In this document: positions 1 through 64,000 of the stretch, one piece after another | How the letters are laid out: each line of letters starts with the position of its first letter | How positions within the stretch are numbered: position 1 is the first letter of the stretch | Program-made: the position numbers and the translations under genes | The notes under the pieces: model-generated | The model's database searches: none | The model's input: the letters and a program-made list of their open reading frames with translations, nothing else | Told to the model about the DNA's origin: nothing | Source: an uncultured Gammaproteobacteria bacterium | GTDB taxonomy: Bacteria; Patescibacteriota; Patescibacteriia; Magasanikbacterales; UBA922 | Direction of reading: 5' to 3' | Assembly: GCA_964566225.1 (NCBI GenBank) | Contig: CAZMHV010000004.1 | Location: 64,248 to 128,247, forward strand | Length of the DNA: 64,000 nt

Positions 1-2
1 CG

Positions 3-113
3 CTCGAAGAGCTCGCCAAGAACGCCGGCCCGGACGCCCCCGCCGTCCGGAACCTCATCAACGACGTCAAGGTGACCGCGGAGAAGGTCGCCATGAAGGC
101 CGCCGGGCTCTGA
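3..113 (+). CDS. C-terminal fragment of a CDS running in from upstream (…LEELAKNAGPDAPAVRNLINDVKVTAEKVAMKAAGL*). It is possibly the AAA+ partner of the downstream vWA gene.
   Basis: Open frame 3 runs to a TGA at 111-113. A GGAGGAG RBS and the ATG of the next gene follow 18 nt later. GC3 is high. By analogy with the AAA+ then vWA order at 45.8-43.1 kb. Confidence 0.3.
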   Translation, partial: LEELAKNAGPDAPAVRNLINDVKVTAEKVAMKAAGL

Positions 114-131
114 ACCCGAGCGAGGAGGAGA

Positions 132-1820
132 ATGAGCAAGACGCAAAATGCTCCTCCGCTCGCCCGGGAGGAGCTGCTCTCAGCGATGGTCACGGACGCG
201 GATGCCTTCACCGCGCTCCGGTACCTCCGCTCGCGGGAAGAAACGCCCGCGATTTGGGAGCTTGAACGAAACGGCGCGAAGACATTGCCCGGCGTGACTG
301 CCGCTTTGGGTGACGTCTACCACTCCCTCTGGTCCGAAGGGGTGGATTTGAAGGATCGGACCAAGGTTCCCGCAAGTCGTCAGTACTGGCGTGGACTCCT
401 GGAAGAAACGCTCCCCACGAGCGCCTTCCACGAGCTCCATGCCAAGACCTGCGGGGACCGGCTGCTCTCCACCATGGGCACGGTGGAAGCGGCGAAGACA
501 ATTCTCAAGTTGGTGCCCAAGGCGGACGGCGAGAAGCTCGAGAAGATTGCTGAGGCGCAAGCCAAGGCAGATCAACTCGAGCAGGAAGCCTCGGACGCTC
601 AAGCTCACGCCGACGGCCTGGAGCAGATGGCCTCAGAAATGATGGCCAATGCCCAGGGTGGCGGCAAGCCCGGGAAGCCTGCTGGTGGGAACCCTTCGGG
701 GAACTCGCCGGGTGGTAACTCGGGCGGAATGAGCGCGGCCGAGGCACAGAACCTCGCCAATAAGCTCTCCGAGCAGTGGGCCGATGCGCAGGCAAAGGCT
801 GACGATGCTCGGGCCGCGGCCGACCAGGCGACGGCCGCAGCCAATGCTCAGGCCGAAGCGCTGATGGGGAAACCCGGAAGTGCCGAGGCCGAAGCCAAGC
901 TGCGTGAGCTGGCGAGGTTGGGCCAAGCGGCTCTCCAGGCCACCACTGCGAAGGTCACCGAGGTTTCGGAGACCATTCAAGGCTGGGGTCTGGAAAAAGG
1001 CGAGCTCGAGAAGATGGAGATCCCCGAGGCCATGGGGCTCCTCGAGAAGATGCGGAAGAACTCCGCCTTCAAGAGCTTCGCCACCCTCCTCGGTCGGATG
1101 CGTGCCATGGCCGCCAAAAAGGCACGCTCCAAGATCGAGGGTGAAGGGCGCCGGGTGACTCGCCAGGAAACTGGTCGAGATATCTCGCGCGCCTACCCGA
1201 GCGAGCTCGCCGCGCTCTCTCACCCCGCCACCCGCCTGCCGGCGCTCCTCCGATGGTCTCGAGGAGAGCTCCGGCTTCGTGGCCAAGAGACCAAGCAGAC
1301 GCTCGGCCGTGGAGACATTGTCGTCTGTGAAGACGGCTCGGGCTCCATGGATGGACCGAAGCAGCAGTGGGCCAAGGGAGTTTCACTCTCCCTGGCACAC
1401 TTTGCTAAGATCCAAAAGCGCGGCTTTGGCTGGATCATGTTCGACACCCGTGTGGTGAAGGATAAGGTTCGGCCGGGCGGCGTTCTGTCGGCAATCGACA
1501 TGCTCGATATTGCTGACAGCCGGTCGGGCGGAGGAACCAGCTTCGAAGCGCCGCTGAAGCGCGCTGTCGAGATGATCAAGGCGAAAGGTCTGAAGAAGGC
1601 CGACATCGTCTTTGTCACTGACGGCGAGTGCGCGGTCTCCGAAGCGTTCCTCGAGTGCTTCCTCGCCGCCAAAAAGGCGCTCGAGTTCACGGTCGTCACG
1701 GTTCTGTGCGACGTGGGTGAGAGCGCTCGAAAGACGGTCGAGAAGTTTTCCGACAAGGTCGAGCAAGTCTCGCAGTTCACGGTAGAAACTGCAGAGGCGA
1801 AGGTGTTCAATCACCTCTAG
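132..1820 (+). CDS. vWA-domain protein, CobT-like architecture. It has an N-terminal domain, an acidic/coiled low-complexity middle, and a C-terminal von Willebrand A domain with a MIDAS motif (DGSGSM…GGGT…TDG).
   Basis: A GGAGGAG RBS lies 4 nt upstream of the ATG. The vWA MIDAS motif DxSxS (VVCEDGSGSMDG), the T (GGGTSF) and a late D (FVTDGE) are present. GC3 is high. It is a paralogue of the 43095..44504 protein. Confidence 0.65.
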   Translation: MSKTQNAPPLAREELLSAMVTDADAFTALRYLRSREETPAIWELERNGAKTLPGVTAALGDVYHSLWSEGVDLKDRTKVPASRQYWRGLLEETLPTSAFHELHAKTCGDRLLSTMGTVEAAKTILKLVPKADGEKLEKIAEAQAKADQLEQEASDAQAHADGLEQMASEMMANAQGGGKPGKPAGGNPSGNSPGGNSGGMSAAEAQNLANKLSEQWADAQAKADDARAAADQATAAANAQAEALMGKPGSAEAEAKLRELARLGQAALQATTAKVTEVSETIQGWGLEKGELEKMEIPEAMGLLEKMRKNSAFKSFATLLGRMRAMAAKKARSKIEGEGRRVTRQETGRDISRAYPSELAALSHPATRLPALLRWSRGELRLRGQETKQTLGRGDIVVCEDGSGSMDGPKQQWAKGVSLSLAHFAKIQKRGFGWIMFDTRVVKDKVRPGGVLSAIDMLDIADSRSGGGTSFEAPLKRAVEMIKAKGLKKADIVFVTDGECAVSEAFLECFLAAKKALEFTVVTVLCDVGESARKTVEKFSDKVEQVSQFTVETAEAKVFNHL

Positions 1821-2030
1821 AGCTCGTACTCCTACCCAGTTCCCAGCAGTTGGCATCGCTGGTTGAGCTGTCCAACAAACCGCCACGAGGATTCGTAGTG
1901 ACCTCAAAACAAAATTTCACTGCATTGCACTTGGCCCGTCTAGCACATTGACGGGGCCAATCTTATCCTCACGAGCAATGGTGTTCGCGGGGAAAAGGTT
2001 TGGTTCAACCTCGAAAGTGGAGAAATAATC

Positions 2031-4037
2031 GTGGATACCAACAACATCAACCCCGCGTCGAATATTGTCACGCTCCTGGCCGAGCGTGGCAAGAATTACG
2101 ACAAGACGGGCGAGGTGGTGGGTTTCCACTTCCTCTCTCGGAAGAAGTCCTGCTTGGTCTTCTTCCCGCGGGGTATCAAATGCGAAGCAGGGAAGGAGTA
2201 CCGGATGGAGCTCCTTCCCATTGTCGAGCAAGGCGGCCAGGCCAAGCTCGATCGGGCTGGGAACCCGCTGTACAACTCCCGTCCATCCCCGCCGGTCGTG
2301 TCGGAGAAGTGGATCGAGGAGGGGGGCAACCTCCTTCACGTCCGCATCTCCACCGACTGGCGGCTCGAGGCGAAGCGGGTGGCGCTCCTCGAGACCAAGA
2401 AGCCTGCCACCCGCGAGAGGGAGCTCTACACCGACAAAAAGTATGAGTTGGTGTGGGGCACAGACCTGTTGTCGTCGGCGGTCATGGTCAAGCCCGAGAC
2501 TGTGGTTGCCCTGGAAGTGGAGGCCACGGACAATGGTGAGCTCGTTTGGAAAAAGATCAGCGAGCGTCGAGACTCCAAGCCCACGAGCAACTACTCTCTG
2601 GAGAAGTACAACCTCCGGGAGAATGAGAGCTCGTGGACCTGGAAGCGGATCGACATCACCCACGACCCCGCGGGCACGGTCTCGCTTCACCTGTACTTTG
2701 ATGAAGGCTTGGGCTACACGTCCGAGCACCATCACCGTACGGTGTGGGGCGACCTCCCCAAGTGGCTCAAGGACGAGCTTTTGGTGAATTACCCGATCTG
2801 CTCTTGCTCCCGCCAGCGGCTCGATCCCTCCAAGAATGCCGACGGATACTCGAAGTGCGAGATCTGTCGGACCGAGGAGAAGTGCGCCCGCTGTGGCAAG
2901 CAGCCCATCGCGGTGAAGGTGGTGAATAACTGCCTCATCTGCGATAGCTGCCGACCGCTCGTCGAGCAGGAGAACCTCATCCACGAGAAGGTGTCGGCCG
3001 AGAAGTTGGCCGAGCTGGCGGCCCAGGCCCAGCTCCTCCTCACAGGCAAAGTGTTCGAGGGGGAGACGGGCGAAATGGTGGCACGGACGTTGGTCGAGCA
3101 GCTCAAGGACGAGTCTGCTCGGCGTGAGGCTCTGCGGGTATGTGCCGGGTACCCCTGGTACTATATTTCGCAGGACTTCATCTTCGGGTCCAAGTTTGGG
3201 CTCGAAGCTCTGGAGATTCTGTGCCACATCAACCAGGCCAAGGGCAATGGCCTGGTGCGACTGGTCTCGTGGGTGATGGGCTACCATAAGACCACTGATC
3301 AGGACGGGGACTTCTACACCCGCACCCAGGTCAAGGGCGAGGCTCTGGCTCCGGAGATTTCTTCCTGGAGCACGTTCAGCGACCTGGCGGTCGGCGTCTG
3401 CATCTTCGACTTCGCCACTACTCGGCGGCGAGAAGAAGAACAGCGTCAGGCCGAGGCTGCCGAAAGGTCTCGCCTTGAGAAGCTGCTCGTCCATGACTAC
3501 GTTCGTGGCGACCTCGTGCTCGCCACCCGGATCGACGCCTTTGTCAAAGAGGCATTCCGGATCCGTGGTCACCATACCGTGGCTCTCCTCAAGAAAGAAG
3601 ATGGGGAAGCCTACGGACGTGGTGGTCGCACTGCGTCCATCGAGGAACAGTTCCCTGGCATCGACCACCAGGGGTTGGACTGGGCCGCAGGCCGGGATAT
3701 CGTTCCCGTGGCCTTCTGGGCTGAGACCAGCCTCTTTGGTCAGGTCAAGGTGATCGTTCCGACCGAGGGAAAGTTCACGTTCAAGACCGACCGGCACTTT
3801 CAGTGCACGGGGTGCGGTTGCATCGTGAATGTCGCGAAGCCTGACTGGAACATGTTCCGCAACGGGAACTCCATCAAGGTTTCGTGTCCTTCGTGTTATC
3901 GGTGGGACTGGGTGGATTCGTCCATCCAGAAGTCGCAGACCAAGCTCGAGGCGCCGAAGCCGGCTGTCACCAATAACGGTGGAAGCGTTACGGCTGATGC
4001 GTTGGCCGCCCTCAAGGCCAAGTTCGGCGGCCGCTGA
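2031..4037 (+). CDS. Hypothetical 668-aa protein with two Cys-rich zinc-ribbon-like clusters (CSCSRQ…CEICRTEEKCARCGKQ…CLICDSC and CTGCGC…CPSCYRW).
   Basis: Long ORF with strong GC3 bias and diverse amino-acid composition. The overlapping 725-aa minus-strand ORF is R/L/G-rich, as expected for an antisense frame. Confidence 0.55.
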   Translation: MDTNNINPASNIVTLLAERGKNYDKTGEVVGFHFLSRKKSCLVFFPRGIKCEAGKEYRMELLPIVEQGGQAKLDRAGNPLYNSRPSPPVVSEKWIEEGGNLLHVRISTDWRLEAKRVALLETKKPATRERELYTDKKYELVWGTDLLSSAVMVKPETVVALEVEATDNGELVWKKISERRDSKPTSNYSLEKYNLRENESSWTWKRIDITHDPAGTVSLHLYFDEGLGYTSEHHHRTVWGDLPKWLKDELLVNYPICSCSRQRLDPSKNADGYSKCEICRTEEKCARCGKQPIAVKVVNNCLICDSCRPLVEQENLIHEKVSAEKLAELAAQAQLLLTGKVFEGETGEMVARTLVEQLKDESARREALRVCAGYPWYYISQDFIFGSKFGLEALEILCHINQAKGNGLVRLVSWVMGYHKTTDQDGDFYTRTQVKGEALAPEISSWSTFSDLAVGVCIFDFATTRRREEEQRQAEAAERSRLEKLLVHDYVRGDLVLATRIDAFVKEAFRIRGHHTVALLKKEDGEAYGRGGRTASIEEQFPGIDHQGLDWAAGRDIVPVAFWAETSLFGQVKVIVPTEGKFTFKTDRHFQCTGCGCIVNVAKPDWNMFRNGNSIKVSCPSCYRWDWVDSSIQKSQTKLEAPKPAVTNNGGSVTADALAALKAKFGGR

Positions 4038-4205
4038 GTCTTTGCTATAAAGAAAAATCTTCTTGCCAGAAAAGGCGTGCAAGAAGTCATCCAAAATCGC
4101 CTTTTAAGTTTCGACTGGTTGGCACTGGTCTTGAGACTTTCAAAAGAAACGCCATGGGAGGTAGGTAACTCCCAAGAAAAAACATCTTACCAAAAACTCG
4201 GTAGA

Positions 4206-4280
4206 TCGGGACATCAAGCTTGCACAGCTCTGTCCCGAACTCCCACGAAATTTTTATTGATGTAGAAGTTTCATGGGAGT
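4206..4280 (+). repeat. Hairpin/AT-box module copy 1. An 8-bp inverted repeat (TCGGGACA N17 TGTCCCGA) is followed by ACTCCCACGAAATTTTTATTGATGTAGAAGTTTCATGGGAGT.
   Basis: A near-identical module recurs at 4904-4976. AACTCCC and GGGAGT form a second inverted pair around an AT-rich core. Confidence 0.55.
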
Positions 4281-4401
4281 CAAATCCAAACTATGGGCGG
4301 CTGGCAGCACCCAAAAGTTTTTCTCTCTATCTGCCAGAAACTGTTTGGAAACCATTGCAATAAGCCCCACGAAGAAATTCGACGGAAGTGTGGGGAAGTA
4401 A

Positions 4402-4719
4402 ATGCAGTGGTGGAGGAAAATGACAAAGAATCTCTTTGTTGTCATCTCCCGAGACGTGTGGTACGACAAAAAGACCACAGACTCGGTGATTGTCCACCTC
4501 GTTGAAGAGGGGGACAGTTTCTCCACCGGTGGCGGATCCTATGGCAACGAGTACAGCACGGATGTGTATGTATTTCTTGCCGTCGGTGTTACTGTCACCG
4601 ATGTGAGCGGGACAGACTCCAAGCTCTTTGCTCATCTGCGATCCAAGTTCGACGACTTGGGAGTGGTGAGTAATGAAGAGCTTCTCGAGAACGTGTATGC
4701 GTTCTTGAGAGCTCTTTAA
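4402..4719 (+). CDS. Small hypothetical protein (105 aa).
   Basis: ORF lying between the two hairpin/AT-box modules. Composition is plausible but no motif was recognised. Confidence 0.35.
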   Translation: MQWWRKMTKNLFVVISRDVWYDKKTTDSVIVHLVEEGDSFSTGGGSYGNEYSTDVYVFLAVGVTVTDVSGTDSKLFAHLRSKFDDLGVVSNEELLENVYAFLRAL

Positions 4720-4903
4720 GCGGATAGAGTCTGTTCAGAAGTCCTCCCCAAGGTCTTGAGCAGAGATGAAGGGGAGTGAATAAAGAAAGCGGATCGGCAT
4801 ATGCCGACGGGGTTGGGAGAAAGACCTGACTTTGAGCTGCCAGCAACCGTGCAGCAAGACCGCAAGCTTAGGGTGGTAACCTCAACAACCAAGCAACTCG
4901 GAA

Positions 4904-4976
4904 CTCGGGACAGGGTGAGCACTCATCTGTCCCGAACTCCCTCGAGATTTTTAAATATAAAAGTTTCAAGGGAGTG
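4904..4976 (+). repeat. Hairpin/AT-box module copy 2 (CTCGGGACA N15 TGTCCCGAG, then ACTCCCTCGAGATTTTTAAATATAAAAGTTTCAAGGGAGT).
   Basis: Direct comparison with 4206-4280. It lies 58 nt upstream of the 5034 ATG. Confidence 0.55.
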
Positions 4977-5033
4977 TGAATTTTCTGCTCCAGAGTAGTA
5001 ATAGAAGCAACGAACTCAAGCAAGGACGATACC

Positions 5034-5720
5034 GTGAATACGATGAAAAAGTTCTGGACGATGAAGGATGGTCAGGTTGGCACGGCTCACAAAAACCGCC
5101 ACGGCGAGGAGGTCGACTTCCGGCCGGGGGAGTGTTTTCTTGAGTGGGTTGAAGGAGGCAGCAGCCAACGACCTGGCATGATGAGCGATGTGCCGGACGA
5201 GGAGGCCATCAAGTCTGCGATCTCGCTGTTGCGGGTCGTTCTGGTTCCTGCCAAGGGTGTCCAGTGCGAGAGTCTCGTCCTTCCTTCCACGAGCATCGAC
5301 TACGAGTCGAGCGTGGACAATCGCGGTGTGGTCATGGTGCGAGTCAATCGCATGGTGGCCACCTACGAGGGACTGGAATTTCAGTCTAGCAAAGACAGGC
5401 TGGGCGCAGCGATTCTGGTCAACTTCTACTCCCTCGTCGCCCGCCAGGCCCAGCGACAGGCCGCAGTCGAGCAGCTGGAGCAGCTGCGTCAGCAGCACCC
5501 GGCTGCCACGGCCCTCACCCCGCGTGAGGCCATCACGTTCGGAAAGCCGGTCTTCGCCAAGCTCCGGCATCAGAACCCTCTGGACTGGAAGAAGGCGGCG
5601 GTGAAGGTTCAGCAGAATTTGTTGAGACACTTCGCAATCACCGACATCCGGATCCTCCCGACGTGGGCACAGGACCTCGAGACCCTGCGCAGCCACATCT
5701 TGGAGCAGCGAGTCGGTTGA
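5034..5720 (+). CDS. Hypothetical protein (228 aa).
   Basis: Strong GC3 bias in this frame. The overlapping minus-strand 285-aa ORF has antisense-like composition. Confidence 0.5.
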   Translation: MNTMKKFWTMKDGQVGTAHKNRHGEEVDFRPGECFLEWVEGGSSQRPGMMSDVPDEEAIKSAISLLRVVLVPAKGVQCESLVLPSTSIDYESSVDNRGVVMVRVNRMVATYEGLEFQSSKDRLGAAILVNFYSLVARQAQRQAAVEQLEQLRQQHPAATALTPREAITFGKPVFAKLRHQNPLDWKKAAVKVQQNLLRHFAITDIRILPTWAQDLETLRSHILEQRVG

Positions 5721-5954
5721 TTTTTCCACACTCCCCAAAGCTGTGTTCTTGCCCTCTCCAAAAAAGAGGGCAAGCGCCAGAAGATCCCGGGCATCCTGCC
5801 TGGGTTCCACCTCAATTCTTGAGGCGTACTTCATGGGCGGAGCGTTCAACCCGAACTGCTCCGCCCTCCACACAGAAAGAGAAAATTACAAAAGAGAATC
5901 TTCGAATACTCTCTCCTCGAGGAATCTCCAACATTTTTTTCTCTTTCGGTGTGG

Positions 5955-5995
5955 AATAAAAAATACTGTTTACGCAACAGTATTTTTTGTTTTCA
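5955..5995. terminator. Bidirectional rho-independent terminator (AAAAAATACTGTT-TACGC-AACAGTATTTTTTGTTTT) at the high-GC/low-GC boundary.
   Basis: Perfect 9-bp stem with an A-run 5' and a T-run 3'. Confidence 0.6.
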
Positions 5996-6014
5996 AAATT
6001 TTGTATAAAATAAT

Positions 6015-7298
6015 TTACATCGTCTCAATCTTCACCATCTGTTCAAGTCGTCGAATATCTGCCAAAAGTTTTGATCGTTCTTTGTTAAACAATATAATAT
6101 CAAACACACTGCTGCCACCATGTTTGGCAAAAGTGCAGGCTTCACCAACTTTTTTGTGTACAGAAATTTTTTGAAATGAATCTAACTCTTTGGCTTTTTT
6201 GACACCAAGCAAACTCACCAGGCGGCCTTCTTTTTTGGCAAAAAATTTCATGGCTACACTGTGACCTTTTACTTTATTTGGAATCTGTGGTTTTTGTGGA
6301 ATGCGAACTAAAATATCATTCATGGTGTGGTTGATGCCAAAAGACAATTCGTAGAGTTTGTGTCTGAATCCTCCAACGCGTGGACCGAGTTCAATAATTT
6401 TCCAACCTTTTTCGGTGCGCATGAGTTCAATGTGAACACTGGTACTGCGCAGCCCAAGTGCATGCACAGCCTCGGTGGCAACATTTTCTGCATCACGTGT
6501 TGAAGCTTTTTTGAGCAGCGTTGGAGTCATTTGTTCGTATCCAAAAAAATCATCAAATCCAATAGTGCGCCCGGTTTTCACTGAGACCAGTGGACAAAAA
6601 TATACTTTTCCTCGTGCTGTCACATAGGCATCAATTGAGTACATGGTGCCTTCCATAAATTGTTCAACCAAAACTTTTTTTTCACCTTGATACCCATGTG
6701 CTTTGTACACCGAATTCAATTTACGAAAAACTTTTTTGAGCACATCTTGCAGTTCTTTTTTGTGATACACAATACTCACCAGGCGACTGGCACCAAGGCC
6801 ACTTGGTTTGACCACGAGTGGAAATCCAACTTTTTGTTCAATTTTTTTCAAAGATTTTTTGGTGGTGTCAGAAACCAAAGTATATGACGGAGTAATTTTT
6901 TTGTCATACAAAAAAAGCCTGCGACGCATCCACACTTTGTCTGTGGCCCAAATAAGTGATTTGGGAGTTGGAGTGCGCAGGTATGGTACATGTGGCACCA
7001 CTTTGGCCATGAGGGGAATGTGATTATCTCCTCGGCAGGTAATTGCGAGCAATTCACTTTCAATGGGTGCCAAAGTTTTTTGGAGGGCAATATCTGAATT
7101 GATATCGCAATCCAGAATCATGTTTATTTTATTGGGGGAAACTTTTTTTACTTTTCCAATTTTATGTTTGGAGTCAATAAGAGAGGCAATACGAAATTTT
7201 TGTTTGGATTTTTTTTCGTATTTACGAATAATGGAAATGGTGGCGCTGTTGACGCCTCCTACAAACAAAAGAATATTTTTTGGATTTGATTTTTTCAT
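6015..7298 (-). CDS. ATP-grasp domain protein.
   Basis: ATP-grasp-like motifs (FPLVVKPSGLGASRLVSIV, EQFMEGTMYSIDAYV). Start set at MKKSNPK (7298) because a terminator hairpin occupies 7337-7356. Confidence 0.6.
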   Translation of the reverse strand: MKKSNPKNILLFVGGVNSATISIIRKYEKKSKQKFRIASLIDSKHKIGKVKKVSPNKINMILDCDINSDIALQKTLAPIESELLAITCRGDNHIPLMAKVVPHVPYLRTPTPKSLIWATDKVWMRRRLFLYDKKITPSYTLVSDTTKKSLKKIEQKVGFPLVVKPSGLGASRLVSIVYHKKELQDVLKKVFRKLNSVYKAHGYQGEKKVLVEQFMEGTMYSIDAYVTARGKVYFCPLVSVKTGRTIGFDDFFGYEQMTPTLLKKASTRDAENVATEAVHALGLRSTSVHIELMRTEKGWKIIELGPRVGGFRHKLYELSFGINHTMNDILVRIPQKPQIPNKVKGHSVAMKFFAKKEGRLVSLLGVKKAKELDSFQKISVHKKVGEACTFAKHGGSSVFDIILFNKERSKLLADIRRLEQMVKIETM

Positions 7299-7336
7299 AC
7301 AGGCGGTAGAGCGGAGGCGTTTTTTCAAAAAGATGA

Positions 7337-7356
7337 AAAAGGTCTTCCACAAGAAG
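7337..7356 (-). terminator. Rho-independent terminator of the PfkB-family gene. On the minus strand GGTCTTC-TTGTG-GAAGACC is followed by TTTTTCATCTTTTT.
   Basis: 7-bp GC-containing stem followed by a T-run, immediately after the stop at 7387. Confidence 0.5.
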
Positions 7357-7386
7357 ACCCATATATACAGCAAAAAATCTCAAAAG

Positions 7387-8358
7387 TCAAGAGTTAAGAG
7401 CCTGAGGCAGGGGATGGTTTTTGATAAATTTTTTGATGCCGGTTTCATCAAGCAGGCCAGTTTGTGCTCCAAGGTGTCCAGTTACAGAAGCCGCATTGGC
7501 TGTGCCCCAGAGCATGCACTCGGCCAAAGTAAGTCCGTTTATGTGTGCTGCCAAAAACCCACTTGCATATGCATCTCCGGCTCCGGTTTTGGAAACAATT
7601 GGTACATGGTATATACCACACGAAAAAAAGTGTTCACCATTGCTGGCCGAGGAACCAACTATGCCATCAGTAAGCACGGCTGTTTTGACACCAGTTTTTA
7701 AAAGTTTCTGAAGTAAAGTTTTTGTGCTGGGGGCTTCACCAACCAACCTCTCGGCTTCTTCTTTGTTTACAAAAAGTATATCGGTGTGGGGTAAAATTTT
7801 AGCAAAAACAGATTTTTTTTCTTTGAGTTGGTAACTTCCTGGGTTGCAGGTCAAAATTGTTTTGGGGTGAGATTTTTTGTAGGCGATGACTTTTTTTTGA
7901 ATGGTTTCAAATGAAAATCCGAGGGACGTGTAGTACAAGTATTTGCTTGGTGGCAGGCTTACTGCTTGGTAAGGGATTTTGTCAAAGTAAGAAAGAATGG
8001 TGCGTTCACCTTTGAAGTTAAGAACTACCGAATAACGACTTCGTCGCTTGGAATTTTTTTTGAGGTAATCTGTTTCAATGTGATTGCGAATGAGGTTTTT
8101 GTGAATAAGCACACCCTGGGTATCAGTACCAAGTTCTGTGCTGATGGCGCTGCGAAAGCCCATTCGTTCGACACCCACGGCTACATTGGCTGCATTGCCA
8201 CCCATGGATTCAAACGTATCGTGGATATCTATTTTGTCACCGTAGGGGAGAACCAGTTTTTCGGGTCGGTGAGATTTGTCACCATATTCCAAAGACGCGT
8301 TTTCAATATCAAGAAACGTATCCCAGGTACAATCACCAATGGTGAGAAGATCAAACAT
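7387..8358 (-). CDS. PfkB-family carbohydrate kinase (ribokinase-like).
   Basis: C-terminal GAGDAY(A)SGF signature and an N-terminal GG motif. Length is 323 aa. Confidence 0.75.
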   Translation of the reverse strand: MFDLLTIGDCTWDTFLDIENASLEYGDKSHRPEKLVLPYGDKIDIHDTFESMGGNAANVAVGVERMGFRSAISTELGTDTQGVLIHKNLIRNHIETDYLKKNSKRRSRYSVVLNFKGERTILSYFDKIPYQAVSLPPSKYLYYTSLGFSFETIQKKVIAYKKSHPKTILTCNPGSYQLKEKKSVFAKILPHTDILFVNKEEAERLVGEAPSTKTLLQKLLKTGVKTAVLTDGIVGSSASNGEHFFSCGIYHVPIVSKTGAGDAYASGFLAAHINGLTLAECMLWGTANAASVTGHLGAQTGLLDETGIKKFIKNHPLPQALNS

Positions 8359-8405
8359 ACTGTGACAGGCAGTGTTGAAGAAAAATGTGGTACAAAAAAA
8401 TTAAG

Positions 8406-8717
8406 TTATCTTTTCCACAATTTTTTATATTTTTTTAAATCATCTTGGGCATGATGATGAAGCCCCAAAAAAATTTCTGTGAATTCAATAATAGATGCAA
8501 GTGCAATGCCACCCATGGCCAAAATAAAGATTTTTTCGCCTTGGTAAATGGCATAGGCGAGTAAGCAACTGGCTCCGATGAGTTGTACCAAATCTTTGCG
8601 GTGCGCTTGTTCAAGAAAAACTGAGTATACCAAAGTAATAATACCGAGGCCGGCAATAATGTAAATGAGAATTTCTGGAATGTCGGTGGGGAGTGTCGGT
8701 ATAAAGTCGAATGGCAT
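8406..8717 (-). CDS. Small membrane protein, hypothetical.
   Basis: Two or three hydrophobic helices. No motif recognised. Confidence 0.4.
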   Translation of the reverse strand: MPFDFIPTLPTDIPEILIYIIAGLGIITLVYSVFLEQAHRKDLVQLIGASCLLAYAIYQGEKIFILAMGGIALASIIEFTEIFLGLHHHAQDDLKKYKKLWKR

Positions 8718-8719
8718 AT

Positions 8720-9673
8720 TTAAACTTCGGTCCAGCGGTTAATATAATCAATGGCAGCAAGCACGGCAGTAACACCTTGCCCGGCTGCAATAGAAATTTG
8801 TTTGTAGGGAATATTACTCACGTCGCCGGCTGCAAAAATTCCGGCAACATTGGTTTGTCCAATTTTGTCAGTAACAATTTCTCCAGCAGGATTTTTTTCT
8901 AAATTTTTGGCAAATGAAGAATTGGGAATCATGCCAACGTGTACCATGACACCATTGGTGGTAATTTCTTTTTCTTCTCCACTTATTATATCACGATACT
9001 TCACTCCCGTCACACTTTTTTCACCAAGAATTTGGAGTGTTTCAGCGTTATAAATAATTTCTACGTTTGCAAGTTGTTTCACTTTTTCAATCAAAATATT
9101 TTCTCCCTTGGGGAATCCACCTTTGGTTTCTGGTGTGTTGGCATATTTGGTGAGCAAGTACACTTTGTCGGCAATCGTACTCATCATGAGTGCAGATTCG
9201 AGTCCAGAGTTTCCCGCACCAATGGTGGTGGTAATTTTCTTTTTGTAGAGTGGCCCATCACACACGGTGCAGTAGGTCACACCACGGCCTTTGAGTTCTA
9301 CTTCTCCGGGTACACCAATGAGGCGTGGGTGAATGCCACTGCCAATGAGGACGGTTTTGGTTTCAAAACGTTTTTCATTGCCACTGTAATCTTTGGTTAC
9401 TACAACGTGATGATTTTTTTCGTGCACAATTTCGACAACTTCCAGGCCTTGTTCAAATTGAACATTATATGAAAGTGCATGTTTATGAAAATCTTGTGCG
9501 AGTTGTACACCGGTGGTATGAATTTGTCCGGGCCAATTTTCTACTTCACCCGAGAGCGCCACTTCGCCTCCAATGTCTTTACTAATAACTACAAAGTTTA
9601 AATTACGACGTGCAGCATACACAGCAGCACTGCAGCCGGCCGCAGCGGCACCAATGATAACAAGATCGAGCAT
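8720..9673 (-). CDS. trxB: Thioredoxin-disulfide reductase.
   Basis: N-terminal FAD motif IIGAAAAGCSAAVYAAR, redox-active CTVCDG, and NAD(P) motif GAGNSG. Length is 317 aa. Confidence 0.85.
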   Translation of the reverse strand: MLDLVIIGAAAAGCSAAVYAARRNLNFVVISKDIGGEVALSGEVENWPGQIHTTGVQLAQDFHKHALSYNVQFEQGLEVVEIVHEKNHHVVVTKDYSGNEKRFETKTVLIGSGIHPRLIGVPGEVELKGRGVTYCTVCDGPLYKKKITTTIGAGNSGLESALMMSTIADKVYLLTKYANTPETKGGFPKGENILIEKVKQLANVEIIYNAETLQILGEKSVTGVKYRDIISGEEKEITTNGVMVHVGMIPNSSFAKNLEKNPAGEIVTDKIGQTNVAGIFAAGDVSNIPYKQISIAAGQGVTAVLAAIDYINRWTEV

Positions 9674-9692
9674 ACAAAAAATATTTTTAATT

Positions 9693-10343
9693 TTATTTTT
9701 TTAAATTATTGAGTTGTTCTTCCATTTTTTTCACATTGTCTTTGGCATTTCCCTGTGCAAAAATCGCACTGCCTGGACAAATTGCATCAACACCCGAAGC
9801 AACAATTTTTGGCAATGTTGTTTCATTCACTCCGCCATCAATTTCTACAAAGTGATGCCAACCACGAGTGCGGAATGCTTTTATTTTTTCCAAAACTTCT
9901 GGTTGAAACGGACGTCCCTGTGCCCCAGGTTCCACACTCAAAAAAAGTACCGCATCAATGTCATTGATATATGGCTCCAGCACATCAATAGAGGTTTCTG
10001 GTTTCAAAGCAACTCCCACTTCATACCCAGCTTCACGAATCGCAGCAATGGTATTGTCCATATCTTCGCGGGCAGCTTCAAAATGAAAATGCACACGTTT
10101 GATGAGTGAAATTTCACTCCAGCGCAAGAGTTCTTCCAGAGGATTTTGCACCATGAGGTGGAGTTCAATTTCTGTTTGTGCACATTCTTTTACCACCTGT
10201 GGATCGGCCCAGGTTTTGTTTGCCACAAAAAGACCATCAGCAATATCGAGCTGAATCATACTTACGGATTGACCGATCGCGTCAATATTTTTTTTGAATT
10301 CTTGTTCGGTTTGAACAAGAACAGATGGGATTATTTCAATCAT
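9693..10343 (-). CDS. rpe: Ribulose-phosphate 3-epimerase.
   Basis: Motifs IPSVL…DIADG and EIDGGVN. The start at MIEIIPSVL abuts the rpiB stop. Confidence 0.85.
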   Translation of the reverse strand: MIEIIPSVLVQTEQEFKKNIDAIGQSVSMIQLDIADGLFVANKTWADPQVVKECAQTEIELHLMVQNPLEELLRWSEISLIKRVHFHFEAAREDMDNTIAAIREAGYEVGVALKPETSIDVLEPYINDIDAVLFLSVEPGAQGRPFQPEVLEKIKAFRTRGWHHFVEIDGGVNETTLPKIVASGVDAICPGSAIFAQGNAKDNVKKMEEQLNNLKK

Positions 10344-10344
10344 A

Positions 10345-10794
10345 TTATTCAAGTTCAGCAACTTTGCTTAGTCTTCGTACATGTCGTGCATCTCCACTAA
10401 ATTCACTTTCAAGCCATTTTTTGACAATTGCCATGGCAAACTCTTCACTCACATGATCAGCAGCAAGTGCGAGTACATTGGTGTTGTCGTGTTGCATCAT
10501 ACTTTCACTAACAGCAATGTTGTAGCCAAGTCCCGCACGAATACCTGCCACTTTGTTGGAAGCAATACATACACCAATACCGTTGCGACAAATAACAATT
10601 CCTCGTCCACTCATTTCTAAAACTTTTTCAGTGAGAGGAATAACGTAATCTGGATAGTCGTCTGTTTCTACATATTCGTGTGGGCCGAGATCAGTGATAG
10701 AGCCTTGGAGTTCATTTTCAATATATCGAACCAGGCGTTTTTTGAGCCCATAGCCGCCATGGTCTGAAGCAATAAAGAGGGGACCCGTATACAT
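10345..10794 (-). CDS. rpiB: Ribose-5-phosphate isomerase B.
   Basis: Motifs IASDHGG and GIGVCIASNK. Length is 149 aa. Confidence 0.85.
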   Translation of the reverse strand: MYTGPLFIASDHGGYGLKKRLVRYIENELQGSITDLGPHEYVETDDYPDYVIPLTEKVLEMSGRGIVICRNGIGVCIASNKVAGIRAGLGYNIAVSESMMQHDNTNVLALAADHVSEEFAMAIVKKWLESEFSGDARHVRRLSKVAELE

Positions 10795-10990
10795 AAATCA
10801 AAAGTCAAAAGTTAGGTTTGTAAGTCCGATTATAACACGCTACCAAAGTCTCAGCAATCCTTTTTTACTTGGTTGGCATCCTTGGTCAGTGATTGACAAT
10901 CCTCCTAAAACAAGATAAAATACACTTTACCTTATATATAACTTATAGTAACTGGTTTTTCTCTAAAAAAAGCCAAAAAATCTCTTTTTT

Positions 10991-12832
10991 ATGAAAAATG
11001 TGTTTCGAAATGTCTTTGTCATAGTGATGGTTCTTTTTGGTTTGGCAGTACTTATGAATGCCCTGAGCTCTACTCATCAAGAGCCAGAAAAAGTAGCTAT
11101 CAACAAGTTGGTAGATGAAATTGGTGCTGGACAAGTAAAAACTATTGAAATTGACGGAGATAAACTTGCCGTGACCCTCAAAGACGAAGCTGCCAAGCCT
11201 CAAGAAATCAAAAAAGAATATGGACAGTCTTTTTCTGAACTCATGACTGACTATGGAGTAAAACCAGAACAGCTCAAGGGCGTTGACGTAAAAGTAAAAG
11301 AAGAAAGTGGTTGGAAGCTGTGGCTGGGTGTTTTGGCACCATATTTGTTGCCATTTTTGCTCATTGGTGGGCTTATTTTCTTTATGAGTCGCCAAGTGCA
11401 GGGAGTCAATGGCAAGGCTATGGGATTTGGTCAAAGTAGTGCCAAACAAGTAAAACCCGAAGATCAAGCCAACAAAAAAACATTTAAAGACGTGGCCGGT
11501 GCCCGTGAAGCCAAAGAAGAACTGGAAGAAGTCGTTCAATTTCTCAAGGAACCAAAGAAATTTGCAGAAATGGGAGCCAAGACTCCAAAGGGAGTACTCC
11601 TTATGGGTTCTCCGGGAACTGGTAAGACACTCCTTGCCAAAGCCGTTGCAGGTGAAGCTGGAGTGCCATTTTTTCACATGAGTGGTTCTGAATTTGTAGA
11701 AATGTTTGTGGGTGTCGGTGCATCTCGCGTTCGAGACCTCTTTCAAAAAGCCAAAAAAGCAGCTCCTGCTATTGTGTTTATCGATGAAATTGATGCTGTA
11801 GGCCGCAAGCGTGGGGCTGGACTTGGTGGAAGTCATGACGAACGTGAACAAACCCTCAACCAAATTCTGGTAGAAATGGATGGATTTGAACCAAACTCTG
11901 GTGTGATTGTCATGGCTGCTACGAACCGTCCAGACGTACTCGACAAGGCTTTGCTTCGTCCAGGACGTTTTGATCGCCAAGTGGTTATTGATTTGCCAGA
12001 TATTTCTGCCCGTGAAGAAATTTTGAAAGTACATGCTCAGGGCAAACCATTTGCTGCTGACGTGAGTCTTCATACTTTGGCTGAACGTACTCCAGGATTT
12101 TCTGGAGCAGACCTGGCAAACCTCCTCAACGAAGCCGCCATTCTCGCTGTGCGCAAAGGTAAAAAACAAATTGATGAAATTGATGTGCGTGAAAGTATTG
12201 ATAAAGTAATCCTTGGACCAGAAAAGAAATCTCGTATTATGAGTGAAAAGGATCGTGAAATGACAGCGTACCACGAAGCAGGACACGCGATTGTAGGTCA
12301 CTTCTTGGTAAACTGCGACCCTGTTCGTAAGGTTTCTATTATTGGTCGCGGCATGGCAGGGGGATACACTCTCTCAATGCCAGAGTCAGACAAACACTAC
12401 CAAACCATTGCACACTTCCGTGATGACATGGCTATGATGATGGGTGGATACGTAGCAGAGCGTATGATTTATGGTAATATCAACTTGTCTACTGGTCCAT
12501 CAAGTGATCTCAAAAAGGCAACACAATTGGCAACAGCCATGGTGACTCGCTACGGCATGAGTGACAAGCTTGGACCACGCGTGTTTACCCAAGGTGAAGA
12601 AATGATTTTCTTGGCCCAAGAAATTCACGACAAAAAAACATACAGTGAAAAAACTGCAGAAATTATTGACCAAGAAGTGGATCGCATGCTCAGTGAGGCA
12701 AAACAGCGTGCTGAGCAAATTCTCACAGAGAAGCGTGCTCAAATGGATAAACTTGTAGCCGTGCTCAAAGAAAAAGAAACCGTGGAACAAGAAGAATTTA
12801 AACTTGTTGTGGGCGAACGTCCAACTGCCTAA
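10991..12832 (+). CDS. ftsH: ATP-dependent zinc metalloprotease FtsH.
   Basis: N-terminal TM helices, Walker [12 protein letters not shown] region, and zinc motif HEAGHAIVG. Confidence 0.95.
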
Positions 12833-12849
12833 CTTTTTCAAGATAAAAT

Positions 12850-12884
12850 AAAACCCGGTCGCCTTAGGTGACCGGGTTTTTTGA
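12850..12884. terminator. Rho-independent terminator after ftsH (AACCCGGTCGCC-TTAG-GTGACCGGGTTTTTTG).
   Basis: GC-rich stem plus a T-run 18 nt after the stop. An A-run on the other side makes it bidirectional. Confidence 0.65.
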
Positions 12885-12893
12885 TAGAAATTT

Positions 12894-13457
12894 TTAGGCA
12901 GCAAGTTCTTGGGGTGGGGGAGTTGCTGTTCTCGGGTCAGCACATTCTTGGAATTTGCCATGGTGCAATACGTAAAATTTATATTGAGGAGGTTCTGAAA
13001 CACCTTCGTCAGGATTTTTTGGAAACTGAATGTTTTGTAATTCTTGGTTATTGACAATTTGAGTAAAATTTTGAAATTCTACAGAGCTCTTATTTTTATT
13101 GGGGGCTTGTGCTGTGATAAGGTAGAGAGTTTCGTTTGGTTGGTCAATGTCATCCATCTGCAGGAGTTGCTCAATACTTTTCGTGCTACTTGGTCTCCAA
13201 CCACATGCCAAAAAGCGGCTCGTTTTTTGTTGGTCAGTGATATCGTCTATTTTGCCAAAGTCTAACTCTTCATCTTTTTTTGGATCTGAACTTTTTGGTG
13301 GTACTTCAAGAAGTCTTTTCATTAGGTCATAACGATCGATTTGTAGTGGGAGAGGTTGTGTTGGTTCTGATCGTATATCTCGTTGAGTCTCGTCAGTCTG
13401 CAAGAATATCTTTTCAACAAAATTATCAGAATCGTACTTCGAAGTATTTTCTGGCAT
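12894..13457 (-). CDS. Hypothetical protein (187 aa).
   Basis: ORF in an apparent minus-strand operon with the next two genes. No motif recognised. Confidence 0.4.
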   Translation of the reverse strand: MPENTSKYDSDNFVEKIFLQTDETQRDIRSEPTQPLPLQIDRYDLMKRLLEVPPKSSDPKKDEELDFGKIDDITDQQKTSRFLACGWRPSSTKSIEQLLQMDDIDQPNETLYLITAQAPNKNKSSVEFQNFTQIVNNQELQNIQFPKNPDEGVSEPPQYKFYVLHHGKFQECADPRTATPPPQELAA

Positions 13458-13480
13458 AGAAATGACGTGAATAAATAGGG

Positions 13481-14236
13481 TTAGGCGGCAATAGATGAAA
13501 GAGGTGCCTTTGGATCAATGTAGTTGTCACTCTGAGTTCCTACTTTGGAAAGTTTACCATTTTCTTCAATAAAAAATGTGTAGGCAACCTCAGGTATTTT
13601 TGTACTTTCGGGAATTTGGCTAAAATCTGGTCGTTTCATATTTCCAAATTTTTCATTTGGTCCTAAAAATTTGATAAAATATTCAGATGCAAGGGATCCT
13701 TTTTTAAAATTTGGTGCATAGGCAATAACACACTTAAATCCTTCTTTGATAGGTGTTCCTTCTTTTGGAAGATATCTATGATGGGTAGCTTCAAAGCCTG
13801 CTTTTACAAAGAGTTCTATTTTTACGTCATCAGAAAGTTTTTCACTATGCTCTAAAGAGTTCTCATTAAAAATTTTTTTCATTTCTAATGTAGTACTGGT
13901 TGGGGTGGACTCATTTGGGATTGTTGGGTTACCCTTTTCATCAAATTTTGGTAAATTGAGTACTGTGTTATCTGGATTTGTTTGTTTGATCGGTCCTTGT
14001 GATTCAGGGGATGGTCTTTCTTTTGACGGTGTTGTCACGATTCTTCCATCAGAACCAAATTGAGGAAGATTCATAAAAGTTCTTGCCTCTGAGCTAATAG
14101 TTGAGGGGTCAAAATCATCACCTTCAAGAATATCTGCAAGATTGTCGGTAGGTGGAAGATTTTGTATTTCTTTGATGACAGCTGCCTTGATAGCAGGATT
14201 ACTGATTTCATCTGGTCTTGGGCTACGTCTTTCCAT
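13481..14236 (-). CDS. Hypothetical protein (251 aa) with an internal NLP(Q/K)F repeat.
   Basis: ORF only. Confidence 0.4.
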   Translation of the reverse strand: MERRSPRPDEISNPAIKAAVIKEIQNLPPTDNLADILEGDDFDPSTISSEARTFMNLPQFGSDGRIVTTPSKERPSPESQGPIKQTNPDNTVLNLPKFDEKGNPTIPNESTPTSTTLEMKKIFNENSLEHSEKLSDDVKIELFVKAGFEATHHRYLPKEGTPIKEGFKCVIAYAPNFKKGSLASEYFIKFLGPNEKFGNMKRPDFSQIPESTKIPEVAYTFFIEENGKLSKVGTQSDNYIDPKAPLSSIAA

Positions 14237-14263
14237 ATGAGAATTAAGAGGTTAGTAAAATTT

Positions 14264-15523
14264 TTATGCTGCCACAGGTGTCTGCACTTTTCGTTCGAGT
14301 GCACGAGGCTTCACTGTTTTTGCAAGTATGGCTTGGTCGTCTTTTTTGGTGTCAGCTGCAGCTATAACTTCAAAGGCAATTCGGGCACGGTCTTCTGGAG
14401 AAGCTGCTGCAATTTTTTGTGACATTTCTTTTTGTTTATTTTCAATGTCACCGATACCATCTGTGGTATAAACTACTGTTTGGCCGGCTGAAAGTTCTTC
14501 GGCATGTACAAATGGTCTCACAAATCGGCTATCAGTACGACCGAGTGAAGATGTCATTCGGGTCGCAATTGCTTTTTTATCAAGTTTTGTACCATTTTCG
14601 TCAGTAAAGGTATAACCTGGAGCATCAATATCTTCTCCTTGTGCTCTCAAAATAGTTTCGAGTGAGTGTTCGGGAATAAGATTTTTTGAATTGCCTTGAT
14701 CATCGAGAGTCATTACTTTTCCATCTCCAACCTGACATGAAACTTCAAACCTACGCCCATCTGCGAGTGTAACCGTTTTACCAAAACTGATTGTTGTCTT
14801 TCCGTCTTTGAGAATTCTTTTTTCTCTCGTATTCTTTGCATTCTCAGCGACAAGTTTTTGGTGGGCCAGTTCTGTGGCTTGCTCAAGGAGTACTAACTCT
14901 CTTTGAACTTCTGGTGGGAGTGCCAAAAGGGCTGGGAGTTCTTGTTCTAGAAGAACTTGAAAATTTGGGTGAAACATATCAATATTTCTACCTTCGAGCT
15001 GTCTTGCTATAAGATTTCGCATTGAATCTTCTGTAATTGGTTCATTTGCAAATTTTTGACGTGTTTCAACATAGGACGTCCGCATGTTTTTGGAGACAAA
15101 TAAACTCGCATCTGCACCTTGTCCATCACCTTTGTCACCGAGTCCATCACAAACACCACCAATCCCTGTTTCAGGGTCGTAAAATAAAGAATCTTCACCT
15201 CTGTCCTCGGTTTCTCGCTTTATTCCTTTTTTAAGTCCAAAACTTAGTTCGAGAGCATTTCGTTCGTCAGTTGAGTGAACAAAAGCAACTGGTTCTTTTT
15301 GGGTCAATTCTGGAGTACAAAAACTATATGACACTTTTTCAAAATGTGTTGATACTTCTGGTGCCTTAAATGCTTCATTTGGAATTGGTGGAGGACCATT
15401 TCGTTTTATATCTGGAGGAATCGGTGGTGGTCCAGGTTTACGAACTTCTGCAGGAAGTGGGGGAGGAGATGGTCGTCGAACATCCATTGGTATTGGTGGA
15501 GGGCCTGGGCGTCGTTCTGTCAT
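14264..15523 (-). CDS. PP2C-family Ser/Thr phosphatase with four N-terminal poly-proline repeats (R-x-PGPPPIP-x-D/E-V).
   Basis: PP2C motif 1 (FGLKKGIKRETEDRGEDS), motif 2 (GVCDGLGDKGDG) and a late TDGIGD motif. The tandem repeats are RRPGPPPIPMDV, RRPSPPPLPAEV, RKPGPPPIPPDI and KRNGPPPIPNEA. Confidence 0.6.
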   Translation of the reverse strand: MTERRPGPPPIPMDVRRPSPPPLPAEVRKPGPPPIPPDIKRNGPPPIPNEAFKAPEVSTHFEKVSYSFCTPELTQKEPVAFVHSTDERNALELSFGLKKGIKRETEDRGEDSLFYDPETGIGGVCDGLGDKGDGQGADASLFVSKNMRTSYVETRQKFANEPITEDSMRNLIARQLEGRNIDMFHPNFQVLLEQELPALLALPPEVQRELVLLEQATELAHQKLVAENAKNTREKRILKDGKTTISFGKTVTLADGRRFEVSCQVGDGKVMTLDDQGNSKNLIPEHSLETILRAQGEDIDAPGYTFTDENGTKLDKKAIATRMTSSLGRTDSRFVRPFVHAEELSAGQTVVYTTDGIGDIENKQKEMSQKIAAASPEDRARIAFEVIAAADTKKDDQAILAKTVKPRALERKVQTPVAA

Positions 15524-15591
15524 AAAAGAATTAAGTAAATAGTATAAATTAACGATATTATATCATGTGAATTTTTTGTTGTGTAGGTATT

Positions 15592-16140
15592 TTACCACTT
15601 CAGTGTACCTGATTTCAACAAATAATCAAAATGCAAAATACTATACGCCAAATATTCATTTTTTACTGTGCCATCGAGTGCCATTTGGACTGCTTTTTTG
15701 AGGGGGACAAATACTGGAGTGATTTCTTCGGTAGGGTCTTGTGGCAGTGGATCACATACTAAATCTTTGGCTGCAAAAATATATGTGTCCCAGAGAAGAG
15801 TATCACTGGTTGAACCTTTTTTGAGAAGTTTGAGTTTCTTGGCGCGGTAGCCGGTTTCTTCGCGGAGTTCTCGCTGCGCAGCTGCGCGAGGAAGCTCATT
15901 TTTTTTGTCCATTCGTCCGGCTGGAAGAAACCAGACCGGTTGTTTGTAGCCATAGCGATATTCTCGGGTCATGAGAAGTTCGTTTTTTTCATTGAGTGCG
16001 AGTATGTGAATACTCGCTTCACGCTCGGCAAATTCAAAATATGTTTTTTGACCACTGGGGAGTGTCACATCTTGATGTTTGATGTTAAAAATTTTTCCTT
16101 TGAAGACTGTGGTGAATTTGCCGAATTTGAGGTGTTTCAT
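15592..16140 (-). CDS. NUDIX hydrolase.
   Basis: Nudix box PAGRMDKKNELPRAAAQRELREETGY. Start set at MKHLKFGKF. Confidence 0.75.
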   Translation of the reverse strand: MKHLKFGKFTTVFKGKIFNIKHQDVTLPSGQKTYFEFAEREASIHILALNEKNELLMTREYRYGYKQPVWFLPAGRMDKKNELPRAAAQRELREETGYRAKKLKLLKKGSTSDTLLWDTYIFAAKDLVCDPLPQDPTEEITPVFVPLKKAVQMALDGTVKNEYLAYSILHFDYLLKSGTLKW

Positions 16141-16205
16141 ATTTGAAAATTTTGCAGAGAGAATATATGTATTGTATCTTTTTTTGAGGAGGTGAGCAAA
16201 TATTT

Positions 16206-16240
16206 GGGTAAAAAAAATCCCGAACGAGTCGGGATGATTC
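16206..16240 (-). terminator. Terminator-like hairpin at the left edge of high-GC segment 2. On the minus strand ATCCCGACTCGTTCGGGAT is followed by TTTTTTTT.
   Basis: 7-bp stem followed by T8. It lies downstream of the 74-aa high-GC ORF. Confidence 0.4.
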
Positions 16241-16352
16241 CTCAAAGCCGATGTTTATCGAATCTGAGGAATCGACCGCCGGTGATGCAAGACTTGCGCG
16301 GGATGCGCAGGTCGAGTCAGCGGCGGGGTGAAGGCGTGGCGCCTTCGGTGGA

Positions 16353-16577
16353 CTACGCCCCGACGATGGGGCGGTAGGGCTCGCGGATCGCGCGGCCGTT
16401 GACGCCGGTGAGGGCCTGCTCGGTCTTGGGGTTGACCGCGGTGACCATGATCTCGTCTCCCACTCTAACCGCCTTGAGCTCGAACCGTTCCCCGGTCATG
16501 TTGGCTGCTGCAATCACCGCTGCCTCTGCAGCCTTCTTGGGATTCGGGTGCTTCACAATGTATACCCCCATAAACAT
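16353..16577 (-). CDS. Small high-GC hypothetical protein (74 aa; MGVYIVKHPNPKKAAEAAVIAAAN…).
   Basis: ORF with moderate GC3 bias inside a high-GC segment. No clear RBS. Confidence 0.3.
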   Translation of the reverse strand: MFMGVYIVKHPNPKKAAEAAVIAAANMTGERFELKAVRVGDEIMVTAVNPKTEQALTGVNGRAIREPYRPIVGA

Positions 16578-17072
16578 CCGTTGGTTGCCACGATCCTACC
16601 CACCCTCACTGGCGAGTAGGACCTTTTGGTTTACAACATATGTCATAAAACAAAAAATCCTACCCGCATGGATAAGATAACCTTCGTTTTTCCAATGTAT
16701 ATTGGAAACGTATCTTTCCCTATTCGGGCTGGAGTTACCACCTTGTTTTGACTTTTGACAAGCGCAAAGTAGGTTGGTTGGAGGTCATCGGGCCAGGTCC
16801 CTCGCTCCTTTCTCGATAATAAATTGACAAAATTTAGAGTATCAAAAGTTGCATGTGCTGTCAATATATTTATGCACATGTATTTAAAAAATTGGGGTCA
16901 GAATATTGACAAATTGGCCAAATTTTGATAGCCTCATTTGAGGTATATGTTTTTTCAGAAGGAAAAAGAGCATTTATATTCTTTTTTTCCTCCTGAAAAA
17001 CATCAACCTACAACATTTTGTCATACCAGGGGCACTCAATTTTTGAGTGATGACAAAAGACGGAGAAAATCC

Positions 17073-17840
17073 ATGATCGTTCACGTCGCTGGTGCGAATC
17101 GGGTTCCTCGTACGGAGAATTTTCTCAAGGGTCTTGGCGTCCGCATGGACTTTTTTGCGGACTGGGGGTACCCCGGTATGTACCGGGTCTGTTGCCAGGA
17201 GGATATCCTGCGGCTCGTGTCGCAGGTTGGTCCCAATGATCCGAATCGGTTGGTCCTGGACTTTCACATCCACGGTCTCAATCAATGGTCTCGGCTTCCA
17301 GTGGTGAGTGAGGACCATCGAAAAGTCTTCCTCAACACCTGGCTGCGACCCTATCTGCCCTTGTGGCAGATTGCAGAGAATATCTTGAAGCTGCAGCCCC
17401 CCCGCATCTTGGAGGGGATGCCCAGCATCAAGGTGGTCGCCCGTGAGAAGCCCGAGGAAAATTGGTCGGACGAAAACGTGAAGAATCGACAGAAACAGAA
17501 AAAGGGAAAATCCCTGGTCTGCTGTCCTTCACGCTACGAGTATTCTCTGGTTCTTTCGGACGATTTTCTGGTGAAAGTGCTGCTTCTCATCCCTGTCCGA
17601 GGGTTCCGGCAGGATTTCCACCGGATCATCGAGCTCTTTGAGCAGGGGGTTCTGGACGAGAACCTGACCATCCACGCCCTGCGTGAGCTCATCCTGTGTG
17701 TGCCGCAGGACTGGGATGGTCCACTGATCAAAGACACCTTCTCTCAACTGAAGTGGCCTCCACTCCCAACTGAAGTGGCCTCCACCCCAAGCGGCCAAGT
17801 CCCGGCGACGTCCGTTCCGCCGGACACGGGTCACCCCTGA
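17073..17840 (+). CDS. High-GC hypothetical protein (255 aa).
   Basis: A GGAG RBS lies 7 nt upstream of ATG 17073. GC3 bias is strong. The 3' end contains a 21-bp tandem duplication. Confidence 0.5.
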   Translation: MIVHVAGANRVPRTENFLKGLGVRMDFFADWGYPGMYRVCCQEDILRLVSQVGPNDPNRLVLDFHIHGLNQWSRLPVVSEDHRKVFLNTWLRPYLPLWQIAENILKLQPPRILEGMPSIKVVAREKPEENWSDENVKNRQKQKKGKSLVCCPSRYEYSLVLSDDFLVKVLLLIPVRGFRQDFHRIIELFEQGVLDENLTIHALRELILCVPQDWDGPLIKDTFSQLKWPPLPTEVASTPSGQVPATSVPPDTGHP

Positions 17841-17950
17841 GGAGGGGGGTGAGCCCTGAAAATCGACGAGGGGAATCGGTCTTCCAAGACTGGTTCCCTT
17901 CGTCGACCACTGTGATTTTTGTTGAAATGAAATTTCACTTTAATAAAAAT

Positions 17951-17986
17951 AAAAAAAATCCTGCTGTTGGGCAGGATTTTTTTTGT
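17951..17986. terminator. Bidirectional terminator (AAAAAAAATCCTGC-TGTTGG-GCAGGATTTTTTTTG) shared by the high-GC gene (+) and ahcY (-).
   Basis: Perfect 7-bp stem flanked by A8 and T8. Confidence 0.7.
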
Positions 17987-19399
17987 TTAATATCGGTAGT
18001 GATCTGGTTTGTATGGTCCGTTTTCGTTTACATTGAGGTACGCAGCTTGCGCAGGGGTCAACTTGGTGAGTTTCACCCCAAGTTTTGCGAGGTGCAAACG
18101 TGCCACTTCTTCATCAAGTTCTTTGGCCAGGCGATACACACCAACTTTGTACACATCTTTATTTTTCCACAAATCAATTTGGGCAAGTGTTTGATTACTA
18201 AATGAATTACTCATCACAAAACTTGGGTGGCCCGTGGCACAGCCAAGGTTCATGAGACGTCCTTCAGCCAAGAGGAACATTTCTTTGCCACTTGGAAAAA
18301 TATATTTATCTACTTGAGGTTTAATGTTTACTTTTTGTACACCTTCGGCAGTGTCGAGGCGTTCTACTTGAATTTCGTTATCAAAGTGACCAATGTTACT
18401 TACAATCGCTTGATCTTTCATGCCACTCATGTGTTCAAACGTAATCACATCTTTGTTGCCAGTGGTAGTCACATAAATATCTGCGCGACCGAGTGTATCT
18501 TCAATAGTGGTGACTTCGTATCCTTCCATGGCAGCTTGGAGTGCGCAAATTGGGTCGATTTCTGTGACGATCACGCGGCAGCCTTGGCCTTTGAGTGCTT
18601 GTGCGCAGCCTTTGCCCACGTCTCCGTATCCACACACGACAGCAACTTTTCCACCAATCATCACATCCATGGCACGGTTGAGTCCGTCCACAATTGAGTG
18701 ACGGCAACCATAGATGTTATCAAATTTACTTTTGGTAACAGAGTCGTTTACGTTGATGGCAGGGAAGAGCAATTTGCCTTCGTTCATCATTTGGTACAAG
18801 CGGTGCACACCTGTAGTTGTTTCTTCACTCACACCACGAACATTTTTGGCAACAGCAGTCCAACGAGTTGGATTTTCACTGTAGGTACGTGCAAGGAGTT
18901 TCATGAGTTCTTGGTAGTCTTTGCCTTCTTTGGAATAATCTGCAGTAAGCAAACTTGGATTTTCTTCTACTTCTTTTCCTTTGTGAATAAGCAGTGTAGA
19001 ATCTCCACCATCGTCTACAATGAGGTCTGGGCCTGTGCCATTGCCAAAGTCCAAGGCTTTTTCAGTACACCACCAGTATTCTTCAAGCGTTTCACCTTTC
19101 CATGCAAATACAGGAATTCCCGCAGCAGCAATAGCCGCCGCAGCATGGTCTTGGGTAGAAAAAATATTACAACTTACCCAGCGAACAGTGGCGCCAAGAG
19201 CGGCGAGGGTTTCAATGAGCACGGCTGTCTGAATGGTCATGTGGAGACTGCCCATGATTTTGACGCCCTGGAGAGGTTTTTCGGCAGCATATTTATTGCG
19301 AATCGACATGAGTCCTGGCATTTCGTCTTCGGCAATTTCAATTTCTTTGCGGCCCCAATCTGCGAGGGTAATATCTTTTACTTTGAAGTCTTGACTCAT
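17987..19399 (-). CDS. ahcY: S-adenosyl-L-homocysteine hydrolase (adenosylhomocysteinase).
   Basis: Full-length 470 aa with conserved AhcY blocks ([19 protein letters not shown]-binding [16 protein letters not shown]). Confidence 0.95.
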
Positions 19400-19710
19400 A
19401 AGAGAATGAAAAAATATGAAAATTACGTTGTGAGTAAATCAGCAGAAAGGCTGATAGTGGTTCATAGTATACTGTGATTTTTTCATTTGGACAAGAGGTA
19501 AAAAAAATTTTTTATCGAAAAATATAGGCCTGTACAAAGCAAAATTTATGTGAAACAGTGCATAAGTACCTTGACGAAGATGCAAGAAGGTACTATACTG
19601 AGTGATTGTTGTCAAAATCACATGAGTGGGAAAAAGGCTTTGTAAAAGTTTTTTTCCCGGGCATGTGTCCAGCGAGGGGCTGGCAATACTGCGCGGGCGG
19701 GAGCAATGAC

Positions 19711-19965
19711 ATGAGTCATAAGGTTCGCGTGGAGCTGTTTCCGGGGTTGACCCTTACCGGTCATCCCCATTGGCTGATGATCCTCCTTTTCGGGGGAGGT
19801 CACCAGTTCGTCGGCTCGGCCGAGGCGAACATCGCCGAGGCTCCCCGCCAGATGGTGGAGGTCGTCCACGGGCTGCAGCGCCCGTCGGTGGCCTGCACCA
19901 CCCTGTCGTTCACCACGACCGCTCGTGGCGGCATCAAGCGCCGCCTCCGTTCGAGTCGCTGCTGA
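19711..19965 (+). CDS. Small high-GC hypothetical protein (84 aa) in high-GC segment 3.
   Basis: A GGGAG RBS lies 7 nt upstream of the ATG. GC3 bias is strong in this frame only. Confidence 0.3.
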   Translation: MSHKVRVELFPGLTLTGHPHWLMILLFGGGHQFVGSAEANIAEAPRQMVEVVHGLQRPSVACTTLSFTTTARGGIKRRLRSSRC

Positions 19966-20095
19966 ACGACCACCTCGCCGAGTGAGGTGACTACCGAGCA
20001 ATCGGTCTGTCACATCTGCACTCTGCGATCGGTGAGGGCGTCGTGCTATGGGTTACCCCCAAGCACGGCGCCCTCACCAAAAAGTAAAATATTTC

Positions 20096-20131
20096 AAAAC
20101 AGTCCTAGCTTTTTGCAGGACTGTTTTTTTG
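20096..20131. terminator. Terminator at the right edge of high-GC segment 3 (ACAGTCCT-AGCTTTTTGC-AGGACTGTTTTTTTG).
   Basis: 8-bp stem plus T7. Confidence 0.6.
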
Positions 20132-20225
20132 TATTTGGGAGGAGTATGTAGTATTCACTAAATTTTTTTATATTGACGGATGAGAGTGAAGAGAGTAAAT
20201 TTATAAGTATTCTGAAATATAAAAT

Positions 20226-20957
20226 ATGGAAAAATTTAGTACACAATTCAATGAAGCCTCAATGCAGTATTTCCGTAATCGTGATGGTAAACCAACTGAG
20301 GTTACTTTTGAGGGTGAACATTTTTTGGGCGAAGGGGGTTTTGGTAAAGTCTTTACCGTAGATGCTCGTGTTGGAAATCATAAAAAACGTTTTGTTGTGA
20401 AAAGATTTTTTGATACAGATGAAAAACCTGCAGAATACTATGCAAAAAAAGCTGTTAAAAATTATACGGTTGCACAAGATGCTGGTTTGAAAGTGTTCCC
20501 CACATATCGTTTGGGTGAAGATAATAGTATTTTGATGACATCAGGGCATTCGTATGACTGGATTTGTGTTGGTACCAATGAAAAGACTTCGAGTATTGAA
20601 AATTTTGGTAAGAATAAAATAAAAGAAGTAGAAAATTTTGAAGATTTTGTGAAATCAGTTTTTGAGCATACTCGTAAAGCTGCCGAAGCAGGGATCAGTA
20701 TTTATGAAGATGGGTATTTCTTTTTTGTAAATACACAAAATAATGAAATAGATTTTATTGTAGGTGATCTTGATAATGTAACAAAAAAAGAAAGCATATC
20801 ATTTGATACACTCTATCGGTATAATATCCGTCAAGCAGCAGAGGCTTTGTTTGCTTTTTTTCATTCAAATGTGGAGCTAACAAATCAACACTATCTTGAA
20901 AAGGTCCAACATTATTATTTTGAATTGAATGAATCTTTGAAAAAAAGAGCTGCTTAA
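20226..20957 (+). CDS. Protein-kinase-like protein. It has a glycine-rich loop (LGEGGFGKVF) and a beta3 lysine (VVKRF), but no recognisable HRD catalytic loop.
   Basis: Direct reading of the motifs. Length is 243 aa and the composition is AT-rich, host-like. Confidence 0.45.
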   Translation: MEKFSTQFNEASMQYFRNRDGKPTEVTFEGEHFLGEGGFGKVFTVDARVGNHKKRFVVKRFFDTDEKPAEYYAKKAVKNYTVAQDAGLKVFPTYRLGEDNSILMTSGHSYDWICVGTNEKTSSIENFGKNKIKEVENFEDFVKSVFEHTRKAAEAGISIYEDGYFFFVNTQNNEIDFIVGDLDNVTKKESISFDTLYRYNIRQAAEALFAFFHSNVELTNQHYLEKVQHYYFELNESLKKRAA

Positions 20958-20992
20958 AATTTTGACCAGGCGCTCAAAATTGATGAAGAATT

Positions 20993-21793
20993 TTATTCCA
21001 CTTTGGTAAGTAACCATTCTTTTCCTTGTTCGCCACCATACTTGAGTACGTTTTGTTTCCAAGTTTGGTATGGGGTGTACTCAGAGGTTGTGTTCAGTGA
21101 CTGAAGAGTGTGTGGTGCACCATATGCTGCCAACAAAGCTGCGCTTACTGTTTTTGGTGAGGTAAAAAGTGGGTGCCCTGTGTCACGAATGATTTCAAAT
21201 AAAGGATACGAAGAAGAAAAATTTTGGAGAATCTGTAGGTAAACATCTATGGGTGCATCAAGACCTGCTTCATATGGTCGACTAAAGGACTCATTTCCTG
21301 CATGTACTTCGTGGAGCGCTTCGCCAAATGCGTCAAATTTATCAAAATATTTTACTACAACGGCTTCAACATCATTCACATCAAGATTTTGATATCGTTG
21401 TAATAATTGGGTGTAATTATAATTTCCAATCATTTTGGGGAACATGGCGGATACTTGGTCAATGGCGCGTTGTTCTTTGGCATGAAGATCTTTCATTTGC
21501 TCGGCTGAGTATTTGAGTTTTTCTGCGAGCATAATATCACCAAGTGCAATTTCTAAATCATCATGAATAAGAGCCATGAGTTGTGCTACTTCGGTATTAA
21601 ATTTTGGATACGCCATTTTTACAAAAGGGCCTACTTCTTCAATCATCCACGCCAAACGATGTGAATGCTGCCACAAATTGGAGCGATACATCATGACTGG
21701 AAATCGGTGGTATCGAATAATTTTTTGTAGGGCTTCTTTGCGTCCTTTGAAGTTTATGTCAATCATATCTTGATAGAGTAAACTATCGGGCAT
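20993..21793 (-). CDS. HD-domain phosphohydrolase.
   Basis: H…HD motif (HSHRLAWM…ALIHDDLE). Start set at MPDSLLY because a terminator hairpin occupies 21801-21838. Confidence 0.6.
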   Translation of the reverse strand: MPDSLLYQDMIDINFKGRKEALQKIIRYHRFPVMMYRSNLWQHSHRLAWMIEEVGPFVKMAYPKFNTEVAQLMALIHDDLEIALGDIMLAEKLKYSAEQMKDLHAKEQRAIDQVSAMFPKMIGNYNYTQLLQRYQNLDVNDVEAVVVKYFDKFDAFGEALHEVHAGNESFSRPYEAGLDAPIDVYLQILQNFSSSYPLFEIIRDTGHPLFTSPKTVSAALLAAYGAPHTLQSLNTTSEYTPYQTWKQNVLKYGGEQGKEWLLTKVE

Positions 21794-21800
21794 ATTTTTG

Positions 21801-21838
21801 CAAATAAAAAATCCCTCCACCAAAAGTGAAAGGGATTT
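21801..21838 (-). terminator. Rho-independent terminator of the upstream PfkB/adenosine-kinase gene (minus strand AATCCCT…AGGGATT followed by TTTTTTATTTG).
   Basis: 7-bp stem plus a T-run right after the stop at 21851. Confidence 0.5.
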
Positions 21839-21850
21839 TCTTAAAAACAT

Positions 21851-22801
21851 CTATTTTAGTTCCAATTTTTTTCCATAGGCTTTTTCGTAGCGTTCCGCAA
21901 ATTCATCTCGTGTAAACTTGTGATTTTGTGTGCCATACTGCTCAACCGTATAGGTTGCTGCGACACTTCCTACGCGTCCACAGGTTTCCATGTCGAGACC
22001 CTGTACATACGCTGTAAAAAATCCTGCGCGGTATGAGTCTCCGGCGCCAGTCGGGTCTTGTACGGCAAATGCAGGGCAAGGAGGAATTTCAAACAACTCA
22101 TCTTTACTTCGAATAAAAGAACCTTTTTCACCAAGTGTGACAATTACAAATTCTACATGGTTCAAAATTTCTTCAGTACTCCAACCAGTTTTTTGCTCAG
22201 TGAGTTTCATTTCATAGTCATTGGCAATGTAGAACTTTGCTTTCCCAATCATGGTGCGGAGTTCTTCGTCAGTAAAAGCAGTCAGTTGGTGACTTGGGTC
22301 AAATACAAATGGAATATTTTTTTCTGCACATTCATTGGCATGTGCAATCATGGCTTCTTTTTTGGTGGGTGTAATGAGGGCCAAAGAAATTTCTTCACTC
22401 ACGTCATTTACATTGAGCTCGGTTGCTTCGTCTCCAGCTCCACTATAGTACGCAATCACCTGATTGTGATCTTTGTCTGTGGTAATATGTGCCGAAGAAG
22501 TGAGTTTGCTTTTGGAAACCGGGAGGTATTTGGTGGATACTCCATGAGATTCAAGAAATTTTTTGTATTCTTCTCCATCACTTCCAATCGGGGCAAAAAT
22601 AAGTGGGTTGCCACCAAGCATTTGCATGGTGTACGCAATGTTGCCGGCGCATCCACCATAGTTTTTGCGCATTTGATCTACCACAAAACAGACATTCAAA
22701 ATATGAATTTGGTCGGGCAGAATGTGATTTTTGAAACTATCTGGAAAGTCCATGATGTAGTCGTAGGCCATGGAGCCCGAGATGAGGATGTTTGAAGGCA
22801 T
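21851..22801 (-). CDS. PfkB-family kinase, probable adenosine kinase.
   Basis: DPTGAGDSYRAGF signature. The neighbouring ahcY suggests adenosine salvage. Confidence 0.7.
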   Translation of the reverse strand: MPSNILISGSMAYDYIMDFPDSFKNHILPDQIHILNVCFVVDQMRKNYGGCAGNIAYTMQMLGGNPLIFAPIGSDGEEYKKFLESHGVSTKYLPVSKSKLTSSAHITTDKDHNQVIAYYSGAGDEATELNVNDVSEEISLALITPTKKEAMIAHANECAEKNIPFVFDPSHQLTAFTDEELRTMIGKAKFYIANDYEMKLTEQKTGWSTEEILNHVEFVIVTLGEKGSFIRSKDELFEIPPCPAFAVQDPTGAGDSYRAGFFTAYVQGLDMETCGRVGSVAATYTVEQYGTQNHKFTRDEFAERYEKAYGKKLELK

Positions 22802-22827
22802 AGTATGACTCGTATTCCGTCGTGGTG

Positions 22828-22922
22828 TAACTTTTATTTTTTCATTTTTTGAAACGGGGTCTGCGACCGCCGCCCTCTGCGGAGGGTGGTGATCAAAAAA
22901 CGAAAAAATAAAAGTTACACCA
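22828..22922. repeat. Perfect 22-bp inverted repeat (GTGGTGTAACTTTTATTTTTTC … GAAAAAATAAAAGTTACACCAC) enclosing a GC-rich 51-bp core. The core has its own hairpin CCCTC-TGCG-GAGGG.
   Basis: Read directly in the sequence. It lies between two minus-strand genes. Confidence 0.65.
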
Positions 22923-22948
22923 CTCAGGAAGTTAAAAAATTTGTAAGT

Positions 22949-23635
22949 TTACTTGGTAGTTGAAGATGTTGTCTCGGGTCTACTGTTGATTACTGCTTCA
23001 ACAATAGCAGCGCTAAATCCTTCGTAACTGCCAGGAGTTTTCAAGTATTTACCATTGAGAAAAAAACTTGGTGTTGCATTGACATTGTTTTGATTTCCAC
23101 TTGCCACATCCTCTTTTATTTTGGCAGATACAGCATCACTGGTGAGGTCTGTTTTAAATTTATTTTCATCTAAACCAAGTGAGTGGGCATAGTCAATAAA
23201 TTTACTTTCTGGGTTATCAAGATTACTCCATTCGTCTTGGGTATTGAAGAGCATATCATGGTATTCCCAAAATCTTCCTTGAAGATTGGCAGCTTCAGCA
23301 GCCTTTGATGCAGCTTCAGCATTTTTGTGTAAACTGGTCAGAGGATAATTGCGATAGACGAAACGGAGTTCTTTGCCATATTCAGCAGAGAGTTTGCGCA
23401 GGGTTGGTTCTAAATTTTTGCAGGCAGGACACTGAAAGTCACTGTATTCTACCAATGTAACGGGCGCATCCATTGGACCTTTGACATGGTCGCTTGAAAC
23501 AACGGGAGTTGTGAGTTCTGCTACGGTTTCACTTACTCCTTTGGTTCCCATTTTGGCAAGTCCAAATAGAAGTGCAAAAGTTCCAAGGACAATAAGTCCA
23601 ATGGTGATGATCGGTTGTGTCTTTGTGTTCTTCAT
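22949..23635 (-). CDS. DsbA-family thiol:disulfide oxidoreductase with an N-terminal membrane anchor.
   Basis: N-terminal hydrophobic segment and the FQCPACK CxxC active site. Confidence 0.8.
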   Translation of the reverse strand: MKNTKTQPIITIGLIVLGTFALLFGLAKMGTKGVSETVAELTTPVVSSDHVKGPMDAPVTLVEYSDFQCPACKNLEPTLRKLSAEYGKELRFVYRNYPLTSLHKNAEAASKAAEAANLQGRFWEYHDMLFNTQDEWSNLDNPESKFIDYAHSLGLDENKFKTDLTSDAVSAKIKEDVASGNQNNVNATPSFFLNGKYLKTPGSYEGFSAAIVEAVINSRPETTSSTTK

Positions 23636-23649
23636 ATATATATTAATAA

Positions 23650-24930
23650 TTATATTCTTTCTAATACCACTAACCCCTCGGTATGCGGTGTTCGTGGAAA
23701 AAAATTATACAGTTTCATAAAAATAATTTTGTATCCTTGACTGAGGAGTCTCAAGTCTCTCGCCTGTGTTGCAATGTCACAAGAAAGGTACAAAATACGT
23801 TTTGGTTTTTTATGGAGCAGGGTGCCCACAACTTTGTCATGCAAGCCAGCTCGTGGTGGATCCACAATTACCATCTGATCTTTTTCAATGAACTGGAGCA
23901 TTTTTTCGGCGGGGGAACAGATGGCTTCGGCATTGGCAAGATTATTGCTCGTAATATTTTGGGTAGCGTAGTCAACGGCTTCTTGGTTGCTTTCTACGAG
24001 TTTGGTAGCAATACGACTTTGGGAGAGTGGTAAACTAATAGCTCCAACACCAGAGTAAAAGTCTACCAAAGGGATATGTGGATCAAGAAATGCCGCAATA
24101 TCTTTGAGCGCTTTGGTAAAAACTGGAATGTTGATTTGAAAAAAACTTAGGAGTCCAAATTTGAGTTTGGTGCCCAAAATTGTGGCAGTCAAAGAGTCTT
24201 GTCCAACACTGTGCAGCAGTGCTGTCGGCACTGAAGCAGGGGATTTGTGTGTGGAATAATACAAGTGAAAACCTAGGAATCTTTCGGAAAGTTTTGGGTA
24301 TGAGGTAAGTTCAAGTCTGTCTTTGATAAACAGTGCTGCTATAGCCTGCCCTTCACCATTGCTACGCAAAATTAAACTTTTGAGACTGCGCAGGGGGATT
24401 TCTTCTTGCTGCACCCATGACAAAATATCTGAAGCAACTTCATTGATAATAGGTTCTGCTAATATTTCTCCAGTTACAGGAGTGAGTACTTTTTTGCCTC
24501 GTTCAAAAAAGGCAAGCGATACCAAAGGTGAGTTTGGGTCTGGTTTACAAAAACTAAACTCAATTTTATTTCGGTATCCAAGTTGGTGGTCACCTGCTTC
24601 GATGGTGAGTTCTTGTGGAGAGACAATCATGTCTCCAATTTTACTATATTGTTCGGCTGCAATATTTTTTTTCCATTCATTTTCATAGGCAAAATCCATG
24701 ATCTGCCAAGGACTTGAAGACAAAAAGTGAGCTTCTTCTGCCTTTTGACGGTGCTTGGATGGTTTCAAAATATTGACCGCTACTGCTTCTGCGTAGTCCT
24801 TTTTATTGCTTATATATTCACACTCGACTTCCTCTTCAGGAAGGGCGTTCCATACAAAAATAGCCTTGCCATTGATATGCCCAAGACCCTGGCCTCCTCC
24901 AACGAGTTTTTCAATAAAGATTTTTTCCAT
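23650..24930 (-). CDS. 23S rRNA (uracil-5)-methyltransferase RlmD/RumA-like (TRAM domain plus class I SAM methyltransferase).
   Basis: DPPRAGL motif IV, DFYSGVG motif I, and an N-terminal TRAM-like region. Start at MEKIFIEK. Confidence 0.75.
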   Translation of the reverse strand: MEKIFIEKLVGGGQGLGHINGKAIFVWNALPEEEVECEYISNKKDYAEAVAVNILKPSKHRQKAEEAHFLSSSPWQIMDFAYENEWKKNIAAEQYSKIGDMIVSPQELTIEAGDHQLGYRNKIEFSFCKPDPNSPLVSLAFFERGKKVLTPVTGEILAEPIINEVASDILSWVQQEEIPLRSLKSLILRSNGEGQAIAALFIKDRLELTSYPKLSERFLGFHLYYSTHKSPASVPTALLHSVGQDSLTATILGTKLKFGLLSFFQINIPVFTKALKDIAAFLDPHIPLVDFYSGVGAISLPLSQSRIATKLVESNQEAVDYATQNITSNNLANAEAICSPAEKMLQFIEKDQMVIVDPPRAGLHDKVVGTLLHKKPKRILYLSCDIATQARDLRLLSQGYKIIFMKLYNFFPRTPHTEGLVVLERI

Positions 24931-25064
24931 ACATGAGAAAATTTGAGTATGTTCTCTTTTGATACACCGACGCACCTGCGTTGTTTCTGCCAAGAGAGAG
25001 TGGGGCTATACTATCAAGGAAAAGTAAAAAAAGCAACCCCCAGCAAGAGGGTGCCAGGGGTGAG

Positions 25065-26843
25065 TTAGTCCAGAAAGAAAAGCGGAACTTTGAGATTTTT
25101 TATCTCTTCGAGTCTATAATCCAGGACTCGTTTGCCTACAAAGATTGTGGTGAGGGTGTTTTCTTTTTTGCTAATAATGTCAATGTTATCTTGCAGGAGT
25201 CCTTTGCGGCCAATATAATCAAATTCGAGAGGGGATTCTCCTTTGAGTACTCGGTGTTTGTTCATTTGTTCAAAGGCTGTTTTGGCTTGTTCTTTTACAT
25301 CTTCTGCGAGTTCTGGGGTATATTTGTCTTCCAAACAGTGAAGGAGCACAATTCTGGGTATATTGTGGTGTGATGCCCACTCAACTACGGTGCTGAGACG
25401 ATCTAAAAATGAAAAACCACGAGAAGCCAATATTACAAACGGGAGTTTTCCTGAGCCAAGTTCAAGTTGTTCTTCGTCTGCAAGTGGAGTGGCTACCTTG
25501 AGGTACTTGGCAACGAGTGGAGTAAGTGGTGGTTGTATAATAAGGGTACACAAAATAACCCACATTCCCAAGGGAACCAAAGCCTCACTGCCTGGGATTC
25601 CAAGACTGACCAAGGTGACAAGCAGTACTGCTGGTATAGCACCTGTTTCACGAACAAAAGAAATAAACAACAGGTCAGTGAATGGCATTTTTTGGTTTTT
25701 GAACAATAAAAATGGAGTCAGAGAAATAAAAACACTTATTGGACGAATAAGAAACATGAAAGTAAACGCACATACAATCCCAAGGGGTGCATAGTGGATC
25801 ATGGATTCAATATTTACAATTGCTCCAAGAAGTATAAAAATGATTGGCTTCATAAACCCTTCAATCATGTGATTGAAGAATTGTTCGGTTTCTTGTAAGT
25901 GTTTGGATACCAAAAACAGAAGTCCTGCGACAAATGCTGCCAGGTATCCACTTCCGTGAAAGGCTGCTGCCAAGGCAAAAATACTCAGCGGAACAAAAAG
26001 AAAAAATGCTGCGTCTACTTCAGCTTCGTCTTTGCGTTGTTTGGTAAATCGAGTTAAAAATGTGAGTAAAAAAGACCCGAGCACACCAAAGACAACACCA
26101 AAAGCAATTTCTTCAAGGAGTAAGAGTCCACTCTGCTTATTGAAAAGTTGGCTATATGCAGAGACAACCGAAGGAAATGTTGCGTGTGCAGTAAGGGTAA
26201 GAAATACAAGAGTCAACAGTGTTCCTGTGACGTCTGTTACTGCACTTTCGGAGATAATGATATCTTTGGTTTCACGTTTGTGAAACCGAAGACGTTTGAG
26301 CACTGGTATAATAGCAGCAGGGTCCGTTGATGCCAAAATTGCCCCAAGCAAGATACTCACGGTAAGCGGAAGTGAAATGTGAAAAGCAAAAGCAAATTGA
26401 TTGGTGATTATTGAAAATAAAAATGCAGTAATAACTAAACCAATAAATGAAAGGGATAAAATTTTTGGGAGGAGTTTTTTGAAGCTTTGGAACGGTGTTT
26501 CAAGCCCACCACTAAATAATATGAGTGTTGCCCCAATACCAACAATAATGCCGAGAGTTTCTTTGTTTTGTGTCAGTGGTTCGAGCAGTGGTGCTGCCGC
26601 AAGACCAAAAAAAATCGCACCAACAAAAGAGGGAAATACGGTTTTATTTGAAAGATGGTGAACCGTAAAACTCAAAATAAATAAAGCAGAGATACTAAAA
26701 AATGTTAGCAGGGTGGTATCTTGCTGTGTGGTAAAAATATGTAAAATATTTTTGGAAAAGTGTGAGAAAATGAGTGTTATACCAATCCCTAGAACAAAGA
26801 GGATATATGGGGATATGCGTTCTTTGAGGTTCATATATTTCAT
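25065..26843 (-). CDS. Cation:proton antiporter-family membrane protein with a C-terminal universal-stress (UspA-like) domain.
   Basis: About 12 TM helices followed by a soluble alpha/beta C-terminus (PFVILASRGFSF…RIVLLHCLED…). Confidence 0.5.
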   Translation of the reverse strand: MKYMNLKERISPYILFVLGIGITLIFSHFSKNILHIFTTQQDTTLLTFFSISALFILSFTVHHLSNKTVFPSFVGAIFFGLAAAPLLEPLTQNKETLGIIVGIGATLILFSGGLETPFQSFKKLLPKILSLSFIGLVITAFLFSIITNQFAFAFHISLPLTVSILLGAILASTDPAAIIPVLKRLRFHKRETKDIIISESAVTDVTGTLLTLVFLTLTAHATFPSVVSAYSQLFNKQSGLLLLEEIAFGVVFGVLGSFLLTFLTRFTKQRKDEAEVDAAFFLFVPLSIFALAAAFHGSGYLAAFVAGLLFLVSKHLQETEQFFNHMIEGFMKPIIFILLGAIVNIESMIHYAPLGIVCAFTFMFLIRPISVFISLTPFLLFKNQKMPFTDLLFISFVRETGAIPAVLLVTLVSLGIPGSEALVPLGMWVILCTLIIQPPLTPLVAKYLKVATPLADEEQLELGSGKLPFVILASRGFSFLDRLSTVVEWASHHNIPRIVLLHCLEDKYTPELAEDVKEQAKTAFEQMNKHRVLKGESPLEFDYIGRKGLLQDNIDIISKKENTLTTIFVGKRVLDYRLEEIKNLKVPLFFLD

Positions 26844-26911
26844 AAAGTAGAATCAAGAATTTCTTATTGTAGGCGCTTTTGTAAAAAAAACAAGATCAAA
26901 GAAATTTGCCT

Positions 26912-27748
26912 CTAAGAATGTTTGGGAGAGGATAAAAATTTCATACATTCTGCTCCCAAGAAGATTGTTTGTGAAGAGTAGTACACCCAAAGGAGCATTG
27001 CAATAAGAGAACTGGCTGCTCCGTACAGAGAGTCAATTTGTATAAAGTTAAAATATATTTGAAGTAAATATTTACCAATTTCAAATAAAAGAGTAGTACA
27101 TAAACTTCCGAAAAAAGCTTGTTTCCACGGGGTATGTGTTTGGGGTAAAAACTTAAATGTAAGTGTTATTCCAATGAAAAATGTAAATAAACTAAAACCA
27201 AAACTGAGAAATGAAAAAAGTTCGTAAGGAATATGAATGTTATTTATTTGGTAAGCTGCAATAGACGAAAAAATACTTTGTAGAAGTGTACTCGCAATAA
27301 AAAATACACAGAGCAGCCCTACCATAGACATAAGACCGATTTGGTTGAAAAGAAATTTAAAAAAATTTTGTTTTTTTATGTGTACACCAAGTATAGTATT
27401 GAGAGAATCTTGGAGTTGCCAAAAAACTCCACTGCCAAGAAGAAAAAGAAACAAGAGATTAAAGATGGTATGGAAGTTAAGTGTTGGTGTGTAGAGTGTT
27501 TTTTGGAGAGCAAAGTTGATAACAGACTCAACTCGTTCACCAAAAAGAAAAGTCGTAGCGTCAAGAAGATTTTTTTGTAGAGTAATAGGATCAAAAACAA
27601 AATGAGCAAGAGTGGTACATGCCAAGAAGAGTGGGGGAAGTGCAATAATGGTATAAAAAGAAAGCGCTGCACCTTCTTTGAGACATCCATGCGTGTACCA
27701 AGAAAAAAGAAGTCTTTTTAGAAGTGACTTGGGTTGAAGTGCAGGCAT
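26912..27748 (-). CDS. YihY/BrkB-family membrane protein.
   Basis: GAALSFYTIIALPPLFL signature and six TM helices. Start at MPALQPKS. Confidence 0.6.
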   Translation of the reverse strand: MPALQPKSLLKRLLFSWYTHGCLKEGAALSFYTIIALPPLFLACTTLAHFVFDPITLQKNLLDATTFLFGERVESVINFALQKTLYTPTLNFHTIFNLLFLFLLGSGVFWQLQDSLNTILGVHIKKQNFFKFLFNQIGLMSMVGLLCVFFIASTLLQSIFSSIAAYQINNIHIPYELFSFLSFGFSLFTFFIGITLTFKFLPQTHTPWKQAFFGSLCTTLLFEIGKYLLQIYFNFIQIDSLYGAASSLIAMLLWVYYSSQTIFLGAECMKFLSSPKHS

Positions 27749-27767
27749 ATCAATCTCGAAGTTTGTT

Positions 27768-28892
27768 TTACTGAGACCACTGAGAAATAATATATTTGAT
27801 ATCACTTGCGTCGACAACAAGCACTCCAATTTTTTCAATATTTTTTTCTAAGTTTTCTCGTTGTGTGATGAGCGTAGCCGCAGGGTGAGGAAGTTGGCGG
27901 ATAATTTTTTTGTCGATAGTTTGAATTTTTTTCCAAAGTGCTGCGAGTTCTGGGTGAGCTGCTGCTGCCGCATGGTGGAGTAAGAGGGGAATAGATTCGT
28001 GAACGTGAGAAACTCGAATCAGTGATGCGGCTTCGTCAAGTGCATCGAGGGCTTTGTCTGGTTGAGTTCTGTTTTTGATAAATTTGTTGGAGTAGTAAAT
28101 TGCTGCTTCGAGTGCTGCATCGGTAAATTCTACTTTGTGGTACTCTCGGTATTTGTCCTTGAGTCCTTGGAGAATTTCGAGGGTATCAACATCGTTTGGT
28201 TCTTCAACTTCGACAAGCTGAAAACGGCGTTCCAGTGCTGGATCTGTCTGGATGTATTTTTTGTATTCTGCGAGCGTTGTCGCTCCAATCATTTGTAAAT
28301 CTCCTCGTGCCAATGCAGGTTTGAGGATATCAGAGAAGTTGAGTGAACCCTCGGATCCTTGTGATTGTATGACTGAGTGAACTTCGTCAACAAAAAGAAT
28401 AATAGAACGCTGTGACGCTGTAATATCGTCAACCAATTGTTTGGCACGTTCTTCAAATTCTCCTCGGTATTTGGTACCCGAAAGAAGGTTGGCGACGTCA
28501 AGAGAAAGGACACGTTTATTTTTGAGTGTTTCAGGGACAAGGTTATTGATAATTCTTTGAGCGAGTCCTTCTACAATCGCTGTTTTGCCGACTCCTGGGG
28601 CACCTACTACCAAAGCATTGTTTTTGTTTCTTCGAGAGAGGACTTGTGCGAGACGCAAAACTTCGTCATGTCGGCCTATAATTGGGTCAATCTTTCCCGC
28701 ACGAGCCATTTCTGTAAAGTCAATGGTAAATGCGTTGAGCGTTGGTGTAGAGTTTGTATTGGGTTTAAATGAGTGCGGTTCTGAACCTGTGGGAGATTTT
28801 TTGTCTTTTGTATGCATGGAAAAAAATAAGAGTACTCCAACAAGAGAAAGTACTGAGACTTGTCCAGGAAAGGTTTGCAAAAATTCGAGCAT
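27768..28892 (-). CDS. Clp/Hsp100-type AAA+ ATPase with the D1 module only and an N-terminal TM segment. It is shown at full length to 28925 in the ORF track.
   Basis: GRHDEVLRLAQVLSRRNKNNALVVGAPGVGKTAIVEGLA signature, Walker B ILFVDEVH and sensor GATT. There is no middle domain or D2. Confidence 0.6.
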   Translation of the reverse strand: MLEFLQTFPGQVSVLSLVGVLLFFSMHTKDKKSPTGSEPHSFKPNTNSTPTLNAFTIDFTEMARAGKIDPIIGRHDEVLRLAQVLSRRNKNNALVVGAPGVGKTAIVEGLAQRIINNLVPETLKNKRVLSLDVANLLSGTKYRGEFEERAKQLVDDITASQRSIILFVDEVHSVIQSQGSEGSLNFSDILKPALARGDLQMIGATTLAEYKKYIQTDPALERRFQLVEVEEPNDVDTLEILQGLKDKYREYHKVEFTDAALEAAIYYSNKFIKNRTQPDKALDALDEAASLIRVSHVHESIPLLLHHAAAAAHPELAALWKKIQTIDKKIIRQLPHPAATLITQRENLEKNIEKIGVLVVDASDIKYIISQWSQ

Positions 28893-29034
28893 ACAAAAGA
28901 TTATTTTGTCTCTAGTATACATCATTTTTAATATTTTGAAAATTTTTAGAGGAATATTTTTTTACATTGACATTTTTTGGTTTTTGTGGTAGGGTATATT
29001 CATACATTTCCTACATGTAGGATTAAAAAATACT

Positions 29035-29280
29035 ATGATAAAAAAGAATGTAACTGAAGAATTTTATGGCACAACCACCCTTGGTGAAAAGGGCCAGGTG
29101 GTAATTCCAGCCGAAGCCAGAGAGGCCATGAAGCTCAAAAAGGGTGAAAAACTTTTGGTGTTTGGATTTGGCTGTGAAATGATTGCCTTTGCCAAGGTAT
29201 CGGACTTAAAGAAATTTGCAACTCACTTATCAAAACAATTGGAAAGTTTGCAAACTATTATTCAAAAAAATAGCAGATAA
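29035..29280 (+). CDS. AbrB/MazE/SpoVT-family DNA-binding protein.
   Basis: Swapped-hairpin motif TLGEKGQVVIPAEAREAM. Length is 81 aa. Confidence 0.7.
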   Translation: MIKKNVTEEFYGTTTLGEKGQVVIPAEAREAMKLKKGEKLLVFGFGCEMIAFAKVSDLKKFATHLSKQLESLQTIIQKNSR

Positions 29281-29295
29281 CTAAAAATATTTTGT

Positions 29296-31128
29296 ATGAC
29301 ATCAAAAAGAAAGAAAATTATTGGAGTCGTGGGTGGGATAGCAGTGCTTCTCATTGTTATTGGTATGGTGAAGGGCAAAGATGCTGCTGTGTCAGAACTC
29401 ACCACTGCCAAAGTAGAAAGAAAAAATTTGCAGCAATCTGTGAGTGAAACAGGAACGGTAGAAGCAAACGTAAAAATTGAATATGGATGGGAAAAGAGTG
29501 GGCGAGTGATTAAAATTGAAAAGAAAGTTGGGGATCAAGTAAAAGCTGGTGATAAAATTGCTTCTATTGATGGATCTACTGAACGCACAAATTTGGCACA
29601 GAGTGTTGCCTTACTCCGGTCTGCTGAAGCTTCTTTGAATGTAAAATTTGCTGGACCAACCAATGAAAATTTACGTTCTGCACAGGCCAATGTGGACAAG
29701 GCGCGCGCAGGTGTAACTGATGCCCAGGCGAATATTATTAAGGTATCCCTCAGTAGTGCCAGTGCCCTTGAAACGGCTCAGCGTGCCCTTGAAACCGCAA
29801 CGGTAAATTTGGGGCTCAGTCAAGGTGGTGAACAAAGTCGTGTCGTCAATGATGCCTATGATAATTTGGTAAATAGTTTGAAATCTGCCGTAACAAAATT
29901 GAACGATGGACTCATACAGGCAGATAATATTTTAGGCATTGATAATCGTTTTGCAAATGATGATTTTGAAGAATTACTTGGTAAGCAAGATGGTTCGGCT
30001 CTTGATATTGCTAAATCAAGTTACGTATCAGCACGAAGTGCTGTGAAGCAGAGTGAACTCAGTGTTGCCTCTTTGAATAGTATGACTGATCACTCTGTGA
30101 TTGATGCTGCTGCACGAACAGTGATATCAACATTTGGATCTGCTCAAAAAAATTTAACAGATGTAAAAAATGTACTCAATGCAACCTTGTCTGGAAATAA
30201 TTTAAGTCAGGCTGAGTTATCTGTATTGAAAACAAATATACTCACGGCACAAGTATCGGTAAATGCAAGTGCTACTGATGTGACTCACTCGGTTCAGGGT
30301 GTTACGACTGCACGCAGTAGTTTGAACTCATATCAAATTGCCTACGAAAAAGCCAAGCAAGATTTGGAAAATACCAAAAAACAAAATGAAGTTCAAAAGT
30401 CTTTGGCTGAAGCCAATGTAATTTCTGCCGAAGCACTTTTGACACAAGCGCAAGCTGCGTTTGACACTTTGGTAAATAAACCTCGTGATATTGATGTTGC
30501 GGCACTTCGTGCTGAAGTGAGTCGCAATCAAGCTGCGGTACAGAGTGCACAAAATGAATTGTCCAAAACTGAACTCAAAGCTTTGACTGATGGGGTGATT
30601 TCAAAATTGGATACGGAGGTCGGTGAGAATGCTGTCCCAGGAACACCTATGGTGACGATTCTTTCTCCGGGGATGTCTATCAAAGTAGATATTTCTGAAA
30701 CAGAAATTTCAAAGATAAAAATAAATGACGTGGCGGCAATTACTCTCGATGCCTTTGGAGAAGATACAAAATTTTCAGGAAAAGTGATTTCTATTGAGCC
30801 AGCTGAAACAAGAGTCTCCGGTGTGGTCTACTACAAAACAACCGTCGTATTTGACATGGACAATGACTCTGTAAAAAATGTAAAACCAGGTATGACCGCA
30901 AATGTAAGTATTTATACTGATCGTCGTGATGGTGTGTTGGTAGTCCCTGGTAGAAGTGTGCTCGAAAAAGAAGGCAAAAGAATTGTTCGTGTAGTTACCA
31001 ATGCCAAAAAAGGACAATTTGAAGAAAAAGAAGTTCAAGTTGGTATGAAAGGTGACAACGGTGAAGTGGAAATTTTAGCAGGAATTGATGATGGTGCCGA
31101 AGTAGTTACTTTTATAAAAACAAAGTAA
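29296..31128 (+). CDS. Efflux periplasmic adaptor (HlyD/MacA-like membrane-fusion protein) with a very long coiled-coil.
   Basis: N-terminal TM, biotin-lipoyl-like hairpin, long coiled-coil and C-terminal beta-barrel. Operon context with the ABC genes. Confidence 0.7.
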   Translation: MTSKRKKIIGVVGGIAVLLIVIGMVKGKDAAVSELTTAKVERKNLQQSVSETGTVEANVKIEYGWEKSGRVIKIEKKVGDQVKAGDKIASIDGSTERTNLAQSVALLRSAEASLNVKFAGPTNENLRSAQANVDKARAGVTDAQANIIKVSLSSASALETAQRALETATVNLGLSQGGEQSRVVNDAYDNLVNSLKSAVTKLNDGLIQADNILGIDNRFANDDFEELLGKQDGSALDIAKSSYVSARSAVKQSELSVASLNSMTDHSVIDAAARTVISTFGSAQKNLTDVKNVLNATLSGNNLSQAELSVLKTNILTAQVSVNASATDVTHSVQGVTTARSSLNSYQIAYEKAKQDLENTKKQNEVQKSLAEANVISAEALLTQAQAAFDTLVNKPRDIDVAALRAEVSRNQAAVQSAQNELSKTELKALTDGVISKLDTEVGENAVPGTPMVTILSPGMSIKVDISETEISKIKINDVAAITLDAFGEDTKFSGKVISIEPAETRVSGVVYYKTTVVFDMDNDSVKNVKPGMTANVSIYTDRRDGVLVVPGRSVLEKEGKRIVRVVTNAKKGQFEEKEVQVGMKGDNGEVEILAGIDDGAEVVTFIKTK

Positions 31129-31131
31129 TGT

Positions 31132-31848
31132 ATGTCTCTGATTAACATGAAAAATTTAAAAAAGGATTATACCACCGGTGACGTGGTAACTCCTGTATTG
31201 CATGGGCTCTCTTTTCAAATAGAACGGGGAGAGTTTGTTGCTATCATGGGTCCATCTGGATCTGGAAAGTCAACACTCATGCATATTTTAAGTTTTCTCG
31301 ACTCTCCAACTTCTGGTGAATATATTTTTGACGGCGAACCTGTTTCGAGTTTAACCGATGAAGAACTTGCCAAAATGCGTAACGAAAGAATTGGATTTGT
31401 GTTTCAAGCCTTTCATTTGTTGCCTCGAACGTCTGTAGAAGAAAATGTTGGGTTGCCACTGCTCTATAGTAAAAAGAAAATGGATAAAAAAGCTGTGGTC
31501 AATAAAGCCATTAGCGAAGTTGGTCTTGAACATCGTCGAGATCATTTGTCCAATCAACTTTCGGGTGGAGAAAAACAGCGTGTGGCCATTGCTCGCGCAA
31601 TTGTGAATAACCCCGATATTATTTTTGCCGACGAACCAACCGGAAATTTGGACTCAAAATCTGGAAATCAAATTCTCAAAATTTTGCAAGACTTAAATGC
31701 ACAGGGGCATACCATTATTATGGTTACCCACGAACAAGATACGGCTAACCACGCCAAACGTATTTTGCGTGTGCGTGATGGATATCTCGAAAAAGACGAA
31801 AAAGTCGCCACTCGAAGATTTGCCGGAGATGGTGAACTGAAAAAATAA
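31132..31848 (+). CDS. ABC transporter ATP-binding protein (MacB/LolD/FtsE-type).
   Basis: Walker [10 protein letters not shown], signature [14 protein letters not shown], and Walker B IIFADEPT. Confidence 0.9.
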
Positions 31849-31849
31849 C

Positions 31850-33076
31850 ATGACAGTCCCTGATCTTCTGAAACTTTCCATGCATAACTTGAAGACCAAC
31901 AAACGTCGGTCTATTTTGACTATGCTGGGACTCATTATTGGTATTCTTTCGGTGATTTTGGTGATGTCTGTGGGTGCTGGTGCGCAGAGTCTTATTACCA
32001 ACCAATTTCAAAAACAGGGGACAGATAAAATTGGTGTGCTCGCAGGGGCAAGTGATCCCAAAGGTCCTCCGGCATCAGCCATGGGAGTCATTATTACCAC
32101 ACTTACCGAAGAAGATGCTTTGGCATTGCTCAATAAAAAAAATGTAACCCATTCTGTATCTGTGAATGCCTATATTTCGGGCAACGATGTCTTGCAGTGG
32201 AAAGATGTGGATAGAAATGTAACCTTTACAGGGACCATGGCAAGTTATGCGGCATTTGAAAAGACAGAACTTGCTGGTGGCAGATTTTTTACCGAAGGAG
32301 AAGAAGGTAATGGCGAACATGTTCTTGTGCTCGGGTCTGATATTGCTGAGACCGTGTTTGGAAATACTGATCCAGTAGGTGAGACTGTGAAACTCAAACG
32401 AGAGTCATTTAAGGTAATTGGAGTTTTGAAGCACAAAGGTTCAACTGGATTTGAAAATCCAGATAATGCTGTACTTATCCCACTCAAAACTGCCCAGAGA
32501 GATTTACTGGGGGTGAATCACATAACCTATTTACGTGTACAACTCGACAGTCCTGAGGCAGTAGATCAGTCAATGGAAGAAGTGCGTCAAACTTTACTTG
32601 AACGTCATGGTGACGAAGATTTTTCGGTTCGCAGTGTGGCTGACTTACTCGAAACCTTAACGACGGTTACCAATGTGATGAAATTTTTTTTGGTAGCGAT
32701 TGCTGGAATTTCTTTGTTTGTTGGGGGAGTTGGTATTATGAATATTATGCTTATTGCCGTAAAAGAAAAAACCCGTGAAATTGGACTGCGAAAAGCAGTC
32801 GGAGCTACCAAACAAGACATTTCGCTTCAGTTTTTGGCAGAGAGTATTTTTATTTCACTTCTTGCTGGTATCATTGGTATTATACTTGGAGTTATTTTGT
32901 CATATGGTATTGCCAAGGGAGTGCAGTTTGCTGGGTATGATTATAGTTTTATTATTTCTGCGGGTTCTATAGTTGCTGCATGTTTGGTGGCTGGGTTTAC
33001 TGGCTTGGTATTTGGTACGCTTCCTGCGCGTCGGGCAGGAGTTTTGGATCCTATTGAAGCACTTCGTTATGAATAG
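31850..33076 (+). CDS. ABC transporter permease (FtsX/MacB-type), copy 1.
   Basis: MacB periplasmic domain plus the FtsX 4-TM core. Confidence 0.8.
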   Translation: MTVPDLLKLSMHNLKTNKRRSILTMLGLIIGILSVILVMSVGAGAQSLITNQFQKQGTDKIGVLAGASDPKGPPASAMGVIITTLTEEDALALLNKKNVTHSVSVNAYISGNDVLQWKDVDRNVTFTGTMASYAAFEKTELAGGRFFTEGEEGNGEHVLVLGSDIAETVFGNTDPVGETVKLKRESFKVIGVLKHKGSTGFENPDNAVLIPLKTAQRDLLGVNHITYLRVQLDSPEAVDQSMEEVRQTLLERHGDEDFSVRSVADLLETLTTVTNVMKFFLVAIAGISLFVGGVGIMNIMLIAVKEKTREIGLRKAVGATKQDISLQFLAESIFISLLAGIIGIILGVILSYGIAKGVQFAGYDYSFIISAGSIVAACLVAGFTGLVFGTLPARRAGVLDPIEALRYE

Positions 33077-34319
33077 AATTTTGGTAAGCATGAGTTTGGC
33101 TTTTAAAACCCTCAAACACAACCTGTCGAGGAGTATTTTGACTATTGTAGGAATTACGGTTGGTATTGCTATGGTTGTCATAGTACTTTCTGCTGGTGCG
33201 GGACTCAAGGGGATTATTTTGGGTCAGATATCGAGTTTTGGTGATAATTGGATTAATGTAGAAGTAAAAATTCCTGACACGGGCAGAAATTCTCAACAAA
33301 ATAGTAGTGGACAAGCTCAAGGAGTGATTATCAAATCACTGGTTGAGTCTGATATGCAAGCGATCACCAAAGTTTCAAATATTAAAAATGCTTATGCTGG
33401 TATTACCAGTCAGGCTGTAATTTCTTACTCTGACCAAACATTTCACCCAATTATTTTTGGGGTGAGTCCAAGTTATCCTTTTATCAATAAGTCAAAAGTC
33501 GATACGGGCAGATTTTTTTCTGATGAAGATAATAAGTCTGTTTCACAAGTTGTGGTACTTGGAAATGAAATTTCACACAATCTTTTTGGTGACAACGATC
33601 CTGTTGGAAAATTTGTTCGTGTTGATAAAGAAAGTTATGAGGTCATTGGTGTTATGGAGAAACTGGGAAGTACTGGGTTTATGAATATGGATGGAATGAT
33701 TTATATTCCTTTGAAGACCGTACAGAAAAAAATTATGGCTGTAGACCATGTAAGTTTTATTGTTGCTGAAGCCGTAGATAAAACAAAGTCACTTGATACT
33801 TCAGAAGAAATCCGCAGTGTTCTTCGTGACAGACACAAAATTACAAATCCAGACAAAGATGATTTTGCTGTCACGACACAAGATGAGGCTGTGGAGGTGG
33901 TGGGTACAATTGTAGCAGGTATAAGTGGACTACTTATTGCACTTTCTTGTATTTCACTCCTTGTTGGAGGAGTAGGAATTATGAATGTTATGTATGTATC
34001 TGTGGCAGAGAGAACTTTTGAAATTGGGCTTCGTAAATCTGCAGGAGCAACAACTTCTGATATTTTGTGGCAATTTTTGGTCGAAGCAATTGTGTTGACT
34101 TTGTTTGGTGGAGTACTTGGTGTGGGCATTGGTGTTATTATTTCATTTTTGATTTCGGTAATTGCCAATGCGTTAAACTTTTCGTGGGAATTTGAAATTT
34201 CATTATTTTCAATATTTTTGAGTACAGGGTTTTCAACATTTGTGGGAATACTTTTTGGATTGTATCCTGCCAAAAAAGCAGCATCACTTGATCCAATGGT
34301 TGCAATTCGACAAGAGTAA
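33069..34319 (+). CDS. ABC transporter permease (FtsX/MacB-type), copy 2.
   Basis: Its ATG overlaps the upstream stop (ATGAATAG). Same fold as copy 1. Confidence 0.8.
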   Translation: MNRILVSMSLAFKTLKHNLSRSILTIVGITVGIAMVVIVLSAGAGLKGIILGQISSFGDNWINVEVKIPDTGRNSQQNSSGQAQGVIIKSLVESDMQAITKVSNIKNAYAGITSQAVISYSDQTFHPIIFGVSPSYPFINKSKVDTGRFFSDEDNKSVSQVVVLGNEISHNLFGDNDPVGKFVRVDKESYEVIGVMEKLGSTGFMNMDGMIYIPLKTVQKKIMAVDHVSFIVAEAVDKTKSLDTSEEIRSVLRDRHKITNPDKDDFAVTTQDEAVEVVGTIVAGISGLLIALSCISLLVGGVGIMNVMYVSVAERTFEIGLRKSAGATTSDILWQFLVEAIVLTLFGGVLGVGIGVIISFLISVIANALNFSWEFEISLFSIFLSTGFSTFVGILFGLYPAKKAASLDPMVAIRQE

Positions 34320-34400
34320 AATGACGAAAAAATTTTTTTGTGATATACTATTCCTAATATTAAAATATATTAGGAATTTTTATTATTTATTTTTCATGCT

Positions 34401-35924
34401 ATGCCAAAAAGCGCAGCTTCTAAACCACGCTCGCGTGCAAAATCGTCAACTCGACGTGTTTCATCTGCGCGGGCATCTTCTTCGAGAACTCTTACTAGAG
34501 TAAAAACAAATGTTATTACTGATACAAAAATTCTCATGGCAACCATAGCGCTTTTGTTGTCTACGGGACTTTCACTTATTGCTGTACCGGCAGCCCCTGG
34601 TCAGATGCAGTTGGCCGCTGCAGCAAAATGTGGGGTGAACAAAGTTACCTATGGACGAGTTTGTGCTGCCAAAATGTATACGGGTGCACGGGTAGTCTGT
34701 CATGATGGAAGTTTTGCTGATGTTGGCGCGGGGCAGTGTTTGTCTGTCGCTGCTATTGCACAGCTGGGAAATGTTGTTTGTCAAAACAAATGCTCTGATG
34801 CTGTGGTGGTAGCTCCACAACCAAGACTTACGGTGCGTACCAATGTAGATACACCACTTGGAACCAATTTAGTTTTGGGAAGTGTAGATACCATGGTTGC
34901 TAAATTTGACTTGATCGCCTCTAATGTTGAAGATATTAATTTGCGAGATTTTGCGGTGAGTTTTCATTTGCCAGAACATTTGGCAACCGGAACTCTTCGT
35001 AATATCAGACTGTTTGATGGAGACGTTCAAGTAAGTGAAAATATTGCACATTTAGGTGGAGCTCCTACTACTTCAACTTTTCATACGGCAGTATTTCACA
35101 ATATAAATTTACGCTTATTGAGATCTCAAGTAAAAACATTGATTGTAAAAGCAGACATGAGTACGTACGAAAATAATGGATTTTTGAGTGGAGTCCGTTT
35201 TCAACCAGCTATTTTAAATACTGACTATGATCAAATGGCACCTGGAGTGCAACTTGCTGTCAATGCAGAAGGCTTGGTAAGTGGGAGCGTACTCCAATCA
35301 CGAGATATTGTGTTTATTGCAAATGCAGGTACGGTTGCTTCAGGAAGCAAAAGTGAACAATCTTTGTTAAGTACATTGTTACCACGTACTTCAGGATATG
35401 TTGGAGCCAATCAATTTGTAGTATATAGAACAAAGCTTGTAGTTATGTGGGCAGCAGATACACCAACTGGGTTTTCTGCACCAGCATCGGGACAAGTGAT
35501 TGGAAAATTTATTGTGAATAATTTTGCAAATAATGGTAACTATAATGCTACCGTACGGGCAACGAATGTAAACTTATCAAGCAATCGTATTGTTGCTGCA
35601 CAGCCAAGGACTCTCAATATTTATCGTGATTCACTTCAAAGTGTTATTTTGGCAACCACACAGTTTCAAGGAGTTGTCTCGGGAAATAGTGGGTTTGAAG
35701 ATCGTTCATTTGGTGATGTTGAAATTTCAAGCGGTGCCAATAAAACTTTTTTTGTAACATTTGATACTATAGATGCCTTAGCAAATCAAGCTCTTTTGGT
35801 CAATGTTCCTTGGTCTGTAAATGAAGTAAAATATTTTGGTCTATTGTGGAGTGATGGTGTTGTTCACGACATTGTTGCCTCAGACAATGGTCTCCCTCTG
35901 GCTCCGAAGACATTGGTTTACTAA
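34401..35924 (+). CDS. Hypothetical secreted or surface protein with a basic N-terminus and a single TM anchor.
   Basis: ORF only. K/R/S-rich N-terminus followed by a hydrophobic helix. Confidence 0.45.
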   Translation: MPKSAASKPRSRAKSSTRRVSSARASSSRTLTRVKTNVITDTKILMATIALLLSTGLSLIAVPAAPGQMQLAAAAKCGVNKVTYGRVCAAKMYTGARVVCHDGSFADVGAGQCLSVAAIAQLGNVVCQNKCSDAVVVAPQPRLTVRTNVDTPLGTNLVLGSVDTMVAKFDLIASNVEDINLRDFAVSFHLPEHLATGTLRNIRLFDGDVQVSENIAHLGGAPTTSTFHTAVFHNINLRLLRSQVKTLIVKADMSTYENNGFLSGVRFQPAILNTDYDQMAPGVQLAVNAEGLVSGSVLQSRDIVFIANAGTVASGSKSEQSLLSTLLPRTSGYVGANQFVVYRTKLVVMWAADTPTGFSAPASGQVIGKFIVNNFANNGNYNATVRATNVNLSSNRIVAAQPRTLNIYRDSLQSVILATTQFQGVVSGNSGFEDRSFGDVEISSGANKTFFVTFDTIDALANQALLVNVPWSVNEVKYFGLLWSDGVVHDIVASDNGLPLAPKTLVY

Positions 35925-35934
35925 ATAGTTTTAA

Positions 35935-35967
35935 AAAGAGTCCCTTGACCAGGGGCTCTTTTTTTGT
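35935..35967 (+). terminator. Rho-independent terminator (AGAGTCCC-TTGACCA-GGGGCTCTTTTTTTG).
   Basis: 8-bp stem plus T7. It is followed by a TATACT -10 box for the nth-like gene. Confidence 0.65.
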
Positions 35968-35984
35968 GCTATACTAGTATGCAT

Positions 35985-36623
35985 ATGAATACGCAACAAC
36001 AAAAAAAGCGAGCACACATTGTGCTCAAAGAGCTCAAAAAATTATTTCCAATAGCGGAAACGATTTTGCGTTCCTCAAACGATGTGGAGCTTTTGATTGC
36101 GGTTATGTTATCGGCCCAAACCACTGATGTGCAGGTGAACAAAGTAACAGCAAAGGTATTTGCCAAATATAAGACGCTTGAGGACTATGTAAATGCCAAT
36201 GCAGGGGAGTTTGAACAAGATATTTCTTCGGTGAATTTTTATAGGGCCAAAGCCAAAAATATTTTGGCTATGACAAAGATGCTCCACCAAAAACATGGTG
36301 GGCAGGTGCCTTCTACTCTGGAAGAATTGATTGAACTGCCCGGCGTTGGGCGCAAGACAGCAAACGTTGTGTTAGGATTTATTTATGGGGTAGTGGAGGG
36401 GATTGCTGTAGATACACACGTGACTCGTTTAGCGCACAAGTGGGGTCTCACAAATTCGACTGACCCAAAAAAAATTGAGCAGGATCTTATGCAGATACTG
36501 CCCAAAAAAGAATGGCATGATTTTACCCTTCGGGTGATTGATTATGGTCGCAAGTATTCACCAGCGCGGAAGGTGGGGGATGATGGTGATCCGATTTCGG
36601 TGAAGCTAAAAAAAGTGGAGTAA
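35985..36623 (+). CDS. nth: Endonuclease III-like HhH-GPD DNA glycosylase. No C-terminal Fe-S Cys cluster was seen.
   Basis: HhH motif LPGVGRKTANVVL and catalytic-region D. Start choice (35979 or 35985) is uncertain. Confidence 0.7.
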   Translation: MNTQQQKKRAHIVLKELKKLFPIAETILRSSNDVELLIAVMLSAQTTDVQVNKVTAKVFAKYKTLEDYVNANAGEFEQDISSVNFYRAKAKNILAMTKMLHQKHGGQVPSTLEELIELPGVGRKTANVVLGFIYGVVEGIAVDTHVTRLAHKWGLTNSTDPKKIEQDLMQILPKKEWHDFTLRVIDYGRKYSPARKVGDDGDPISVKLKKVE

Positions 36624-36632
36624 TGGTGTGTG

Positions 36633-37616
36633 TTAACGGAGTTCTTCAAAATATTTTTTGGCAAGAGCCACGTTTACGGGTCGGTATCGAATCGTTTCAA
36701 GCAGGTGTGGATTTACTCCTGCTCTTTTTATTTGTTGTTTAATTTGATCTTTTGAAAAGGATTGTAATTCACTGTCAGTATTAGCAGGAAGAATAATATC
36801 TGTTTTGGCGAGCGAATCTGCCAAAAAGAGAAGTCCTACTTCTCGGGCCATCCCAGTACCTTGGTATTTTTGTGCAAGTGTTTGTACTTCTTGTGTACAC
36901 AAATCTGTTTTTAAAAATGGAAAACCATATCCACCATCAAATTGTTTTGACAGGTTGCGTACAATTCCAAGTTCGTAGTGAAGTTCGGCACACTGTGCAA
37001 TGTATTCAATTTGGTGTGGAGTGAGACCGAGTTTTTCTTGGAGCCATTTTTGAAAAAGTTCTCCTCGGATAATGGCACCTGAGCTGGCTTCGTGACGATT
37101 GAAGCTGTGAAATGTACCATCGGGTTGGTGCCAAGTTCTGCGAACAGCAAATTTTCCAAAGTCGTGAAGGGGAATAGATATTTGCATTAAATCATGTTTG
37201 GATCTGCCATCAATGGTTTCGTTTTGAAGATCAGTAAGAATATGTTCTTGGTGCCAGGTAAGCAGGTAGTTTGGTACTTTGGTACGAAAAAATTCTTCAA
37301 ATTTTTTTGAATGCGTGAGAATACCCCATTGATGATATTGGGGTGCATGTTCCTGTGGATCATCAATATTTGTATAAAAAGATTCAATTTCTGGCGTGTG
37401 TTCTCCATTTCCCAAATAGTACAAAATAATACCTTTGGCAAATTCAGGAAAGTGAATCCACAAAAGTTGTAAAATATCGGCTGTTTCAAATTCTTGCCCA
37501 CTTTTTTTTATTTCAATGTGTGGATCAAATTCATTTGTACCTTGGAGGGGTGGTGTTTCAGTTGAATTGTTATTTGAATAAATTTCAAAAAGTTCAGGAC
37601 TGATTGTATGTTCCAT
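36633..37616 (-). CDS. HD-domain-like hypothetical protein.
   Basis: LHDFGK motif. ORF of 327 aa. Confidence 0.45.
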   Translation of the reverse strand: MEHTISPELFEIYSNNNSTETPPLQGTNEFDPHIEIKKSGQEFETADILQLLWIHFPEFAKGIILYYLGNGEHTPEIESFYTNIDDPQEHAPQYHQWGILTHSKKFEEFFRTKVPNYLLTWHQEHILTDLQNETIDGRSKHDLMQISIPLHDFGKFAVRRTWHQPDGTFHSFNRHEASSGAIIRGELFQKWLQEKLGLTPHQIEYIAQCAELHYELGIVRNLSKQFDGGYGFPFLKTDLCTQEVQTLAQKYQGTGMAREVGLLFLADSLAKTDIILPANTDSELQSFSKDQIKQQIKRAGVNPHLLETIRYRPVNVALAKKYFEELR

Positions 37617-37805
37617 AAAAAATATTCAAAAGCGAATATGTATATGATACAGGGAAGTAGGGGAGGGAGGCAAGTTCTACATCACTACAAAAAATATTTT
37701 AAGAGAAAAGTCTCCAGAGAGAGTTGAAAACTTTTGTGAAAAAATAATTTTGTAGTGGTGTGGAACGCGGAGGAGGGGAGGTCCTCCGCTATCCTCCTAG
37801 TTGGG

Positions 37806-38204
37806 TTATCGTCGACCATTCGGCGACGGGACGATTCGTCCCTTGGCCAGGTCGGTGAGATCAGGCTGATTTGAGGCGGTCACCTCGAACCAACCACGCT
37901 TCTTTGCTTGACGAGCTGTGTTCGGCGAGATGCCGAACATTTTCATCAGCATGGAAGTGGATTGCCCTTGCTCGGCAGTGGAAAGTCGGACGAATCCGAC
38001 GTTTCCCCTGCGTTGAAAAATGCCGGGGCGATGGTACTCCAGGTGGAAGTACCCTCGCTCCTGGGCTCGCCAGAGTGTGACTCGAGATGCCTTGAGCCCA
38101 CACTCGTGGGCTTTCTGGCAGAGCTCCTTCAGGGGCAAGGCCTTTGCCTCGTCCGAGAGGAAGACCTTCATTTCCTTGATCTCGAAAAAGGCATTTGGCT
38201 CCAT
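37806..38204 (-). CDS. High-GC small protein with two excisionase/AlpA-like (MerR-superfamily HTH_17-like) helix-turn-helix motifs.
   Basis: LKELCQKAHECGLKASRVTLWRAQERGYF and SMLMKMFGISPNTARQAKKRGWF. An AAGGAAA RBS lies upstream of ATG 38204. A nested palindrome lies just upstream. Confidence 0.4.
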   Translation of the reverse strand: MEPNAFFEIKEMKVFLSDEAKALPLKELCQKAHECGLKASRVTLWRAQERGYFHLEYHRPGIFQRRGNVGFVRLSTAEQGQSTSMLMKMFGISPNTARQAKKRGWFEVTASNQPDLTDLAKGRIVPSPNGRR

Positions 38205-38384
38205 CTGGGAGTTTCCTTTTGTAATGTGGGCGGAATTACCCTTCACAGATTTCAAGTGATTGAAATATCTCAAGGGTAATTTCAAATAATGATATCTTCT
38301 CAACTTTTTCCTCCTTTTGACAAAGAAAAAAGTAATCGAATGGGCGAAGCGGATGTGCGGTCCGTTCTTCGCCCTGGCGTGTGC

Positions 38385-38642
38385 TTACACATAGTCAGTG
38401 TCGGGGTCACTTACCGACAAGACTTTGGTCTCAGCGTCCAGCTGTTGAGCAATGGTGCCCCAGCGGGGTCGCATTGCTCTTCCTCTGAAAAAGATCATGC
38501 CCACACGTACTGTGAGCCGATCTCTACATCTTTCGCATTTCACCACGAAGTCGTGGTTTATTGCGAAAGGTGGGACTTCCCACTTTGAGAACCCACAGCT
38601 GCAGTGGGTCTCGGTATGAGCCTGTTCCCACCAGAGGCTCAT
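38385..38642 (-). CDS. Possible small zinc-ribbon protein (HCSCGF…CERCRD).
   Basis: Four Cys in a CxC…CxxC arrangement. No clear RBS and the region is highly structured. Confidence 0.25.
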   Translation of the reverse strand: MSLWWEQAHTETHCSCGFSKWEVPPFAINHDFVVKCERCRDRLTVRVGMIFFRGRAMRPRWGTIAQQLDAETKVLSVSDPDTDYV

Positions 38643-39157
38643 ATTCTTGATTTGTTTCTGGAGTCGACGTCGTTGTCGACGTCTATACTGCCAAGAACAA
38701 AATAAGTCTAATTGGAGTGCGTATCGGAGGATGTCTGATGAGATCCTCCAAATCCACTCCGGTGGTCTGGCTTTTTGGGTTGTGACTTTCACCAAAAAGC
38801 GTTTTTTTGTAGGCGCCCCCCCTGGCCTAGTCCAGGGTCCTTCCGGGGGGGAAAGGAACCCTGACGTGCCGATGTTGAAGAAAGTTTCTTCTTCGACAAC
38901 GGCTACCCCCGACCCGTCTGGAGAGGTCTCCGATGTTGGGTGGTAGTAAGCCAACCCATCTGTAAGCCCCCACCTCCAGGGCCTATCAAGGGTACCGTTT
39001 CGGCACCCCTTGTGCCCAAGGTCTGGGGAGTGTCCACACCCCCCCGCACAATATCGGGGGGTTGTGATGACCTCTCTTTTTTGTGTGGTAGCCAGTTTGG
39101 AGGAAGTAGAGGTCTCCAGGTTGACCTCCTCTTCTTCTTGTTGTTGGAGCTTAAGTA

Positions 39158-39451
39158 TCATCCTTCTTTCCACTTTCCCTCTCCAGGGGAAAGGCCAAAT
39201 ACCTCCTCCCACTCAGGACGGAGGTTTGCGGGGGACTCCGCTGATGAGGCCTGTGAAATGAGGAACAACATCGCCTCCTTCCGAGGCGACTTCTCGGGTT
39301 CCGCGGCGATAAGCTGGCTTCCGATCACCTTGAGGGGGACGTACCCCCTTCGGTGGTAGTAGACAGCCACTTCCTTCACCACGCGAACGAAGTGGGGGGA
39401 AGAGATCCCTGCAGGAATCTCAATAATCGCCGCAATGAGAGTCTCGATCAT
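39158..39451 (-). CDS. Small hypothetical protein (about 98 aa).
   Basis: A GAGGAG RBS lies 6-7 nt upstream of ATG 39451. Confidence 0.3.
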   Translation of the reverse strand: MIETLIAAIIEIPAGISSPHFVRVVKEVAVYYHRRGYVPLKVIGSQLIAAEPEKSPRKEAMLFLISQASSAESPANLRPEWEEVFGLSPGEGKWKEG

Positions 39452-39624
39452 GGACTTTCTCCTCGCGCTGCCCCTGGCGCTGTTAGGGTTGATGGGATGG
39501 GGCATTATTGTTGCCATTACTCTGGTAAAAATAATGTTCCATCTCATCTTGTTTTCTTCCCGGATTTGCTTATCGCATTCACTGCCCTTGTATAAAGACA
39601 GCAGAGCGACAAGCAATTTTCAAT

Positions 39625-39742
39625 ACGCACGTCTTGGTAAACCTGCGCTTGCCAAAGAAAATAATATTTTTATTCACTTTGGCAATATTCAATTGTAAGG
39701 ATCTTCACTCTCTACACCACATTCATTAGGCTGCTGTAACAT
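39625..39742 (+). repeat. 118-bp direct repeat, copy 1. It is identical to 46009-46126 and followed by about 100 bp of diverged similarity.
   Basis: Exact identity read in the sequence (ACGCACGTCTTGGTAAACCTGCGCTTGCCAAAG…GCTGCTGTAACAT). Confidence 0.9.
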
Positions 39743-40070
39743 CCTTCATCCAATTTTTCACTTTGCTTTTGTGAAACCAAAGTTACTTTTGCATTTGGGA
39801 CTTTCTTGTTGTAGTAGCGACTTGTTAAATTTGATCTGCATCAAATGTTGAAAGTTGTTGCTACATAATCTTGACAGGAATCTTTTTTTCTGTTAAAGTG
39901 TAAGTAACATGATAGTGTTCGTAGATAACTACGGATAACCTACCTTCGCAGGATAGTTCCGACTCAGTCGGGACTATTTTTTTATTTATCCACAGAAAAT
40001 GCCCTCACGGGACGTCCAACTTTAACTTTTCTTCAGGTACTTTGTGTTATGCTCACTTTCGGTGGACTCA

Positions 40071-40144
40071 AGGGCCCGTAGTTTAATGGTAGAACACTAT
40101 CATGCGAAGGTAGGGGCACGGGTTCGATTCCCGTCGGGTCCACC
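40071..40144 (+). tRNA. tRNA-Arg, anticodon GCG, with encoded CCA.
   Basis: Hand-folded cloverleaf. Acceptor GGGCCCG/CGGGUCC, D-arm GUUU…GAAC with GG, anticodon stem CUAUC/GGUAG with loop AUGCGAA, T-arm ACGGG-UUCGAUU-CCCGU, and a 3' ACCA. Confidence 0.85.
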
Positions 40145-40457
40145 ACCCAAAGCAATCTTGTAAACACAAGGTTGTTTTTGTTTAGAAAGAATTTCTCCCC
40201 TTCACAAACTTCAACGAATTGAAATTTCTGCAGGGTTGGCGAGTGAGTGCTTCTCTCTCGCCGACCGGTGCGTTTGGCTTCTCGCCGTGGAGGATACTGC
40301 TTCCTCTTGGCTCACCACTTTGTTCTTTTGGAACATGCAGGTGACTCATACCTTGATTTTCAGCATAGGATTTTGTGCTGAGTGAAACCCGTGAGTGGCA
40401 GCTTGTCCCGAGACCTTGTCGGTCTCTGAGTGGGATGTTACCAGGTTTCTGTGTGGT

Positions 40458-41420
40458 TTAGCCGCGGTCGATCTCAGCCTCGGGCAGGATGTGCCCGGCG
40501 GCTCGAAGCTCGGCCTGACGGCCGCCGTTGGTGAACCAATGGGGTGCGTCCTTGGTTACGCTATCCTGGCGGTACGGGATGGTTCCGTCCACCAGGGCGT
40601 GCGTGGCCCAGTACTCCCGGCTCTGGTTGCCGCGCTCGTTCGGGTCGCCCGGGAAGGGCTCCCCAATATGGCCGACGTAGGCCTTGTGCAGGGAGTAGCT
40701 GTCTCCCCTGCGTCGAAGAACGATGCTGAGATACTGGCACGTTTCGGCCTTACGGCCGCGGACGAACCGACCCCAGTTGTGCCCACCGAGATGGGCGTAA
40801 AACACTTCATCGTGGTCTCGAGTCTTCACGCACGCGGTTCGGCCGAAGCCACGCCGTCCAGAGTCGAACTCGCGCAGGACGTAGTCGGCGCCCATCCCTG
40901 GGGCCACTTCGTCGATTTCGATGACATTGACACAATCGACCATGAAGTCGTATTGCTTCAGTGTCATCGAGTCTTGGATTCGGGGAGCGATGTAGACCTG
41001 TTGGCCAGTGGCAGTCTGAACTACCTTCGGCCTGCGGGTCATCGACATCAGCCACTCTTCGGGGGTAGACCCCTGAAGCCATGGCCGGTCGAAGAACTTC
41101 TTCTTTGCCACCTCTGGGTTGGGAAACTGCTCAGTCGCCTCGATCAGGAGGAGGAACTCTCCCCAGCTGATTGTGTGTGTGTCGGAGTGATCCTGGCCAC
41201 GGGCCAAGATCTGGATCTTTTGGGATCCCTTCACTCCTTGGAAGAATTCGCCCCAGTGTCGAATCTCCCGGTTGAGGGGCCGCTCACCCGGGATGACCAC
41301 GCGTTGAAACATTTGGTTCTTTTGATTGAACCGATAGTTTTCTCCGAAGTTGGTGAAGTCTACGACCACGTCATGGGTTCTACAGAAGAAGTACACTTTC
41401 ATCTGGAGATTCTTGAACAT
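40458..41420 (-). CDS. Hypothetical protein (320 aa). It is the last gene of the AAA+/vWA cassette.
   Basis: Diverse composition. The overlapping plus-strand 372-aa ORF looks antisense. No confident motif. Confidence 0.5.
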   Translation of the reverse strand: MFKNLQMKVYFFCRTHDVVVDFTNFGENYRFNQKNQMFQRVVIPGERPLNREIRHWGEFFQGVKGSQKIQILARGQDHSDTHTISWGEFLLLIEATEQFPNPEVAKKKFFDRPWLQGSTPEEWLMSMTRRPKVVQTATGQQVYIAPRIQDSMTLKQYDFMVDCVNVIEIDEVAPGMGADYVLREFDSGRRGFGRTACVKTRDHDEVFYAHLGGHNWGRFVRGRKAETCQYLSIVLRRRGDSYSLHKAYVGHIGEPFPGDPNERGNQSREYWATHALVDGTIPYRQDSVTKDAPHWFTNGGRQAELRAAGHILPEAEIDRG

Positions 41421-41573
41421 CTTTTTTTCTCGACATGCCGGGGAACTGCCGGTGCAGTCGAAGCGTGCGTCTCAATTGCATTGCTTCGATCTCTTTTGCA
41501 AAAAAATTTGTAACAGAGATCGAAGGGGAAGGTGCATTTCCCTTCGAGTGCTTTGGCTCCTCATAGGAGCAGG

Positions 41574-42242
41574 TTAGAGGCGCGTGGTCACCTTCTCGAC
41601 GCGGTACCAGACGTACCGATCGAAACGGAAACCTTGGCCTCCACCCCCGCGAAACTCGATTTTCGCGTGGTCATTCTCCTTGACTGCCTCGCTCCGCAGG
41701 AGAGGGAGTTCCTTGGCGGAGAGGCGCTCGAAGCCTGCCTCGGGCACTATGGCCACGAGAGCTTCGAAGCCTCCATTCTGGAACTCCTGCTCCGTCTGCT
41801 CGGCGTTCGGAATGTCGCGGTGCGTGACCACCACATCCGAGCCGAATAGTCGAGCAAGCTCGGCAGTCTGCCGAGTGGTCGGGGCGAACCGGGAGAGCCA
41901 CATGATGCGTTTGTGGCCTCCCGAAACCGGCGATACCTCATCGAATTTCTTGCGGATCTCGAGGATCCGGTCGAAACCGAGAAAGGTGCTCCGTTCGTGC
42001 GACATCATTGGCCAGAGGGGAAAAACCCCCTTTCGGCAAAGTCCGTCGAGGATGCTGGTGGGTGCCACCAGCACGATCTCATCGAACTTGCCGGATTGTA
42101 TCCGAGCCATGATGTCGTTCACCCCATCCGGGCTGAACGGCCGATCGTCAATCGTGACGTCGACCTCTCCCATAATCCTTTGAAGCTCCTGCATCTTCCC
42201 TTCATCGGGGTGATGGCGTGAGAGCCAGAGGATTTTCTTCAT
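41574..42242 (-). CDS. Hypothetical protein (222 aa) made of two tandem homologous halves of about 105 aa (KKILWLSRHHP… and KRIMWLSRFAPT…).
   Basis: Internal duplication seen in the translation. The overlapping plus-strand ORF is S/R/P-rich and looks antisense. Confidence 0.5.
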   Translation of the reverse strand: MKKILWLSRHHPDEGKMQELQRIMGEVDVTIDDRPFSPDGVNDIMARIQSGKFDEIVLVAPTSILDGLCRKGVFPLWPMMSHERSTFLGFDRILEIRKKFDEVSPVSGGHKRIMWLSRFAPTTRQTAELARLFGSDVVVTHRDIPNAEQTEQEFQNGGFEALVAIVPEAGFERLSAKELPLLRSEAVKENDHAKIEFRGGGGQGFRFDRYVWYRVEKVTTRL

Positions 42243-43094
42243 AGCAGGGACCCTTTCGTAAATGTTTTCTCACCACACTAACCAAAATTTTTTTTGATCA
42301 AAGCGGTGAGGGGCTAACTTTTACATCGTTGCGCAACGACGTTTGCTAGCCCACCCGAGTGCATTCCATTTTGTCTTTTCCCTGAAAAAAAGACTTTAGC
42401 TACTCACCTCATTTTACTGAGGCTTTCAGGCTCTTGAAATTTCCTGCAAGGAAGTGCAGGGGGTGATTTTTCCGTTTGGAACCCATTCAAGAGTGCAGAA
42501 CTCGGCGCGTTGCCGAAAATTTGAACTTTCTTTGGTCTGCTGAAGAAAGTCGAGGTCGGATGGAGGTTTACCATCTTTTTCCCACCGAGGTAGGTAACTC
42601 TTTACGAGAAGGACACGACCATGCCCTTCAGGTAGGGTTTGCTTTGTTTGATAAAGCTTGCCGGGATTTTCACCCGCATCAGTGTTGGTCTTACACAGTT
42701 TCTGAAGATAACAGTAGCCCTGTCCAACAACGTGTATAATTTCCCCCAATTCGCGAGAGGGTAAGCCATACAAACTTAAGTAGACTGTCACGCCTACCAG
42801 ATGCCGAACCTTGTCACCCGGTTCGGTAGGATGGGATTTATTTTCTGTCGGTTCCCTTCCCGACTTTTAGCTTGGTGGATTCATTTTATTAGCCTCCTTG
42901 TAAGTGTTTGGGACCACCATTCTTTTTCCAAAAATTTTTTAGAAAAAAGATGCTGGGGGGGAAGTATTGTGCTTTCTTCCCCGTGTCAGTGTCCGAGTGC
43001 TTATCGGACGGGTCGCTCAGTCTCACGCGAGAAAGAGCAGAAAATTCCGTTTTATTTTTACAAGGTCTCGGGATGACCTTGTTCCTGGTTGAGT

Positions 43095-44504
43095 TTAGAA
43101 TCTGTCGATACCGACACCGCCCGTCGAACGGGCGAACTCGACCAATGATTTGTTCGCCACCTCCATGGCGAAGCCGTGGACCCGGGTGCCCGGGATTTCT
43201 GACTTCTTGAGAGAGGAAACGGACTTGTCATCGTCGGTCAGGAGAACGATCTCCGGCCGGTAAAGAGCTTCACCAGCCTTGATTTTTTCGTCCATGAATT
43301 TGTGGGCCGCGCGGACCGAGGCAGGAATGTCCGTGCCACCGCCCGTGAAGTTGCTCGCCGCGAATTTCTTGATAAGTTCGCGAGCTTCCGCAGGAGTAGC
43401 CGCGTGCATGACCTTCCCTAAGGAAGTGTCGAACACGCTAATCCACACTTCCGCGTCTCCGGTCAGGACTGCCTTGAGGCGGTTCATCACCACCCCGCTG
43501 GCCTTCCAATGCCTCTTGCCCTTCATCGACCCGGAGCCGTCGAGAAGGATGAAGATCGCCTGCCTTTTCTCCACCGTAGTGACTCGCTCCCGGACCTGGA
43601 GCTGACCACTCACCGCTTGGTAGAGAAACAAAGTGTGGTTTTGCTGCCGCGTCGCCCAGTCAGTGTGGCTCACACGGTTCAGCTCGCCCATGTGCTTGAT
43701 CGGTCGACGGCGAGTTTCCTCGCCTGCCAGATTCACTTCCTGCTTCTTCTGCTTGCGCGTCTGAAACGGGGTGAACTGATCCATCTGGCGGGAGATATCG
43801 AGCATCACCCGACGGTCGCATCCCGCCACGAGGTCCTCGGCCACCTGCAGCTTATTGAGCTGTTGGTGACCTGAACTCTGGCCATCAGTCTCAATCTCAT
43901 GATTCGCCCCGTCGGGGTCCATCATGTCGAGCTCTTCCTTGGAGAGACTTTCGACCATGTCCATGATCTCGTGAAGGGATTCGGCGACCCCCTCTGTTCG
44001 TTCTGATTCTGCGAAGATAGGGAGCGGCTCACCCCCACCTTCGCTAGCCGCGCCCTGCCCGCCCTTTTGCTGGCTCAGGAGCTTCAATAGCCCCATTGCC
44101 TGTTCGAGTGGGCTTGCGCCGGGGAACTTTGACAAGTCCACCGTCTGCAAGAAGTCGCAGACGTTCTGATGGTACCTCATCGAGTTCTCGGCGTGGGCGG
44201 TCACGGCCTCTGCACGATTGGTTGTACAGGTTTCATCCCCAAAAAGGCCTCGCACCTTGGTGGGGATCTGCCAGTTGCCATACGAGTCGGGAGCCGGCAG
44301 CTGCTCCTCAATTCGTCGCGTCACTTCGTCTCGGTAGCTCGACGGAGGGTTGACGCGTCCCCCCGCCGCCAGATTTGTGAGATCGGCCACAAGGTCTGGG
44401 GCGAACCCCTTGAGGCCAATCCTCCCCGCCATCTCCTTCATCTCCTCCTTTGACGGAGGAATGTAGGCAGCGGGCGGAGAAGTGCGGAACGTAAACTGGC
44501 TCAT
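43095..44504 (-). CDS. vWA-domain protein, CobT-like, with an acidic linker and a C-terminal MIDAS vWA domain.
   Basis: MIDAS motifs ILLDGSGSMKG, GGGTDI and LLTDDD. It is a paralogue of the 132..1820 protein. Confidence 0.7.
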   Translation of the reverse strand: MSQFTFRTSPPAAYIPPSKEEMKEMAGRIGLKGFAPDLVADLTNLAAGGRVNPPSSYRDEVTRRIEEQLPAPDSYGNWQIPTKVRGLFGDETCTTNRAEAVTAHAENSMRYHQNVCDFLQTVDLSKFPGASPLEQAMGLLKLLSQQKGGQGAASEGGGEPLPIFAESERTEGVAESLHEIMDMVESLSKEELDMMDPDGANHEIETDGQSSGHQQLNKLQVAEDLVAGCDRRVMLDISRQMDQFTPFQTRKQKKQEVNLAGEETRRRPIKHMGELNRVSHTDWATRQQNHTLFLYQAVSGQLQVRERVTTVEKRQAIFILLDGSGSMKGKRHWKASGVVMNRLKAVLTGDAEVWISVFDTSLGKVMHAATPAEARELIKKFAASNFTGGGTDIPASVRAAHKFMDEKIKAGEALYRPEIVLLTDDDKSVSSLKKSEIPGTRVHGFAMEVANKSLVEFARSTGGVGIDRF

Positions 44505-44738
44505 CTTGGTCTCCTCCCGCTTGCGCGGATTTTCTAGTTGAGTTTCTCGAAGCGTTTGCTTCGACCTTTATTTCAAACTTTTTTGTTTGATATACAGGTC
44601 GAAGGGTGAGCGTTGTGCATACTCACCTTCCAGTGCTTGCTCCTCGTAGGAACTTGGTTGATTTTACCAACCGTCAATGCCCATAGAGCCGGGATCAGCT
44701 TTCCAGGATTCAAGCCTTACCTGGAATGGCTTTCTTTT

Positions 44739-45840
44739 CTACAGGCGGGTGTGCTTGAGGCTGAGCTTCTGAGCCTCGGCCGACTTCTGGGAAGCAGCCT
44801 CCCGGAGCTGCTTGCGCTTTTCCGTGAGACCATCCGTGACCTTGAGATTGGCCACCTTGTCCTGGAAGGAGAGGAGCCGCAAAGCCGCCTGGTTGCACTT
44901 GACCGGACTCTGCGTCCGATCAGCCGCCTCGAGGTCAGAGAGCAAGCTGTTCAGCTCGCCCTCAGCCTCAACCAGCAACACCTCGGCCGTCGCCCGCTCG
45001 CTCGCCTTGTCGAGCTCGGTTTTCAGGTTCTCGGCCAAAGCCTCGAACCCATCGACGAACTTGAGGTCAAGGAGATCGACCTTCTCGACCTTGGCCGAAC
45101 CGCGCAGCGCTGCAGAGGTCTTGACGACTCCAAGCGCGTGCACGGCCGACCGCGGCGAGATGGGCCGCCCCTGCTCGGCGAGCTTGCCGAGCATCTCGGC
45201 GAGCACCGAGCTCATCCCGTTGAGGTCGGCTCCCGGCAAGCGGGGCGCGACCTTCACGAACAGCTCGCTGTAATCGGCCGCCTTATAGGACGGCCATTTC
45301 ACATTGAGTTGAATCGGGAATCGCTCGATCAGGGCGTGCGCAGCGGGGCCGAGCTCGCTGATTTCCGCTGGGTCTTTGTTGGTGAGGGCGATGATGACCT
45401 TCGTCTTCATCGCGAACACCTGTGACCCCTTTCGGAGCTTGCGGGCGGTCAGCGTGTCCTTGAGCGCGAGGAGAACCGACGCCGGAGCGTCAAAGAGCTC
45501 CTCGAACACCGCGTAGGGTCGCGCGAGGAAGCTCAGCTCCGGGAAGTACCGGAGCACCTTCTCGGTCTCGAGCGCCCGGAAGTCGAGGCCGCCCCAGAGG
45601 GTAGCCTCGTCCATTCCCTCCCCGAAGCTCTGAACGTGGACCTCGTTATCGAGGTCCGTGACGATCTCGGCCAGAGCGGTCTCTATCATCTCGGACTTCC
45701 CGTGCCCCCCGGGTCCCCAGAGGAGCACGTTTTTGCCCGACGTGATTGCCAGAGCAAGGACCCGGGCCAGGTCCTCACACTTGATGAAATCCCGCTCGAG
45801 GCGAGACTTCAACTTGTCGAAGAGATTAGTAACCACGCAA
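44739..45840 (-). CDS. MoxR/CobS-like AAA+ ATPase (AAA_5 type).
   Basis: Walker A LLWGPGGHGKS, Walker B/sensor VIIALTN, and arginine-finger region. GTG start 45840 with a GGAGG RBS 6 nt upstream. The longer ATG-initiated extension is probably not translated. Confidence 0.7.
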
Positions 45841-46008
45841 ACCTCCGTAGCGCGATTGTTGCGCCTTGGATTGGGCTTGCCCTGGGGAGGGCAAAGCACG
45901 TTTGTGTTTCTCCTCCCGCAGAGCAAAGCCCTGGTTTGGGTCCCCATTTCTATTTTTTTTCAAAAATAGTCAGGGAACCCAAACAGTTGCGTAATGACCT
46001 AATATTAA

Positions 46009-46126
46009 ACGCACGTCTTGGTAAACCTGCGCTTGCCAAAGAAAATAATATTTTTATTCACTTTGGCAATATTCAATTGTAAGGATCTTCACTCTCTACA
46101 CCACATTCATTAGGCTGCTGTAACAT
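46009..46126 (+). repeat. 118-bp direct repeat, copy 2 (identical to 39625-39742).
   Basis: Exact identity. Confidence 0.9.
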
Positions 46127-46906
46127 TTTTTACTCAATTTTTCTTTGGAGTCTTGTGAGGCTCAAAATACTTGTGAGTTCAAAACTTTCTTGTTGTAGTA
46201 GCGACTGCCTTTCCCTCTATACAATCTTGCGACTGTTTAAAGAGAAGGCGCACTCGGTACTACTCTCGTTCTGAGGCGAGTGTAGACTGACCGCGAGGGA
46301 GTTGCTGCTCGACTTTCGTCAAGGGCATCTATCAACCTCCGCCGGTTCTCTTAGTCCGGTCGGATGACCGGATCAAGAGCAATATCTTACCCGGTCATTC
46401 GACCGGGCAAGGGTTCAGAATTGAAAATTTCTTTCACCGATAGGAGTCTCTCTCCTTCACATTGGTCAAAGAAATTAGTTCATTGTAATGGTTTGGGGAC
46501 TCAACCTTTTTGCACCCTGTCTCGCTCAACTCTCTCTCTTGAGGGCAAAGCAGGTATTGTTTAAAAAGGGAATCGTGCAAACCGTTTAGTCCTAGACCCT
46601 TCCCAAAGGCAAGCATCGCTTTGGTACTTTTGATCAAGGTCTAAACGTTTTGCGCGAAAGTGTAAAAAACGCTCTTTCTGGTGAGAGAGCGTTTGAGTTT
46701 GGTAACTCTATCTGGGGCTCTCTCTTTCCTTTGATAGTTCAAGTGTTTGAGTTGTGGTTACCTGTTCTTGGTCTTTCAGCGTAACGAGCTAGTATAACAT
46801 AAAATCACAAATATGTCAATACTGAACCATGCATATACAAAATATATATATTAAATTTATCTAAATTTAGCTAAATATATAAAAACTCAATATGTAAAAT
46901 AACCAC

Positions 46907-46935
46907 TTGACATATTAATTCAAATATGGTATAAT
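46907..46935 (+). promoter_or_regulatory. Consensus sigma70-type promoter (TTGACA, 17 bp, TATAAT) for the TrmB-like gene.
   Basis: Perfect hexamers with a 17-bp spacer, 24 nt upstream of ATG 46959. Confidence 0.5.
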
Positions 46936-46958
46936 ACATGTACAATAAGCCAAAAAAT

Positions 46959-47738
46959 ATGATTGACCAAAACTTAAAAAACCTGCTGGTTGAGGCAGGA
47001 TTAGAATCAAGTTCTACAGAAATTTACCTTATTTTAGCCCAAAAAGGTGAATTAACCGTGTCTGAACTTATCAAAGACACATCGCTTTCTCGCACCACTG
47101 TTCACAGTGCACTCATGGATTTACTAGTCAAAGAGCTGGTTTTATACCGCAAAGAGGGGAGAAATGCCTACTATAAACCAGCACACCCCAGTGGATTAAT
47201 GCGCCTTTTGGAAGAAAAAAAGCGTCAACAAAGCCAATTTGAAGCGAGTTTCCAAGAGGGCCTTGGTTCCTTGGCCGGTATGTTTAACCTGGCCAACAAC
47301 CGTCCTGGGGTGCGATTTTATGAGGGGAAAGAGGGGGTTATTGAAGCGTATGAAGAAATTTTGACGCTCGGTGCGCCTATTGAAAGTATTGAAGACAAGG
47401 GAGAAATGGCTGAATTTATTCCTGAGTATTTTCCCAAGTTTATTCAAAAAAGAATTCAAAAGAAAATATTCAACAAGGTGGTGGTTCCTTCGAGTAATAC
47501 CATCAATGTAAACAGCCCAGAAGAATTTCGTGAAACGAGAAGTATTGATGTTGCACAGTTTCCTTTTTCTATGGATATAAAAATATGTGGAAACACTGTT
47601 CTTTTGGTAACTTTAAAACAAAAACAGGCCATTGCCATTCGCATAGATGACCCGCTTATTGCAGAAAATTTCAAAATTTTATTTCAGTTTTTGTGGAACT
47701 CTGCCGCAATATCTCATGCTCCTGCTTCTGTCTCTTGA
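46959..47738 (+). CDS. TrmB-family transcriptional regulator.
   Basis: N-terminal winged HTH (TEIYLILAQKGELTVSELIKDTSLSRTTVHSALMDLLVKELV). An alternative ATG lies at 46938. Confidence 0.6.
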   Translation: MIDQNLKNLLVEAGLESSSTEIYLILAQKGELTVSELIKDTSLSRTTVHSALMDLLVKELVLYRKEGRNAYYKPAHPSGLMRLLEEKKRQQSQFEASFQEGLGSLAGMFNLANNRPGVRFYEGKEGVIEAYEEILTLGAPIESIEDKGEMAEFIPEYFPKFIQKRIQKKIFNKVVVPSSNTINVNSPEEFRETRSIDVAQFPFSMDIKICGNTVLLVTLKQKQAIAIRIDDPLIAENFKILFQFLWNSAAISHAPASVS

Positions 47739-50536
47739 AGGTGAACGAGTGTTGTTTCTAAACGATTGAGGGTGTAGGCATTTGTATCAAGTTTTGCAAT
47801 TTCACGGTGCTGCCCAATATATTCTTGAAAGGGAACCATACGAAATCCTTGGTCTTGCTGTAGAATGTGTTGGATTTCTGTTTGAACATCGGTTTCTTTT
47901 CCCATCACAAAGGCGAGGGGCACATTGTCTTTGGCATAATCTTCATGTTCAAAACCAGGACCAAGAATAATATAAGTATAAAATTTTTCTTTTTGTTTGA
48001 CTTCAAGATCTTTTACGATTTTGGCCATTTCGGCTAGTCGATAATACCAGCCATCATTATCGCGAATACTGTCATCAAAATATATACCACCTTTTTTGAG
48101 AATACGCATCATTTCAAGCACAAAACCAACATATTCTTCATCTCGTTTATACACGGTTGATCGTGCTCCAAAAGCAATATCAACAGAATTTGATTGTATT
48201 GATTGTACGGAATCAAAATCTCCAAGAAGCATTCCCTCGGGGTGTGCAGGGACTGCTTCATAACCAGAATGATGACGTAAAAACATTTTGGGTTCAGCAC
48301 AAAATATTTTTTTTATTTCCATGAGTGCTGGATCTGTAAGAGAAATTTTGTTGGTATATTGAACCGTTCCATGACTATCTCGTGTACTTATGGTGGATGG
48401 TACGGTATGGGTGACCAAAAATTCTTGTGCAATTTCTGCAAGAATCAATTTCAGTTCTTCTGGATTTTGGGTGAGTCGTTTAATTCGATCTTCTGCATAG
48501 GTAAAAGTATCTTGTGATGTTTGTCCGTTTGAAATAAGAAGTGTTTTGGCAAGTGCATCACAAAAAATTGATTGTACTGCGGGTGTACATACAAATTCAG
48601 CGGGCAGTCTTTTTTTGAGAGTCTCCCAATCAATACTGTTTTCTATAAAACGAGAAATTGGATAATAGAGTGTATCAGCAAGACCAATATCTATATAATG
48701 TTCCATCACAGGTGACTCTGCTCGTTCTGCTTTACTTTGTCCACTTCCTGGTCCAAGTTCCAAAAGTATTTGTTTGGTGTCAGTTGCTCGGTTTTGTAAG
48801 AGTGAAAGAATATCAAATCCAAAACGGCGTATATACTCTTCATTGCTTCTATCAACTCGCCAGTGAATTTCTGGTATGGGTTTGAGTTGTCCACGTTCTT
48901 GTAGTACACGTAAGTAAATTTCTTTTTTGTGTGGACTCATGTTTGCCAGTTGCAAAGAATATTCTTGTAAATCAATTGTGCCCCTTTCTTGTTGGCGAAG
49001 AATCTCTGCAACAAAAGCATATTCACCTGCCAAAAATTTGTGTTCGAGGGTTTCTCGCTGAATATCTTCGACTTGTTTTTGTATAACAGCACTTTCATCG
49101 TTCCCTCGATCGAGTGCATCTTTGGTACGAAACAAAAATTCTTTTGCGCGCACTGTAAAAGCCGCTGCAAAAGAGTGATCTGTCAAGTGAAGCTCCTTCC
49201 CATGCAGTTGACGCATTTGTTCACCTTGGTAAGCACCAGAGAGTAAAAGTTCATGATACGCATTCAGTAATTTTTTGGCATTTTCCTCGGAAAGAGTTTC
49301 AATCACATCAACCACTTCTTCAACTCCGCTTGGCTCAAATTCCATAATGACACAGAGTTTCAAAAAAGGTTCTTGAAAGGTACGGATATTTTTTTGGATA
49401 ACTGAAAAACGGTCTGTGTTTTTTATTTTTTTCAAAAATGTATAGAGCCAAAATTGTTCATGAAGGGTAAGAAAATTTGGGACAATTCCGCATTCTTGTA
49501 AAATTTTATGTTGAAAAAATTTTTGATGATATTCGGTTAAAAAGGTTTCTTTGGTAATTTCAAATTCAGTGGTACGGTCAGATTTTTTCATTACCAAATC
49601 TTCGGCTGTTATTTCCATTATTTCTGATTCAAATTCGTGTTCACTCGAAAATCTGCCACAGTAAATGTAGCCTACCAGGGCACCTTGTTCATCGAGGAGG
49701 CCTAGCTTTCCATCTGGAGTAAGACGAACTGCTTTTACGGCATCTGTTTGTCCCTGCAAAACATATTTTTGTCCAAGATATTCAAGTTTTTGTTTATCAA
49801 TCGGGATCACTCTGTCTTCGAGAAGGTAGAGAATTCGTGCATAGGACATTTCAAGTCCTGGGTGAGTATTGGTGCGTATTCTCTCGAGTAACTCTTGGGC
49901 AGATTCGGTAGCACCAATTTTTTTGAGTACATTGGTGACTTGAGCTGTAACAAATTCTGGAACAACATGTTCAAATGCTTCGAGTAACAGTGGAATATCT
50001 TTGGACTGTAATTCTACATTTTGTGCAATATCCCACATTTTGGAAAGGTCGTATTGTGCTGCAACCGAAGTAAATGAAAAACGACTATTTTTTTCTGCTT
50101 CTCCCCATTCAGATTCTGTTTCGGGGTCACGTTCTATGAAAGTTTTTTCTGTTGTTGTTTGGTTTTCCAAATCAGAGCCATATTCTTCTTGCACCTCTGT
50201 GTCTATACACCCATACGTTTTTTTGAGTAAAAAAAGATAGCATTCACGTTTTTGTGATTCAGAAATGGATGCAATGTTTTTTGAAAAAGATTCAATGAGT
50301 GATCTCAGAAGAACATTTTCATCATTGTATCCTTCGTCACTTCCGTCATAATTAAATTCGTCTTCAAAGTTTGGGTCTTTTCGTGCTTTTTGTATGATAC
50401 TTGGATACTCTTGAAGGTACTGTTCGATTTTTTGGATTGCCTCAGTATCCCAAATCAAATGTTTCACAAACGTTTGTGCCGGGTGAACAATTTTGGGAAC
50501 TTCACTTTTTGGTTGCACTTCGTTAAATTCTTTCAT
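47714..50536 (-). CDS. Large hypothetical protein (940 aa) with a probable class I SAM-dependent methyltransferase-like region (LLELGPGSGQS).
   Basis: Long ORF with host-like composition. A glycine-rich motif I-like segment is present. Confidence 0.45.
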   Translation of the reverse strand: MKEFNEVQPKSEVPKIVHPAQTFVKHLIWDTEAIQKIEQYLQEYPSIIQKARKDPNFEDEFNYDGSDEGYNDENVLLRSLIESFSKNIASISESQKRECYLFLLKKTYGCIDTEVQEEYGSDLENQTTTEKTFIERDPETESEWGEAEKNSRFSFTSVAAQYDLSKMWDIAQNVELQSKDIPLLLEAFEHVVPEFVTAQVTNVLKKIGATESAQELLERIRTNTHPGLEMSYARILYLLEDRVIPIDKQKLEYLGQKYVLQGQTDAVKAVRLTPDGKLGLLDEQGALVGYIYCGRFSSEHEFESEIMEITAEDLVMKKSDRTTEFEITKETFLTEYHQKFFQHKILQECGIVPNFLTLHEQFWLYTFLKKIKNTDRFSVIQKNIRTFQEPFLKLCVIMEFEPSGVEEVVDVIETLSEENAKKLLNAYHELLLSGAYQGEQMRQLHGKELHLTDHSFAAAFTVRAKEFLFRTKDALDRGNDESAVIQKQVEDIQRETLEHKFLAGEYAFVAEILRQQERGTIDLQEYSLQLANMSPHKKEIYLRVLQERGQLKPIPEIHWRVDRSNEEYIRRFGFDILSLLQNRATDTKQILLELGPGSGQSKAERAESPVMEHYIDIGLADTLYYPISRFIENSIDWETLKKRLPAEFVCTPAVQSIFCDALAKTLLISNGQTSQDTFTYAEDRIKRLTQNPEELKLILAEIAQEFLVTHTVPSTISTRDSHGTVQYTNKISLTDPALMEIKKIFCAEPKMFLRHHSGYEAVPAHPEGMLLGDFDSVQSIQSNSVDIAFGARSTVYKRDEEYVGFVLEMMRILKKGGIYFDDSIRDNDGWYYRLAEMAKIVKDLEVKQKEKFYTYIILGPGFEHEDYAKDNVPLAFVMGKETDVQTEIQHILQQDQGFRMVPFQEYIGQHREIAKLDTNAYTLNRLETTLVHLQETEAGA

Positions 50537-50643
50537 AAAAAAGACAAAAGTATACTGTCTAGTATATGAGAAAAATGGTGCACTGTCAAAGTAAAATAAA
50601 AAGATTCATTGTGATAATGAATCTTTTTAAAATATTTTTTTTC

Positions 50644-52104
50644 CTATACAAACCTCGTCAAATCCAGTTCATCAAGATGCGTAATTTGTTCTACAAAATC
50701 TGGAACGTGACTCACGAGGATAATTGCTCCTTCATAGTTTTCAATCGCGCGAGCAATCACAGGAAGGTGGCGAAAGTTAATGTGGTTGGTAGGTTCATCG
50801 AGAATCAAGAGGCCTGGTTTTTGGAGCATGAACTGTGCGTAGCAGAGGAGTCCTTTTTGACCTTCAGAAAGTGAACCAACTGGATTGCGCAGTGTTTGCG
50901 AATCCAAAAGCATTTGTGCACCAGTGCGATAAATTACTTCGTTGTCAGGCACACTCATCATGCGTTTTAAAGCTTCGAACGCGGTTTCGTTTTCATCAAA
51001 GCCAGAAAAATCTTGGCGGTAGTAGCCTACGGCAATGCCCGGAGTAATTTGTACACCAGGTTCTTCACTGAGCGCGAGGGCGTGGAGCAGTGTACTTTTA
51101 CCAATTCCGTTTGGTCCTTTGATAATAAGGCGGTGTCCTTTGCGAAGTGTAATATTGACGTCTTGTTCTACTGGCACATGGTTTTTGAGCAAATGAATTT
51201 TGGTCATGCTCACTACCACGTCCGAAGTCAGCTGCGCTGGAATATCAAAATCACGAATAGTTTTATCATCTTGTTTCACATCTACCATGTTTTCTTCATC
51301 CTCGGCAACTTCTTCTTTGAGTTTACTCGCGAGTTTACGCATCTTTCCACCCTTGTGTGCAAAAAAGTTTACCTTGTCTTTACGGTCTTGAATATTTTTG
51401 AGGAGCTGTGCATTTTTGCGCTCTTCACGTTCTACTTGCGCAGCAATTTCTTCTACTACGTCTGTATAGTTTCCTACATATTGATTTACTTTTTTGGTGT
51501 ACACATCAAGGTGCAACACGCCATCAGTAAATGAATTCAAAAATGCAGCATCGTGAGAAATTACGAGCACAGTTTTGTCGTACATGATGAGGAACATGGT
51601 GAGCTGATCGATTCCTTCTTGATCAAGATTGTTGGTTGGTTCGTCGAGGAGGAGTATGTCGGGATTTTGAATGAGTCCGTATGCCAGGAGCAGACGTGCT
51701 TGTTGTCCACCCGAGAGTTGACGGATTTTTTTATCAAGAGGAATTTCGTAGTTGATGCGTTGCAGTGTGTCGTAAATACGTTTGTCGAGGTTACCTGGAA
51801 CATCTTCGCCAAATGCACTCGCAAAAAATTCGCGTACCGTGTGATCAAAGTGTGCTTTTGGCATTACTTGCGGTGCAAGCGCAACAGTAGCATTGTTGGT
51901 GAAAGAAATGCGGCCTTTTTGGGGGGTGAGTGCACCAGTGAGAAGTTTGAAAATAGTACTTTTTCCTGCACCATTTTGTCCCATGATGGTGATTTTGGCA
52001 TTTTCGCGAACAGAAAAAGAAGCTTCATCAAGTTGAAGTTTGTCGTCACTGTAGCCGAATGTGACAGAGTCAAAGCGGAGAATACCGATGTTTTGGTTGG
52101 CCAT
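50644..52104 (-). CDS. ABC-F family ATPase (tandem ABC domains, no TM domain).
   Basis: Two Walker A motifs (GQNGAGKST, GPNGIGKST) and two signature motifs (LSGGQQARLLLA, LSEGQKGLL). Confidence 0.85.
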   Translation of the reverse strand: MANQNIGILRFDSVTFGYSDDKLQLDEASFSVRENAKITIMGQNGAGKSTIFKLLTGALTPQKGRISFTNNATVALAPQVMPKAHFDHTVREFFASAFGEDVPGNLDKRIYDTLQRINYEIPLDKKIRQLSGGQQARLLLAYGLIQNPDILLLDEPTNNLDQEGIDQLTMFLIMYDKTVLVISHDAAFLNSFTDGVLHLDVYTKKVNQYVGNYTDVVEEIAAQVEREERKNAQLLKNIQDRKDKVNFFAHKGGKMRKLASKLKEEVAEDEENMVDVKQDDKTIRDFDIPAQLTSDVVVSMTKIHLLKNHVPVEQDVNITLRKGHRLIIKGPNGIGKSTLLHALALSEEPGVQITPGIAVGYYRQDFSGFDENETAFEALKRMMSVPDNEVIYRTGAQMLLDSQTLRNPVGSLSEGQKGLLCYAQFMLQKPGLLILDEPTNHINFRHLPVIARAIENYEGAIILVSHVPDFVEQITHLDELDLTRFV

Positions 52105-52207
52105 AGAAGTGTTTTAAGCAGGCTCTAAAATAACGTATTTTTAAGGTTTTGTCAACTTTGTTACCATATAAAAACAAAAAACCCAGTTTGGGGTTTTTTG
52201 TATATGT

Positions 52208-53626
52208 TTATCTATATTTTGTCTGTCCACCAAACCGATTTGGACGGCGGTCATTTTTGCGGCGGTGCACTGGTTGTCCTGCTGGGGCAGCATTTGGTGG
52301 CGCGGTATTGATGCGTCCACTTGGGCGTCTTTCTGCAGATTGACCTTCAGCACGAGCTTGTCCAAATCCACCTTGACGGTGCTGCGGTCTGCCACCACTT
52401 GGAGAACTTCTACGAAATGGATTGTTGGCACTGTGTTGTGCTGGATTTCGGCCACCCTGTGCAGGCGGAGTATGTGCCACTATGCGTGGTGGAGGAAGTT
52501 CTGGCAGAGCAGAAACTTGAATAGTTTTGCGAATCAATTTTTCAATATTTTTTACATCACTTTTTTGGTCTGGAGTAGCAAATGAAATCGCTTTTCCTGT
52601 GGTGCCAGCACGACCAGTTCGACCAATACGATGAACATAATCTTCAGTTTGATCTGGTAAGTCGTAGTTAATCACGAGTTCAATATTCTTCACATCAATT
52701 CCACGAGCCGCAATATCTGTGGCTACGAGTACACGATACTTTCCAGATTTAAATCCGTCGAGCGCTTTGATACGTTGCGCCAAAGATTTGTTGGAATGAA
52801 TTTCTGCTGATTGATGCCCCATGCCCATGAGTGCTTTGCAAATTTTTTTGGCACCATGTTTGGTACGAGAAAACACGAGCACCGTTCCATGATACTGCGT
52901 GAGAATTTTTTCAAGCAGCTGTGTTTTACTTTCTTTGCGCACAAAGAAAAATTCTTGTTCTACTTTTTCGGCCGAAGTTCCTTGTGGTGCGACTTCAATA
53001 CGAATTGGCGCATTCATGTGTTGGCTCGCAATTTTCATAATTTCTGCAGGCATGGTGGCAGAAAAGAGAAGTGTTTGTCTTTCTTTGGGAAGTACGCGAA
53101 AAATTTTATTGAGCTGTGGCAAAAAGCCCATGTCAAACATGCGGTCAGCTTCGTCGAGTACCAATACTTTTACGGCACTCAGGTTCACGGTTTTTTGATC
53201 GAGGTGATCTACCAGACGTCCTGGAGTTGCAATAATCACATGTGGATTGGCTTGCAGCGCACGAACTTGTTTGCTCACATTTTCACCACCAATAAGAACA
53301 ACGGTACGAAGTCCAAGTGGCTTACCGATTTTTTCGAGCGTTTCGTTTACCTGTAATGCAAGTTCACGTGTTGGCAAAATAACCAGACCACGGCCCTTGT
53401 GAATGCCCAGGCGTTGAATCATGGGGATACCAAAAGCCAAGGTTTTGCCAGTTCCAGTCTGTGCAATACCCACAATATCTACGCCAGTAATGGCAGCAGG
53501 GATAGATTGGTGTTGAATGGGCGTTGGTTTGTCGAACTTATTGCGTTCGAGAATGGTGAGGATACTTTGGGCAATGCCAAGTTCCTTGAAGGTCGCGGAC
53601 AAAGCCGCTGACGGTGTTGGTGTCAT
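52208..53626 (-). CDS. DEAD-box ATP-dependent RNA helicase with a C-terminal RG-rich tail.
   Basis: Q-motif, AQTGTGKT, PTRELA, DEAD, SAT and HRIGRTGRAG. Confidence 0.9.
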   Translation of the reverse strand: MTPTPSAALSATFKELGIAQSILTILERNKFDKPTPIQHQSIPAAITGVDIVGIAQTGTGKTLAFGIPMIQRLGIHKGRGLVILPTRELALQVNETLEKIGKPLGLRTVVLIGGENVSKQVRALQANPHVIIATPGRLVDHLDQKTVNLSAVKVLVLDEADRMFDMGFLPQLNKIFRVLPKERQTLLFSATMPAEIMKIASQHMNAPIRIEVAPQGTSAEKVEQEFFFVRKESKTQLLEKILTQYHGTVLVFSRTKHGAKKICKALMGMGHQSAEIHSNKSLAQRIKALDGFKSGKYRVLVATDIAARGIDVKNIELVINYDLPDQTEDYVHRIGRTGRAGTTGKAISFATPDQKSDVKNIEKLIRKTIQVSALPELPPPRIVAHTPPAQGGRNPAQHSANNPFRRSSPSGGRPQHRQGGFGQARAEGQSAERRPSGRINTAPPNAAPAGQPVHRRKNDRRPNRFGGQTKYR

Positions 53627-53770
53627 AATAAAAAAATGTGACCCGCTTTCCTGCTAGGCCACATTGAAGACACTGAAGAGGTACGAGTCTATTGTGCTTG
53701 CGATTAAGGCACAATAAATAATAATATGCTAAGTATAGCACAAAAACAGTATTTTGTCAAGTTTGACACC

Positions 53771-54223
53771 TTATTTGGCTTGTTTATTGAAGTTATAGAG
53801 GGTGCCCAAAATAAACAGGGCAGCAACCATATGCATGAGTATAAGGCCAATTTTGGCAGAGTTTTCGATGGGTAAATCAAGGGGTGCTCCAAAAGAAAAA
53901 ATGAGTAATCCAAGAGAAATTACAAAAAAACTGCGGACGCTTCGTGGAGAAAGTTTGCGGGCAAAGGCAAAAGAAATTCCTGCTACCAAGGCTGGGGCAA
54001 TGCTCGCCAATAATACTCGTCCGAGTGTGAGAGGTGCCAGTGAATCAGGCGATGTCGTAGTAGGGACTGAGATTTTGATACCAAGAAGAAGCAAAAAGTA
54101 AAATAAGAGGAGATTGGCAAGGCCTGCCATGAGTGCAGCGAGGAGGGTCGTATAAAACAAATCAACTTTGGGAAGTTTATGGAACATAGTTTTTTCACTT
54201 ATATGTATAAACGGGTGATTCAA
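53771..54223 (-). CDS. Hypothetical membrane protein.
   Basis: Four hydrophobic helices. ORF only. Confidence 0.35.
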   Translation of the reverse strand: MNHPFIHISEKTMFHKLPKVDLFYTTLLAALMAGLANLLLFYFLLLLGIKISVPTTTSPDSLAPLTLGRVLLASIAPALVAGISFAFARKLSPRSVRSFFVISLGLLIFSFGAPLDLPIENSAKIGLILMHMVAALFILGTLYNFNKQAK

Positions 54224-54391
54224 GTTTTTTCTATTATACAGTATCTTTTACTCAATTGACAAAATAGAGAATTATTTTGAATAAAAAAAATCCTCTTGGA
54301 GAGGGTGAGTTTGTAGAGTAGGCGACGGGTTGAGAGGGTGCCCGAGAACGCCGAAGCGTCACATCAGAGCACCCTCTTGCCATCTTGGGAG

Positions 54392-55096
54392 TCAGTCGAG
54401 CTGAGCCGACCACGTCCCAAAGTATGGACTTTGTGGGTCATCGACGACCGGATCGTCTTGCGGCGGTCCTTCGTCGATGCTGTGGGTACAGGTTCCCGGC
54501 GGGAGTACGCCCCATGCCAGGGCGTCATTTACCACCAGGGTTACCTCACACTCTGCACCCTCGTTGGCGGGGTACCACATGCCGAGGAAAATCTCTTGGC
54601 TCTGTGGATCCACGTACTCCCCCAAAGCGCCCACACTGTGGTGCTTTTGGGTCTGACACTGAACCCAGAGGTGCAGTGAGGAAACATCGCCCTCGAGGGG
54701 GGTGTTTCCTCTCTGCCAGTGGAACACCACTCGCGAGAGTTGCACCTCGGGGATCGGTGAGGCTGCCGCGTCAGGGAGGGGTACGTCCTCGGTCGCATCC
54801 GGAGCTGCGTCCGGGGGGGTGGGGAAGTAGGCATCCGGGATACCCACGTCCGCGACCTGTTCGGCCATGTCCGGCTGGGCCGCCGCGTCAACCACGGGGT
54901 GAACGTCTGCGGGGGTGGCGTCGATGACCGCGTCCACCTCCGCATCCTCGACCAGTCGGACCATGTCCGGGTCGGCGTCTGCCGTGGTGAAGGCCGGGCC
55001 TCCCGCGGACTCGGCGATCTTGCCCGACAACACGGTCGGGTCGCAGCCGAGGAGGATGCCGACGACGAAGAAAACACCAAAAATCTTGATTCCCAT
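54392..55096 (-). CDS. High-GC putative lipoprotein (signal peptide plus lipobox LLGC). It is acidic and Pro/Asp/Ala-rich.
   Basis: An AGGAGA RBS lies 6 nt upstream of ATG 55096. The lipobox VGILLGCD is present. GC3 bias is strong. The upstream extension of the ORF is not supported. Confidence 0.5.
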   Translation of the reverse strand: MGIKIFGVFFVVGILLGCDPTVLSGKIAESAGGPAFTTADADPDMVRLVEDAEVDAVIDATPADVHPVVDAAAQPDMAEQVADVGIPDAYFPTPPDAAPDATEDVPLPDAAASPIPEVQLSRVVFHWQRGNTPLEGDVSSLHLWVQCQTQKHHSVGALGEYVDPQSQEIFLGMWYPANEGAECEVTLVVNDALAWGVLPPGTCTHSIDEGPPQDDPVVDDPQSPYFGTWSAQLD

Positions 55097-55347
55097 TGGG
55101 GATCTCCTGGGGGGGTGCGGGGTTATATATACCGCATGTAGGGGCAAAATTGCCCAGTGTAGAGGGGGATTTCCTCTTTCAAAAGTAAGAAATATCTTTC
55201 TTTTGAAACAAAAAATACCCAAAATAATGAACAGGAGAGAATATACCAAATAGGACGTTTTGTCAAGGGGGTTATTACACAAATAAAAAAAGAGTCCTGT
55301 TGCAAGGACTTTTTGTTTTTATGAGTTGGATATTTGGGGAGTCTACT

Positions 55348-55686
55348 TTAGTGTTGAACAGATCTTCGTTTAAGTGAAAAGTATACCCCAATCATCATGA
55401 TGCAGATTCCAACTGCTTGATACAATGAAATTGTTTGTTTGTAAAAAAATAAAAGAGTGAGCAGTGTAAAGAGTGGAAATGTACTTGAAAGTGAAATTGC
55501 TTTGGAAATATCGAGTCGTCGCAGTCCTTCGTACCAGAGTATTTTGCTCATGGTTAAAAGTACGATGCCATTGCCAGAAATATTTGGATTTATGGTGACG
55601 AGTTTTGAATATAGTGAACTTATGAAGGCTATGTGGCAAACATTGTGGGATGTGTCGAAACCGTTGTAAAATGAAAAAACACTCAA
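55348..55686 (-). CDS. EamA/DMT-like small membrane protein. It may be a half-transporter or a fragment.
   Basis: Hydrophobic helices and an EamA-like C-terminal pattern. Length is 112 aa. Confidence 0.3.
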   Translation of the reverse strand: MSVFSFYNGFDTSHNVCHIAFISSLYSKLVTINPNISGNGIVLLTMSKILWYEGLRRLDISKAISLSSTFPLFTLLTLLFFYKQTISLYQAVGICIMMIGVYFSLKRRSVQH

Positions 55687-55687
55687 G

Positions 55688-56986
55688 TTATGAGTGTTTT
55701 TTTATTTTGCCTGTATCCCCATCAATAAAAATGTGATCACCAGTTTGTATCTCATCATTCGGACTAAAGTTCACTACCACTGGAATTCCATGTTCACGCG
55801 CCACAATGGCAATATGTGAAAGCACGCCTCCTTGTGCAGAAACAATTCCTTTTATTTTGTGAAAGTACTGTGTAAGACCTGGTGAGAGAATTTCACTGTA
55901 GAGAATAATATTTTGATCAGCAGTATACTGTAGTATACTTTTTTCATCCGCGAGAATTCCAGATGCTTTTCCAGAGGAAACACCCGCAAGTTTGCGAGGA
56001 GCTGATTGTATTTTTCCACCTGTGAATTTTTCTGTTGGATCAAAGTAAAGTTTTTTTCGGGGGAGTACCATGGCTTCGGTTACCTTGCCTTTCAATATTT
56101 CTTCAAGAGTACAAAAATAAATATTTTTTGGATTAGAAAATTCATTCGTATTAGCAATTTTGAGAAGAATTGTTCTGAGTCCATTTATTTTTTTGACAAT
56201 AAGTACACGACTATATTCACGCAGACGATTATATATAATTGCTTGGGAGAAAATTGGTTGAAAATATTTTTGTTTCCAGTCTGGAAGTTTTTCCCACCAT
56301 TGCTTAACAGTCTCATCAATTTCATGAGGAGTAAAATTGAGATGCATAAACTTCGTTTCATCCGAAATTTCAATAGAGTTTCCTTGGAAATTTTGAAAAG
56401 AGAAATCAATAGCAAAATGTGTCATTGACGGGACAAACAAGCTAGCGTTTTTGAGAATCTCAGGAGTTTGTATACTTTCTTTTTTGAGTGTAAATTCTAA
56501 TTTTTTGAAAGTAACTCCACAGAGCAAATTAGTTTCAAAAATTACTTGGTACTCTTGTAAAAAGTTTTCCAAAAAGTCTGAAAGGGTACTGGCAGATTCA
56601 TTTTTTTGTAATTCTTTTTTGAGTCTTACAAAAATTTGTTCAAAGTTTTTAACAGGAAGAGTTTGAAGTGCAAAAATATTTTTGAGAGTGGTAAAAAGTC
56701 CGCTCACACTACTCAATTTTGGAACAGAGCTAAGAGAAGAAGGATATCTATATGAAGGCAAAAGCGAGTGGAGTTCTTTTTGTTTTTCCACCACCAGTTC
56801 ATTTCCAATTACTTTCAAAAAATGTGTATCATGATACTTTACGCCATACTTTTTATACACATTTTGTACTGGTCCGCCCTCACTATATATCTGTTCGAGC
56901 AAACCAAATGTTACCGGAGTTGGCTGTGGCGCCATTTCACTTATATCAGTTTTGGCAAAAAATTCATTACTCACATTAGTTTCCAT
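55688..56986 (-). CDS. PEP-utilising-enzyme mobile-domain protein.
   Basis: C-terminal GIVSAQGGVLSHIAIVAREHGIPVV (PEP-utilisers phospho-histidine domain). The start is uncertain (56986 or 56935). Confidence 0.5.
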   Translation of the reverse strand: METNVSNEFFAKTDISEMAPQPTPVTFGLLEQIYSEGGPVQNVYKKYGVKYHDTHFLKVIGNELVVEKQKELHSLLPSYRYPSSLSSVPKLSSVSGLFTTLKNIFALQTLPVKNFEQIFVRLKKELQKNESASTLSDFLENFLQEYQVIFETNLLCGVTFKKLEFTLKKESIQTPEILKNASLFVPSMTHFAIDFSFQNFQGNSIEISDETKFMHLNFTPHEIDETVKQWWEKLPDWKQKYFQPIFSQAIIYNRLREYSRVLIVKKINGLRTILLKIANTNEFSNPKNIYFCTLEEILKGKVTEAMVLPRKKLYFDPTEKFTGGKIQSAPRKLAGVSSGKASGILADEKSILQYTADQNIILYSEILSPGLTQYFHKIKGIVSAQGGVLSHIAIVAREHGIPVVVNFSPNDEIQTGDHIFIDGDTGKIKKHS

Positions 56987-58109
56987 AGTCCCAAGGAGTA
57001 TTGTATCTTCCGAGAAAAGTGTAGCCACGTTTTTCCAGTTCCACTCCGGTGAGTTTCGCATCAAAGCAATTTACATAGCCATCACATATTGTAATTACAG
57101 TACTTCCCTTTGGCACCTGCGCAAAGGTAGATTCGAGTTTTGAAGTTGGGGTATAAAAGATGGGAATATTGAAAGAGTTTTTTATATGTGATTTTGCAAA
57201 GCGTTCTGGTTCTCGCGAGTCAACCAAAACCACTCCTTGTTTGACGTTGGCTTTGACTTCTGGTGTGGTCAAAACTTTTTGAAATTTGAGATCAGTATAT
57301 TTTTGAGTAAATTTAATATTGCCTTGCCACGTGCCACCAAAGTCATACCAGCCACTGGCACCGTGTTCTAGGTACACACTCACAATATTTTTGGTTCGTA
57401 AAAATTCAGCTACTTCTTTGCCTCGAATACCTGACCAACAAAATATATATGCGATTTTATCTTTTGCGAGTTCTTGCCATCTTCCATCTTTGAGATCAGC
57501 ATAACGAATATGAAGAGACCCAGGGAAATGGCCATTTTCAAATTCAATATCTTCACGAGCATCGACAATAACGAAGTTTTTTTCTTGTTGGTTCAAAACG
57601 TTTTTGAAGGCTTCATTGGTAATACTGAGATTCAACGATTTATTTTTTTCAAAAAACTGAGTGTCAAGAGGAGTAGATGGAGTATTTTCAATGGGAAGAG
57701 TGGATGTTACAGATACTTCTTGGAGTATAGTTGGTATTGGTTCTGAAACAGGTTTTTCAGCTTGTATTTTTTGTTCGAGCTCAGCATAGGCTTTACTTTC
57801 CATTAACCATTTTTGATATTCAGTCTTTTGTTTGAGCTCTGCAAAAAAATAAGAAATAGCAAAGGCAAGAGTAATAATTAAAAGCCCAATAGAAAAAAGA
57901 AACGCTCGTCGATGTTTCAACACAGCAATCTTAGTTTGTAAAAATTCATAACACAAACCAAAAGTTGCCGAGAAAAAAAGCATCACAGCCGAAAAAAATT
58001 GCATTACTTGTGCTCCAATATTAAAAATAAAATCAGGAGGGATAACCGCCTGAGTTGGGGATGGTATAATAATTAGAAATAAAAGTATGAGCCACGATAA
58101 CTTTTTCAT
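56976..58109 (-). CDS. Membrane-anchored tandem rhodanese-domain sulfurtransferase-like protein.
   Basis: N-terminal TM helices. Two rhodanese-like modules, with CWSGIRG (candidate active-site Cys) and ICDGYVNC. Confidence 0.55.
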   Translation of the reverse strand: MKKLSWLILLFLIIIPSPTQAVIPPDFIFNIGAQVMQFFSAVMLFFSATFGLCYEFLQTKIAVLKHRRAFLFSIGLLIITLAFAISYFFAELKQKTEYQKWLMESKAYAELEQKIQAEKPVSEPIPTILQEVSVTSTLPIENTPSTPLDTQFFEKNKSLNLSITNEAFKNVLNQQEKNFVIVDAREDIEFENGHFPGSLHIRYADLKDGRWQELAKDKIAYIFCWSGIRGKEVAEFLRTKNIVSVYLEHGASGWYDFGGTWQGNIKFTQKYTDLKFQKVLTTPEVKANVKQGVVLVDSREPERFAKSHIKNSFNIPIFYTPTSKLESTFAQVPKGSTVITICDGYVNCFDAKLTGVELEKRGYTFLGRYNTPWDYGN

Positions 58110-58135
58110 ACGTCAGGTCCTTCTTTTTTTATATA

Positions 58136-58531
58136 TCACACAAAAAACTTTTTCACAATAAACACTGTAATGCCACCCACCAGTGAAGTCACTACCATTC
58201 CCCACAGCAAATCTACTACGGTCACAATCACTGGCCACTTTGCAACAGTGGCTTGGTTGGTCAGGTCATAGGCTCCATAGGCAACCAGTCCAAGTAGGGC
58301 TCCCCGAAGCAGGGCTTCAGGTACAGATTTGTGTTCAAGCGCAGGCTGCACGACAAAAAATAAAATACCAATTGCGTAGAGTGGATAAAAAAGAAGAATA
58401 GGCCAGTACGTAACATTTTCGGCAAACAAATATCCCAAATATTTTTTATAAAAAGATTTGGCAATGGTGGTGAGCCATATGGCATCACACAGGGCAAGCG
58501 TAAAAAGTGTGACGAGATAGTGCTTGAACAT
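58136..58531 (-). CDS. Hypothetical membrane protein (about 4 TM).
   Basis: ORF with a hydrophobic profile. Confidence 0.4.
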   Translation of the reverse strand: MFKHYLVTLFTLALCDAIWLTTIAKSFYKKYLGYLFAENVTYWPILLFYPLYAIGILFFVVQPALEHKSVPEALLRGALLGLVAYGAYDLTNQATVAKWPVIVTVVDLLWGMVVTSLVGGITVFIVKKFFV

Positions 58532-58537
58532 AGAAAA

Positions 58538-58981
58538 TTAAAATAGTGGCTTCCAAGGATATTTTTTTTCAAAACTTTTTTTGTCGTTGAATGGAACAAA
58601 TTTTTTTTCTTTTTGGTATTTGCTGCCTTTGAATCCAGGCTTGTTTTCGTGCATAATTCCACACCAATACTGTTCGGTGCGGCCTGCGATTTCTTTGATG
58701 TACAGGAGAACTCCATTGCCATAACCACAATACATGCAGCCAAGCTTTTCAAATGGATTTAAGTATTGAAGTCTGTTGCGATCAAGTACATTGATATAAT
58801 CACTTCTTTTTACTTTTTTAATATTATAGAGCGGAAAACAAATTTGTTGGTATATTTCACACACAATATCGAGCAACAAAAAAAAGGGGAGTGGTGCCCA
58901 AATAAATGGCGTAGAAATAAAATGAAGAAAAAATCTTTTATCTCGATGTTTTCTGTATTCCATAGTGTATGTATCGTACAA
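58538..58981 (-). CDS. Hypothetical protein with an N-terminal TM helix and a CMYCGYG…WCG Cys cluster.
   Basis: ORF only. Confidence 0.35.
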   Translation of the reverse strand: MYDTYTMEYRKHRDKRFFLHFISTPFIWAPLPFFLLLDIVCEIYQQICFPLYNIKKVKRSDYINVLDRNRLQYLNPFEKLGCMYCGYGNGVLLYIKEIAGRTEQYWCGIMHENKPGFKGSKYQKEKKFVPFNDKKSFEKKYPWKPLF

Positions 58982-58999
58982 ATGTGTTACTATAATACA

Positions 59000-60328
59000 C
59001 TATTTTGCTTCGTTTGATAATGGTTCAAGCTCACTATTCCAATCTTTTTGCAAAAATGATTCACCAACAAATTGACAAAGCAATTGTGCCGTTTGTGCGG
59101 CATTGCCAAGGCAGGTAGAAGCTCCTGGTGAAGGAGTAATGTTGAACACAATATTTTCACCCACAATTTCTGCTTCACCCATTTCCATTTTCATGGTTTG
59201 CGTGTTGACGACTTGTGGGCGAATGCCGCCGTATTTGCGAGCAGGGCGAATGTGAGCGTATTTGAGGCTCGGAATAATTTTTTTCGCATCTTGTAAAAAG
59301 AAGTATCTCCCGAGCAGGGGAATATCAAATAACAAATTTTTAAGCACGTACAAAAAGAGTGTTGGGTCAGAAATAATTTTAAATAAACTGGCTACGCCAC
59401 GCACACTCCAAGCCGATGTTTTGAGAAACGGAAGAAATGTTTTGTTGTTGTGTCGTTCGAGGAGCGGGAGAACTTTGGCCGTGGGACCAAAACGAATGAG
59501 AGATGAGTCACGAATTTCTGGGTCTCCATGAATAGCCGCAAACGGGAGTTTGGGTTCTTGCATAGTATACACTTTGCCACGGAGTAAATTTTTTCTGGTC
59601 GAAAAATAAAAACTTCCAGCCACAGGCAAAATCCCCAAGTGCTTGCCATACCCAAGTTCTTTGGCAAACCATAAACTGTGCGGGCCTGTCATTACGGCCA
59701 CGGCTTTGGCTTCAATATTTCCTCGAGAAGTTTGTACGGTAAATCCTGTTTCAGTTTTTTGAATATGAGAAACTGTGGTGCGGGTGAACGATTGAAAGTG
59801 TTCATCGGTTTTGGTTTTTTGAACAAACGATTGTGAAAGGCGGTGAAAGTCAACCGTATACCCAGTAGTAGCAATGGCACGCACGGGCTGTGTGCGTCCT
59901 ACAATCAGATTTGGTTCCAACTCTGCAATTTCGTCGCGACTGAGCAGTTTCATTTCAGGGAACAATTGTTTAAATGTTTCAAAACGTTTTTCAAGCTCGG
60001 CAATTTCGTGGTCGCCTACGGCCAAGAGCATTTTGGGTCCTTTTTTGTATATGGGACTTCGTTTTATTTTTTCTAGGTAGGCAATAAGATACGAAGTGTT
60101 TTTTTTCACTTCCGTTGCTTTTTTGAGACTGTAGTTGGATTCAATATCTCCTACATGCAAGGTTTGGCTATTGTTGGTGGAGTGAGAATTCACCAGGCCA
60201 AAGTCTTTTTCTTTTTCAATCAAAACAACATTTTGCACCGAAGTAAAATGTTTGAGTACATAAAAAAGCGAAGTTCCTGCGACCCCGCCTCCAATGATAA
60301 CGATGTCAGTCTTTGTGGGGAGGCTCAT
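59000..60328 (-). CDS. FAD-dependent oxidoreductase. It is possibly like malate:quinone oxidoreductase or L-2-hydroxyglutarate oxidase.
   Basis: N-terminal dinucleotide-binding motif DIVIIGGGVAGTS. Length is 442 aa. Confidence 0.5.
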   Translation of the reverse strand: MSLPTKTDIVIIGGGVAGTSLFYVLKHFTSVQNVVLIEKEKDFGLVNSHSTNNSQTLHVGDIESNYSLKKATEVKKNTSYLIAYLEKIKRSPIYKKGPKMLLAVGDHEIAELEKRFETFKQLFPEMKLLSRDEIAELEPNLIVGRTQPVRAIATTGYTVDFHRLSQSFVQKTKTDEHFQSFTRTTVSHIQKTETGFTVQTSRGNIEAKAVAVMTGPHSLWFAKELGYGKHLGILPVAGSFYFSTRKNLLRGKVYTMQEPKLPFAAIHGDPEIRDSSLIRFGPTAKVLPLLERHNNKTFLPFLKTSAWSVRGVASLFKIISDPTLFLYVLKNLLFDIPLLGRYFFLQDAKKIIPSLKYAHIRPARKYGGIRPQVVNTQTMKMEMGEAEIVGENIVFNITPSPGASTCLGNAAQTAQLLCQFVGESFLQKDWNSELEPLSNEAK

Positions 60329-60678
60329 ATTTTTTGTTTTTCATGTTGTAAATATCGTTTTCCGTAGTGTGCCATGGCAGTGAGTATTTCTTGTAATTTT
60401 TCGCCTTTTTTTGATAAAAAATACAGTGAGTCTTTGTGTTCAACCAACCCTATTTTTTGGAGCCGTTTGAGTTTTGTGGTCAGGGTTCGTGTGCTAATTT
60501 CTTCAAGAGAACGTTCCAATTCGCAAAACCGTTTTTTGTTATCCAACAAATCTCGAACAATAAGAATAGTCCATCGGTCAGAGAGGAGTTGCGCTACCCG
60601 TTCAATTGGGCAAGAAATTTTGTCGAGGGATTTCTTTTTCATATTGTCTTTATTTGAGTATATATGAAATGCTTTCAT
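60325..60678 (-). CDS. HxlR-family transcriptional regulator.
   Basis: CPIERVAQLLSDRWTILIVRDL winged-HTH signature. It is divergent from a nitroreductase gene. Confidence 0.65.
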   Translation of the reverse strand: MKAFHIYSNKDNMKKKSLDKISCPIERVAQLLSDRWTILIVRDLLDNKKRFCELERSLEEISTRTLTTKLKRLQKIGLVEHKDSLYFLSKKGEKLQEILTAMAHYGKRYLQHEKQKI

Positions 60679-60744
60679 TTGTAAAGTACTTTACAAAGTA
60701 AAGTGAATGTGGTACAATAGGTATTATTCATTTTATTTTGATCT

Positions 60745-61374
60745 ATGCAAAATCTTCTTGATGCCATGAAGTGGCGTTATGCAACAAAACAATTTACCAA
60801 TCAAAAATTGACCAACGAACAACTTTCTTTTTTGGAAGAAATGGTTCGAATGGCTCCAAATTCTTTTGGTCTTCAGCCTTGGAAACTTGTCGTGGTTCAA
60901 AACCCAGAAATTCGTGAAAAATTAAAGGCAGTAGGGTATGGTCAGGCTCAAATTACTGACAGTAGTGCCTTGTTTGTCTTTGCGGTTGAAAAAACAATTG
61001 ATGCAAATTTTGTACAAAAATTTGTAGACAATATTATTGCTACTCGTGGTGTTACCGAAGAAATGATCGCTGGGTACAAAGACATGATGAATGGATCGGT
61101 TGCTTCAAAGAGTGAATCTCAAAAACACGAGTGGGCAGCTCGCCAAGCATACATTGCTCTTGGAACCCTCCTCACTGCTGCAGCAGTTGAATCAATTGAT
61201 GTGTGTCCAATGGAAGGATTTGATCCTGCGGCGTTTGATGAAATCCTTGGTCTTTCTGAAAAAGGACTTTCAACCGTGGTGATTGCTGCGGTTGGTTTCC
61301 GTGCACCAGAAGATGCATTTCAAACCTATGCCAAAGTTCGTCGTCCTCAAGACGAAATGATTTTGAATGTCTAA
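60745..61374 (+). CDS. NAD(P)H nitroreductase family protein.
   Basis: Nitroreductase-fold motifs (RYATKQF, …QPWKLVVV…). Typical pairing with HxlR. Confidence 0.75.
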   Translation: MQNLLDAMKWRYATKQFTNQKLTNEQLSFLEEMVRMAPNSFGLQPWKLVVVQNPEIREKLKAVGYGQAQITDSSALFVFAVEKTIDANFVQKFVDNIIATRGVTEEMIAGYKDMMNGSVASKSESQKHEWAARQAYIALGTLLTAAAVESIDVCPMEGFDPAAFDEILGLSEKGLSTVVIAAVGFRAPEDAFQTYAKVRRPQDEMILNV

Positions 61375-61447
61375 ATCAAATACAGAAACAAGAGTGGCTC
61401 ACCGCCACTCTTTTTTTCTTGAAGGAAAGACGAAAAAACTCTATACT

Positions 61448-62863
61448 ATGGGTATTATGAATCTTTCACGCGTGAGACAATTGAATCAAGGATCATTTGA
61501 AAAGGGGACGGTTGTGTACTGGATGGACCGAGATCTGCGACTTCGCGATAATTGGGCACTTTTATTTGCCGATGCTTTGGCACGGAAACACCACCAACCC
61601 CTCGTCGTGGTATATAATTTTGTGCCCAATTTTTTGGGTGGGGCAGAAAGACATGTGCGTTTTAAAATGGAGGCACTCGCTTTGTTGCAGTCTGACGCAC
61701 TTGAAAAAAACATTTCTTTCTTTGTACTGGTTGATGAATCTGGCACAGAAACTCCTAAACATATTGTAGACTTTTGTGAACAAGCAGATGCTGGTGCCCT
61801 TGTTACAGATTTTTCTCCTCTCAAAATTCAGCGAAAGTGGAAAGAGCAAATTACCAAAAAAATTAATATTCCATTTTTTGAAGTGGATGCGCACAATATT
61901 GTGCCAGCCTGGCAAGCTTCACCCAAACAAGAATTTGGTGCCTATACACTGCGGCCCAAACTGCACAAAAAACTTCCTGAATTTTTGGAAGCATTTCCTG
62001 TGCTCCAAAAACAAAAAATTTCTTTTCATAAAAAAATAAAACAACAGAGTTTAACTCCATACAAAAAAATAGCAACACAAGCGGATGATATTTTTTTGAA
62101 AGGGGGAGAAGAGGCTGCTCACACACAGCTGCGAATATTTTTGAAAGAAAAACTGTCACTCTATGCACGCGATCGCAATGATCCTCTTGCTCTTGCGCAA
62201 TCCAATCTTTCTGCGTACTTGCACTATGGCATGATAAGTGCACAGGCTGTGGTACTTGAGACTTTGCGTGTTTCCAAATTTTCTCTATCACAGGTAACAA
62301 CACCCAAAAAAAATAATGCCGCGAGTGAAATCAAAACTCCGGGACTGAAAGAAAGTGTCGCTGCGTTTTTGGAAGAGTTAATTATTCGCCGAGAACTGGC
62401 AGATAATTTTTGTTTGTACAATACAAATTACGATAGTGTAGAAGGATTTCCTGCTTGGGCCGAGAAAACACTCAATGCCCATCGCAAAGATAAACGTGAA
62501 TATGTGTATACCAAAAAACAATTTGAACAGGCTCTCACGCACGATGAACTGTGGAATGCAGCACAAAGAGAAATGGTGCGTACCGGTAAAATGCACGGGT
62601 ATATGCGTATGTACTGGGCCAAGAAAATTTTGGAGTGGACATCAAGTCCAGAAGAAGCCATGAAAATTGCCGTTTTTCTCAATGATACCTATGAGCTTGA
62701 TGGACGTGATCCAAATGGCTATGCAGGGATTGCTTGGAGCATTGGAGGGGTGCATGATCGAGCCTGGTTTGAACGACCTGTGTACGGACAAATTCGTTAC
62801 ATGGCACGCAGTGGATGTGAAAAAAAGTTTGATGTCAAAAAATATATTGAAAAATTTTCATAA
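61448..62863 (+). CDS. phr: Deoxyribodipyrimidine photolyase (class II-like).
   Basis: N-terminal VVYWMDRDLRLRDNWAL and a C-terminal FAD-binding helical domain (MHGYMRMYWAKKILEW). An alternative upstream ATG lies at 61367. Confidence 0.8.
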   Translation: MGIMNLSRVRQLNQGSFEKGTVVYWMDRDLRLRDNWALLFADALARKHHQPLVVVYNFVPNFLGGAERHVRFKMEALALLQSDALEKNISFFVLVDESGTETPKHIVDFCEQADAGALVTDFSPLKIQRKWKEQITKKINIPFFEVDAHNIVPAWQASPKQEFGAYTLRPKLHKKLPEFLEAFPVLQKQKISFHKKIKQQSLTPYKKIATQADDIFLKGGEEAAHTQLRIFLKEKLSLYARDRNDPLALAQSNLSAYLHYGMISAQAVVLETLRVSKFSLSQVTTPKKNNAASEIKTPGLKESVAAFLEELIIRRELADNFCLYNTNYDSVEGFPAWAEKTLNAHRKDKREYVYTKKQFEQALTHDELWNAAQREMVRTGKMHGYMRMYWAKKILEWTSSPEEAMKIAVFLNDTYELDGRDPNGYAGIAWSIGGVHDRAWFERPVYGQIRYMARSGCEKKFDVKKYIEKFS

Positions 62864-62897
62864 AAAAAGTACAGAGAAAATCTGTACTTTTTTGTGC
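62864..62897. terminator. Bidirectional terminator (AAAAAAAGTACAGA-GAAAAT-CTGTACTTTTTTTG).
   Basis: Perfect 7-bp stem flanked by A7 and T7. Confidence 0.65.
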
Positions 62898-62953
62898 CAC
62901 CACCACAGGCAAAATTGTCTGCGCTGGTGGCACCCTCCTTGTGCCTCCCTTGG

Positions 62954-63134
62954 TCAGTCCGGAATGCGGGACCGACCACCCTTCTGTTTCGCGCGTGGGT
63001 CTTTGCGCGGATTGGGGTTGCGAACCCCCTTCTTCCCACGGGAAAGGAGCTCTGGGTCGAAGAAGTCCTCGACCCCGGCGGTTGTTTGTTGTGCGTGATC
63101 GGGCAGCTGTCCGACCTCACGAATACTTGACATG
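62954..63134 (-). CDS. Small high-GC hypothetical basic protein (MSSIREV…KKGVRNPNPRKDPRAKQKGGRSRIPD).
   Basis: ORF inside a 250-bp high-GC patch. It shares a (K/R)xPNP(K/R)K motif with the 16353..16577 ORF. It is weak. Confidence 0.2.
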
Positions 63135-63210
63135 TTCTTCCCCACTGAAGTGAACCTCCAGTCTACATTACCCTTGAAAATATGTCAATCCAGTGATATT
63201 CTAGTGACAC

Positions 63211-64000
63211 TATGAAAGAGTTTCGAACACAATTTGAGCTGGCATTGCAGCAGTGGTTTGCCCAAAAAAGACACTCGTTACCTGCTGCGGTACAACAGGA
63301 TACTGTCTTTGGGGAACTGTTTACTGCGGTTGAAGCCCTTTCACTTTCTGGAGGCAAAAGAATTCGTCCATCACTCATGTGGCTTTTGTCAGGTTTTTCA
63401 CTTCCACTTTCTGAGCAGCAACTTCGTCCGTTTCTTGCCATGGAGTTGTTTCATGTGTTTGGCCTTATTCACGATGATATTATTGATAACGGTGAATCTC
63501 GTCGTGGTGTACCAACCACCCATGTTGTGGCAGAAAAAATTTTTGATACACACCATAAACTTGGACTTCGCAAAAAATATGGAGAATCCATGGCACTACT
63601 TATGGGAGATTTATTGTTTGCATGGGTTCATGAATTGCTGGATACTGCAGGTCTTGCCCCAGATATTTTACAGAGGGTAAAGCACATGTTTACCCGTATG
63701 AGTGAAGATGTAATGATTGGTCAACTTATTGATGTTGATATCATGAGCAGTGAAAGTACCTCGAGTGATCGTATTTTTGAAAAAATGAAATTGAAAACCG
63801 CAAGTTATACTTTTGTGTGGCCCATGCAGCTCGGACTCGCGCTTGGCAATGCAGAGGGTCTTTTGTTTGAAGAGTCCGCTGCTTGTGGCGAAGCATTGGG
63901 CATTGCGTTTCAAATTCAAGATGATATTTTGGATGCTCTTGGAGATGAAGCTTCACTCGGCAAAACACCGATGCGAGATATTACCGAAGGGCAGCATACC
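63211..64000 (+). CDS. Polyprenyl (geranylgeranyl/farnesyl) diphosphate synthase, 3'-truncated by the window edge.
   Basis: FARM (LIHDDIID) and SARM (FQIQDDILD) motifs. A TTGAAA-N17-TATTCT promoter-like element lies upstream. Confidence 0.8.

Follow-up and report, generated by a model that had tools for sequence, protein, structure and literature searches.

A duplicated intergenic module with a 118-nt identical tract in a GC-rich AAA+/vWA island of a Magasanikbacteria-like CPR bacterium

Paralogous upstream regions can be kept alike by gene conversion (concerted evolution), for example at rrn or tuf loci, and Correia/CREE, REP/BIME and ERIC elements are intergenic repeats that carry promoters or terminators. 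Here, we describe a pair of direct repeats from a Magasanikbacteria-like CPR bacterium, located in a 64-kb window (the whole stretch of DNA that was analysed, 64,000 nucleotides long), and compare it with these systems as well as with the attL/attR islands of tRNA and tmRNA genes and with integron cassette arrays. Related loci are cited throughout by our locus numbers.

As in gene-converted promoter/operator duplicates, our locus has two co-oriented 5' regions in which a sharply bounded identical tract lies next to older homology, and similarity is higher within genomes than between them (as for a pair in L021 and a triplet in L026); unlike those duplicates, the genes that would be served here are unrelated rather than paralogous. 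With Correia/CREE, REP/BIME and ERIC elements the copies share the character of short, non-coding, intergenic modules with palindromes that may hold promoters and act as recombination substrates, but they differ in having neither terminal inverted repeats nor target duplications, in numbering two within one island, and in being genome-specific. Similarities with attL/attR islands are the host-like direct repeats around compositionally foreign genes, the adjacent stable-RNA locus as a variable hot spot and the tRNA gene inside the bracket, whereas here no integrase was found, the repeat is not a tRNA end, the island continues past one repeat, an outer third copy is missing, and the repeat is long (198 nt) and mosaic. 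Lastly, integron arrays likewise combine co-oriented variable genes, repeated hairpin-containing separators and an adjacent fixed platform, but our locus has no IntI and no attC-type core sites, its modules sit 5' of genes and look like promoters with leaders, and the platform beside it holds a structured RNA, trmB and a 940-aa protein (without Pfam match) rather than IntI/attI. In itself the repeat is most likely of an ordinary kind, an intergenic module that was duplicated and of which one tract was recently converted.

Anatomy and setting of the repeat pair

The features of the repeat are as follows (coordinates are those of the window).

39625..39822, no strand assigned: repeat copy 1, 198 nt, within the GC-rich island and 5' of minus-strand genes for 97, 258 and 165 aa
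46009..46206, no strand assigned: repeat copy 2, 198 nt, between the minus-strand AAA+/vWA operon and a structured non-coding locus
39625..39742, no strand assigned: identical tract of copy 1, 118 nt, partner 46009-46126, a putative recent gene-conversion tract
39743..39799, no strand assigned: diverged segment, 57 nt, 32/57 identical to 46127-46183, ungapped
39800..39822, no strand assigned: 23-mer ACTTTCTTGTTGTAGTAGCGACT, identical at 46184-46206
39649..39685, no strand assigned: perfect inverted repeat TTGCCAAAG-N19-CTTTGGCAA with 9-bp arms, twin at 46033-46069, operator-like
39658..39685, minus strand: sigma-70-like site TTGCCA-16-TATTTT facing the island genes, twin at 46042-46069, a weak match (9/12)

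The two copies lie in direct orientation with a start-to-start offset of 6384 nt, and their cores are identical at all 118 positions (39625-39742 and 46009-46126), exactly as a sequence-only reading of the window had proposed. That reading also gave the repeat a diverged extension of about 100 bp, which proved real as ungapped homology but shorter, at 80 nt, such that homology reaches 39822 and 46206 and totals 198 nt at 87% identity (173/198). All 25 mismatches between the copies fall within positions 119-175, where identity drops to 56% (32/57), and the final 23 nt match fully again. The first of the shared blocks listed for the extension, TCAATTTTTC in both copies, did not hold: the real block is CAATTTTTC, and the base before it differs (C in copy 1, T in copy 2). 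Both outer boundaries are abrupt, with no relation between the left flanks (ending in AGCAATTTTCAAT before copy 1 and in CCTAATATTAA before copy 2) or between the right flanks (beginning with TGTTAAATTT after copy 1 and with GCCTTTCCCT after copy 2). The 118-nt pair is by a wide margin the longest repeat in the 64-kb window, where it occurs in two copies, and a chance or low-complexity match is ruled out by the 118/118 identity, as chance cannot give such an exact repeat in 64 kb.

The repeat copies have a host-like composition: their GC content is 36-37%, compared with 39% in the host and 53-57% in the adjoining island genes. The earlier description of the copies as non-coding and moderately AT-rich is borne out by this value and by the only open reading frames that touch them (39435-39698 and 45636-46082), which run antisense to real genes and were left uncalled by independent gene calling. 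We also rejected a small minus-strand ORF (SRYYNKKV...NVV*), which is without a start codon in copy 1 and carries an in-frame stop in copy 2, and for which the 100% nucleotide identity covers synonymous positions too. The template/variable repeat pair of a diversity-generating retroelement (DGR) was likewise set aside, since the 25 mismatches span all four bases in both directions rather than the adenines of one copy; a reverse transcriptase was absent among the protein families found.

The window has a GC content of ~40% and contains GC-rich islands at 1-6000, about 37750-46008 and 54000-55300, of which the middle one, with the repeats, consists exclusively of minus-strand genes.

37806..39451, minus strand: genes downstream of copy 1, for 97 aa (39158-39451), 258 aa (38385-39161) and 165 aa (37806-38303, a double-HTH protein)
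40458..45836, minus strand: genes downstream of copy 2, for AAA+ bpMoxR, vWA, 121 aa, 222 aa and 320 aa
44739-45836, minus strand: AAA+ bpMoxR, probable GTG start with a GGAGG ribosome-binding site
43095-44504, minus strand: vWA, an island gene downstream of copy 2
45837..46008, minus strand: 5' leader of the AAA+ gene, hairpin-rich, 72-83% identical in L019, L025 and L026
46938..47738, plus strand: TrmB-family regulator, the syntenic anchor for finding related loci

Copy 1 begins an AT-rich stretch, from 39625 to about 40190 (39% GC), that separates the two GC-rich gene blocks and holds, in order, copy 1, a small-RNA-like unit, tRNA-Arg(GCG) and a terminator. At the left edge of the island, between a host 327-aa gene and the 165-aa island gene, lies an imperfect long inverted repeat (37674-37766, ~70% over 93 nt, CTACATCACTACAAAA...TTTTGTAGTGGTGTGG). 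Elsewhere in the window we observed a second, distant vWA gene (132-1820) and a SAM riboswitch (S-box) at 16707-16822 on the minus strand (44.5 against the Rfam gathering threshold of 44.4 bits), upstream of minus-strand genes and close to the S-adenosylhomocysteine hydrolase gene at 17987-19399.

Control-like content and neighbouring RNAs

All genes downstream of both copies are on the minus strand and co-oriented, and because of this island layout each copy is the first feature upstream, in the minus-strand sense, of an island gene string. Copy 1 ends 174 nt upstream of the start of the 97-aa gene, and copy 2 is upstream of the probable AAA+ GTG start by 173 nt and of the longest ATG by 62 nt. 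In both copies the operator-like 9-bp inverted repeat overlaps the sigma-70-like hexamers of the predicted promoter, which is placed 5' of, and co-oriented with, the genes it would serve. The promoter-like site is a weak match (9/12), and the region is not enriched in such matches over shuffled sequence (8 found, 5.7 expected). The TTGCCAAAG-N19-CTTTGGCAA pairing was seen only in the two copies among the window and related loci checked, which hold no further palindrome that would form a regulon. The position, the palindrome and a parallel with modules in L026 and L019 (described below) suggest a 5' promoter/operator-leader role; of the three readings offered previously for the repeat, the duplicated promoter/leader module is the best supported, given its 5' position, the inverted repeat with hexamers and the habit of related islands.

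On its far side, copy 2 adjoins a conserved non-coding region, here called X, and a second transcription unit, Y.

46236..46650, minus strand (tentative): non-coding region X, conserved and structured, adjoining copy 2 and upstream of trmB
46660..46819, minus strand: unit Y, promoter TTGACA-17-TATACT (46819-46791), hairpin and U-run terminator at about 46690-46660

Homologues of X occur in L005 (5752-5968), L021 (1368-1582), L022 (885-1102), L026 (8836-9095) and L019 (9392-9560), and contain the ultra-conserved blocks GCGCACTCGGTACTA, CGACTTTCGTCAA and GGTTCAGAATTGAAAATTTCTTTCACCGATAGGA. The consensus fold has 41 pairs on the minus strand, 23 of them with compensatory double changes (-22.3 kcal/mol), and 30 pairs on the plus strand (-9.6); X is co-oriented with the downstream island genes in 6/6 genomes and is most likely transcribed on the minus strand. 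An Rfam search over the repeat and its neighbours, X included, returned no known RNA family. Strong divergent promoters are kept in the six genomes, TTGACA-17-TATACT leftward and TTGACA-17-TATAAT for trmB. The leftward one would drive unit Y, which is ~125 nt long, contains AAAGGAAAGAGAGAGCC and could be a small RNA in its own right; alternatively, it could be an attenuator that precedes X.

This neighbourhood raises the alternative that the repeat is a 3'-terminal or trailing module of X on the minus strand, with copy 1 a partly decayed RNA-gene fragment left in the island. Such a reading would fit the probable minus-strand transcription of X, which leads into copy 2, as well as the conserved blocks of the repeat, which are split by a stem of variable length, and a closing helix (GCUGCUGUAAC/GUUGUAGUAGC) predicted in both copies and in L005. 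We nevertheless regard it as very unlikely, as both strands of the repeat fold no better than shuffles (z +0.3 to -1.8), the closing helix has 3 of its 11 pairs disrupted in L005, the counterpart of the 23-mer makes a different, local hairpin in L021 and L022, and Rfam gave no match.

The other repeat copy is followed by a unit of host-like composition on the plus strand.

39871..39985, plus strand: small-RNA-like unit, promoter TTGACA-17-TAAAGT, intrinsic terminator 39950-39980
40072..40145, plus strand: tRNA-Arg (anticodon GCG), followed by a terminator hairpin

The small-RNA-like unit is antisense to positions 5-33 of tRNA-Arg and then to positions 25-43 (18/19), anticodon loop included, and the second antisense part overlaps the 5' arm of the terminator that ends the unit. 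For the two RNAs a duplex of -44.2 kcal/mol is predicted, versus -30.8 +/- 4.5 for shuffles (1/500 as low). The unit could be a leader that senses tRNA, or else part of a tRNA gene that was inverted and has decayed. The tRNA-Arg(GCG) may be the main tRNA for CGU/CGC codons. We rejected the idea that it compensates for the codon usage of the GC-rich island, as its CGT/CGC codons are favoured by the host (57% of Arg codons) and not by the island (30%). In L021 (2170-2275, minus strand) and L022 (1923-1992, minus strand) a tRNA-like gene lies between the divergent promoters and trmB, a place where the window has none; it gives a weak Rfam tRNA match (32.6 bits), is uncalled by ARAGORN, and has a T-arm and 3' trailer similar to those of the window tRNA-Arg.

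Related loci and the age of the pair

Relatives of the locus (L019/L020, L021, L022 and L026) were reached via TrmB homologues, and the 23-mer itself was found in 1 other genome among 185,579 species representatives (GTDB), at the syntenic site only. This genome, L005, is a Candidatus Magasanikbacteria MAG (MFQB01000022) in which the 23-mer is 100% conserved and again at the edge of GC-rich DNA, with structured region X, the divergent promoters and trmB downstream. It matches the repeat over the right-hand two-thirds, at 80% identity for 57 nt and at 26/26 thereafter, with a 14-nt hairpin in place of the 57-nt diverged segment; the left 60 nt of the repeat, palindrome included, are not conserved there. 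A small CTCTGTAATACAGAG-type hairpin, homologous to the 23-mer, stands ahead of the structured RNA in L021, in L022 and at a second L005 site. Among 12 metagenome loci, 11 were unrelated and shared only a 20-mer, and the other, L015, is the same sequence as L005 (a Rifle MAG); L018 shares a 19-21-nt seed only. Viral contigs searched with the 23-mer, the 37-nt palindrome and a 19-mer block held nothing related.

L019 carries a single contiguous island beside trmB, in which AAA+ is 75% and vWA 73% identical to the window proteins, and in which the other counterparts are a 355-aa protein for the 320-aa one (44%), 225 aa for 222 aa, and 143 aa for 165 aa (37%), the last being the orthologue (L019_143) of the product of 37806-38303. 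One degenerate copy of the repeat is present in L019, with traces at the homologous place in L026, and the internal spacer of L019 has no second copy. Because the L019 island is contiguous and has one copy, the two GC-rich blocks of the window appear to be parts of one island and copy 2 the ancestral copy; the collinear synteny from the homologues of copy 2 in L005, L019 and L026 into the structured RNA and trmB likewise places copy 2 at what is probably the ancestral position.

In L021 the homologues of 39566-39620 and 40206-40263 are separated by just 35 nt, so the window holds ~585 extra nt comprising copy 1, the small-RNA-like unit, tRNA-Arg and the terminator. L021 also possesses its own 22-nt direct repeat at both positions homologous to copies 1 and 2 (score 32; null maximum 23), from which it follows that the pair at these two positions is old and that copies within a genome are more alike than copies between genomes. 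Together with the 56% identity of the 57-nt segment, this pair in L021 implies that the window pair is old and only its 118-nt tract recent, a combination that points to gene conversion between the copies. The mosaic of identical, 56% and again identical sequence does not fit a single recent duplication, and crossing over between two att or homologous segments that had diverged does not produce it either. Perfect identity of the core had been taken as a sign of recent duplication or gene conversion; conversion is the part we retain, for the 118-nt tract, while a recent duplication conflicts with the 56% segment and the L021 pair.

Repeated modules are also seen in other AAA+/vWA islands. GC-rich (53-70%) islands with the conserved AAA+ (bpMoxR)/vWA pair were found in CPR genomes of ~35-45% GC (L019, L025, L026 and L027); their AAA+ protein keeps 62-75% identity from one CPR class to another and is always GC-rich relative to the host, gene order and content vary between genomes, and no mobility genes were recognised in them. 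Two ~100-kb IMG/VR contigs with 62% GC hold relatives at 43-54% identity. A module of 170-280 nt occurs three times in L026, preceding AAA+, the next unit and vWA (9640-9860, 11141-11420 and 12567-12860); its copies are 90-96% identical and share an invariant palindrome, TTGGCAAGTTTGCACAAACTTGCCA. Between the genes of L019 there are four copies of a different composite module (2700-2892, 3958-4130, 5579-5700 and 7209-7383), part of which shows homology with the L026 module and with window positions 44542-44640, and L025 and the first island of the window have two module copies each. Each genome has near-identical modules of its own, which suggests that 5' modules evolve in concert, or have repeatedly spread, within the islands.

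The abundance of short intergenic repeats in related islands would also suit a dispersed short repeat family (MITE/REP-like) with two copies in this window. We hold this to be highly improbable for our repeat, given its ends (ACGCACGTC... and ...GTAGCGACT), which are not inverted repeats, the lack of a target-site duplication in its flanks, the count of two copies in 64 kb, the single other genome with the 23-mer and the negative viral contigs. A plasmid or phage origin of the 6.4-kb unit was rejected, as the unit had no phage DNA match, plasmids matched the tRNA alone, and the AAA+ protein was without match in deposited phage genomes.

Synteny also bears on whether the repeat could be an assembly artefact, i.e., a collapsed repeat or mis-threaded segments. 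In favour of an artefact, the 118-nt identity exceeds the k-mer size, at which de Bruijn contigs break, and Logan contigs end at 39622 and 46038. One of these contigs extends exactly 30 nt (k-1) into copy 2, which is expected at a true repeat. Independent assembly reproduces every unique segment at 100% (the Logan contigs of SRR16481186/7 match 28006-39622, 40321-46038 and 46416-52695 without a difference), the order of AAA+ leader, repeat, X and trmB matches the synteny in L019 and L026, the region upstream of the 97-aa gene lies next to the 3' region of the 320-aa gene as in L021, and the diverged 57 nt mark two distinct copies. We therefore give an artefact hardly any weight and judge the assembly sound, with its unique segments backed by Logan and its junction pairings by synteny in relatives. 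As separate observations, contig L004 ends 2 nt before copy 1 rather than 30 nt inside it, and independent assemblies break at 40321 (where the homologous base is L022 position 1) and, in two samples, at 46416, with no within-window repeat at either place. The latter breaks probably reflect blocks of at least 31 nt shared with related organisms or other genome copies; in L021 and L022 the shared stretches at the break positions are identical or 92% identical. A search via small ORFs for contigs that bridge the Logan breaks found none on record.

Possible integration, gene capture and consequences of the identity

The sequence-only reading had also considered att-like scars of site-specific integration. 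Under this alternative a 6.4-kb circular unit, comprising the repeat, small RNA, tRNA-Arg, the 320-, 222- and 121-aa genes, vWA and AAA+, would have inserted Campbell-fashion beside the structured RNA, either site-specifically at the 23-mer hairpin or by homologous recombination through a shared segment, leaving attL/attR-type repeats that can re-excise it. The unit is indeed compact and bracketed by direct repeats, with the repeat then serving as a divergent control region, and the genes of the island all have one orientation. The site beside the structured RNA qualifies as a hot spot because the neighbouring gene differs between genomes. As a counterpoint to our preferred reading, the right edge of the repeat is the cross-species invariant 23-mer next to a conserved RNA gene, and a recombination core site would look alike. 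Among related loci, the L027 island is bracketed by palindromic repeats of 44-48 nt with 93% identity, 8006 nt apart, and L005 has a possible second, diverged hairpin copy beyond a 1-kb GC-rich insert, a weak match that 8/160 null windows equal in score.

Several defining features of such scars fail here. Searches of the island proteins against Pfam, PHROGs, NCBIfam, PADLOC and PDB sequences found no integrase or recombinase family, and the gene lists of related islands contain no recombinase. The tRNA-Arg lies outside the repeat, 250 nt from copy 1 and with no sequence in common with it, nor does the repeat form the 3' end of any tRNA or tmRNA gene. GC-rich island DNA runs 1.9 kb past copy 1, such that the repeats do not coincide with the compositional ends, and a third copy or arm at the left edge of the island (37617-37810) was not above background. 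Moreover, L019 has the orthologous AAA+/vWA genes at the same site with a single degenerate copy, and a 118-nt identity beside a 56% stretch would need a donor and a recipient that already shared sequence. We thus consider integration scars unlikely, though they deserve more credit than the other alternatives.

A more speculative possibility, which we rate as quite improbable, is that CPR bacteria have a gene-capture platform without an integrase, whose cassette boundaries the repeat marks. Compositionally foreign, GC-rich genes would then be inserted beside X and Y upstream of trmB, always facing the same way, with the genome-specific modules and the 23-mer hairpin as recombination sites, possibly for an unrecognised or RNA-assisted recombinase, and the 6.4-kb unit with tRNA-Arg would be one mobile block.

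Our favoured explanation, with about an even chance of being right, is that the copies are 5' control/junction modules that form an old pair, and that gene conversion recently made their left 118 nt identical. This explanation starts from the observed anatomy, positions, conservation and mosaic identity of the copies, which would both be paralogues of an AT-rich intergenic control/junction module of the GC-rich AAA+/vWA island. Copy 1 stands inside the island directly 5' of the distal gene string (97, 258 and 165 aa), its other side abutting the host-like unit of small RNA and tRNA-Arg(GCG) that interrupts a gene string continuous in a relative. Each copy would supply the same promoter and palindromic operator for leftward transcription, so that the two halves of the split island would be expressed and regulated alike, and selection may maintain the 23-mer, which is invariant between species. 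Promoter and operator activity of the module are predicted here from its sequence, as is the gene conversion.

As a side effect, the 118-bp identity would present a substrate for RecA, which in principle suffices for RecA-mediated deletion or for looping out of the 6.4 kb with the tRNA and the AAA+/vWA genes, and the repeat is presumably competent for recombination. Excision of this kind was the third possibility raised by the sequence-only reading, and in principle it applies to direct repeats of 118 bp in general. Such a deletion is probably counter-selected because it would take with it tRNA-Arg(GCG), the tRNA that fits the CGT/CGC codons preferred by the host.

For the biology of these organisms, the 118-bp identity predicts instability, in that 6.4 kb would be lost or looped out, including a tRNA-Arg that may be the main one for CGU/CGC codons. 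The value of the repeat lies chiefly in the handle it gives on the poorly described AAA+/vWA islands of CPR bacteria (Patescibacteria), which have 55-65% GC in genomes of about 40% GC and combine shuffled gene content and genome-specific 5' modules with a fixed place beside an unclassified structured RNA. Of greater interest than the repeat itself are its neighbours, the structured RNA X and the anti-tRNA small RNA.
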